Assembly (NCBI GenBank): GCA_051294375.1
Contig: CM119270.1
Location: 11,848,416-11,912,415, forward strand
Direction of reading: 5' to 3'
Origin: Paraspadella gotoi
Taxonomy: Eukaryota; Animalia; Chaetognatha
DNA length: 64,000 nucleotides
The notes below the pieces were generated by a model, which saw only the letters and a program-made list of their open reading frames with translations, did not search any database and was not told where the DNA came from. Positions 1-64,000 of this stretch are shown here, in pieces (within the stretch, counting starts at the first letter, position 1; every line of letters begins with the position of its first letter). Both the position numbers and the translations under genes were made by a program.

Positions 1-422
1 GCACGTCTTCCCGAGTGACGTTTAAAAAAACGATAGTATTTCTAAACTTGTCTCAAATTATTCCGTGGTGAACTCAAATCACTACTACGAGTGTNNNNNN
101 NNNNTTTCGATTAGGAGTCAGCTTCTTCTTCCGCCCTTTGCAAGTTTTTTTTCGGTAATATGTATTTGAAACAGCGGGTTAAGGGAGAAGATCGATCTTA
201 ACGGACAAGTATCTAATGATTTAATTCCTCCCGAAAAATATTTTTAAAAAACACGTTTTCCCGAGTGACGTTTAAAAAAACGATAGCATTTCTAAACTTG
301 TCTCAAATTATTCCGTGGTGAACTCAACTCACTACTACGAGTGTCATCCGGGATTGGGAGATATTCGCATTAAAGCCCGTATGATACTGACTATGCATCT
401 CTCTGAAGGATCAGGTTCTTCC

Positions 423-460
<38 letters not shown>

Positions 461-1325
461 CTGAAAGTGGGTGATTATGGCACCAGCGCCTGATAGAATA
501 TTGAATTAGGCATGGAGCTAGGATAAGAAAGTTCAGCGAAGGGTAACGTCTTGTATGATTTTTCTTTTTTGAATAATTGATTAAATTTTATATTATTTTT
601 GCAAAGAGCAAAGAAAGTATGAAAGCATGAGGGAAACGACGGAGCTGATTAGTTCGCGAGATTAGCGATGGAAACTTATTTAAGGCCTCCTTTCATTAAC
701 GTATCTTTCCGTGTATTAGATCAACCGGTTTAAAAATCTATTTCGACGCCAAAAACCGTTTCGAGACCCAACTCCTCCGTCCGAGAGATAACGCCTCTTT
801 CTCCGCTTCGTGTTAGCCTCTTGTTTTTGTTTACGTTTTCGTCGACGACGAAACGACGACGACGACAACTCCCTCGGGCGAAGAGGGATTTCCGATGAAA
901 ATTTTATTGGCCCGCGCCGTTTCCCCGGGCTTGGCCCTTTTCCCCCTTTCCCCGAAGTTGCGAGATCGTTTTTTTTTTTTTTTTTTTTTAGAGATATCTT
1001 TTCAAATAGCTTTTCCTTCTTTTATTCTCTTTTAACCGCTTACGTTCGCAAACTTATCATGTCGTCCATCCTATTTCACATATTTTTGTTAAAAGAAGAA
1101 ATAAATATAAATTAATAGATCTCGCAAACCTATTTTTTAGGTGATAAAATAATTACTATAGTATTTCAGGATTCCATTTATAATTTTGCATCAGATTTTG
1201 GCGATTTAGCAATCAATATTTAAAACCAGTTTTCCTTCGAAGGCACCGGCCGTCCAAATTCCTTTTCGTATATGATCCCATCACTTCGCTTCAAATCGAC
1301 CTTCCTCCCTCCGCTTTCCCTCCAG

Positions 1326-4300
1326 GTGGCCATTTCGCTGAATTGCTCCGCCGCTTGTCTCCATGGAAACGAAGCGTTTTACTCTTTCGCTCGAAACCCG
1401 AAGCTTCGATGCATCGAACCGAACAACCATTGCGTTACTCGGCGGAATATCACCTGTCAAAGGTTTAAGGTGAGTGGGGTAAGGCTTACATGACAAATAT
1501 GAAAAGACTACTGAATTAACGAGTGTCATAGATGGCGAAAGTGGCTAGGAAAAATAAATGCTTATGCACATACGAATCATGACTGTTATTTTTCGCGCAT
1601 TGTTGATAAGCAGAATATCATTTTAAAAATGAAAAAAGAAAAATGAAAAAAAAATAAGAAGGTTCAAAATCTTCGTTTGCAACACAGAAAAAATTTTTTT
1701 TTAAATTTATATCATGAAAACCTAAAAAAATTATTTAGTATATTTCTTGTCCACTCTATTTTTTTCAATGGTTGACATTGACTAAATGTACCGATAAATG
1801 AACTGTCAGTGAGAACAAATGGTTAACAAAGGTTGTCGACATAAAGGACGATAAAGACGTTATGAATCACGACACTAAACGGCATCAACGACGACGACCA
1901 CGACGACGACGACGAGGACGACAAACAAAACATAAGCTTAATTTTTTCCTGTTTTTGTTGTTTTTGTGAAATTTTATTCGCAAATATTTAAGAGTTTTTT
2001 TCACCAATTTCGATATAAGTCGACATATTTTTTAACTAAGTAGACAATCACGACGACGACGTCTATGATGACGATGACGACCACGACTGGAACTGCTTCA
2101 TTTGCAATTCATGGTCCTTTGCGAAAGGCGAATCTGTCATTCTGTACACGGGGGAAAAATTCCAAAATTACCTTCGTTCATCTTCATTACATTTCATTAT
2201 CTACCGGCATAAATTAAACCTAAGAATAATCTCGAGATTGTGGGAAAAAAATCGGTCACTTTTCGACGAAAAACACTTTGCTTTTCCTTTGTTAAAGCGA
2301 AATTTTATTCAACACATCTAATCTTAATGTTGTTGGTAAAATCTAATAATAAAATTTCATTTACCAAACGACGACATATGTATCAAAAAACTGAGTGAAC
2401 TTCTGAACTAAGTAATAGTAGTCACAGCACCCTAATAATACTTTTCCTCATTTTCAGGATCGATGCGAAGTTCCCGTCATCAACTCGGTGAAATGTAATC
2501 CTCGCTCAGCGCTCAATCAACTAGAGCTTGGCTACGACTGCGTTGTAGGTAAATAATGAATCAATGTGGCAATCCACAATCACATGTAGTTATAATAAAA
2601 ATTTAAATGAATCAATAAGTGAGTACAATTTTTATTTAAAAAGGAAAATGTTACAAAAAACCTCTGGTTTTGGAATCTATACAGTATCACCAGTATCACC
2701 TTAATTCATGAGATAATAAAAGAATCAAAAAAAAATATTATAGTTTTTTTTTATCATTATCTCTTTCGACAGCCAAAATTCGTGTCGAGGCACCTTTGCG
2801 CACAGATATGCGCAACTTACGCGTTGACCTTCTTAACGCATGCGCGCCCTGACCTGCAACGCGCAATCGCTACTGCTAATGCCTTTTTTTGACCTTTGAC
2901 CTCTCACTTCCGAGTTATGACTCCCTCGCTCACTTTACCGATTTGCTTTTTCTTTCTTAAAAAAGTCGCTCACGAAATCGATTAAATTATTAGTTTCCTT
3001 CAGGGAAATAGTAGGTAGATCCAAAATCAAAGTCAATTAATAAATTTACTACTCCGAATCGATTCATTGATATTTATTATGTACGTATGTAATCTATTTT
3101 AATCAAATGAAAAAAAATCGTTTTGTTGTTTTTGAATGGAAAGATGACAACAAATTACAATCTACCTGCGACGCTAAAATGTATGTTACTAGTAATTCTC
3201 TTTTTACCAGAATTAAACTTTCCGGTATTTAAAAAGTTCCTCGGCTTTCCTTACGAGTCATAGTTTTTATGACGCCCGCTTGGAGGAGAAGAAAAAAGCA
3301 TTTCACTGAGCGCAGAACGTCTTCGTTTTTTTTTAAGACGCCTTTACGACTCCGGGTCGTTTAAGCTACATAAAAAGGGTCACGTTTAGCCAAGTTACGG
3401 AGTAAAAAGAGCTCATTTAACGGTTACTTTAACCCATTGAGCTTATAACGCGGTTTTGGGTCTTGACACGTGATTTGGCTAAGCTATGTGTTTAAAGTAT
3501 TATTCACTCTTGTAACAAATACGTAGTAATGCGAGTTTAATCTTTTGGTCTTCTACCATGGATGACACATATTATTTACTTAATCTTTATGAATATGGCA
3601 TCCTCTCAATTTTTCTGTAATGACATCTTGTCTGGGTCCCCTAAACCAATTACGGTTCAGTCACGCCAGATAACCCGTTCACGCTGTAAACAAAGTTTCG
3701 CCCCTGGGGTCCATTTCTGTCTGAAAAGCAGAACAGATGCAACGTAAAACTTTTATCTTCTCTCTTATTCTCTTCGTTTTCCTTTATTTCCTTTCCAGCT
3801 TTAACTTTCCTCCTTCCTTTTTTTTCTTTTTTTCCCCTTTTTTTTATTTAACAATTACTTTCACTGTCTTTTCTTTAGTTTTTCATTCTTATTATCGTCT
3901 TTTCCATCTTTTCCTTTTTTGTTCCAAATAAATTTTTTTTTAAATATCTTCCCATTTTTTTCCTATATTTTGCTTTTCCTGTCGAAAATTTCTTAAATTG
4001 AAGGTCGACTGCAAAGATGAGGAAGAAGTGGAAATGTAATATGCGTTCAGTGAACTCAGTTTCTTTTTCTACTTTAAACTCTAAAAAACGGGGTCGATAA
4101 ACGTTTTGAATCTAAATTATGATTTATAAAATATATTTTCTTCATTAAACAGCAAGACAATTAGGCATTATTTTTCAACTTTTTACGTCTTCTCTATTCT
4201 CGTATGAGCCCAGTGTGATTAAAACCCTGCTGCCAGGTAAACCTTGTTTGCATGCTCATCCTCTACTCCCTCTCATCCCACCCCCGCGCTCAAGGATACT

Positions 4301-6326
4301 CAATTTGCTCGTCGACTCGCACCTCCATCGTCGCCAAACAAGGCTACATCTTCTCGCCCTTCTACCCACGAACTCATCTCGCCAACGAGAGTCAGTGCAA
4401 CGTGAACATCCGGGTTCACAAGAGGGAGAGATTTCGAATCACGATGCTCGACTTTTATCACAACGCGTCCAAAAACGTCTTCGAGATTTGGGAGATGAAA
4501 GGGAGAAGAGCGACGTGGAGAAAGGTGATGTTGGGGGTAAGGGAGGATGGGAGGATGGGGAAAGGGAAGGGGAACGAGAGAGTGGGTTAGGATTTGGGGG
4601 TACATGATCGGGGAGGACGGTGAATCTAAGGAAAGAAAAGGCGAGTGAGGCAAAGGAATTGGTCCCGCGTATTACAAGGCGACACACAGCAACCCGCCGC
4701 TAAAAAAAAAAAATCGTCATTTGCAAACCTTTGAAGATATTTTTAATCTGAAAGATTTTTATTGTAGTAAAAACCAAAGTCATTTATATATCCAAATTTT
4801 ATATTGATTGGTTTTGATTTGGCAATGAGGCGGAGAAAAGTTGCTCTCCAAAAATCGTGTTTCATTTAAAATTCAGATTTTTTTTCTTTAATCTTTTTGT
4901 CTAACTTTCTGAACATTTTTTTGGGATGTATTGTATTGTTTCGATACTAGATTCCTTTCACTGGCATCCCAATGGTAATCGTAAATTTAGATATGTACGA
5001 AAATGATGTTTATTAACTTTTGCGTAATTTTTAAAACATTTTTTTAAGAAAATAACTTTGAAATTTTCAAAAGCTTTGAGTGAAAATACTTTTCATAATA
5101 GTTAATTCATTTCTATAAAAAACTCTACACACCTTCTCAGGTCGAGCTCCGTCTCCCAACAATCTACCACCACGCCCAAGCGGTCAAGATGTCCGAAGCC
5201 CTCGATTCGCCAGAGAAGATCCATATCTACGAAAGCTCGCATCGCGTCCGCGCGGTCGCCGTCAGACTCAACGTCGAGTCGGAGCCGCTCGTCGTCATGG
5301 CAACGCGGAAGACGACGACGACGAAGCCGACAACAATCGTGGCAGCCAGATTTCTACTCTTCTTTCAAAGTGAGGCGGCCTCGGCAGGATAAAGATATTT
5401 ATTATAAAAAAAGATTAATCTTAACATTAACATTAATAGCATTTTAATTTTTATAAAAACAATAATGCTAACCAAAACGTCGTAAACAAAATTTACATTA
5501 TTAACAAGAGGAACCAACAAGCTCAGGCCAAGAATCAATTTAGGCGGTGATACCGAGCCGAATTTTAAAGTTCAATTATTTTTTTTAAATTTATCAAGAT
5601 TAATTTCAATTTCTGCGACTAAAATTAAATGTACTCCCACGCATCTGACTTTTTTTTATCCTCGAAAGCCTTTTTTTTCAGACAGCACTTACCACATAAG
5701 CCGTCTTTCTTCCGAACCCATATCACCAAACCCACCCGGCCAACAAACCAGCCGAATCGCTCTCAGGCACCTCATGACCTCACTTACCCGCGAGCTCTAT
5801 AATTCCGCCTGCGGCGACGCCCGCAGCGCCGCCCATCGGCGATAAAAGCAAAATCTTGTTTTCGTGGTTTTTTTTTTAACGCATTTTATCTTTTTTAGTT
5901 AAGCTTTTTTTTTTTCAGTTATTTTATCGGGTGGGGGATTAAAAACTCACTTTTCCGAGTTGGATCGAGATGAGAAAATTTAAGATAAGATAAAATAGTC
6001 AAATCTTTTTTCATTTCCCTTTTTTCTTTCATTTTTAACCATAACCAAACCGAGTGTAGTAACCCCATTAATATCTTCCCTGAGTTTCCATTTAATTCCC
6101 CTTTTTGAAAACAATCTCTTCCACCATCCTCATTCACCCTCAAACCTCCCCCTCCCCCCCCAAAAAAAAAATCCGGTTACCGTTTCTTCTTTTCCCCGAT
6201 GAATGGAATCTACTTTACTTCTCAACGACGGAACCGTCTCTTCTTATGGGGGAGCATTTATCACAGGAGGCGGGAAATTGGTGGGGACTTAGACGCGGCG
6301 CGAGAGGAAAAGGGGTGGATGGAGGG

Positions 6327-6410
<84 letters not shown>

Positions 6411-6783
6411 GAGAGAGAGTGATTTTAATACAAACAAAATACTGCCTGTCTTCTTTCAAGAAGTCAACCGATTTTCCAAAAAAAATGAAGAAGGAGAATC
6501 GAAATTTCAAGTAAAAAAAAGATCAAGAAAAACTTTTTACATCCAAAAATAAAACTGTACGGCAAAAGCCGAAGCAGTAGAAAGGAAGAAACAGGGGAAA
6601 AAATATAGAAGAGAGAGAGACAGACAGAATTTTGTCTGTTTTTTATTGTTTCTTTTCATGGTTTTTATTCGATTTTTTTTTTTAATCCTGCTTTTTTCCG
6701 GAAACGTTTTTTCTCTTATCTCGCAACCAAAGGCGTCACTTGAGAAGAGAGATTGAACAAAAAGCCAATCGTCACTACTCTGT

Positions 6784-6845
<62 letters not shown>

Positions 6846-7346
6846 CTCTCTTCTTCTCTCCTCTCTCTCCTTTTTTCCCTCTTTCTTTTTTTTTCTCCTC
6901 TCTTCCTCTCTCTCCTTTTTTCCAGATTTCAGCGCTTCCTCATAATCCCGTTTTGGGGTCAGAGATCGAGAGGGTGACCCACAACCTTTTTTGGGAAGGG
7001 TTGGATGGAATTCTTCGTCTTGAAAAATTGACCTTGAAAAATCCTTGATCCTTTATTTGGTTTGAGATGAAAAAAGAAGGATGATGGGAGGGTAAAAAAG
7101 CACCCAGTAGGAGCCAAAAAAGAAAAAAAATATGGGAAAACATTTTTTGGAAAAAACCAAAAAAAGGTTGGAAAACTAACATTTAATAAAAATATACCAT
7201 CTAACAAAAATACTACCAACATCGATAATTTCAAAAATGGTATCGAAATTGAATTATACTTAAAATCAGTTACTTTATGAAATAAAATTAAATCCAACAT
7301 ATTTCAATGTATAAATAAATTAATCCACAACTAAATCCAATAAGAA

Positions 7347-7400
<54 letters not shown>

Positions 7401-9636
7401 ATTAGCGACAAGCCCATCGCTTCCTTCTTCCTTTCAGGACTCAACGGCAACGACGACGACGATCCCACGGGCGCCGGACGTCCGCCGACGATCCGGCCGA
7501 CTTGCCGAGGTCCTCCTCTCGGCGCCGTCGGCAAAGACAGTGGCGTCCGCCCCACCGCCCCCAACCCCCGCTCCACCGCCTCCACTCGACGACCCTCGCC
7601 TCCCATCTCGTCAACTCTGCGCCCGACCACGCGGGATTACTTTCCGGAGGGCGGTGGCGGCTTCGGAGGTCGCGGCGATGGAAGCGCCGGCGGCGGCGGC
7701 GTCGTTTGGGTAAACGGCGAGTACGGCGACGGTGATTTCAACGACGGCGGATACGAGGTTTCGACGCCGACTTCGTCGTTTTCGTCGTCCTCGTCGTCGT
7801 CGCCGACGCTCGACGCTCGTTGCGTGAATTCGACCGGAAACGAAACCGGCGACGGATATTTTTCCAACTGCACCGACTCTCAAGAGCAGACGGACAACCG
7901 CGAAGCCTCCAAGAAAAAAAGTGAGGCCCCGGGGGGGAAGAGGTGGGGGGGGGAGAATTTTGGGGGAGGGTGGGAGTTTTGACGAAAAAGGGCAAGGTTA
8001 AAATTTGGGAAGCGAGAAAGCTTGCGACATTCGTTGTCCGTAACATGGGCCATTTGATTGAGAATGAATCGTCTTAGGGTATTTTGGACTCTTTCGAAGC
8101 AACAGTTGATGTGAAGGTGACGAGCTTTTCGTCCCGTTCCGTCCCATGTTTTTAGTAAAGATGATTTTATTAGTTAGGTTTTATTTGGATTTGAATTAGA
8201 ACTCGACCGAGTTTAGAGGTGTGGTCAATTGGTCAAACAATGATTATTTGAGTCGTTTTTTTTTTTTACTTCCTTCTTATTTAATTGTCTATAATACCTC
8301 CAAACTTTCTTATTTCGTATTTTAACTAATTTTAAAATTTGGAATTTGTTTTCTTTTTACCTTTTAACCCATTACATCCGGTACATACTGAGAAAACTAT
8401 CGCACAGCGCTTAACTCATAAATCAAAACGCGAACAGCATCGATGCCCACAATGGAAAAAAGAGCGAGTGCTTTTATTTATTCGTTTTTTTCCCCAGTTT
8501 CCCGCCCGTGGCAGTGAATTCTATATGAGTGCACGGAAATATTTATGATCTAAAGCGAAGAGTTTAGCTTTATTTTATGTAGTTTGCCGCTTTGAAGAAT
8601 GGAGAATGTATTGTGGTTGGCGGTTAAAGAAAAAAATGGTCGCTGTGTCAAAGTTAACGTTGACGAACAAAGACATTTGTTATTCTAAGGATTGTAGTTT
8701 GTTAACAACGATTAAAAATATTGAATTAATGATATTAAGAAATTGATTCTGCTATGGCAACTGGAGGAATGCCTGTGATACCCGGGGCGCGGGGTATCTC
8801 ACCAAGGCAAGGGGCTGCGGACCCTCAGTGACCGCCTCCTGTTGTTGGCATGTTTAGACTGGCTCCGTCAAAACCGAGATACCCAGGGATTGAACCCGGG
8901 AACGCCACGGTTGTAACGAGATGATTCAGCCTGCTCAACCATTGAGACGAGGCTGAAGATGGACGCAGTGAGGCAGCTTTAAGTCTTGCTGCCACACTGC
9001 TTTGATTACGAAATAACGAACGCAACTTACCCCGTTCTCGCCACCCGGATAAAATTTACGTTTTTATGAGAAAAAGTATATGTTCGTCGATAACGAGGAT
9101 CGTTATAGGCGGACATTAGGAATTCCTCACTTCTTTCAAAACACATTAGGCAAGAAAAAAAAATGTTGAAAAGAATCTGCGGGAGAAAAAAGCGAAATGA
9201 GGCAGGGGAAGAAAAGAAGAGGGAAGATGGAGAGAAGAAGGAAAGGAACGGGAAGGAAAGAATCTTTTAAAAAGAAAACAACAAAAAAGAAAGAAAATGG
9301 GAGGAAAGGAAAAATATGGAACGACTGTGTACAGCAGAGATGTACACCAGATTGGAGAAAAAAAATGAAAAGAAATTGGAATGAAAAGAAAAAGAATAAA
9401 GATTTAAAATTCCCATGGTGGAAGACGCTGTCTCAAAGGAAAATGGAAAATTTTCTTATCAGTGAATCATATCCGGTAATTACGGAGAGTCATCCAGTGA
9501 ATGTTTGTAACGCGTGTGTGCTATGGAGAGGAACTACGCAGCTACGTTCCATTTTCCTTTCTCATTTCTCTCTCTCTCTCTCTCTCTCTCCCTCTCTCAG
9601 TTTAAAACACTGGCCTAAAGCCTCACTTTTGCTTTC

Positions 9637-9689
<53 letters not shown>

Positions 9690-12600
9690 CTCTCTCTCTC
9701 TCTCTCCCTTTCCTACAACCGGAAATGAAATTTTATACTATCACTCTTACTTGACTTCTCCCATTCCGTGAAATTCCTCACTCAATGTCCACGCCTTCCA
9801 TTTTATCACCTCACCCAAGCTCTTCTCACCCTTTCTCCCCAACCCTCTCCCACCACCCCCCTTCACGTCTCGATTTCCTCGCCAGATGCAAGAGATCAAA
9901 GGTCTTATGACGACTCATGAATATGAATGTTGTATCTGTCTCTATACGACCCGTTCTTGCAAACTTGTTCATTTCTTTATAACTCGGTGAGTATTTTATA
10001 TTAACGGTGAGGAGTAGAGACGCGGAATTGATTCTGAGTCAACATCTTCTCCTTTTTCAAACGTTGTCATACGATTTTTTTTTTCGCGACATCGTATTGG
10101 ATGGAGGAGCCAAGGAGCTCAGGAGCTCAGGAGCCAATTCAACTTAAGATCCTCGACAACCGCATTTTCTCTCGGGTGCGATCAAACAAGTCCTGTCTTG
10201 CTTTAGTTCGGCTTAGGACCTGGAAATGCCAGGCTGGGATCATACTTGAATACGCACCGTTAAATGGCGAGTCGACCCAATCGGAAAACAAAAACTTTTT
10301 TTCCGAGGTCAAGGATTTATTTTTGAGACAAAAAAACAAACAAACTATCAGCAGTGATGAAGGTTTAAGGTTTTTGAAGTCCTACTTCGTTTCACTTCGG
10401 TTACCTACTTATTCGCTTTTTACTCTTTCTCTTGTTTTTCAAAACAAGAAGGCAAAAATAAAAGAGGGAAACCGTCGCCTGCAGCCGTCGATTTCGTTGT
10501 TGTCGTTGTTGTCGTAATTTAAGAATAAGAAGAAGAAGTAGAAATTTTAAGAAATTTGAGGATGACTACTTGATCCGTGGTAATCAGATAAAGATAGATC
10601 GAGTAATGAGTAGTTTTTAATCAATAACAATACTTAAATCCGATTATAGTTAAAAATACATTTGAATATTAAATTTATAAATTATAGCACTTATTTTTTA
10701 AAAACAAACTGGTAAAAAATTTATGTCTTGGTTGTTATTACCAGTAAGAATTTCAGCGTCGACTTTTTTTCAGAATCTGAAAAAAAAAAAGGAAAAAGGA
10801 AACAATTTTTCGGAGGAGCAATAAAAAAATAAATCGTAAAATTTCGCGTTTCTTCCGATAAACCAGTTGGAAGTTGATTCGACTTTGGATTTGCCTGCGA
10901 ATATTATTACAAGGAAAGCCATGGGAACAAAATGAAAATATTCGGTGGAGATGGCGGTGGTATGAAGCGATGGCACGGGATGATGGCATGGAGCGACGGC
11001 AGGAGGCGATGGCAAAGGACAATGGTGTTGAGGCACTGGGCGATGGCATGGGGCGATGGTATGAAGCGATGTCATGAAGTGTAAAATGTCTACAGAGGTT
11101 CGGGAACGGAACATTTAAGAAAAGCTTTTAATTTGATTCTAGACCAAGTTAATATAAGCAAATAAAACTTCTTTTTAAATTGTTATTCTTTTCAGCTTTC
11201 GCTGTGATTTTCTTCTCCTTTTTCGTGATTGCGATTCTCTGTTGTGGCGTCGCTATCATCCTCGTCCAACGAAGGTATTGTTCGTTTGTATAGTTACCAT
11301 ATCACTATTATCTTGATTTTATTTTTTTATATCTCTTGTCTTATTTGTATGTGGGTTTTAGGACGCATTTTGATATTTTAAAGTATATACTTTTAAATCT
11401 TGAAAAAGAGCTTCTTAATATTTTCTTTTCCCTCGCTCACCCTCGTTTTCCATTTCCTATCTATTGTATTCGCTTCACAAAAGCGACCTCCTTGACTTAT
11501 CTTTTCTTCCCGGGGTTTATGAAAGCAAGGGAGGATGTGCGTGCGAATGCACATATTTGTTCCTACTTGTGTTTGCGTATAATTTGGTGCACGCGTGCGC
11601 GTCAACAAGAACTATAACTCAACGAAATTTCATTTTTTCCCTTTTACCCCGATTAAATTGGTGTTTTTTTCACAATGAAATGTACCAACTTCTTATGAAT
11701 TTAATTTTTATCTATTTATTAGCGACATTCGACTCTTGGTAATGTCCTGGTGTTCAAATCCGGTTCCTTACATACGCGACAAAATCTCAAAACTCGCAGC
11801 CAGGTAATCATATATCATTGAATTTTTGCTAATATTGTTTTAACTATGATATAGTTGAGATATAGTAGATATAATAGTAAATATATTGATCAAAAAATCA
11901 AGTAGAAAAAGTATTCCAAGATTTATGTATTTTAAGAAAGTCGAAACCGACTCTTTTCTTTCTCTTTTTTTTATATTTCTTTTTTCTTTTTCTTCTTCTC
12001 TTCTTTCTTTCGTCTCTCTCCTGTCTCTTCTTTATCATTCTTCCTTTTCGTCTTTGGTGCAAAAAAATGTCAAAATTAAGAGAAATTGAGAAAGTAAATG
12101 GAAAAGGGAATTGCTCCGATCAGGTGTTCCTTGAAAGGTGAAGAGATTTCCTTGGGGTTTTTTTCATCTTCAGATGAGAACAATTGTTTGAAGCAGTGCT
12201 TAATCTCGACTTAATATTAACTCAATCCGAATACCAATAGATAAAACTAGAATAGTAACTTTTAAAGTATTCAATATCCAGCAGTCATTGAGGAATACAG
12301 CAGCAGCAGCAAGACCGCCGCAGCAGCTAGGCAAAGACAAACAGCAGAGCGAGACGCAGCATCAGCTCAAAGCTAATAAAAAATTAAAATTAATTACATT
12401 TCTAGTATTTCACTAAATATATTTAATACTCTGATTTTCAGAGAAATCCAAAAATAAGTTTACTCCCGTTATACAATGAAAAATAATAACAACCAATTCA
12501 CATTTTGGAGAATAAACAAAACATCTACTAGTTATTTTTAACCAATGTATAAAATTAAACCAATTAGACAACTTTAAATTAGCCATAGCCGATGAAATTA

Positions 12601-15600
12601 TATAATAAAGTGTTAAAAATTATTTTTGTCAAAAAATGTTTTTTTCTAAAGGTACTAGCCTAATTAATAAATTATACTAATTACTACATAAAGAAAAAAA
12701 TATTTTTTTAATTTAAAAATTTTTTGGATGCATTCTGATAGAGCATAAAAAGTTAAATAAAGAAATATAAAAAATTCTTTCGAAAGATATTACGTCAGAT
12801 AACTAACCCACACAATTCACACTCACTCACACACTACTACACACAAGCACACACCCCACCCAGACACATGCAAACTAAAGCACACTCACAACAAACACAC
12901 ACACACACCTCATCATAAAAGATTGTTCATCGTGCAGAATAACCTTCTCACCCAATCAATCAATTTAAACCCATCAAAGGTTGTTCTCGGAATATCACCT
13001 CCACGCCCCGGCGAACGAAAATGAAAGGAGTGTTTCGTTGTTGTTGTTATCATTACTGAGTTCACGATTACTTTCGTTGTGCGTTTCTCCCTTGTGCCTG
13101 AACCCGTTTGAAAAAAAAATACCTCGAATTAAAAAGGATTCTTGCGATTAAATCTCCGTTTTAACGTCGGATTTTGTCAGAAGCGAACCCGGAATGTCTC
13201 GATCTAACTCGGGATAATTTATGAAAACCGGCGTTNNNNNNNNNNNNNNNNNNNNNNNNNNNNNNNNNNNNNNNNNNNNNNNNNNNNNNNNNNNNNNNNN
13301 NNNNNNNNNNNNNNNNNNNNNNNNNNNNNNNNNNNNNNNNNNNNNNNNNNNNNNNNNNNNNNNNNNNNNNNNNNNNNNNNNNNNNNNNNNNNNNNNNNNN
13401 NNNNNNNNNNNNNNNNNNNNNNNNNNNNNNNNNNNNNNNNNNNNNNNNNNNNNNNNNNNNNNNNNNNNNNNNNNNNNNNNNNNNNNNNNNNNNNNNNNNN
13501 NNNNNNNNNNNNNNNNNNNNNNNNNNNNNNNNNNNNNNNNNNNNNNNNNNNNNNNNNNNNNNNNNNNNNNNNNNNNNNNNNNNNNNNNNNNNNNNNNNNN
13601 NNNNNNNNNNNNNNNNNNNNNNNNNNNNNNNNNNNNNNNNNNNNNNNNNNNNNNNNNNNNNNNNNNNNNNNNNNNNNNNNNNNNNNNNNNNNNNNNNNNN
13701 NNNNNNNNNNNNNNNNNNNNNNNNNNNNNNNNNNNNNNNNNNNNNNNNNNNNNNNNNNNNNNNNNNNNNNNNNNNNNNNNNNNNNNNNNNNNNNNNNNNN
13801 NNNNNNNNNNNNNNNNNNNNNNNNNNNNNNNNNNNNNNNNNNNNNNNNNNNNNNNNNNNNNNNNNNNNNNNNNNNNNNNNNNNNNNNNNNNNNNNNNNNN
13901 NNNNNNNNNNNNNNNNNNNNNNNNNNNNNNNNNNNNNNNNNNNNNNNNNNNNNNNNNNNNNNNNNNNNNNNNNNNNNNNNNNNNNNNNNNNNNNNNNNNN
14001 NNNNNNNNNNNNNNNNNNNNNNNNNNNNNNNNNNNNNNNNNNNNNNNNNNNNNNNNNNNNNNNNNNNNNNNNNNNNNNNNNNNNNNNNNNNNNNNNNNNN
14101 NNNNNNNNNNNNNNNNNNNNNNNNNNNNNNNNNNNNNNNNNNNNNNNNNNNNNNNNNNNNNNNNNNNNNNNNNNNNNNNNNNNNNNNNNNNNNNNNNNNG
14201 TGTGGGTGCGATGTGGAGTGGCATTAAGAGCCATGAGTGCAAGGGTGGCTGTGTGGAAGTGGCTGCGTGAGCGGAAGGGGTGGGCGCCATAGTGAGGGTG
14301 GGTGCTGCAGTGAGTGCAGATTCTGACATGGAGTGGCAAGGTGTGGGTGCTGAATGGAGTGGTAGGTGTAGTGCTGATGTGGAGTGGCAAGGTGTGGGTG
14401 CTGATGTGGAGTGGCAAGGTGTGGGTGCTGATGTGGAGTGGCAAGGTGGGGTGCTGATGTGGAGTGGCAAGGTGTGGGTGCTGATTTGGAGTGGTAGGTG
14501 TGGGTGCTGCAGTGGAGTGGCAGGTGTGGGTGCCGGCGTGGAGTGACAGGGGTGGGTGCTGGCGTGGAGTGGCAAGGTGTGGGTGCCACCGTGGGTGGAT
14601 GAGAAGGAGAAAGGGTCAGGCAAGGCTGCCGTGTGGAAAGGACCGGATTGAATTGAATTGAATTGAATTGAAGGCGACTAAGTTACTAGTAAGTAAGGGC
14701 TCGGACTGCTGTGGGGAATATATGTGGATAAATTTCCATAAGAGGGGAAGTCCTGGCTATTATTAGATAAAATCAGCTGGTGTAAGGGTGCCACCATGAA
14801 AATTGAGAACAGTTGAATATTGTAACGAAGCCGCGTCGTTAAATCGGATTAATACTAATAGTAGAACAGCTTTTCTGCGGTTGAGTTGCATTTTCTCTTT
14901 TTTCCCACCGCCGATCCTTTGCGAAACCAAATCGTTTAGTTTTCAAACGCCATCTTTTTTTACCTTTCTTTTATTTTTTTTTCTTTCCTCTTCTTTTCTT
15001 TTTATATATTTTTTCCTTTTTCTTCTCCGTCGCTCATCGCGATCATTAACGTCATCAGGGCCGTTCTCGTCGTCGTCTTCTTCGTCGTTGTTGTTAGCGA
15101 GGAATTAAGAAATTAACCGTCTTCGATTCGATATGAACATAAATGTGCGATCCAATTTTCCAACTTTTTCTCCAAGTTACACGGAAAAACGTTCGTAATT
15201 TTGTCCATATTATCAAATAAAGGTCGATCTAATTATAGTTTTTTTTTATATGTTAATGTTTCTCTTGCTTATTGAATAATCTTGTTGAATTCGAAATAAA
15301 CTAAGGGATGCCGTAACCTTTCCGCCGTTGCAAAGCTGTTAGTTTGCAAACGCTGCAACTTTGCCACGCCTCAACCTTTCCCTAATTGTCGTTAACATCT
15401 TTCCCGTTAGCGGCGATACCTCTATTATCTCCGGCGGTTTTTATTTCGTTCCCTTCGTCCCTTGGCGTTTCTTCCAGCAACAATGGCAGCGGCGGTGGCG
15501 ACGGTGGCAGCAGCGGCAGCAGCGGCTTCCTCTCCTGAAGGTTTTCCCCACGGATCTCTTGACAGACTCCACAGAGGATTCACATTTTCAAACAAGATTT

Positions 15601-16352
15601 AGATTTACAGATTTCAAGTCTGAAAATGTTTCAGTAACAGCTTTCTGTGTTACTTTAATGAGTCCCTTCGTTTCCCGGGGGAGAGATACGGATACGTATC
15701 GCAACGCCCCGGATGTCATTCGATGAGGCATAAAGGATTTTCGTTACGCTGCGACGCTGTCTGGCGCCTCGGGCGATTAACGCTTTGTAGATTGAGAACC
15801 AGGACAAATGGAAAGTTCCGAAGATACAAGGATGATGCGAGGCCGAGCCAACCGAAGGGCGAAACAGTTTACCTTGAGATTTTGTTGTCAGCAGCTGAGC
15901 CACACGTTTGTTTGAATGAATGTAAAAAAATATTTTTTTAGAATTTATATCTGTAATTTTAACCATGGAGAGGGCAGGATTCGCATTGTATTTATTAGTA
16001 GCGTTGTTCGTTGCCGTGTCAGTTATATTCAAGTCTCCTAGATTTGCCATGACCCACCCCCTTACCCCATCGTCTCTCTATCTTCCCGGATGGTTTTTCT
16101 CAGCGCCAGACTCTCTTGCGATCTTTTATAATCCGTTTAATCCCCGCCGCGTCGACGGCGGAGCCGGCTGGGCTGCGGGAGCCACGCCCACGGGAGCCAC
16201 GCCCGAGACGCATTCCGATTCCCTCGGCGTTTCTCGTCGATTCGTCGACTCGCTGGTGATTATTTTTCCAGCCTTAAAGACGAGTGTTGCCGACGTTGCT
16301 TTCGTCGGTTGTCAGTTGCGTTGTCGTAGTCCTCGGAGGCGGTGTCGGCGCC

Positions 16353-16387
<35 letters not shown>

Positions 16388-16748
16388 CATGATTTTCGAT
16401 CTGAAAATTTAGTATTGTGGCGAATCCTAAATTCGCTTCCCGTATAGCTTGGTGCTCTCTCTCTTCTCTCTCTCTCTTCTCTCTCTTTCTCTCTCTCTCT
16501 CCTCTCTCTCTCTCTTCTCTCTCAACAGCTTTCCGCGTCTAAATTTCCCCCTATTCGTCTTCGCAGTAGAACATCCAATAACGACCTCCTTTAGTTTCTC
16601 TATCTCGTTTATCCGCTGGGCGTCGGTGTGGTGAGAGAGGGAAGGATCGCCGTTGGAATTTCCGAGAAATCGTTTCACCGGAAAAGAAAAACTCTCACGT
16701 TTGTGGAGTCGATACTTTGAAGAGGAAAAAAAAAAGGAAAGGAGAACA

Positions 16749-16823
<75 letters not shown>

Positions 16824-19800
16824 TCTCTCTCTCTTTCATCGCCATGCGGCGAAGCGATTCGCTGGCGAGGCCTCTAGCGCTATTCTCCATGGACTATAAG
16901 TAAGCGGTGAAGACTTTAGAACGAGTGGAGTCGGCGCTCTTTAGTCTTTAGTCAAAGATGATTCACGATTTGCATAAAAATGAAAACGACTCGCGAAAAC
17001 GATTAAATGAGTGCTTGTGTAAAAAGTATAGATTTGTTGTCTGAAATTCATATGTATATATTTAGGTTGATTGAGCGAAAAGAAGCTAAAATTCCATTTA
17101 AATTATTTTTTTATAGAACGACGCAAAACTTTGCAAAAGTTTGCCAACATAAAGCTAGATACAATGCAACGGGAAGACTGTGTGATGCCCGGGGTGTGAG
17201 GCATCTCCCGACAGCGAGTACGAGTACTTAGCTGTCCAAGCCAATGGGACGAGCTGAGTTTCACCAAGCTATACGGGAAGCGAATTTAGGATTCGCCACA
17301 ATACTAAATTTTCAGATCGAAATCATGGCCGCCGCCGCCGCCGCGCCGCGGCGCCGACACCGCCTCCGAGGACTACGACAACGCAACTGACAACGACGAA
17401 AGCAACGTCGGCAACACTCGTCTTTAAGGCTTGGAAAAATAATCACCAGTTCGTCGACGAATCGACGAGAAACGCCGAGGGAATCGGAATGCGTCTCGGC
17501 GTGGCTCCCGTGGGCGTGGCTCCCGCAGCCCAGCCGGCTCCGCCGTGGACGCGGCGGGGATTAAACGGATTATAAAGATCGCTAGAGAGTCTTGCGCTGA
17601 GAAAAACCATCCGGGAAGATAGAGAGACGATGGGGTAATGGGGTGGGTCATGGCAAATCTAGGAGACTTGAATATAATGACACGGGCAACGACAACGCTA
17701 CTAATAAATACAATGCGAATCTTCCTCTCATGGTTAAAATTACAGATATAAATTCTAAACAAATATTTTTTTACATTAGAGCGTTGAAAAAAATACAAAA
17801 TGTAACAAATCAAGTTAGGTAATAGTACTATTTAGTGTAATGTAGTCTGTAGAATTCGATGGTGATGACATTTTTTTGTATAATTTTATCTTCTTGTCGA
17901 AAATAAGGGTTTTAATGTATATAAAATTATAAACCATTATAGTTATGATAAATCAATTATTAAAATTTTATAAAATTTTATATAAGCTTTGAAATATAAA
18001 AATAAAGATTAATAAAATATTTGGTAAGTTTTATTATTTTATGTTTATAAAAAGTTAGTTAACTATATTTATTAATAATTATGAGTAAAAAATTGGGCTA
18101 AAGTTAAAAATAATAATTTCAAAATTTTTTCATGGATTTGCATTCTTTGCAAAAGTTGATATAAGAAATATAATTTTTTATATCAAAATTATGTCATTAA
18201 GTTGGTCAAAATTCAGAAAAACTATAATTTTAAGCCAAAATTGAAAAATTAACAAAATAATAGTTGTTAATATTTTTAACCTACTTAATGAAAGAATTTT
18301 TTTAAAATGATTATATTTTTATATCAATTTTTGTAAGGAATTCAAATCTGGTTTTAAAATTTAAATTTTTTTATTTTTTCACTTTAGCTTATTTTATTAT
18401 TATTTTATAATATAGCTAACAAACTATTAATAAAATATAAATTTGTTAATAAACTTACAAATATTTATATGGGTCTTTATATTCATATTATGTAAGTTAA
18501 ATATGGCTTTTATAAAATTTAATAATTTGAGTTTCTTATACTCTACAATGTTTGCTCCATTTTAATACACTTATTGCTGCAAATCGCCGTTTCCGAAAAC
18601 AAAGAAGATGAGACTATACAAAAAATGGTTATCATCATCGAATTGCTACAGACTTATTTACACTAAAATAGCTATGTACCTCATTGATTTGTTATATTTC
18701 GTTATTTTTCAACGCCTATTTTACATTCATTCAAACAACGTGTGGCTCAGCTGCTGAAACAAAATCTCAAGGTAAACTGTTTCGCCTTCGGTTGCTCGGC
18801 CTCGCATCATCTTGTATCTTGGAACTTTCCATTTGTCCTGGTTCTCAATCTACAAAGCGTTAATCGCGAGGCGCCAGACAGCGTCGCAGCGTAACGAAAT
18901 CTTTATGCCTCATGAATGACATCCGGGGCGTGGCGATACGTATCCGTATCTCTCCTCGGGAAACGAAGGGATCATTAAAGTAACACAGAAAGCTGTTACT
19001 GAAAACTTTCAGACTTGAAATCTGTAAATTAAATCTTGTTTGAAATGTGAATCTCTGTGGAGTCTGTAGAGATCGTGGGAAAACTTCANNNNNNNNNNNN
19101 NNNNNNNNNNNNNAATCCGGTGCCGAATGAATTTAAAAGTCGAATTTCTCAGAACCGTCAGTTTGGTAGAGAGTGCAATTAAGGCGACCGGTAAAATGAA
19201 TGCTAGCTGCTCAGTCGATTATCGTTTGTCCGGAGGTGAGTGGGAAGATAGAGAATCAAAATGAAATGAATGAAAATGAAATGAACTTTCAATTCCCTGA
19301 GGGTATCTCGGTTTTGACCGGAGCCCAGTCTAAATGACCAGCCAAAACGGAGGCCGGTCCAAATCTGGAGAGGTGTAGTCATATAACCGCCCATTTGTAA
19401 TTAAGTCAAATCCATCGAATTTTAACTATAGGCCTCTTTGCCCGACTTGTTTAGTTGTTTAAGATTTACTGCTGTTCAATCCCAAAATAAAAATTATAAT
19501 ATTGCCAGTATGTGAATGCCTTTGGGATCTTCAAGAAAGCGGTTTGGAGGAATTTTCTACATTTCACCGATGGAGAGAGAAATGCAATGAGCAAAGAGAG
19601 ACAGAGGAGAGAGAGAGGAGAAATAGAGATGGATCGAAAGGATTAGGAGGAGAGAAAGAGATAAGAGGAGACGAAGGAGGAGAGAATGAGTACATCTGAG
19701 AGTGAAGACTTTTTTTTCGACAATTAATTCGCATTTTTCAACGCCATTCGTTATTTGAGGATTTTATTAGAATTCGCGAGCAGAATCTCATCGTCGAGAT

Positions 19801-22800
19801 CGTATACCGAAGGGGAGGGTGTGGGAAGGAGCAGCGGACCTGCAAAGGTATCGCGAATGAAACCAAATACTTCGAGAGGGCTTCGAAGGCGAAAGCGAGG
19901 GAGATGTGAGAAGTCAAGATAAATTAAAAGGAAAGTGTGTGCAAAAAATGAATTGAATGTATAAATGAATAAATATTTTAAATAACATATAATATTTTTT
20001 CGGTACGGTAATATAAGAAGCCTATATTCACCTGATGTTCATACCACGGATCATTGGTTTAATAAACATAAACCTACTGTAATGAATATGTTATCTGTTT
20101 AACACATGTTCACTCTGCCTCTCATACTATCTTCTCTCTCTCTTCTCTCTCTTCCTCTCTCTCTCTCTCTCAAAGTTGTGCGCGTCTTCCTGCGCAATAG
20201 TACTAGCACTCATCGAATTCGATCACGTCAAGTCTGTGATAATTTTTTGGTTTCTATTCTCTTACAATTCCTTCCAAATAGCCGTCGGATAGAAGTTTTC
20301 TGACCTGAAGAACATCAAATAAATAGAAAGGAAACTACTGAGATTATACCCATACATAGAAGGTGCGTATATAAACGATAGATCCATAATATTTGTGAAA
20401 TCGTTGACAGCGTAGATTTTTTTGTTATTCTTAAATCTACATATGTCTCTACTCGTGGTAATGGATAAACGCGTCGCAAAGAGAAAAGAACAAATCAAGA
20501 GGGCAATTAAAAGGACAAACCACAAAAAACCTTGAATATTTTGAATTTCTTTACAATTAAAACGCCATACAATTTTCGAATTTTAAAATAACTTAATCCT
20601 CTTCTCTCGCCTGAATAATTTTTTTCCAATATTTGATACCTCAGGACAGTACAACTGGTCTAGTCGGACTCGTGCTCCGATACAGCTCTCAACAGTTGCC
20701 CGGTAGCCCAAAGGTCATTTGATCTTTTTTGTCAAGATATGGTTAGTAAAGTTCCCACAGCAATAAACAGGCGTCATCTGTCTCTGCCGGTCCGATCAAT
20801 GATTTAGTTACTTTTTTCTCCACCACGTTCTCTCAATTCGCTACCCGAAATGTATGCTCAAGAAAAGGGGTAGTGTAAAACAAGGATACTAATAGAGAAG
20901 AAGTGAGATATAACCAAATAGTTGCCCAAAAAAATAATTATAATATAGAACTTACATTTTATGAGTTAAAATAACAATACACAGAAAATAAAGAATATCA
21001 GTTGGAGAAATGTTTTGCTCACTCTGATTAGAGGTTTTTTTAATTTTTTATATGACCCATACAAATCTAAATAAAGAGGCGAGTAAAAAAAAAAAAACCG
21101 GGACTCAAATAATCCAGTGTTTGGACAATTGACGCAGCTACCTCCTTAACACAAGCCTCACGCCAACGAGGATACCGTGAGTGTCCTAAAACTTAGTGTA
21201 AATTACAAGCTGCCCAATAATCCTTCTAAATATAAAAATCCATTCCCTCTCTTACCTAAATAAACAAATATTGGGAGTTAACCCGAGATTACCGCGCTAC
21301 GAAAAAGTAGCAAGCTCCCTGATGTTCCACCTATTACACTTAAGAAGGTTAATCAAAGAACTCATGTAACACCTCAGAAAAGTATATTCTTCCTAAAGAA
21401 GTCATCGCGTGAAAGAACCGAATTTGCCACTATACGCTCCAGGTCTGCCAATATTATGGGACCGCCCATAGTTACCCGGAACAACAGTCGACAAATGCTT
21501 GTCCCGCAAAGCCTATTCTCCTGTTAATTCCACGTATAACCTTGCTTCCGTCTGCGGCCAACAACTGGTCCCTGTCGCTTCAAGCTAACAGAATATCTCT
21601 CAATTTTCTCACCATCCTTTCTCTTAGTTCCGGGATCTCGGGCTTGATAATAATAAATAATAATAATAAGGTCCTCAACTTTTGTTTTTCGGTCCGCTCC
21701 CTCTGGTCCGCCCCCGTCAAATTATTGGATAGAAAATTATGGACCAAAAAAAATTATTCTCTGCTGCGACTGAGCTCTGTTCGTCTCGTCTGTCCTGTCT
21801 TGCCCTTTCCCGTTTCCTCAGCAGGTCCGGCGTTCTCGCCTCAAGTTTCGGAACAATACAGTTACCACCACCCTTTGTTAGTCACCCAAAAACACCTACA
21901 CGTTACTCGGTGATTGGATGCGGAATGCCGATTTGAATTAAACTCTCTCTGTGCCCGCGGTTTCGTTGGTGTGAGTAGGGAAGTTGTGGTGTGATTTGAG
22001 TTGGATATGAAGTTTCGATCGTCCGAATCGTCCGAGTGAAAGATGAGTTTTAAATGGAAATAAACAAAAAAATATATTTCTTTTTATTGATAACACCTAG
22101 GTCATTGAGTTGGATGGCGCGAATATTTCGACCCGTGTGCGAAGAGTTTATTGTCGTATCCCCGTGAGCCGTCGGGTCGACTAACAAATAGTGGAACGAC
22201 GTGTGTGATAAGTCTGCGAAGATCAAGCTTTCGATGGAATACGTGGGACCACCGCCGAAACCGACGACGACTGGAAGATAAAAAATAACCTGACGGCGTG
22301 TGTAATTGAAAAAAACACAAAAACCCACCTGTTTCTTAACTAATATTAATTTAAATGTAAATTGCAGGATTGGTATTACCATTAATCAAATAATCAATCA
22401 ATTAGTCAATTAATTAAAATCCATAACGTTATATTAACCTCAGAAGTCAACCCTCAGATCTGTTATCCCGCCGCCCCGCCCGATTTACGTTTTTGCAATC
22501 ATCTACTCCCGTCATTTGCTTTTCGTGCTTGCCCTCTTACGGTGGCACCGGCACCCCAATAAGACCCCTAAAAGAATACAAACATTATTGGGAACAAATA
22601 ATTAATTAAAATTCTGTCGCCCGTCTAATTAAATAATTAATTAGTAATTTACTTCGAACGACCGCCTCTCCCCGCCGCCCGCCGCCGGCGCTCCATCGCC
22701 CGCGACCCTCCGAAGCCCGCACCGCCTCCGGGGAAAGTAATCCGAGGTCGAGCCCTAATTAAGATAAATAAATTCACTGAAGAAATTATATATATAATAG

Positions 22801-25277
22801 AATTAATTTAATACCCAGATAGACTGCATCCGTGAGCATCCGAATGACATTGTTTCTGTTGCGCTCAAAACTCGGGTACTGTTTATCTATTTCATTATTT
22901 TTATTACGTCATAAAGTCTAACAAAAGAATAAGCTGATGGACGGGAGGATATTATAACGTTTTTGAATCGCTACCGAAGTTCACAGTGTTGTGAACGACA
23001 TAGTTGAAAAGTTTCATGTGTTTTAGAGTTTATTTGGGTGTAATTTAAAAGTTTATTACGCGGAAAGGGTTAGCTTACGGTCGAGCTTTATGTTTGTGCG
23101 GAGTCAGAAGTAGTATATAATAAATAAATTACAAGAATTAAAGTCAATGATGTGAGCTTCTACGTGAAAAATGAGAGAGGGAATATTTCAAAGACCAATT
23201 TCACGTGATTCAAAATGGGGGGAGTGAAGATTCAAAAAGAATTCAATTACAGGTGGTAAATCCTTAGTTTTGCTAGTAGCGATTCAAGATTTGTTGCTAC
23301 CCTTGTGTAAAAAAGTCGCTTGATTGGTTTACTTCTTTTGTGCAGACACTCTGCACAATACTATTAGTCTGTTTGCTCCTTTGAGGTTCTGTTAGGTGCA
23401 TGCCAATGGTTGTAATTGTACACAACAAGAAATAGTGTGGAATTTGAAGAGAACCTTGGAGTGGTGAGAGAGAGATAAGTAGAATTTCTCTATCAGAGAG
23501 AAGAAAAAGGAGATAAAGAAAAATAGACCATAGGAGTGTCTGGGCAATTCGAGAATTTGATCTCAGAAGCCGCTGGGATAATCGATCAAACCTGCGACGA
23601 CTGCGAATAATTTTTTTTTTCAGTTTTATAAGTTATAAAAATTTTAATATTTAAGAAAAGTAAGAAAGAAAAGAGCTCATCATCTGGCAAAAGATAAACG
23701 AAATTAATACGAATAAACGAATTATGTTGTCAGCTTGAAATTACGAGTCCAGAGTGTCCGTAGTTGCCTAAACTAAATATAATGTTAATGCACACATTAA
23801 GAATAATGTGTGGAGAACGCGCAATTTTTTGCACGACTCCCGAATGAGAGGTGTTTACAAATTAAAGCTTCGAACCATGTGAGATTTATGAAATTGGGAA
23901 AAAGTTCCAAAATAGAATCGCTTGCTCGAAGACAAACTATGCGTGTACGTTATAGTGGAATTATGTCTCAATTTTGATATATATTTTGTTATGCTATTGT
24001 ATCTATAGGTTAGAGAGTGATGGAAGTGCAATAATGAATTAGAAACACCTAATAAGGCCTGTTTGCAAATCTAAAGTCATGCGGATATACTAACGTTATG
24101 GTGCGTGGTAATTTAATATTTGAATAGTGGATAGTGTAATATTTTGTATAATTTTTATATTGGTATCATGATAAGTTACTGCTATGAATTTTATAAGTCG
24201 TATTAAATCGTCCTGAATAATAGTACTGATGGAATTTTTTAACTCATGAAAAAGATCAAAATCAGGTCATAGTCAGTCTATGATTACACCAGTATAGTAA
24301 TTAATATACCTAACATCATGTTTTGTGAACATTTACTACTCCGATTATGTTGATATCCGTGTAGTGAGTATTCCTATAATCTATGTGATAAAATGGTTCA
24401 GCAATATAATTCTCTTTGTAATACGCTCGTTTTTCACCAATATCCTCTCTATGTTTGGTGTTATATCCGCAAAAGAATGATTTCGCACACGTCATATTTT
24501 TTTTTCTTTTTTGGTCCCTACTGGGTGTTTTTGTACGTCCATATTCCATAAGTGTCACTTTCTCTTTAGATCTTTCATCTCGAGCATCACATACCCACTA
24601 ACGGGGTGGTGGTATTACAAGGTCAATTTTTCAAGACGAAAAGAATTCCATTCCAACCCTTCCCAAAAAGGCTTGTGGGTCACCCTCTCGATCCTCTGAC
24701 CCCAAACGGATTATGAGGGAAGCGCTGAAATCTTGAAAAAAAGGTAGAGAGAGGAAAAGAGGGAAAAAAAAGAAGAGAGGGGAAAAAAGGAGAGAGAGAG
24801 AGGAGAGTTGGGGGAGAGAGGAGAGGAAGGAGAGAGAGAGAGAAGAGAGAGGTCGAGAGACGGAGAGAGAGAGACGGAGGAGAGAGAGAGAGAGGAAGAG
24901 TAGTGGAACGATTTGGCTTTTTTTGGTTCAAATCTCTCTTCTCCAAGTGACGCCTTTGGTTGCGAGATAGAGAAAAAAGTTTCCGGAAAAAAAAGCAGGA
25001 TTTAAAAAAAAAAAAACGAATAAAACCATGAAAAGAAAACATATAACGAAAATAACGAGACATAATTCTGTCTGTCTCTCTCTCTTCTATATTTTTTCCC
25101 CCTCTGTTCTTCCTTTCTACTTGCTCGGCTTTGCCGCTGACAAGTTTTATTTTTGGATGTTAATAAAGTTTTTCTTGATCTTTTTTTACTTTGAATTTAC
25201 GACTATCTTCCTTCATTCATTTTTCTGGAAAATTCGGTTGACTTCTTGTGTATTTAAAATCACTCTCTCTCCCTCTC

Positions 25278-25356
<79 letters not shown>

Positions 25357-25577
25357 CTCACCTTTCCGCGTCTAATCCCCCTATTCGTCTTCCGCAGTAG
25401 AACATCCAATAACGACCTCCTTTAGTTTCTCTCCGTTTTTATCCGCTGGGGCGTGGTGGAGAGAGAGGGAAGGATCGCCGTTGGAATTTCCGAGAAATCG
25501 TTTCACCGGAAAAGAAAAACTCTCACGTTTGTGGAGTCGATACTTTGAAGAGGAAAAAAAAAAGGAAAGGGAGAACA

Positions 25578-25639
<62 letters not shown>

Positions 25640-28571
25640 GCTCTCTCTCTCTCTCTCTCTCTTTCATCGCCATGCCGGCGAAGCGATTCGCTGGCGAGGC
25701 CTCTAGCGCTATTCTCCATGGACTATAACGTAAGCGGTGAAGACTTTAGAACGAGTGGAGTCGGCGCTCTTTAGTCTTTGATCAAGATGATTCACGATTT
25801 GCATAAAATATGAAAACGACTCGCGAAAACGATTAAATGAGTGCTTGTTAAAAAGTATAGATTTTGTTGTCTGAAATTATATGTATAGTATTTAGGTTGA
25901 TTTGAGCGAAAAGAAGCTTAAAAATTCCATTTAAATTCAAATTTTTTTTAGAACGAACGCAAAACTTTGCACAAAGTTTGCCTAACATAAAGCAGATACA
26001 TGCAACGGGGAGAGACTGTGTGATGCCCGGGGTGTGAGGCATTCCCGACAGCGAGTACGAGTACGTAAGCTGTCCAAGCCAATGGGACGAGCTGAGTTTA
26101 GAGAGAGAGAGATTTTAATATTTAATTTTAATTCTCGGTCTTCTCGTCTTTTGAACTTCGTTAGTTAGAAAGCTTCATTTCCGAGACATTGATACAAAGA
26201 AATGAGCAACACTAAGCAACATAATCATAACAACCAAGAAAAAAAAATAGCGTCGCTGAAGCTCGAGAAAGACATAAGGATAATGGAAAAAAGCATGTTG
26301 GAAACGCTTCGTTAATTTTTTTTTTCACTGTGCAACTGCAACACTATTGGGCCAAGATTCAAAAGTTCGTTTTTCAAACCATTGGCCCGTTTTACAGAAA
26401 TATATATCTGACATTAAATTGGAAGAGATTTTGAGACGATACCTATATAGTATTAACTCTTTGATTATTTCTCGATGAGACGAACTGTTAATATGTAGAT
26501 GTTTCATTTTTCTTTATTTTTTTGTATTTTCTTTTTATATGTACTTTGTTATAAATTTTAATATTGTACATTATCAAAATATAGGTTTATTCTAAAAAAA
26601 TCTCGCGGCCTCTTGTTTAAAGTAGAATTAATCAAGCGAGCCAGGTTTCGATGTTTAAATACATAACTAACTTCGCAACTTTGGAAACAAAAGACCATTC
26701 TTAAGATATTGTTTTGTCCTTCAGACGAGAGGGCGGATCACGTAAACGAAGGCCGCCCGACGTGGCGGGAGGGGTGAACGCCGAACTGTCGAGTAACGGG
26801 CCCGTCCCATCCACCGCCACCACCGGCGGACATTCAGGTAATTTATAGATTCATAGTTTTTTTTTCCACTTTTTTCTTGGGGCGTTTCGTCATTTCTCCA
26901 ACTGTGTCTTCCTCATTTATTTAGACTTCAGACTTTATTTATAGTTTATTCGTTTTTGGTTCGTTTTGTTATTCAATTTTTTCTTCAATGATAACCAGTT
27001 AGTGGAATTCACTGAAAATATTCTTACCATTGTAGTTTATTTTACATCTGCTACTCCTTTTTTTGTTCTCACCGACGTCATAAAGCCATAAAAATCTTTG
27101 AGAGTCGAGAGTTTTATATGAGTTACTTACGAAACTCTTTCCCATTATCTTTCATTACCTTTATAACTTTAACGCAGGAAGGAAATTTAAGTCGAGAAGA
27201 TAAGGTAGGCCATGAGAATCTCGTAAAAACGAATTATATTTCGGCGTGGTCGTTTCAACGCCGCACGGATTAAGGGACATAGCGATAGCGTATTTCTTTC
27301 TGTACGTGCGGCGCGAACTCGGTTTTGCGCGCACAAGCTTTTCTCTCGGTACATGTAGCGAGCACGATAAATCGATAGCTTTTCAAATATATGTTGCTCT
27401 CATGGCATTGCTAAAAACAGATTAATTTTGCTTTAATATGTTAAAGTAGGAGGGAAAACAAGAAAATTAAAAAAAGTCGTTTTAATCAAGAAGACTAATC
27501 TAAATAAGTTAAATAATCAAAAACCGCCACATCTAGATGCCTTAAAAGTCCTGTCCTGCTTCGTTAAAGTTGGCACGTGAGAAAATTCACACTCACTTTG
27601 ATTACCACCGAACCCGACAGGTTCTACATCTTCGAAACCCACTCCCCAAGCTTCGCCCTACGCTCCTTCCAAACAACTCTCCTTGACGACAAGTTCCACG
27701 CGGCCTACCCTCAATGGCGGCGGCGGCGGCGCCAAGGGAGAACATCCCGACATCCGGGTGACTAAAGCCACTTCCGGAGGCAGCGTCGCCTCCGCTCTCA
27801 CGTCCAGCATCTCCCGCGGCATCGCTCGGGCCATCGATTCCGACGAGTCGCCCGATGAGGACTACGACTCCATGAGACAGGTGCAATTTGAAGGTGGCTC
27901 CGGTGGATTAGGACGTTTTGATTATTGAGATGAAGATTATGGGAAATGTAGATCTGTAGCACAGACCTACAGACATAGGGATTAGCAAATAATAAGAAAT
28001 TCATAAAAATACACCGAGACAAAGACATAAAATCGAACTCAAGATTACGTCTTACTAAGTAATGAGCAAACACCTGCTTCAACATTACCAGCCGACTCCG
28101 ACTAACTCCCCTTGTTATTATCCCCATCAGGCCTGCATCCCCAAGTACGACTTCTCGACTTCCTACCCTCGAACCTCATCCATCATGATGATGGACGTCG
28201 GCCTCTCTCACGACTCCCCAACCCTCGCCACAACACCATCCGGCGCCGCCCCTCGCCCCGGTGCCATCCCCGGAGCTACCACCCCTTCCGGTACCCCACC
28301 ACGTCTCAACAACGGCTCTGCCCGCGTGGCCACTCTCGGCCCACCGGCGACGGCGCTGGCGCGGCGTCACAGCGGTGGCGGAGCGCCCAACGGCGCCCGT
28401 CGGAACAGCGTATACCACGCTGGCGGCGCCGCTTCCAGCGCGAGTAACGGGCATCACTCGGCGTCGTTGGATCGCGCGGCGAGCGAGGACGCCGCCGAGT
28501 CGTTTGAGAGTCGCCGACTCAAACTGACGAAACAGGGCAGCAAGTTATTGGAGGTGTTCAAACCGAAGTGA
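1326..28571 (+). CDS. Multi-exon type-I membrane protein: SUEL/Gal-lectin-like + CUB + Ser/Thr/Pro stalk + TM + low-complexity cytoplasmic tail (5' end and signal peptide not found)
   Basis: Phase-compatible GT-AG exons: 1326-1469, 2458-2548, 4295-4524, 5141-5369, 7438-7920, 11196-11274, 11723-11803, 26725-26837, 27621-27880, 28131-28571 (stop). Cys pattern LNC..AFY..C..C..C..C..C..LGYDC is SUEL-like. CSSTRTSIVAKQGYIFSPFYP..C..I.V..FRITMLDF..RFLLFFQ is CUB-like. TM segment is FAVIFFSFFVIAILCCGVAIILV. The join across the 15-kb intron is inferred from phase only. Confidence 0.7.
4295..5369 (+). CDS. CUB domain exons
   Basis: G-x-I-x-SP-x-YP motif, Cys, 'ITMLDF' and terminal 'RFLLFFQ'; exons 4295-4524 and 5141-5369 join in phase 0. 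Confidence 0.8.
11196..11274 (+). CDS. Transmembrane exon of the CUB protein
   Basis: ttttcag acceptor and gtattg donor; encodes 23 hydrophobic residues followed by QR. Confidence 0.75.
13236..14199. other. Assembly gap (N run); smaller gaps at 95-104 and 19089-19112
   Basis: Runs of n. Confidence 1.
14200..14590. repeat. ~27-bp G-rich minisatellite (GTGTGGGTGCTGATGTGGAGTGGCAAG)n next to an assembly gap
   Basis: Tandem units directly visible. Confidence 0.9.
15536..19088. repeat. Large inverted duplication: arm 15536-16454, spacer 16455-17261, reverse-complement arm 17262-19088 (interrupted by a MITE, ends at an N-gap)
   Basis: For example cgtatagcttggtg vs caccaagctatacg at the inner edges; the same peptide FKSPRFAMTHP..PSSLYLPGWFFSA appears in ORFs on opposite strands. 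Confidence 0.9.
17777..18718. mobile_element. Non-autonomous hAT-like DNA transposon (MITE)
   Basis: Imperfect TIRs of ~90 bp or more (TAGAGCGTTGAAAAA.. / ..TTTTTCAACGCCTA); 8-bp TSD TTTTACAT at 17769-17776 and 18719-18726; the empty site is visible in the other arm near 15920. Confidence 0.85.
24618..25355 (-). repeat. Reverse-complement copy of 6333-7036
   Basis: caaggtcaatttttcaagacg..ccaaccct vs agggttgg..cgtcttgaaaaattgaccttg; colinear through the (GA)n tracts. Confidence 0.85.
25360..26099 (+). repeat. Direct copy of the inverted-repeat spacer (16529-17261)
   Basis: Colinear from ctttccgcgtctaa to gggacgagctgagttt; both copies give the ORF MEFPRNRFTGKEKLSRLWSRYF. Confidence 0.9.
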
Positions 28572-28714
28572 AAGGAGTGGCTAGCGAAAGGTGGGAGTGG
28601 ATAATAGTATGGATATAGTTTAAGTGTAACGAAAAACGAAGATTTATTGGCTGTTACAACGATTTAACGTTGTAACAGCCAATAAAACTTTCGTTTTTTG
28701 TTAAATCAATAATA

Positions 28715-29752
28715 CACTCCGGCTAAAAAAAAAAGAAGACACTTCTTTTACATTGAGAAATACTATATTGGATAGATGAAATTTACTGAGATATAGAGAC
28801 ATAAAACAAAGCTTATTGAAAGATAAAGCGATTGGTCCAGGTCTCATTAAAATCGATCAAAGCGTCCGAAAGTTATAGGACTTCAAAATCGATTGGTACA
28901 AAACATCTAAAGAGAATAAATTAATTTTAATCAAGAAGAATCTTTAACTTTTTTATTATAATACATTTATAATATAAAATTATCAACCTAACTCAAATTA
29001 AAATAAGTAAGAAAACTATATAGAAAAACAATCTTTTAAAAATAAAAAAAATGCAGTTAAGTGATAACTTACCTTAGGTTAATTTTAAAGCTTTTTCACA
29101 TCAAATTTTTTTATGGCATCTTATGTTAAAGCACATTAATATAAACTGTTACAATTATATTAAAATTATTTTTTGTTATTTTTACCATAAAATTATGTTT
29201 TGATTTTGAGATAATTTAAAAAAAATTATTGTTTTTAATATTTATTATTAAAATTTTATATTTGGCAGTAATTAAAAAAATATTTTTATAAAAAGTAATA
29301 TAAATTTATTGCCAACCATTTTATATGTTTAATTCCATTATGATTTTGTTAATTCTATATTATAAACATAAGTCAAAAAAAGAAATGTCATTATACTAAT
29401 CTTTGGAAATCACTTTTTCCCAATTCTATTTCGCGACTCTGACTTTAAAGACTTGCTATATTCCACTGCCTGAACCAATTCAAATTGTTCTTGGACCAAT
29501 CGATAGCTCTTTAAACTTTAGTGAAAAAAACAATTAGAGTCTTCATCAGACTCTAATTGTAGAGTCGAAACATGTCCGACCAACACACTGTTGTCAAATA
29601 AAATTCGTTGAAGCCAAACAAATAAAAATTGTTTTTCTCCCTAAATTTGAAATGCAACAAAATTGAAAGTCTATAGACAATATCTTAAAATTAAAAAAGA
29701 AATAGTTGTTTATTTAAAGCTACCAAGTGGCTTCTTTTTTTTCGCCGCAGTG
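28715..29752. mobile_element. Non-autonomous Tc1/mariner-like element
   Basis: TA|CACTCCGGCTAAAAAAAAAAGAAGACACTT ... AAGTGGCTTCTTTTTTTTCGCCGCAGTG|TA; TA target duplication; AT-rich non-coding interior. Confidence 0.75.
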
Positions 29753-30728
29753 TACAACGAAAAGAGAGAATTACACAAAGTATTAGTGTAATAAATGGAA
29801 ATAAAAAGCAAGGGGAAGTGAGGAATTAATTTTTGAGTTTTGTTGGATGTTCAGGGGAAAAAGAGATGAAGTGCGCTGGGATGTACTGGGATGTACTTTG
29901 AACTTTTGTGACAAAAAGACCGCAAGATTGTGAGAAGTTTTCCTAACTTTATAATTATACTTTTTTTTCGATCATCCTTGCATATTTAATTTGAGATTAA
30001 TTTTAGAGTGCTACTACTTTTACTGATTATTGTTTTAGGGAATGGTACGTTGAACTGGCAATGAGCACGAGATCAAAAAAGAGCTGACATATCAAACTGT
30101 TAAGTAAATATCGCTTTTTATGATATTCGAATATCCATATCTGTTGTAATGGATGTTACATTTAAATATTTTTTTCTTTTAAACCGTTTTAGCTTTAAGG
30201 TTTTTTCATTTTTTTGTCGATATCAAATTTTAGATATACTAAGAATGAAAAAAACTTATATTATGATAAATTTAAACGATATTTTTCCAAAATATTTAAC
30301 TGTTCATTACTATTGACCAGATAATCAAGTAGATTAAGTAATAAGTATAATAATTTTACAATAAAGAATTTTTTATAGAATATTTCCTACAGGTTTTTTA
30401 CTCATGTCTATAACGAAGAGCTCATTAGCTTTTCATGTTTTGTCTTTTTGATTACGTACATTTCAATATCAACCATCATCTTTTTTATGTAACGTAGATT
30501 CATGAAAAAAAAACATATATTATGCTTCATTTAAGTCTTTTACTGAAAATCAACATATTTGAAACAGTTTTACAATAGACATTTTAATGTATATAACATA
30601 TTTCTCTGTAAAAAGTGTATTTTTTGTATTATAATCTTTGTAAACAGTTGCTATAAAATATTGAATAGAACGCTTCTAATTTTTGTCTTCTCTTATACTT
30701 ATTGTTATATTATACCTGAGAAGTTATA

Positions 30729-31713
30729 AAACAAGTTTGAGCAAACAATGTCGGATCTGCCCAGATCATCAGCGGTAATTAATTAATTAATACAAACTAT
30801 ATAAACTAATTAATAAATTAATTAATTTTATCCGAAATGTTTGTTTTTAGGTCTTTTCGTCACTGACCACGACAAAAGCAACGACGACGATGATGGCGAT
30901 GACGACAGTAATGCCGATAAAGATTGACTTGATTAAATAATTAATTAATTTCTAAATAAATTGATTGATTGAATAATTAATTAATAGATAACTAAATAAA
31001 TTGATTGATTAAATAATTAATTAATTTATAAATAAATTGATTGATTGAAAAATTAATTAATAGATAACAAAATAAATTGATTGATTGAATAATTGATTGA
31101 ATAATTGACCGATTAAATAATAATTTATTAATTAATTGATTAATAAACTGATTAATTATTTGATTAATTAATACATCTTATCTTGCATTTACATTTAATA
31201 TAAAAAGAAAAAGAAGCATAATCAATTAGTGAAACAGATTTTTTTTTTCATTTAAACTCATTTCCACTCAGACAATTCCATCGAAACTTGATTTCCAGCT
31301 TAATCACACACTTTCCTACCCACATACAAAATATCAAGTCAATCGCCTCGTCCACTTATGAGTAATTGGCGTTCAAATAGTGAAATAGATTTTTTTGTTT
31401 TTTCCATTTAAACTCATTTCCACTCGCACGATTCCATCGAAACTTTATATCCAACTCAATCACACACTTCCTTACCCACACACAAAATTTCATTTTAATC
31501 CATCCTTCCAATCACGAGTAATTGGAGTTTTTTGCTAAGGTGGGACGGACGGACGGATGGACATCGTTTTTTTTTGCATAATTTATCATAATTCGATGTT
31601 CTGACATGATATAAGCGAGTGCCCGACAAGATTGAGGGGGCGGACCGACGGACCGACTAAGTGAATTATAGAGTCGGGATCTGCTGATAAGCAGATAAAC
31701 AGATCCGACTAAA
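30729..31713. mobile_element. Possible HINE/DINE-like (Helentron-associated) non-autonomous element
   Basis: Starts aacaag; sub-terminal gtcggatctg matches inverted cagatccgac at the end; (GGAC)n microsatellite; internal AT minisatellite and ~140-bp duplication; ends gagtcg..cgactaaaa. Confidence 0.4.
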
Positions 31714-32968
31714 AGGGCGTGAGATCAATTAACTTTGTGAAATCAAAGAAAACTAGAAAGGGCAAAGGAAAAACAGAGAGGTAGAAGATTTTGAAAGAAA
31801 AAAAACATACGTACGTTTGAGATCCGCCTTAGTTAGGGGACAATCAATAATCACTTCCTCTGGCGAGGTTATAACAGTGCCAGGTAACAGCCTCGGTTGA
31901 ACCCATAACCGGTAACGGTTGGGACTGGTCGTATGTAATGAGTGGTAAGGCGGCTTTTAGTCTCTGCCACATACTTTTATTACTATATCCAATATGATTT
32001 ACTATTTATACGATAGGATTTGTACTATACATTTACTATACTAAAACTTATTGAATTGTTGCATTTTGTTAACTTTCTGAGTCGATGATTGATAGTGACT
32101 CCATGTGATAAATAAAAAAAACAAAAGGTCGTACTGGGTAGAAACATTTTCTTGAGAAAAACAATCATTATTGACAATGACATTGTTTCGATTATGGAAT
32201 AATTAATGAACGATAATACAACTCTAGGAGTGAAATTATATAAATAATTACAATTTTATCCTGGCTTTCGTCTTTTTATAAAAATGATTCATCATCACTG
32301 ACATCAGCCAAATCAATCGATGATTCAGGAAACTTAAAAATCAATTTAATGGTCCTGTGCAAAAAAAAAAAGATACCCTAAAATATTATGCAAATTAATC
32401 TTGTTAGAATCTTTTATTATGAAATCTATTATAGGTCAATAATATTCATGTAAAAAGGAACTATTGAAGAAAATTTAGTTAGAATTTAATAATCTATTTT
32501 TAAGTAATGATTTTTTAAAACTACTCAGAGCGTAAAAAAATTGACTCATTTTTAACTTATCTTTAGGGTTTTAAAGCTGTTATAGTGTTAGGTTAGTGTT
32601 AGGTATGAGGTGTTATAGTTGAATGACCGGACCGATTTTCTTTTAACTTATAATAATATGTATGAATTCCTGTTTCGAAAATCCACATTTATTATTCCTA
32701 ATTTTTTATGATACATGTATACAACGCCCGAAAATTAAGGTTGAACGTCATTTACGTAATTTAAGATTCTCTTGTTTTGCACAGGACTACTTTTTAATTT
32801 ATAAAAATATTTATTTAATAATTATAATTAGTTATATTTTGTTGTTTTAAGACTCAATTAGAGAATCACAAACATTTCTGCTTCCGTTGCTTCTCATTTC
32901 CACCTCAATCTTTCTCTCATTTTCTTGCCTTTCTTTCTAAGAATGCGAATTCGCCTCTGAAGTCTGAA

Positions 32969-33025
<57 letters not shown>

Positions 33026-33638
33026 TCTCTCTTCTCTCTCTCTCTCTCTCTCTCTCAGTCAAGCATCCTTTTTAAACTCGCCGGGCCCTATTGGAAGACA
33101 ACGACAAAGACTCTCTGATTTTTATCTCGTGGTCGGAGTCTCTCTTTCTCTCTCTTTCTTTCTCTCTCGCTCTCTCTCCCGGACGCCGCTGCATCTGCTG
33201 CAGCATCTGACGCTGCATCTTCGGTCGCATCTCCTCCATTCTGCACCCAACAGCCATTTTCTCTTTGTAGCTTCGCCCCTCTAAGATCAAAAAGTATAAA
33301 TTATCATTATGTTACTTTTTTCTCAAATGTATTGAAGGTAAGTTTACATATTTTAAGGAATTCTTTTGTTGCTGGTCTCCCTTTCCCCTTTACGAAGTTT
33401 TACTCGAGTAAATCTGTCCGACAAAGACTTTCTTTAATTACAAATAAATTAAAACAAGTATGTAAGCAACTGACAGAATGCTATTAAGTCGTGCCCATTG
33501 ATATTCAAATTTCTTTGATTTGCTGAGCTTATTGAGTTTCTCATGTTTTATAATACTTTCTTACAGCCAAAAACGGTTTTTTTTGTTGTTACCTTCTACG
33601 TTTTTTCTATTCGTTTATATTTTCGCCTGATATGAAGA

Positions 33639-36600
33639 ATGGCTCATCTAACGGCAATCATCGATCAGGTAAGAGCTAAAATAGCGTTATGGTAGCCGTA
33701 GCGTCAGATGTTAATTTGTAACTGTAAGCCTCTCACTTACTCTCTTTAATTCACTCATTACAACGAAGATCACGCGGATGGAGAACTCGCTCGTCAACAT
33801 CTTGTTGGAGACCGCGGTGAAGCTCTCCACGCTGACCGATGCCAACATCTTTGTGATGGTTGACACGGCCGGCGGTCGCAAGTGGGCGGGGCGTAAATCG
33901 CTCAGGGACGAATACGTCAGGGGGATGTTAAAGGTGACTGCTTCTTAAATTGGACGAAATAAATTTTTATTGATTCAAATATTGCTTCAAAAATTTAAAT
34001 TACTATATATTTAAGCTGAGACTTAGTTTTAAACTTATCTTTAATCTTAACCCTAAATTACCCCTAACCCTAACAAACCCTTAACATAATTTAACACTAA
34101 TTTACCCTTAACCCTAACCTTTCCTTCGCATTAACTTATTTTTAACCTTAATTTACCTTTTAGCTTAACTTACCCTAATCCTATTTTTAACTTTACATTA
34201 CCCTTATTTTTAACTTACATTTAATCATAATTTGTTCTTAACCTTAATTTACTATAACCTGAAGTAACTTTTAACTATAATATAATCATTATTTAAATAT
34301 TAATATAATAACTATAATAACAAATATTAAAAAATTATGATATCTGAATTTCTTTATTTTTTCTTTTATCTTCCGTTCCTCTTTTATTCTTTTTCCGTTA
34401 ATTTATTTAAAAAAAACTTGTTTTTCATTTTCCCATAAGCCTCCAGAGCGTATTCAACTCCAGGAATGCCAAATTTAGATATCGTTTTTTATTTTTTTAA
34501 AATAACAGGTTTCATATTATTAGAAATATTTGTTTTTGAATTCTCTTCAATTTTTCTTATATTAACTGTAATATTATACCACTTCATTGATAGGGAAGCC
34601 AGGGAGTGAATAAACGAGACTGTGAGAGAGTCTTGATTGAAAGCTTGCAGGGACCTGCTATGTCATTATCTTTTAAGAGTGATGGAGGCCTTAAACCACC
34701 AAAGCCTGTCCAAAGTCAGGGGCAAGATAGCTTATTTATTAAATGAATGGATAATTTTTATATTGGTTGTACCAATTTCATAAAATTCAGCTCCTTGTAT
34801 TTTGATGCTAGTGGCGGGGTACAATAAGTATTCGCCCGAATCTAATACTTAAGGGAGTGGTTCGTTTTCATACAATTGAAACATTCTTTGAAATATTAAT
34901 ACCACTGCAATTGATAGGGAAGCCAAGGTACTCTGGGAGTGAATAAACGAGACTGTTGAGAGAGTCTTGATTGAAAGCTTGCAACGACCTGCTATGTCAT
35001 TATCGTTGTAAGAGTGATGGTAGGCCTTTAAACCAAACAGCCTGTCCAAAGTCAGGGGCAAGATAGCTATTTATTAAATGAATGGATAATTTTTTATATT
35101 GTTGGTACCAATTTTATGTAAATTAGTAATATAGTATAAAAATTTTTTTAATAAAAAAAAATTTTTGAAAGATATTAAATGGATATTTTGATTTGATTTG
35201 GAATTCCCAAATCATTTTGATCAACTGTAATTAATTAACAAATTAGCATAAAGCATAGACAAGTTTTTTGTTCGTTTTTTTATTTAAAAAATATTTTAAC
35301 GTTATAAATTTAATTATTTTTAAATTTTTATTTCTCTTTTTTAGATTTTTTAAATATGATCGCATCAATCAATAGTTAACACATCGAATCGATGAAAGAT
35401 TATTATCGTATCATTGAATGGTTATGGTATCATATAATTATTTTTATCGGATTATTGAATGATTATCATTGCATCAATCATTCGTTATCATCGCATCAAT
35501 CATTCGTTATCATCGCATCAATCATTCGTTATCATCGCATCAATCATTCGTTATCATCGCATCATCATTCGTTATCATCGCATCAATCATTCGTTATCAT
35601 CGCATCAATCATTCGTTATCATCGCATCAATCATTCGTTATCATCGCATCAATCATTCGTTATCATCGCATCAATCATTCGTTATCATCGCATCAATCAT
35701 TCGTTATCATCGCATCAATCATTCGTTATCATGCATCAATCATTCGTTATCATCGCATCAATCATTCGTTATCATCGCATCAATCATTCGTTATCATCGC
35801 ATCAATCATTCGTTATCATCGCATCAATCATTCGTTATCATCGCATCATCATTCGTTATCATCGCATCAATCATTCGTTATCATCGCCATCAATCATTCG
35901 TTCTCATCGCATCAATCATTCGTTATCATCGCATCAATCACTCGTATCATCGCATCAATCATTCGTTATCATCGCATCAATCATTCGTTATCATCGCATC
36001 AATCATTCGTTATCATCGCATCAATCATTCGTTATCATCGCATCAATCATTCGTTATCATCGCATCAATCATTCGTTATCATCGCATCAATCATTCGTTA
36101 TCATCGCATCAATCATTCGTTATCATCGCATCAATCATTCGTATCATTCGTCAATATCGATCATCGCATCAATCATTCGTTATCATCGCAATCAATCATT
36201 CGTTTCATCGCATCAATCATTCGTTGTCATCGTATCAATTCGATCATCGAAATCATTCGTTATCATCGCATCAATCATTCGTTATCATCGCATCAATCAT
36301 TCGTTATCATCGCTCAATCATCGTGTCATCGCATCAATCATTCGTTGTCATCGCATCAATCATTCGTTGTCTCGCATCATCATCGTGTCATCGCATCAAT
36401 CATTCGTTGTCATCGCATCAATCATTCGTTATCATCGCATCAATCATTCGTTATCATCGCATCAATCATTCGTTATCATCGCATCAATCATTCGTTATCA
36501 TCGCATCAATCATTCGTTGTCATCGCATCAATCATTCGTTGTCATCGCATCAATCATTTGTTGTCATCGCATCAATCATTCGTTGTCATCGGCATCAATC

Positions 36601-38228
36601 ATTCGTTGTTCATCGCATCAATCATTCGTTGTATCGCATCAATCATTCGTTGTCATCGCATCAATCATTCGTTGTCATCGCATCAATCATTCGTTGTCAT
36701 CGCATCAATCATTCGTGTCATCGTCATCAATCATTCGTTGTCATCGCATCAATCTTTCGTTGTCATCGCATCAATCTTTCGTTGTCATCGCATCAATCTT
36801 TCGTTGTCATCGCATCAATCTTTCGTTGTCATCGCATCAATCTTTCGTTGTCATCGCATCATCTTTCGTTGTCATCGCATCAATCTTCGTTGTCATCGCA
36901 TCAATCTTCGTTGTCATCGCATCAATCTTTCGTTGTCATCGCATCAATCATTCGTTGTCATCGCATCAATCATTCGTTGTCATCGCATCAATCATTCGTT
37001 GTCATCGCCATTCAATCATTCGTTGTCATCGCATCATCATTCGTTGTCATCGCATCATCATTCGTTGTCATCGCATCAATCATTCGTTGTCATCGCATCA
37101 ATCATTCATTTTTTGGTAAAATTTTACTTTCGCAGACCGAGTTTTGGCGTTTTTTAAAAAAACATTTCAAAAATAAATATTTTTTAAAAAAAAATAATAA
37201 CCCTTAAACCACCTTTAAGCCTAAATCCCACTTAACCCCAGTCAGCAAAGTAAAATTAACCCCTTTTTTTGGGATAGATATTGGGTGATAGATCATTATG
37301 CTCCTAAATTTTTTAAATAATTTTCTATGATTGCAACTTGCGAGATCACTATACTTTTAAGACTTTTGTTTTTTAAAAGCTTTAAATCAGTACCGATTTC
37401 CCTATTCAGCCTTCCAGTAAAGACGTGGAGGTTACTGAGGCGATATCTTCCGTGCCCCAAGAGGAATTCTCCGTCGGCCATTTAATGGGAATGGCCGCGG
37501 GGGGTCTCGGCTCGCAGCAGCCGCTCCCCCCGTCGGCTCCCTCCGTCCCCGTTTTCGGCCAGGCCGTGTTTCCCACAGCTCAGCAACACTCGCATCAGCA
37601 ACAGCAGCAGCGAGACGGAGAGCCGGGGGCAGCCAAACGGCCACGCCTCTCCGTCTCTGCCGATGTCTCCTCCACGCCCACCTCCAATGCCTCGTCCGCT
37701 TCCGCCTCCAAAATCGTCGTTAACAATAACGTTGCCACCTCGCCGCCTCACGTGAGAAGGAAGTCTCCGAACAGGTAAATCGTGTAAGACGTTTTGTCGT
37801 TGTTGTTATTTTCTAGCTTTCTTCATTGGTAAAAATCATGAATATTAAGTGTTTATGAACTATTCTAACTTTCGCTTAACCTACTTGATTTATTTATTTT
37901 CCCAAACCCTAGAGAGCCTCAACCCGTCATCCTTGAGGCGAACCTCTCCCCGATTAACCCGTCAACGCCCCCCGCGACGACGACGACGAACAGAGAGACG
38001 AAAAACTTAAAGGACGAATTCAACGGCGACGAACGAGTCGACGACGATTCCATCGTCATTAAGGAAGAGTTGGGTCGTGGCCGGGGAGACGACAGCCGTG
38101 GCTACGACGATGACGAGGAGGAGCTTGAAGCTAGCCTGGATGACGCCGGTGGAGGCGTAACCGGATGGGGCGAAGTCGCCCTAGCCGGTCCGTCTGGGCT
38201 ACAACAAAATTCGGACGCCAATCAACCG
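33639..38228 (+). CDS. Common N-terminal exons (292 aa) of a multi-isoform transcription factor: degenerate MADS/SRF-like module + disordered linker
   Basis: Exons 33639-33668 (MAHLTAIIDQ), 33769-33933 (ITRMENSLVNILLETAVKLSTLTDANIFVMVDTAGGRKWAGRKSLRDEYVRGMLK), 37410-37774, 37913-38228. All junctions are in frame. Contains NLS-like AKRPRL, SUMO-type IKEE/LKDE and an acidic tract. Ends CCG|gtaagt (phase 0) with no stop codon. Confidence 0.8.
34575..35120. repeat. Local direct duplication (~34575-34780 and ~34900-35120)
   Basis: Shared ttgatagggaagcca..gtccaaagtcaggggcaagatagc..ggataatttt. Confidence 0.8.
35460..37107. repeat. 22-bp tandem satellite (ATCAATCATTCGTTATCATCGC)n in intron 2 of the TF gene
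   Basis: Head-to-tail units without spacers over ~1.65 kb. Confidence 0.97.
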
Positions 38229-39827
38229 GTAAGTTTTCGATAATATAATATTTCGTTTTATGCTTCTTAGCGTAGTTTTTTTTTTTTTTTCTCCGAGAGC
38301 CATATACGCCGTGTCATTCTTCATTTTCCGGGTATTTAGAAATAAATACTATTCAGTGACTCAAAAGACGATGACTACGACGACCTTACCTATGACAACC
38401 AAATGAAACTGTATTGAATCTCACCAGTCACCACTCAATCGTTTAATCGACACAACCTTAATTATTAAGGTTTAATGTACCGGAAAACCGTAGAGAATGA
38501 ACACGGCTATACGGATAATTATCGAGATGTCCACTAACGTGCATTGCGATTACATTAAGAAGATATTCGACATTCATGTTTACCGCCCTACAAGTTTTCT
38601 ATTTACCTCTATTTCATGACATCCTTAAGTGATCTCATTATTTTGTTATTAAATTATCTATTTATCATAAAAACTAAATTAGTTCTAGACAAAGACTTGT
38701 GTGGTGAGAGACATATTTTAACAACTTTCTATTTCATGAATGTTTGGGAAGTAACAATTTTGAGGTATTCCTAAATTTTTTAATAGAAATTGATTTTTAC
38801 TGTGACATGAAAGTTTAATCTCGGATAAAATTAAGTGAACACTTTTTAGCTTTTGATATATTTGGTTAATAACTTCTTATAACAATTTTTGAAGGCTGTG
38901 GTAATATTAAAGCTATGCAATTCTAGTTCTTTCAATTATTTTTTTTAATCGCGAATATTTAAATTTAACCAAATTTAAAAAAAGATTTTACTTAGATTGA
39001 ATGGCTTAAATTATTTTAAGAATGAATATAATTAGGATGGGCTTAAAAGTAGCATTGCAGTGACGAGTTTTACCTCTGCATGAGTTGAAAAGGAAGAGGC
39101 ACGCGTCTTGAACTCTTAACTTTAGTTAATAAATTGTTGTTACATTAAAAGAACGTCGTGCCTATTCCTTTTAATTTTTTACCCCAGCTGTCCCATCCCA
39201 TGAGCTACTTCTGACAAGTGCATTGATGAGTTTTGAGTTTCATTATTCACTTTAGATATTTGGGAAATTCTTCTTTCAATTTTAACAATTTAATCGCTTT
39301 TTTATTCACTTAAAACCATAAACCAACAAAAACCAACACACTTTTCGCTTTTTAAAACTAATTCCCCCAGCTATGACTTCACCGGATTCGTGCCTTTTTT
39401 CTTCCTCGATACATTTCTAACTAGAATGGACTTCTAATTAGACCTGTAAATCAGCGAAATGGGAAGCAGTGCAGCCTCATGCAGATTCGTAATAAGGTTG
39501 AATAGATGCGTATTTTTGTTGTGCGAACAAATGAATACGATTGCGCCCTGATGAGATTATTGGGCCTTCTAATCTGGCGATTACCAATGTTTTCGAGTTT
39601 GGAAAAAAAAATTATGGGGAATAAAAGAGCAAATAACAAACACAAAACTGATCAATGCATTTGTGGTGAAGGGACATGCTCTTATTTCCCCTTTTCCCAT
39701 CCTCTCCCTCTAGCCCATGTATTAAAACAAATACACAGCATTGAAAAGCAGGACATTGACGAAAGTGCTGTTATCAAATTTTTTCATATGACCACCCTCC
39801 CATAACCCTCCCTACCCTTTTCAAAAG

Positions 39828-40511
39828 GAACCCGAAAGGATTGGTATCGCCGATTACATGGCCGCTCGCACTCCCGAACCCTATATCTGCTCCGTGTGCT
39901 ATGTCGTGTTCCAAAGCCCCACACTTTTGACCGAACACCAAACGACCCACGAGGCTTCCCCTATCGATTCTTCCACGGCCGCCGCCGCCGCCCCCAACCT
40001 TCCCCCCGCCCTGCTTGGACCCAACGACGAGGACAGCGGAGAAGACGGTATTTTCGTCGAAGGCTACGCGCACCCAAACGGGAAAGACTACTTGTGTACG
40101 ATATGCAACAAGCCGTTCAAAAGGAAAGACTATTTCAAACAGCACCTGCTATCGCATTCAAGAAAGTTTCAGTGTCCGCATTGCAACTTCAACTTCGCCC
40201 GAAAGGATCACTTGGGAAGGCACTTAAAAAACCGCGTCTGTCTGCGGGGGTTGGAAAACAATGAGCTGGCGGCCGAGCACAAGGCCAAGATCATGAACAA
40301 TGACGAAGACGACGACGACGACGACGACGACGTCGTTGACGAAGAAGAAACCAAAGACAAAAAGCAAACGAATACGTTGAACATTCTAGAAGCGAAACCA
40401 GATTCCGGAGATAAGGAAGCCATTATTGAGGAGAAAGACGCGGCGTCTCCATCCAAAGACGTTAAACCCGTCATGTCTACTAGAAAAAGCAAAAGAGGGC
40501 AAAGAGATTGA
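39828..40511 (+). CDS. Alternative terminal cassette A: three zinc fingers (C2H2, C2H2, C2HC)
   Basis: Phase-0 acceptor tttcaaaag|GAA; YICSVC..HQTTH, YLCTIC..HLLSH, FQCPHC..HLKNRVC; stop at 40511. Confidence 0.85.
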   Translation, partial: EPERIGIADYMAARTPEPYICSVCYVVFQSPTLLTEHQTTHEASPIDSSTAAAAAPNLPPALLGPNDEDSGEDGIFVEGYAHPNGKDYLCTICNKPFKRKDYFKQHLLSHSRKFQCPHCNFNFARKDHLGRHLKNRVCLRGLENNELAAEHKAKIMNNDEDDDDDDDDVVDEEETKDKKQTNTLNILEAKPDSGDKEAIIEEKDAASPSKDVKPVMSTRKSKRGQRD

Positions 40512-40796
40512 CATTTACTTTTGTTCTTATCCTTTTTACTTGTATCCGTATATTTATTATCATTTCTTCCATTTGTCGAGTGCAAACTTGAAAAAGTTTA
40601 ATTTCTTTTTTTCAATACAAGTTTTTTTTCCCAAATGAGGTTTTATTTCCTGGTGATCGGTCGATATACTTCCTTCATCTTTAGTGCTTGTTTGGTTCTC
40701 CGATGCGACAGCTGGTTATTTATAATTTAAATGGCTATTTAAAAAAATCCCCCAAAAAATCCACCATACAAAACCAAAAATCCGTTTCGTCAAAAG

Positions 40797-41150
40797 GTGG
40801 GATTCGCCTCCCGAATTCTCGCTCTCTGCCGTTCTCGACAAGAGGTCCCAACTTCGGCGACCACTGTCGTCACCGAGAATTCGTCGACCTTCAACTGCCT
40901 CGTCTGCGGCGACACCTTCCCCGACGATAAAACTCGGGAGGCTCACGAAGCCGGCCACGCCGACGATGTCCGAGCAGCCTGTCCAGTTTGCGGCGAGATT
41001 TACGTCGTTCCTGACTTGATCGTTCATTTGAAGCGACACTTTGATGACGACGACGGTGAAGAGGAGGAAGAAAGTCGATATTCTTGCCAAGACTGCGGAG
41101 CCAAGTTCGCCTTCAAGCATCACTTGTGCCGTCATCGATGCGGCGACTAA
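40797..41150 (+). CDS. Alternative terminal cassette B: three zinc fingers
   Basis: Phase-0 acceptor caaaag|GTG (a second phase-0 AG would start the exon at 40845); FNCLVC..HEAGH, CPVC..HLKRH, YSCQDC..HHLCRHRC; stop at 41150. Confidence 0.75.
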   Translation: MGFASRILALCRSRQEVPTSATTVVTENSSTFNCLVCGDTFPDDKTREAHEAGHADDVRAACPVCGEIYVVPDLIVHLKRHFDDDDGEEEEESRYSCQDCGAKFAFKHHLCRHRCGD

Positions 41151-42006
41151 GCCTTGTATTTCCTTTTTTGTTTGCATCAATACCTTAGAGAAAGTTCCGA
41201 TTTTAATTTTGAACTTTTTTTTTTATTATTAATGGACATGTTTCGACTTTGGTACAAGTCTTCATCATAATACCTTAATACAAACTAGAAATCAACTTTT
41301 TCCGCTGACCATCTTCATGACAGCGAATTTAAATTATTTATATCCGGATTCTTTCGACTCGTAGCTAAAACTGCCTCGTTCCCGCATCCAAACATTACAG
41401 ACAGCGTTCCCGCCCGCGGCAGAGGTCTTCGCTTCCCCTTCAGATCCAGATTAGATTTGTCTATTTTCTCGATCTTCAAATCTTTCACCTGCTTCACCTC
41501 AACGGTCTTGTACGCCAGTCATGGCAGTCATGTCGCACACTGACTCATTCCAGTTCGTTGTTTTCAACACTCCAAGGATCACATGGCTTCTTGCCAAAAA
41601 ATACCAAGAATTTTTTCGGCTAAGCGTTCAGCTCGTGCGGTAATTTGCGCGTGCACTTTAAAAAAGTGACCGCAATGCGTTGATAATTGCCATGTCGTCT
41701 TTTACTTTCCTGCAACTGTATCTCCTTAAAGTTTCCTCCTTTCGTGTATCCCTGTACTTGAAATCGAATTCATCAATGCGCCGTAGTTGTATAAAAATTT
41801 ATTTATGTTATTTGCATGGTTTCAAATACGTCAGCCTTATCTTTGGGACAGCTCGCTATTATTTTCCATAAGTTTATCTCGGCACACGTGCAGACGAATT
41901 TTCATAAAAGGTTTCCTGCAATGTTATTTCCGTATTTTTATGACCTGGTAGATAGTTTATCGTTAGTTTTTTTTTTTGTTTTTATCCCCCGTTTATCGAC
42001 GAAAAG

Positions 42007-42638
42007 AGCTTGAACGGATTTCGGTCGTTCTACCAACTCACCGATGACGACCTGTACCTGGCCGACCAATTTTTATACGGGACCCTGCGATCGGACCACG
42101 GATGCGCCGTCCCTTACCCTTACATGGCCTCGTCCAGCGTACATTTGTTCTGGCGCGGTTGGCTGTTTCGCTATGACAAGGCCAGACGAGTTCATACCCG
42201 CTATCGGTGTACCAAACGACAGGTGTGCAAAGTCGACAACAGGGGGGGTGCTCTTTTTTCTGTAATCGGATTTAGACGTAAATGATAAAGGACAAAACTT
42301 CATTCGTTGCTACACCTCTCCAGGGCCACCAGTGCTGCAGCGGAGCCATCAGCATTTGCAGCACGCCTGGAAATCCATTGGAAGTTATTCGCGAAGTGCC
42401 TCACAATCTCGATCCCGAGCCGGACATGGGTCGAGCCGTGGAGAAGGTGAAGGCGGCCAGGATGAAGGCTATTTACCGCCAGCAAGCGACCGGGAAGCAA
42501 TACGTCATCTACCTGGAGTCTGGCAAGTTTGATGAATACACGCCGCCCAACCTGCCCGAGATAGAAGGGTCGGTCGGAGACAGCGGCTCGCCGATTTCCG
42601 ACGAGTTGCCTTACAAGCTCGACGACGATATGGCTTAA
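42007..42638 (+). CDS. Alternative terminal cassette C: FLYWCH-like zinc finger (exons 42007-42222, 42324-42638)
   Basis: Phase-0 acceptor gaaaag|AGC. Spliced product VHLFWRGWLFRYDKARRVHTRYRCTKRQ|GHQCCSGAISIC..VIREVPHNL follows the FLYWCH pattern (L..G(Y/W).F....(W/Y).C...C...HxH), but the last His is replaced. Confidence 0.7.
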
Positions 42639-43105
42639 AGAGCTGAAACTAGCGTGAAGTCTGTCACGAAGAAATTTGATGCATCCTCATCCTGCCTTTT
42701 TTTTTTCCAGGCCCAGTTACTATTCTTCCACTTGCTAATGCTGGGTTTCAACTAGATATAGATGATTAGTCTCTTTAGACTTTATGAATCGATTGTGTGT
42801 GTTATTTGATCTTAAAAGAAAAGGAGAAAAAGTTTTGTTATTTGTTAAATTTTCATATTTTCATAGTTGTACGGATTAATTCCTATATTATAAGTTTTCT
42901 ACGAAATTATAAAAAAAAACATATTATTTCTGTTAAAGATTCTTTCGCAAATTAGAATGTATAGAATGAAACTCAAAAACTCACTCTGCCGAAAGAAAAA
43001 TTGTCACTCGAACTAGCTCAGCCCCTTTACTGACGACTCTCCCTAGCTTGTCTCCACTTGCTCCAAGTTTCTTTTTGCGGTTTACTCTCCCCAACTTTTT
43101 AACAG

Positions 43106-43531
43106 TTCCCTTACCCTTGGGAGCGAGATCTCGATTTTCGGGACGAGAAGCCCCCACTTTCGGTCGACGACGTTTTCGGCGGCGAGGAGAACGACGACGA
43201 CGCCACCAAGCTGGCCGTGGGCTCGTCTCAGGCCATCGTGCCTCTGGGGCCCAACGCGTCCCCGCTGGCACACGGCGCCTCCCAGCTCTTCGCACCCAAT
43301 CCCCTTGAACTGGCCCACAACGCGAGGTTCATTATGCGTCATGGATGCAAATTTAATCCTTACCAAAGTTCCGCGCTGCAGAACCTTTACAACATGAACC
43401 CTTACCCGTCGGGGGAGGAGAAAAGGAAGATCGCTAATCTGATCGGAATCACGGAGTCACAGGCCTGCAATTGGTTTCAAAACAAACGGAACCGTGACAA
43501 AATGAACATGAAATTCAAGCCAAAATCCTGA
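43106..43531 (+). CDS. Alternative terminal cassette D: divergent SIX-like homeodomain with Q50
   Basis: Phase-0 acceptor tttttaacag|TTC; homeodomain ..LQNLYNMNPYPSGEEKRKIANLIGITESQACNWFQNKRNRDK. Confidence 0.85.
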   Translation, partial: FPYPWERDLDFRDEKPPLSVDDVFGGEENDDDATKLAVGSSQAIVPLGPNASPLAHGASQLFAPNPLELAHNARFIMRHGCKFNPYQSSALQNLYNMNPYPSGEEKRKIANLIGITESQACNWFQNKRNRDKMNMKFKPKS

Positions 43532-43897
43532 AATTAGTGATCGCACTCTTTTTGGTTGTTGTCTCACACGCTTCTCTCTTTGAAATCCATCCCCCCCTTT
43601 ATTTTCAGTTTTCATACTGTCTTTTTGTCTTTGCGTGTTTCTTTGTGCTTAGAAAAAAAGTTTTAGACGAGCCAAATAAGATTATTTTTTAAAAAAACTC
43701 CTCAATGCACTTAGGAAGTTATCAATTTAATTTTTATTTTTTACATATAGCGCTTACAATGAGTTTAAATTTAGAATAAGTAATTTCTTCACACTTTGAA
43801 AAGTAATCGAGTAAACAATCGATGCGCGAATCAGTAAATTTTGGGTCACCTCCATTTTCTCCCTTTGCGCCTTTTATTTAAAAAAAAAACGTCTTAG

Positions 43898-44548
43898 CTC
43901 TACCTGGCCGACCTTCTGGACGTCGACGACGAAGGCAACGTTTTTGCCAATCTGCAAATGTGGAAAGACGACAGCGTATCCTCCCGGAGTGCCGCGTCGC
44001 AGGATCAAGACGAGGATTCGGCCATCGGTTTGGCCGTCGTAAAGTTAGACGACGATACGGAAACGCCCTGTCCTTACCAAAACTGTGATAAGCTATTCTC
44101 GAGCGCCGCAGCTCTCAGGTCAGTTTGCAGGCGTTTGATAATTCGCCAGTGACGAGCCGACTGCTTGCGACACCTTTCCTGCCAGAATTCCTCTCGCCGT
44201 TAACTTTTTCGCTTTTCGATCACAGACGGCACATAAAACGAATTCACCAAAACAACTACGCCTTTCGCTGCGGCATATGTCAAAAGGGGTTTAACGAAAA
44301 GAGGGATTTCAAGCTACATGTAGACACGCATTCTGGGGTTAAAAACTATAAGGTACATAGGGGTTCAAGTTGGGGCCTTATCTCGATTACAGTTTATTTT
44401 AATTTTATTTTCTACTGGGCTTTTCTTTTTATTCTTTCCGGCATGAAAGTGCCCGCATTGCAGCCGCCAATACTCTCAGAGCGGCTCCATGCACCGACAC
44501 GCCCGAAAATGCCTTGGACCCGAGTCGACGACGTGCTTGGGATCGTGA
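43898..44548 (+). CDS. Alternative terminal cassette E: three zinc fingers (exons 43898-44118, 44226-44352, 44450-44548)
   Basis: Phase-0 acceptor gtcttag|CTC; CPYQNC..LR|RHIKRIH, FRCGIC..HVDTHSGVKNYK|CPHC..HARKC; stop at 44546-44548. Confidence 0.82.
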
Positions 44549-45064
44549 CGAATCAACGCACTGAAAATGGGGCTGAATTGTGGGTCTTTGACAAAGATAT
44601 TTTTGTTTAAAAATCAGGGTCTTATTGATAATGAGAATTCGTGACATTTTCGCTTTTTCATTTTCCAAAAGTATTAGTTAACTTAGTCGCCTTTTATGTG
44701 CGTGCATGCTAATTGATATGTAAGGTGACGGTGCACTTCGGTGCGAATTAGAAAATCAAAATAAGTTTCTTAACGCGTCGTGTATGTACGGACTTCTGAA
44801 CGTCGATTTATTGTATTTCCATTATAAATATAAAAAAAAAACAGGTGCAGCGTCATTTTCTCCCCACTTGTCCAGTATTATTTTTCTTTCGATTGACACC
44901 CGAAAAAATAAAAAAAAAATTAAAGAAAATTGGTTATTTCAATCGTAATTTTTTTTTTTGAGACTATCAATGCATTTGTCATTAGTAAGGAAATATTAGT
45001 CTTTGCCATACTCTGTGGTGTGATATTAGTTACAATTAGGGACTGCTCATAATGCGAACCTCAG

Positions 45065-46415
45065 GTTCTTGACGTTTGTCCCGTGGAACCCGACGAGATG
45101 CGATCCGCTGACATCTTCGTTACCAGCATCGATTCCGTGGAACCCCGTGAGGACGAAGAGGAGGAAGAGGACGAGGAGGAGAGACAAGAGGAAAAAAGGG
45201 AAGTTGCGGAGGGAAGAGGAGACGGCGTGGAAATGGTCAAAGGTACTTGTTCAAATTTCGATAGAATTTTCAATGGTAATTTTAAGATTGTAAATGATGC
45301 AGGCTGCATAACTGAATTGGTGCAGATATTTTGTAATTAAGAAAACTTTGCAGGGAAATAAATAGCTAATTTTAATTCATAGTACTGGTTTAATTAAAAA
45401 AAAAAAAAAACATGAGCGGGCTGATCTTTTATTAGAAACTTTTTTTTACTGCAGTATGCTAATTTAAGTAGTGACACGTTTAAAGTTTTGAGTAACGACG
45501 TAAGAACGATATCAATATAATATTTCCATTTCATAAATTTGTTCCCCCTTTTTTTATTGAAGGGGAACCGAATTTCTTTCGAAGAGGAAAATCTATCGGC
45601 GGCAACTTTAACTGCTCCACCTGCGGAAAATCTTTTCCCAACAGTCGGAACCTTCGGGTAAATTAAAATCATAAAAGAGGAGAAAACCATCGAGGTCGGC
45701 AGCGGCTCAATATGGTAGTTAACAGCTTTAAATCACCCGTCCCGATACTGAGCAGTGAGCAATGCCTGACCTGGATATCATAAAAACAAATGAGGAAGCC
45801 GAGTTTTGATTTTATCTTGTTATTTGTAGCCGTCAAGCCTGTGGGCTTGATTCTTTTAAGCGGAGAGGGTGAACTGCCACCGAAACCTTCTCTGACCTTA
45901 CTTAATTGTCCGTGCCTGTTTCCTAGCGCCACATAGCCAACGTCCACCTGAAGCAGTCCTCCTTTCGCTGCGATCATTGTGGCAAAGGGTTCATGGACCG
46001 GACCAACTACGCAGACCACGTGGCGCGTCACGAGGGCGTTTCCCGCTACGTGTGCCACCTATGCGCACGCGACTTCATCTCCAAGGGCGTTTTGAAGACG
46101 CATCTCTTTACATGCACCGGAAGGCCGATCGCGTCTCGAAGCCACGCTCACTGTTCCCGGACGGCCAAGACCGACGCTGGAACGCCTGAACCGGAAATGG
46201 GCGGAGACGGTGACGCGCTTATCGGGGACGCCATGTCAGGCGCCCTTCAGCGAGGCGGCGCCGGACAAAACGTTACGCTGGAACCGGCGATTCTCATTGG
46301 CGGTGGAGCTGATTTGCACGTAGGGCAGATGATCGAAGCCAATTTGACCGACGAGGACATGTATCACAATTTCGGGTCGACTATCGCGAGGGTCATGGAC
46401 CTGTCTAGCTTGTGA
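45065..46415 (+). CDS. Alternative terminal cassette F: acidic segment + three zinc fingers (exons 45065-45242, 45563-45657, 45927-46415)
   Basis: Phase-0 acceptor cctcag|GTT; FNCSTC..LR|RHIANVH, FRCDHC..HVARH, YVCHLC..HLFTC; stop at 46415. Confidence 0.82.
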
Positions 46416-46733
46416 GAGTTTTTCTTTTGTTCCGTAATGCTAAATATTAAATAATGTTAAATCATTCTTTTTCTTATCTTTGATTCAAAGTTTGAATATA
46501 GACTCTGTACTTCAGTCTCAAGATGTCGTGAAACGTTTAGACATGTACCCAAATTCCATAGAAAACAAAAGATCTATAAATTAAGTTTATTCAAACTTTA
46601 CGCCATGATTGGTACCAATAAAATTTTCGTCAGTAGCATCCTTATAAGCAAGTACGTATATTATATATATATTTTTTTAAAATAAAGAAAAAAAAAATCA
46701 ATTTAATCAATAAAGTCTTAAGTGATTATAGAC

Positions 46734-48835
46734 TCAGTGATTTCTGACGTTGACATATCTCGGTTCGGAGGACGCGTACCCGCCCCTCGTCTTCGTGGTC
46801 GTCGTCGTAACGACCGTCACCTGCCTCACTTCCTCACCGCCCGATTTGTACTTAAATTGCTGCTCGGCGTCGATAGATTCCACCTGCGATTTGACAAAGT
46901 TCGGATTGTCCCTCCCGGTCGTTTTACATCTTTTGTTATGACGCTTCTTATGACGAAGGACGATCCCTAGGACGACGGCGACCAAGACGATCACGACAAC
47001 CACGACGACGACTATGATGACCGTCGGGCTGCTTGAGCCGCCGTCTCCGAAGGGCAGCTGGCCATCGACGATATCGGGCACGTAGCCGAGACCGAAAGTG
47101 ACGGAGTTGGAGTCTCCCCCTTGGTTGCCGTCCTCGTCAAAACCCGTGACGACGACGGTGAAGGAGGCGGAGCCCGCCCCTTCCGGCTGTACGTTGAGGG
47201 TCATCGTCTCCATCTCTCCGGCGTCGACGGTCGGTTCCACCTCGATGTCGGTTGGCATTCCGAAAAAGGCCGTCGAATCGTTTGACTCGACGCGGACGCT
47301 GTATTTGTTGACTCGGCCTTCGTCGTAGTTGTCGCCCGGCGCCGTGAACGTGAGCGTGACGTTGCCCGCCGCCTTGGACGTGCCCGTCACTCGGAGGTCG
47401 GCAATCTTGTCGGGAGGAATCTCGTCCACGCCATTCTTCAGCTTGGAGTTGACGTCATCTTTCTGTTTGATTGACAGAGAAGTGAAAAAGCTAAAGTTAA
47501 ATGGTTAAAAAATTTTAAAAGAATTAATACTACTTAGCACAAAAAATTTCATAATCAAAAGTATTAAAGCATGCACGATGACTTGCTGAAAGAAAAGAAC
47601 AACGACATCCATATTTTGTCACTTACATTACTGGAGCCAGGTTGCAACTCGGACGCGCCGGCCGTCGTGGACCTTGTCACTTCGCCCTCTATCTTCTCGT
47701 CCTCAAAAGTGGGCGCCGACTCGGGGCGCAGGTTATTTTCGTCAAAGGCGAGAGAGCCGCCGCCCCACCCGCCGGCGTTCTTAAAGGCGCGGACGACGCC
47801 GGTTCCGTTGAGATCCGATGCCTGAATTCCAAACGAGTAGCGACCGATCTCCGTAAAGGCGGTGAAGTATCGCGCGTAGACGCCGTCGTCGGCGACAGCG
47901 TCGGCACCGCGCCCGTTGTCGCGCAGCTCCAACTCATAGGGATTATTTTGACCCGGTCGATCCACGGAAGCCACGACTCTGGCGAAAGAAATGAGGGCTG
48001 GAAATATATGTATATATATTATATATGCAAGTTAAAAAATTACTTGTTTCACTATTTTTTTTTTATCGAGCCTTGACCGGCGAAGCCGGGTCAGGCTCTA
48101 TAATGTTTTAGGGTTGCTTCTTTGTGACGTAGTCGTCGTCGTCGTCGTCGTCACGCTGTTTTCATATATAAAAACTACTACGCTTTTATAGGTTTGGCTG
48201 TGACTTACCGTTTTTTTTTAAATAAAAATTATTATGAATTATGATAAAGTTTTACAAAAGTGTGCGATCATAGTAAGTTAAAAATTTAGATATGGCTTTT
48301 CATCTTGAAATAGCTGTGATATTTTCATATTACATTTGGATTTAAGTATTTTTTGTTTGAATTTCCACTTAATTATGATTTACTGCAATATGCAAATGAG
48401 ATTAAAGTACTCATTATAATATCCAAATTAGTATATAGAAATGCTTTAATCTAATTTACATATTGCAGTATATAAATTGAAGATGAAATTCAAAAAATTT
48501 GTTATAAATTTTTAATAAAGATGGGAACTCAAAGGATTTTTTTAATGAGAAGCTATATCTTAATTTTAATACAAATATAAATTAAATCTTTTACAAGCTG
48601 CGATTGGAAAAAATTGGAAAAATTTCCAATTGAAAAAAAATTGTAACATATTTTTGCCTTTCTTTTATTTCTTAAAATTATTTCTCTTTTAAAAAAACTG
48701 TTTATGATTATGTAATACTGTTTTTGGTATTTAAAAAACGAGTTCAGTCTCTGCAGTGACTGTACAGCGGCCTTCCAGCAGCTGTCCAGCTTTGTTTCTC
48801 TCTGTCTGACTCTCTCTGTGAGTCTCTCTCTGTGA

Positions 48836-48869
<34 letters not shown>

Positions 48870-49525
48870 TCTCTCTCTGTGTACGATTTCTTGCGTGATC
48901 GTTCGTTTTTTGAAAAATTATGATTATTTTTTTCCTTCTAAAAACTTTTATTATCACCATTATCCCAAATTTACATCCAAGATTTTCGTGGATTTATTTT
49001 AGAAAAAGTGAAGAATAACTCATACGTCAGAAATTTTACGCTTCTCTCCATCTCTCTCCGTCGCTAACATGATTGTTATTAAAGAAAAAAAAATATAATA
49101 AGCAAATAGCATATTTAATACCGATTTACATTGCCAGAGGAAATCTTTTTATACTCTGTCCAATGTTGTTGATCGAAAAACCTTAAATTTTTTTTCACAA
49201 TTTGAATATGCCGGATTGTATGCTATATGCCGATCATTTTTTTACTGCCTATTTTTGCCGGTTTATGGTTTAACTACCAAACAATGTATCTATTTATCAA
49301 GTTCCATTAGTGAGGCAGTGATGAAGTTGAAATGTGTGTCCATTTTCTTTGTTTCATATCGATTCAAGTATTTTTTGTTTGAATTTCCACTTCATTATAA
49401 TTTACTGCAATATGCTAATTAGATTATAGTACTTACTGCAATATCAAATTAGTATATAGTAAACTATATTTTAATTTGGCGACGAGTAAACGAGTTCCGC
49501 CAATGCAGCGTCTGTTCAGCTTCTT

Positions 49526-49556
<31 letters not shown>

Positions 49557-49897
49557 ATCTCTCTGTCTCTTTCTCTCTTTACGATCTCTTGCGTGATCGT
49601 TCGTTTTTTGATAAATTCTGATTATTTTTTCCTTCTAAAAACTTTTATTATCGCCATTTATTCCGCGCTTTTTTTCTTTACCTGGATTTCGTGGCCGTTG
49701 CGAGGCAACGAGTAAACAATGTCAAGGAACATGACCTAATAACGCGATAACGCGATATTATTATTATTATTTGGAAGTCAAAAATATCATAGTCGTTAAC
49801 TGAGTATTTTCAACTATATATTTTGTTAATAGGGATTATAATTTTTCAACGTACAAAAAATTTCTTATATGGCTTCTTTTTCTCTCTCTCTCTCTCT

Positions 49898-49928
<31 letters not shown>

Positions 49929-50076
49929 TCTCTTTTTTTTTTTTCCTTCTAAAAACTTTTATTATCGCCATTTATTCCCCGCTTTTTTCTCAATACAATA
50001 TATAAAAATTCTGATTATTCTTTATATAAACGAGAGAGACCTAATAATGCGTTTCGTTGGCGGGAAAACTGTCCAG

Positions 50077-50138
<62 letters not shown>

Positions 50139-50589
50139 ACTCATACACGCATTTGTTTGTTTTATTTACGATGAATGATTCATCGCGTCAATGAATTACT
50201 ATCATCGCATCAATGAATGACTATCATCGTATCAATGAATGATTATCATCATATCAATAAATGACTATCATCGCATCAATCATTTGATTATCATCACATC
50301 AGTCATTTTGTTATCATCGCATCAATTATTGGTTATCATCGCGTCAATATTTGGTTATCATCGCATCAATATTTGGTTATCATCGCATCAATATTTGGTT
50401 ACTATCGAAAGCGGCTCGATCCTTATGCTTTTAAGATTTTTTTTTTAGATTTATTTATGATTTTATTTATTTGTTATTATATTTAATACAAAAATATTTT
50501 ATTTATTTGTTTGGGATAGGGACGTTAGTGTTGTCTTCTGGAAATAGAATATATTTTTTGACATATTGTTTTTCTTACCAGATTGTTGA

Positions 50590-50623
<34 letters not shown>

Positions 50624-53012
50624 CTGAGCCCTAAAACGGGATTCCCTCCTTTCCTAACTTCGCCGTAAATGATCATCGGTGACGGGTAGTCCACGTCCGT
50701 TGACTTGACGGAGGCGTGAATCGTCAAAGGCGTCGCCTTCTCTGTTCCGCCGACGTCACGCGCCTTCGTGAACACGTTGATCTTGTACGTTTGTATTTGG
50801 TTGGTCGCCTTCTTGACGACGTAATCCCACCGGCCGACCTCGGCCTCTCCGGGAATTGAGATGACGATTGTTTTGAAGTCTGGATCGACTTCGTACTCGA
50901 CCGAGCTCTCGTTGTAGGTCACCTTCGAGGGACTCATTAGGACGACGATGATTCCGGCGCCTTGTGTCCCCTTTCCCGCTAACCCATAGTCGAAGAGGAA
51001 CGTGGTGTTGAGTCCGACGGAAGCATCGATGCCGACAAAGCCGACAACGTCGTCGGCGAAAATTGCGCCGGCCGCGCTGGCCAAGGCGATGTCCTTGTCG
51101 TCGGCCTCCTCGTCGCTGTCGTCGCAGGGGTTCTTGGCGAACGCGTCGTTGAGGGAGTTGGAGTTCACGTTGTTCGAATCGTAAAAATAATTGCCGCCGA
51201 ATTTTTGAGCGATCTCGACCATCGACTTATCGGCGGCGGCGGTGAAACTCACTGCGTCGACGAAGGCTTTGGAATTTTCAAGCGCCTGCATTACTCTTGG
51301 GTCTTTGGGACCCGGAGATTGGTTCTGTTCGCCGTCCGTCAACAGCAGAATTCGGTCGCCGCCCCGTGCTGTGCCCAAGTTCTCGACGCCTTTAAGAAGA
51401 CCGGACCCAATGCTGGTTCCCCCGTTGCCCCTTTTCACCAGGCAAGAATTCAAGAAATTCAGTCGGCTTTGTTCGTCGGTGATCTTCCGCATGGGACATC
51501 GGATAATCCCGTTGTAGCTGAAGGTAGACAAGCCGATCTCCGTGCCTTCGTTCAGAGTAAATCGGACGAGCTTCTGCAGCCCTTTGTTCATCTTTTCCAT
51601 CTTGTGGTCGCTATTCATGCTGCCGCTGATGTCGAGCACGAGAGAGATGCGACACTGCGTCAGATTTTTATTCGCTTGGACCAACCGAAAGTCTGGGTCG
51701 AGATCCTTTTGGCCGAGATCCGACGGGAGATTTGACGAGTTCCGGAAATCCTCGTGGGCCAACATGACGTCCCAGGCGCTCTTGCCGCCACAGAGCCGGT
51801 TCATGCGGCTCGGGGCTTCGGCATTGTGTTGGTGGTTCTCGTCGGCACCGTGTTTACAAAATTGGTCAACGCCCTTCGTGCCTTGACGGTCCATGATCGA
51901 GACTTTCGAAGGATTATCGATCTTAAAGCCGGGGTAGAAGTGGCACTTTTGGCTGTCGGGGAGACCGTTTGACAGTTTGCAAATGCGGTACTTGTTGGTA
52001 CCCGTCACCTGGTAAGTTGATTGACGGACGGATGGAGGAATTATTAGTTGAATTAAATTAAGAATGATAAATGATAAATAATTTAAGGATAGATATTAGA
52101 TACTAAAAATAGATTGGTTCCATAGAAAATATAAAAAAGAAAGAAATAACTCGTAAAAAAGAAAGAAAGAAAGAAAAAGAAAGAAAGAAAAAAAAAAGAA
52201 ATTTAAAAAAGGAGAGCAAAAGAGAGTGTAGAAAAATAGAGAGGCAGTAACGTACTTGCAGAATTCTTCCCTTGGTGCTCAGCGAACAGCGAACGGCCTC
52301 GAACTGTTTCGAGACAGTCGAAAAGTACCACTTGGCTTCTCCAAAGGCGGCCGGATATTCTTCTTGCAGACCCCACCTGTAATGACCCCATTCGTGGACC
52401 ACGACCTTACCCATGTCGCCGAAATTTTTTCTCACGTTATCATCAGTCACAAACGCCGGGGTGAAGTGAACGTATTCGCCTAAAATTTCAGTCGGGTCAC
52501 GAAATAGTAAGTACTAAGTAGTGATTACTTTAATGATGCGAAAGAACGTTTTAACTGAAATTAGGAACTTTTTGTCTAAAATATAATGATTAACTATTCC
52601 GGTCACGAATCTAAGTAATCTCACCCGGATCTCCGCATCCACCGAAACTCTTAACGTATGGAGTGTCGCCGTACTTTTTGTTTTCCGGCGCAACGACAAA
52701 ATCCGCGTTAGAGTAAGTCTCCTTCATCTTGGGTAAGTACTCTTTTTTATGGGTCCAAGTGGGCGGGATCAGGATAGTGACCACTTTGAAATAAGCTCTG
52801 AGTTCGGTGGAAGAATAGAGCTGCTTGGAACCGTTGGTGAGGATCTTCTTGATTCCGTCGATGATGGCGACGTCCTCGGGGACATCGCGATCGATGGCGA
52901 CGAGGACGCCGGAGTATCCGTTGTCGATCAACTTGACGCCAGAAAGTTTTGTGGCGGCGACGGCGATCGAAATGGCGAAGAGGAAAAGACGAATCGTCGA
53001 AATTTGGAACAT
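46734..53012 (-). CDS. CLCA: Calcium-activated chloride channel regulator (CLCA) family protein, ~1025 aa, 5 exons
   Basis: Exons 53012-52625, 52479-52256, 52008-50624, 47978-47627, 47462-46734 join in frame. Signal peptide; VKLIDNGYSGVLVAI N-terminus; zinc-metalloprotease motif HEWGHYRWGLQEEY; HNAEAPSRMNRLC; VWA MIDAS LDISGSM; DNGRGADAVADDGVYARYFT; FN3-like D..PP..I.DL..TAPGD; C-terminal TM. Confidence 0.95.
50170..50405. repeat. Degenerate copies of the same 22-bp satellite family in a CLCA intron
   Basis: Core ATCATCGCATCAAT repeated with a ~22-bp period. Confidence 0.75.
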
Positions 53013-55893
53013 TTTGTCGTTGTAATTGTTGTTGGTATCTTAATTGTTGTTGTTATTGCGTCGTCGTGAGTTTTAGTACTTCATGGGACAGATTTGGATA
53101 TTACTTCCTTTACAAGGTTTTATAATTATAGTTTTTATTTTGACGAAGAAATAACAAATAGTCGTGAGAAACAAAAGATTTGTTTTACTAAAATTATTTA
53201 TTATTTTGGATTTTCGTCATGGATTTTTTTTTTTTTTTTATAAAAAAACAAAAAACCAAAATAGTCGCCTCCAGGCAACGCGAGAGAAAAAGACAAATAA
53301 TTGTTCTTTTTTTCTCTTCTTTTCGATTCTAGAAATGCAATTATAAAGTCGAAAGTACAAATCGCTATCTGATCTTTTTCGATTGATCGGTCATATTTTT
53401 GGTGGATCGAATCGCGGTTAGGGTTTGTTTGTTTATACTCGAAATCGGCTTAACTAATAGAACGATTGAATTGGAATAACTTAAAATGGAGATGAGATCT
53501 TGCGTCATAGCCAAAGTTGTGGGCTCTTGGAAAGACTAGTGACGTTAACGGGAGATGACTGGAAAGTTTGCCTTTTTTGGTATAACGAAGACTATTACGT
53601 TTATCAATACATTAGTAATCCGTTGAGTAAAAATAAGATCAACATAAGCCAAAGAGGGCCTTCATTAAAACTTCTTCCCAATCACCTCGTCATATGATCT
53701 TAATATTTTTTTGCAGATTATCCAAAAATTCTTTATCGCATTCAATACCCCTAAAAAGTTATATTCCTTAATTGAGAACAGTCGTTCCATTTGCACCCGT
53801 CTCAAAGCTGTTATCTTTGTTTCTCATTTTTTTTAAATTCTTTTAATTCTTCAACTTTGCTCTTTAGATTATCATTATCCCAAATTTATATTATATTAAC
53901 GATAATTCCCCGCGAAGTGAACCGATCTTGGGCTAAATAAGTTTCCAGTTCATTTTTAAAAGCTTTTTGTTGCTAATTAATTCAACTGATTCTTACATAG
54001 AATACTGCACTCCATTCCCATTTAACATGATCAGGCTATTTCTGAAATCGCCAGGACATTTTTTTCGGGTATAATTTGAAAGTTGAAATGTTGAATCACT
54101 TTGAAACTAACTCTGAGGCCAAAAGCTTCACTAGATATATCTTATAAGCTCCAATGAGCCCACTACCTACCTAGTCAAACCGAACAATTTGTCTTTTAGT
54201 TTTTTTTTTGACTATAAATTAAAACACAAATTTTTTAAATGTAAATTTAATTTCAACGACATTCCCCTAATTAAGATTCAATATTATTTACACAATAAAG
54301 AATCAATAGTTCGAAGCGATAACAATCTGGTAAATCTCAGGTAAATTTTTGGCAGGAACATAACTTCCTGCTAAAAATGAATCAAACCATTAATTATTAA
54401 GGACAAAAAACAACAACAGAATTGTGCTTGCTGCAGATTGAAAGATGACCAGCCATTCAACGCCATTGAATTCTACTGATTTTAGGCTAAAATTAACAAT
54501 TTAGTGATTGCACTCTATTTGAAATAATTAGTGCACGCCTCAGCACCTCGATTTCCTGTGAACCGTTCCGCTATAATCTTAAGTATAACTTCCAAGTATG
54601 TTCCAGAATTTACGGTCATTTGGCGCACAAGACTGCTTGAAAAGGTAACATGTAAAGACCTAAGTCTATAATTTTTAAACATGATTTGGGAAAATATTCT
54701 CTGGAAAATAACGTAATTTCGGAATGGTTTAAGGTAAAAAATATAACTTTGGTATACGAAACCGTTTCAACGACAATTCATTTAAGTCAACGATTTAAAA
54801 AAAAAAAACATGTAAAACAGTTTCTATAAAAAAAGATAATCAAATAGGGAATGATGAGTAAGAGCGAGTTTTGTACATAAGCAAGCTTGGGCAGAACGCT
54901 AGCATTGGTCGAATGCTAGTATCTAAAGATTGCAAGCAATGGCAGATTGCAAGGATAGTCAGAATGCGAGAAAAAAAATTTAAAATCTGTTGGAAACGGG
55001 TTTTACGCTAAAGATATTTTATCACTACAAGCATCAAAATCAACAAGCTACATTTTTACAATGAAAATTACTCATCCTTGTCGAATAGTAAAATCTCTTC
55101 GATACTGGAATATTTATATATTATTGTAGGGAATAAAATTTGGAATGATAGTCCATACGATGAGTACAGAAAAAAAGCATTTAACTAATCAAGAATATTC
55201 TCATTTCATAAGCTGCGGCGTAGTAGGGGAATCAACGTTTATTAATGATAAGATTTCCTTCTTCAGAATAAAAAGGAAATCACTGAGCGTCACGACGATC
55301 CTCGGCGTACGCATTAGTACGGAGATGTACGGACGCGCAGTGATTATGTTTTGTGCGCGCTGTCGTGAGCTTTCGGGTTATATAATCCTAAACAAAAAGT
55401 ATGACAAAAGTAATTGGTACATTAATTAAAGTTACGACAACAAACGTTAACAAGAATTAAACCATAAAAGGAACTACAAAATAAAAAGATTTTTAAAAAA
55501 TGCCGATCAATAAAAAAGTCCTCACCTAATTAAAGCGGCCGTTGGAAGTTGACAAATTACTCGCTGGCTTGTCGAAAGAAAACGGGGGGGGAGAGAAGTG
55601 AGAAGTAAAAAATTGGACGGGAGAGAAGAAAAGGAAGGAAAAGAGAGAAAGGATATGACGCAAGAGAAGAGAAGAAGAGAGAAGAGCAGAATAACTGGAA
55701 AGTTATGATCACAAATATATGAAGAAGAATTGAAGGGGAAGAATTAAAAAGGTAGAAGAAATAAAGGATAAGAAGAGAAAAAAACTAAGCGAAGAGTATC
55801 AGGGTCGAGGAAAAAGTTTGCCTATGTTCTTCGTCCGAAACGATGACGGCTTCACGCCTCTTTCGAAGAGGCGCCTTCGGCCGAACCGCTTCT

Positions 55894-57001
55894 TCAAACC
55901 ATCGTGGAATTGCCGTTCTGTCCGCGACCGGCTTGGATTCTCGTTCGGACGAACGACGGCTTCTTCTTCAGTGGCTTTTTCTCGCCTGGATTTGTTTGGT
56001 AGGGGGAAAAAGTGTCGGTTGTAGTTTTGATTTTTGGTAGTGTAAGGGGAATAAAAACAAAAATATTTAAAAAATACATCAAGTCATTTAAAAAAGCGCA
56101 AACTACTAATAAACATGTCAACGTAAAATCTGGTTTTCGGAGGATGCAATTCTTAATTTATTTTGAAAGAAATAGTATGAAAGTGGGAGATAGTACAACA
56201 TTAATTATCTTAAGGGAAAGAATTCGTTCATACTGGCTTTGTTAAAAATACAAGTTTTTTATAACCCAAACGCTTCAATCAATTTATTCAAAAATGACTG
56301 TACAACAAAGGGATCGTTTGACATAAACACAAGATACAAAACTCCGCAAAACGAACCAAAAAAAAAAAAAAATCATTTCAACATTTTAAAAATATTTGCA
56401 AAAGAAATAGTGCCGAGCGCCGCAATCGACTCCGACCCAAACCAAGTCCGCCATTTTCTTTTCGGCGTCGATGCGTACGGCGAGGCAGAGTCTCGTAGCG
56501 GCGGCGGCGTCCACGCCGATTTCAGCGCCGCGCAACCGATTCCACGCCGCAGTCGGCGTCAGCGTCTCCGGCGTTCTCGATTCAACTCCGCCGGCGTTGA
56601 ATTTGATGGAATTGCGGCCGGCGCCAACGGGAATGCGAGCGCCCAGCCAGACGAAGAGGGGAGACGAATCGGAACGGGCGGCTAAGGTCGTGATTGTCTC
56701 TGAGACGGACATATATATGACATTTAAAGACAATTAACAATTTAAGTTTTATTTCGTAATTTTTTCCCCCCATTAATAAGTAACGCCGGAAAAGTCAAAA
56801 ACCTTTCGGGATCCACTTTGCCCTCTCCTGATGCGGCTGCGGCAGAGGAAGATGCGCCATCTGCGTCGAACAAAATGCGTGAGCGTCTTCCCACGTTTTT
56901 TTATCTTCGCCGACGGAGAAACAACTGGAGTTACGCGAGAGACAAGAATACATTTCCGTCGCCTTCGCGGCCATTACGTAATTCAGCGCGTAGAATTCCA
57001 T
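55894..57001 (-). CDS. C-type lectin domain exons (57001-56803, 56681-56400, probable last exon 55985-55894)
   Basis: CF....KTWEDAHAFC....AHL, then VWLG, CLAV..LVW.GVDC.ARHYFFC: the C-type lectin consensus; the first two exons join in phase 1. Confidence 0.75.
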
Positions 57002-57469
57002 CTGTTACGTGCGAACTGTTCATTAAAGCTTTGTTCATACATAAGATTCGTAAAGAGTTTTGACCTGCAACTGGTTGTACTTTATTCGATAGTCAAAAGC
57101 GAAGGCAAAGATCAGGAAGGAAAGTAAAGTTAAGACGCACAAGCAAAGGTATTTGCTTGCCTTGAGATAATCGCTAATAGTTAAAGATGGCATCTTTTCC
57201 CGCTTGCGCATCGATCTTCGGCAATATTCCTTCCCTAAATAAAAGGTTATGTTTCAAATCGGAATTTATAACTAAAGGGAAATATATGAGCGCGACGAAC
57301 CATTGGGATTTTCGTCCTCCTTTTGAACGATCTCTCCGGTCAAATCGCTTAACGAGGGTCGTTTGTAATTTAATTCGGGAACTGTCAGCAAAACCTGACA
57401 AAAATCTGCAAATTATTGTAAAGTGTAGAAAGTAAACAAACAAACCAGTCGGGTAAATAATTCACTCAT

Positions 57470-59003
57470 TTCTAAATACATAAAATTTCCGTCTTCAAGA
57501 AGCGACGCGAACCTGAGCGCTGCCTTGGGAATTGGAACGGCGTTGCCGGCCATATTGCAGATCGGGTAAGGAAGCGTTGACTCTCCGCAATCCGACGGGC
57601 GGGTAAGGATCTTTTAACCGAAAGGAGTCGCTGTCATCGGAGCGACGAGGGATCCCGATAGCCTCAATAGGATTCGAAGTACTAAATATTTTGACAAATT
57701 AAGTTATAAAGTTATAAATTGATATCAAATAATGCCGACCCGTCAACTACGTCGACGCCGGCGATGTCTTCCCCCACAAATGCGGCGTTGTTTACGCCGA
57801 TACCCATCGGCAACGCCGCGGCTCCTAAGGTTCCGGCAGACGCGAAGCCTACTTGAGGGGAGGGAAGCGAAACGCAGCCGGAGACGCGACCGGAAAATCG
57901 GCGCCGGAATATGCGTTTGCCGTTTTTACCCTGGAGGACGGATGTAGTAGTAGATGTTGTAGTAGAGCTCGTGGAAGAATAAGACCAATTATACGGGGAG
58001 AATAATATGAATCCGACCGGACGAAACAGGCCAACGCAAGATTAGAACAATAATGGGGGAGAGAATCAGCAGACTCCACTGGAAGAATTTATTAATTTCA
58101 AAATTACTTGTTTCACTATTTTAAGTTTTAGATATCGTAATTAGCCTTTCTTTTTTGTTGTTACTTGTTAGTGTTAAATTTTAATGGGAGAATAACGAAA
58201 TTCGTTTTAACTACAATTGTTTTTATTATTGCAATAAAAATCGGACATCGAAATCAACATGAGTCGAAACATGTCCAATTTTTATTGTAATAATAAAAAC
58301 AATTTCGTTATTTAAAATAGATTAGATTAGATTAGATTTTAAAATATTAAATATAATTATTTATGACAACTAATATTAATTTAGGTCCTTATATAATAGA
58401 AATACTAAATCTGGCATCAAGAATTGAGAAAAATGATGACTCAATGAGAACGGATGATTGCAAACATCTGCAATAATACCATCAACCTTTCCCTGCAGAT
58501 ACCTTTTGACGCAAAGACGCTACGAATGAAGAGCGTCGTGATTTTCCGCGTTCGTCCGTGATGAAGACGGGTGGAACCTTGAGTCTCGCGGCGCCGGGGA
58601 GCGTCGATTCGACGCCGTTCGAGGCCAGAGACGGCGTCGCTTTTCTAGCTTTTGGGAGTTTAAGGTCTGACTTGACGCGAAAGAAGGCCGAAGGTGGTGG
58701 CGCCAAATTTTTGTCAAAGAAAGCGCCATTTGCGGCGTCGAATTGATGTTTATCGGGAACGAAACCCGGAGTCGATGACGTCGAATCGGAAGAGAAGCGC
58801 CGCGGCGCCCACAAGTGCGTAGAGCCGCCAAACATAGCGCCGCGGGTTTCGAATCTCGCGCCGTGAAAGGCTTGGGCCGCGCCTACGTCGTCTGCCGAAA
58901 CCCAACGGCGCCACTGAGCGAAAGTGATAGTAGGTGGCGTTGGGGAAGATTCTAGGTCGCGCAAGCGATCTTCGTGAGCGTCTATGTTACTAGACGCGAT
59001 AGC
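57470..59003 (-). CDS. Probable upstream exons of the C-type lectin gene (structure unresolved)
   Basis: GC-rich islands on the - strand, including the 58482-59030 ORF (DAHEDRLRDLE coiled-coil-like) with plausible splice sites; phases not fully resolved. Confidence 0.35.
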
Positions 59004-60212
59004 TTGGATTAGAAAAAAAAATATTGTCAAACTTATTTTTATAATATTTTATGCGCCGGTCGCAGTTTCTTTCGAAAACACCTTGTCGAAGAAGAGTCAC
59101 TACAAGGAGTTTCAAGTAGCCAATGCAATTTGGCACCGAGCGAAAAGAAACCTCGAGGAATATTCCAGAAAAATGAGTGACTCGTAAATATGTTTTTACT
59201 CCTAAAGAAAGTTTTTTTAGGAAAATAATCGAGAAAAGATTATCTCAATAATAATTTTTTTATGACTTCTCTCTCTCTCTCCTTCCGTGACGTCACGAAA
59301 ATGAGGAAATGAAGGAGCAGGTCTCGGCCGCATTAGATTAGATTAGCCTATGTATAGGATTACTTATAGTTTAATGATTTTAATAAACTTTTGAAATAAA
59401 CATAAATAAACATTTATGACAATGTATATTAGAAGGTCAACCGAACTAATAGAAATATATATATTTTTTAAATAGTACCTCACTTCGAGCTGGAGAACGA
59501 GAGGCCACAAAAAATTTAAAGATCTTGTTATACACGAGTCACTCGCATAATAAACTAATAATGAATTTAATTACTCCTCACCGCCGATAGAGTATCGCCG
59601 CGAAGGGGGCGTTGCCAGGAAACCGCAAGACCCTTCGCTTCTCCCGTAGGTTTCTCGTTGTCGTCGTTGTTGTTGTCGCTCACGCCGGTGATACATCGGC
59701 GACAACTCCAACTGACGCATAAATTTATACCGTAATTGAAACGAACTATCTCACAGAAAAAAAAACAAAAACCTTTGCTGAAAAATCAAAGTCTAAATCC
59801 GAAGGTGGGCAAACGTGAGCGGAAATTTTTGATTTAATTCCTTCCGCCGTTTGATTCTCCCCCGCCCCCCCATTTCAATTCGACATTATGTAAAACATAC
59901 AAAAAATGCATGAAGCGGCTTATTTTTCGGGTGGTTGAGCTCAATAAATCGATAATACGGTTATTTGATACCCAGGAAAAAACCTCGAGTTGACTTATAA
60001 AAAAAAAATTATGTTTATTTTAAATCGCGTGTGGAATGAAAAAGTAAATAACTTCTGTAAAAGAGTTTACCCTTTTTCATTTTTTTTTTAAATATTTTTT
60101 TCTCACTGTGATTTGTCGTTCGTTTGCCGGCGAATTCCAGTTGTCCGTCAACACGACGTCATCGATTCCGGTCAATGAACTCCACGACGACGATCCAGAG
60201 ACATTGGCGGCG

Positions 60213-63200
60213 TCAGCCAGTAACATTCTGCTCGAGGGAGATGCCGCGTTCGCGCGGGTGGTTCCCCGCCACCTCATCTCTCTGAATCACGGAAACCGAA
60301 TTAGCTGTATCAATATGCCCACGCGGTTTAAATCCACTGGCAGGTAGAAATGACAGTTTTCGCAAAGGTTTTATAAATAAAGAGCGATATAAAATTGGGA
60401 AAAAATTCAAAATATTGGAGAAAATTCGGAAGTAAGGTAATTCTTAAAACCGGGTAAGTTATGCGAAACGAGCAGGAAAGAAAAACCCATCGTGGACAAT
60501 AAGATATTAGATTTCCAGTTCCAACCTGCGAATCTTCGAGAAAGCGATCGATAGAAGGTTCTCGTCGTCCGATTTCGGACCGGGTCCAGGTTCTCGAAGA
60601 AAACGAGGTGCGGCTGGGCTCGAACGCGGTTCCATCTGGGAGTCGCTTCTCTTTTTCAAGTTCTCTTACGTCGGAATCCTTTTGTCATCGACCGAGGGGA
60701 ATTAATGCGGAATTCAGAGTCTCGCGCTTCGAAGAAAATTCAAGTTTTCCACAAAAAAAAAATTCCCGGATTGAAAAAATATATTTTTTTTTACAAAAGA
60801 CCAGATCGAAAAAGTGTTTAGTTGTACGCAAGTGGTTCAACTTAACGATTTACGCGTCGAATAATAGCGAATCGTAATCAAACGGACGCAATCCCAAGAA
60901 AAATAAAAATAAAATTATTATAATAAAATAAAATTTAAAGTTTGAAATAAAACCGCTATTGTACTTGTAGTGAAAACTGACGAAACGAGTAAATTATTCG
61001 TGACGTTAATAAGAAATAAATCGTTTGAATGTTAAAAAGTTTAATATGACATAAAAATTGATTGAATAACACAAATATGAAGCAAACAAGTCCTATGGTT
61101 AGAAGCGTCTCCTTATTAACGAGCGAGGAGATTAACGGCTTAAAATAAATAAAGTAGGCAAGCATCTGCCAATCATCTCGTCAAGATGCGTCAGGATTGT
61201 GGATTAAAGATTTAGGTCACTCCGACCAGGGATTCGGCGAACGGCATATGGAATGTAATAATATGGAATCGGATCGGAGAATTTCTATCGCGCATAACGA
61301 AACGAAAAGTCTTTATTATATCGAGAACAACAAGGTTGTACGAGTTCGAGACGTCGGTTTGTTACATTGTGATCGAGTTACGTCGACGCAAAAGTAGAAT
61401 AAATTCGAATATGGTAATTACCTGCGAGTTTTCGTGAATCTCCGGAGACACAAAAGGAAAACGGGCGTAAACACGCGTCAGCAAAAATATAGGGTCTGGA
61501 TGTAAATAAACCGTTGTGGCCGGGATAATCCTTGAGATTGAACTACTTTTTACCCAAAAAAAAAAATCTTTGGGGAGAAATTGATTTTTGCCTAACGCTA
61601 TTTCGAGATGATATTTTTTTCTTAAGATTTATGGAAAGGAAAAAAAAATTTAAAATTTAAAATTTAAAATTTAAAATTTAGATTATTCTAAGCTCAGGTA
61701 AAATATTTTCTACCAGCAATAATAAAAGCAGGAACAGTCATTCCTTCACATGCCAAAGATTTAACTTTGGTTTTATAAGTTTAAAAAAATCTTATTTTAC
61801 AACACAGAAAATCATGAACATCACTTTCCATAAATGCGGTTAAAAAGATGATTGCATCCTCCAAAAAACATTATTTTCAACGAACTAATAACTAAATTTA
61901 CCGAGATTCCCAAAAATTTAAAGCATGCAGGAAATTCCGGTTATTTTTCTTCGTGAAATTACGAATTGTATCGTAGTAATGCGCCAGAAATCACGCAAAA
62001 AGAAAATATTGAAGCGAAGCTTGGATAATACAAAAACAGAAGTCTTAATTGACAAATGACATTGTCAAAAACTTCAGTTCGGAAATAAATATATGTAAAA
62101 AAAAAAGATCGTCCAAAAAATTTCAAAAACGAAAGAAACATAATGAGAAAATCGCCGAAAGAACAACTCACCCCTCAAGAAAAATAACCGGAAGTAAACA
62201 GGGTAGTATGATTTTAGGAAATAAGACATTACCTCCTCCCTCCCTCGAAGCGGCGAGGTGAGGATAGAGGGCGGACTCACCGTCCAAGGGCGTCTTGCCG
62301 TCCACGCTGTCTCCCTCGCCGTCTCGGTCCTTCATCGCTTCGTCCTTCTCGTCGCAGAACTGATCCCACAGTTTTTCTATGAGCGTCTCGACGACGAGGC
62401 CTCCCACGTTCATCTCGATCATCTGTTCGGGGTTGGGGGGGGGGTTGGAGAAGGGGGAAAGTGAGAAATTTTGCAAGTGAGAAGCGAGGAAACGGGCGCT
62501 ACTGATGTTGAACAGCTCGCGGCGTCGTTTTCCACTGGGGCCATTTTGTTAGAATTAAAACGCGTTGTAAACGCGCAATCTCTTTTATAGCCTGGTGTGG
62601 TGGTATATTCACACCGCCTCACGTCCGTCATCCTCCAGCCAAATCCATTGGCTCAGAGGGGGAACACACCATCCCAAGCGTAGTGTTCCATCCACAGTCC
62701 TCACGACTTCCCTCTGTGTTGGCAAAGCGAGACCTCCTAGGGTAACCGCGCCAGTGACTGGAGGCGTCACTGAGGGTCGGAAGCCCCCAAAGCCAACAGT
62801 GAGATGCCCCATTCCAATGGGCATCACAGGCAACCCGGCTGTTGCCATAAGTGGTGAGCCCTACTATCGAACACGCAGCCTTCTCAGGGTACGCTACGAC
62901 AAACGCCTATGCCCTGCCGACTTTGGGTACGCTACGACAAACGCCTATGCCCCTGGGTACGCTACGACAAACGCCTATGCCCCCACAACTCGCGCTCTCT
63001 CTCTCTCTCCCACTATGGTAACAGTCTTGTCAGACACCTCTCAGGCTTGAGGAACCTGAGTGATGTCTTGGCCCGGGGATCCTGTGGTGGTATATTCACA
63101 CCGCCTCACGTCCGTCATCCTCCAGCCAAATCCATTGGCTCAGAGGGGGAACACACCATCCCAAGCGTAGTGTTCCATCCACAGTCCTCACGACTTCCCT

Positions 63201-63566
63201 CTGTGTTGGCAAAGCGAGACCGTCCTAGGGTAACCGCGCCAGTGACTGGAGGCGTCACTGAGGGTCGGAAGCCCCCAAAGCCAACAGTGAGATGCCCATC
63301 CCAATGGGCATCACAGGCAACCCGGCTGTTGCCATACTGGTCTGAAATGTGCACTTTTTCACCCAAACTCTATCCCCCCTGTCATTCGTGTTTCTTTTTG
63401 TTTTCATGAAAGGTTTCAATCTAACATTTAACTCCCCCTTCCATTCAACTCGCCGTTTTCTGTTTCAAATTAACTCCATCACTGATACTAACCTGAAGAA
63501 CGAAAATGCCGTCTCTTCTAAGGTACTCTTCCGTGAACATATTGACGTCGTTCATGTCTGGATCGT
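60213..63566 (-). CDS. inx: Innexin-family gap-junction protein, 3' exons (gene continues past the window end)
   Basis: Exons 63566-63493 and 62422-62281 splice to FTEEYLRRDGIFVLQ|MIEMNVGGLVVETLIEKLWDQF, matching the innexin C-terminal motif F...YL..DGVF.L..I..N.G......L...LW. Exon 60635-60526 and a last exon ending at 60213 are tentative. Confidence 0.75.
62596..63336 (+). mobile_element. TRIM-like miniature LTR retroelement in an innexin intron
   Basis: Near-identical ~254-bp direct repeats 62596-62849 and 63083-63336 (TGTGG..CCATA); 4-bp TSD CTGG; PBS-like TGGTGAGCCC 2 nt after the 5' repeat; non-coding interior. Confidence 0.75.
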
Positions 63567-64000
63567 CTGTTTCAATGAAAATAAAATGGGGAAAAGGGTT
63601 CGTGAAAAGATTATTAAAATCTTCAGGATTAGTCCCCACTATACATAAAGTCTGGAGTAACACGGAAATATTAATCGTGAACAGAAAAAGCTGGTGAAAG
63701 TTAAAAACTTCCGAATACATGCATTCAATGAACTGGGCCATAAGACAACCTTTAATTGCTCAAAAAATACATAAATTTACTAGAAGGATGTGAATGGAGA
63801 GAAAAGTACGACCGTAACAAATAACAACTTTAGTCTAAGTGTAGTGCGAGTTGTCCTTGAAAGAGATGCTACAAATGTTTGGTTAATCCAAGTTAAAACT
63901 CATGCGTTAAAAAAATCTAAAACTGCTCTCTAAGTACAAGTTTTCTTACCGAGATGGTAACAATTCAAAGGAAGCAAAAATTTTTATGAATAAAAAAAAA

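Follow-up and report, generated by a model that had tools for sequence, protein, structure and literature searches.

Introduction

To our knowledge, animals retain only a few MADS genes, all of which encode DNA-binding proteins. The domain shared by these factors and their relatives (MEF2A/B/D, SRF, MCM1, SEPALLATA3; SRF-TF, PF00319) lies at the N-terminus and is followed by a C-terminal extension; in MEF2D the DNA-binding residues are R3, K4 and K5 together with R15, K23 and K31 (PMC9507012), and R24 is a further contact residue of MEF2 (PMC7470950). A published precedent for such a fold adjoining a separate DNA-binding domain is NRF1 (PDB 8K4L), whose MADS-like dimerisation domain (DD) stands beside one fixed DNA-binding domain, and in which one DD still contacts the DNA backbone (PMC10810270). 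A distinct layout is found in Drosophila lola and mod(mdg4), where a constant N-terminal BTB domain and linker precede alternative last exons that code for C2H2 or FLYWCH domains (PMC11426971, PMC13490949).

The locus described here lies in a window of 64,000 nucleotides from the chaetognath Paraspadella gotoi (contig CM119270.1), and shares features with each of these systems. Like lola and mod(mdg4), it has a constant N-terminal part and a linker, followed by alternative DNA-binding last exons; unlike them, it has a constant domain whose model matches MADS and not BTB, a probable six tails instead of 20-31, and C2H2, homeodomain and FLYWCH-like tails within one locus, all on the same strand and in order. 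No sign of trans-splicing was seen, in contigs that would look alike whether spliced in cis or in trans. Its domain has the predicted topology and the N-terminal position of the MADS-box with its C-terminal extension, as well as the LS[TAS]LT[D] helix-end motif and the hydrophobic first strand, and MADS is both its best structural and its best Pfam match; in contrast to MADS proteins, it has no basic N-terminal arm, its DNA-contact positions are non-basic, its first helix is acidic and amphipathic, its match is under the Pfam cut-off, and it is fused to separate DNA-binding domains. In comparison with NRF1, the tails lie approximately 210 residues from the domain, are of several classes and are exchanged through splicing; the domain is, in addition, the hallmark of a large family of paralogues.

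A constant front end and its alternative tails

The coding features of the gene are the following:

33639..33668 (+), constant coding exon 1: residues 1-10, ATG start and GT donor; the long amphipathic helix begins here
33769..33933 (+), constant coding exon 2: residues 11-65, with the remainder of helix 1, the beta-hairpin and helix 2
37410..37774 (+), constant exon 3: residues 66-187, its opening ~13 codons completing the domain (predicted third strand)
37913..38228 (+), constant exon 4: acidic linker up to residue 292, with the shared phase-0 donor at its 3' end
39828..40511 (+), tail A: 227 aa, three C2H2 fingers (Pfam zf-C2H2, E 3.3e-13); joined to 38228 in X1
40797..41150 (+), tail B: 117 aa, C2H2-type fingers (Pfam); joined to 38228 in X1 and carried by relative P0002
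42007..42638 (+), tail C: 176 aa, exons 42007-42222 and 42324-42638, FLYWCH-like finger; both joints in X1
43106..43531 (+), likely tail D: 141 aa, homeodomain (Pfam Homeodomain, E 9.1e-14)
43898..44548 (+), tail E: 148 aa, exons 43898-44118, 44226-44352 and 44450-44548, three C2H2 fingers
45065..46415 (+), likely tail F: 253 aa, exons 45065-45242, 45563-45657 and 45927-46415, three C2H2-type fingers (Pfam)

The constant part comprises 292 residues in four exons and ends in phase 0. The sequence-only reading had placed the module at 33639-33933; the coding sequence is real, with the peptide quoted in that reading encoded at 33799-33903 (+) inside exon 33769-33933, but it does not form a single open reading frame, being split into exons of 10 (33639-33668) and 55 codons (33769-33933) by a 100-nt GT..AG intron. 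The N-termini of relatives P0002-P0004 consist of the same 65 residues, with 95-96% identity over exon 2. An in-frame TGA at 33633-33635, two codons 5' of the ATG, fixes the N-terminus and excludes a concealed basic extension at that end. Run X1 represents one study and is presumed to be RNA, on the grounds that 11 GT..AG introns are missing from its contigs; it contains the joint 37774/37913, and in one contig the 3' end of exon 2 is the loose end that precedes exon 3. Since RNA contigs were compared over 37150-47500 only, the exon 1-2 junction rests on the proteins of the relatives. Runs X2 and X3 contain almost none of the locus. After the domain, exon 3 codes for a linker of low complexity, in which a basic KRPR motif is likely a nuclear localisation signal.

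Several features accompany these exons. An out-of-frame ATG at 33632-33634, 7 nt 5' of the main one, opens a 43-codon overlapping uORF once the message is spliced, and could act as a translational brake. The likely first non-coding exon has its donor near 33338, an X1 contig implying a 5' UTR of ~310 nt, and CT/GA dinucleotide tracts lie immediately 5' of it (32971-33056 and 33130-33180). A 22-bp tandem satellite of ~75 copies (35463-37107), with a related 22-bp array at 50200-50401, sits in the intron that cuts the last strand off from the rest of the MADS-like domain.

In X1 contigs, the donor at 38228 is spliced to acceptors at 39828, 40797 and 42007. One constant front end is thus joined to at least three alternative DNA-binding tails, with six in total being likely, and the earlier suggestion that the constant domain occupies the position of BTB in lola is borne out by this sharing of a single donor. 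The class of tail C emerges upon splicing: its separate exons have no Pfam match, and the spliced product aligns with a region of paralogue P0042 (E 4.8e-6, in a set of 75 tails) that is itself a weak FLYWCH match, under the Pfam cut-off (E 2e-4). Tail D has an in-frame AG acceptor behind a pyrimidine tract, with no junction to 38228 seen in X1 contigs; paralogues P0021 and P0157 carry the same N-domain joined to homeodomains. The internal joints of tail E are present in X1, where no junction to 38228 was seen, and in relatives P0003 and P0004 the constant part runs directly into this tail, the finger exons being 87-95% identical. The internal joints of tail F are also found in X1, and we infer its first acceptor and its junction to 38228 from frame only. 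All six tails are in frame, on the same strand (+) and co-linear downstream of the constant part.

It is of note that an extra GT..AG joint (41910-42006) connects sequence within the region 3' of tail B to the tail C acceptor, and that X1 contigs continue from tail C through D into spliced E. Messages with upstream tails may keep the downstream cassettes in long 3' UTRs; alternatively, by analogy with mod(mdg4), the cassettes may have transcripts of their own. No AATAAA or ATTAAA occurs between tails A and E, an absence that is not significant (P about 0.07).

A predicted MADS-like fold

The domain is predicted to form a long helix, a beta-hairpin, a short second helix and an extended tail, a topology that contains the elements by which the MADS-box fold is recognized (long helix, two-stranded hairpin, second helix). 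The model superposes on MEF2 over 76 residues, MADS proteins rank first in structure searches with the predicted domain, and the ~78 residues include a predicted MEF2-like second helix and third strand. The module had been thought to span residues 1-65; it does begin at residue 1, but conservation in the family alignment continues to residue ~78, 13 codons into the exon at 37410. The LSTLT helix end and the hydrophobic strand, both pointed out in the sequence-only reading, are present and conserved across the family.

Sequence profiles point in the same direction. SRF-TF is the commonest Pfam match in the family, with 7 of 52 members recognized (best E 0.0061; 20 Pfam families matched), and all SRF-TF matches with printed coordinates fall in one register, the same as that of the structural alignment; together with the structure searches, this upholds the proposal of a degenerate MADS/SRF-like module. 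The Pfam check that had been suggested for this proposal shows similarity in these seven members, but the curated cut-off is not reached (15.2 bits for the first row, against 26), and exon 2 alone matches no Pfam family at E<=10. Sequence searches of the PDB, whether with exon 2, with P0017 or with either of two alignments, likewise gave no match at E<=10; the N-domain of P0004 had no usable match in the ESM Atlas, and the viral structure library none at E<=0.001 (best E 0.36). BTB had no Pfam match in the constant exons, the 52 domain rows or 50 long members, nor did Nrf1 in the same 52 rows and 50 members or in the exons of the window.

Could the resemblance be one to the NRF1/Erect-wing dimerisation domain, or have arisen by convergence, as a small helix-hairpin-helix unit not descended from SRF or MEF2? 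This seems improbable, given that the Pfam families matched by the 52 members include SRF-TF and no Nrf1, in a register that coincides with the structural alignment, and that the MEF2 superposition over 76 residues extends past the MADS core. MADS ancestry of the constant ~78 residues is, in our view, very likely.

Loss of the DNA-contact residues

The basic DNA-contact residues of MADS proteins, reported absent in the sequence-only reading, are indeed missing: the stop codon upstream leaves no arm, and the four helix 1 positions are not basic. The protein begins at the equivalent of MEF2 residue 7, so that the R3-K5 positions would fall before the start codon, and Lys or Arg is found at the equivalents of MEF2 R15, K23, R24 and K31 in 2, 4, 0 and 0 of 104 non-redundant rows, respectively. 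The mean net charge of helix 1 is -1.2, and a hydrophobic stripe (positions 4, 5, 7, 8, 11, 14 and 18, each hydrophobic in at least 89% of the 104 rows) runs along the part of the helix that in MADS proteins is basic and faces the DNA. E24 is invariant, and E15 (103/104), K28 (K/R in 104/104), F38, R47 (101/104), G51 and L55 are nearly so.

In our view it is highly probable that the domain has no sequence-specific DNA binding. By these residues it falls outside the DNA-binding MADS-box class, and it likely works like a MADS dimer. Some residual contact with DNA or chromatin, through which the domain would co-read sites together with the tail, might be sought in K28 and R47, conserved as they are, and in the fact that one NRF1 DD touches the DNA backbone. 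K28, however, lies one turn from the invariant E24, at a position where MADS proteins have a conserved Glu, which suggests an internal salt bridge, and with helix 1 net acidic and the basic arm missing we give residual contact very little credence.

The hydrophobic stripe and E15 also raise the question of whether the former DNA face of a MADS-derived dimer has become a second protein interface, employed for tetramers, larger assemblies or a cofactor. TTK-type BTB domains, which form hexamers and broad heteromers, offer a precedent (PMC11426971). The same residues could, however, merely extend the antiparallel helix pair of the dimer, and we regard a second interface as rather unlikely; it would in any case extend the reading of the domain as a dimerisation module and not exclude it.

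A large paralogue family

A search with exon 2 retrieved 119 clusters at E<=0.001 (clusters at 50% identity, 1.84 billion representatives). P0006 (1604 aa), whose match is scattered over five short stretches, was judged false and removed; P0148 and P0152 were removed as unrelated cluster members. The partners of the module in paralogues are of C2H2, homeodomain, HTH, FLYWCH-like and MBD type, or an unnamed helical domain: among 50 long members scanned, C2H2 fingers occur in three, and HTH, homeodomain, MBD and a FLYWCH under the cut-off in one apiece; P0157 is a second homeodomain member. A C-terminal domain of ~100 residues is common to 42 of the 71 members of at least 240 residues (near-duplicates included). 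It has no Pfam family, and its ESM Atlas matches, at 0.91-0.93, are to unnamed eukaryotic clusters; it is possibly an undescribed DNA-binding domain. In P0071 (residues ~266-364) and the 41 others, this domain is helical-looking with a basic end.

In a poorly resolved tree of 94 domain rows and 78 columns, a single clade of 15 rows (support 95/80) unites the members with C2H2, HTH, homeodomain and FLYWCH domains, and the MBD member lies outside it. P0061 (MBD) and P0118 (unnamed domain), considered as isoforms of one gene, group with each other in another clade, but their linkers are too different. One paralogue (P0011, P0149-P0151) has two tandem MADS-like copies and no recognised DNA-binding domain, and may be a single-chain pseudo-dimer; its model (pTM 0.63) forms the third strands and gives a weak structural match. 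Among longer proteins, a profile search recovered P0003 alone, scans of metagenome contigs with P0001 and P0013 yielded no confirmed paralogue locus, and no named, related member was present in any of 30 clusters examined. Within the window, an HMM detects no second copy of the domain, and a tblastn match at 32210-32326 was rejected as spurious.

A putative dimerisation module with exchangeable tails

The explanation that best accommodates these observations, and which we hold to be probable, is that of a locus whose four constant exons are spliced to alternative last exons, each with a different DNA-binding domain, and whose MADS-fold domain of ~78 residues, disarmed of its basic residues, would act only as an obligate dimerisation module. 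That the constant domain dimerises is very likely in itself. As modelled on MEF2, SRF and NRF1, two copies would intertwine, with antiparallel helices beneath a four-stranded sheet, and each dimer would display two DNA-binding tails at the ends of long, flexible linkers. As the module does not vary between isoforms, those that are co-expressed would pair (six tails allow up to 21 combinations), and such pairs would read, or bridge, two distinct DNA sites, which is what has been proposed for the BTB domains of lola and mod(mdg4).

Whether isoform heterodimers form in vivo is, on present evidence, evenly balanced. Dimers might instead arise only between identical isoforms, as co-translational homodimers, in which case the six tails would yield six separate factors without a combinatorial code. 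Classical BTB proteins are homodimer-only and assembled co-translationally (PMC11426971), and an intertwined fold that requires a partner in order to fold would favour early assembly (PMC9507012). Against this, the module is identical in every isoform. Heterodimers are, moreover, common among MADS proteins, and we consider a restriction to homodimers rather improbable. On the wider reading, the disarmed MADS domain would be a new generic N-terminal pairing module, comparable to BTB, SCAN or ZAD, deployed over dozens of paralogues and coupled here to a lola-like cassette array with three DNA-binding classes, whose products would heterodimerise with one another and with those of paralogues into a combinatorial code; this broader proposal is somewhat more doubtful than not.

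Parts of this design have precedents: a MADS-like dimer stands beside another DNA-binding domain in NRF1, and the layout is that of lola and mod(mdg4). What appears to be new is that the constant domain of a lola-like locus is a fully non-basic MADS-like module, that three DNA-binding classes share one array, and that the module has spread over a large paralogue family. No description of the family was found among the articles listed from openly accessible journals, and MADS is not mentioned in the main text of PMC12460157 or in three of its supplements. If correct, the proposal would define a new class of transcription-factor oligomerisation domain, a MADS fold that has lost DNA binding and pairs unrelated DNA-binding domains, and a second case beside NRF1 of a MADS dimer uncoupled from sequence reading; it would also imply that the lola/mod(mdg4) design arose independently on a different scaffold.

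Other features of the window

Rfam gave no match across the window. A weak CUB-domain exon lies at 4219-4587 (+; E 0.0013, under the cut-off). Inverted and dispersed duplications of 0.4-0.8 kb and 85-94% identity (15536-19088; 16455-17261 / 25288-26099 / 6343-7039) likely represent a non-autonomous element, and direct duplicates of 255 bp and 230 bp are found at 62596/63083 and 34567/34889, respectively. Convergent with the transcription-factor gene is a CLCA-like gene (46734-53039, -) that codes for a CLCA N-terminus, a VWA domain and a C-terminal transmembrane segment, and whose best named relative, from a chiton, is 32% identical.
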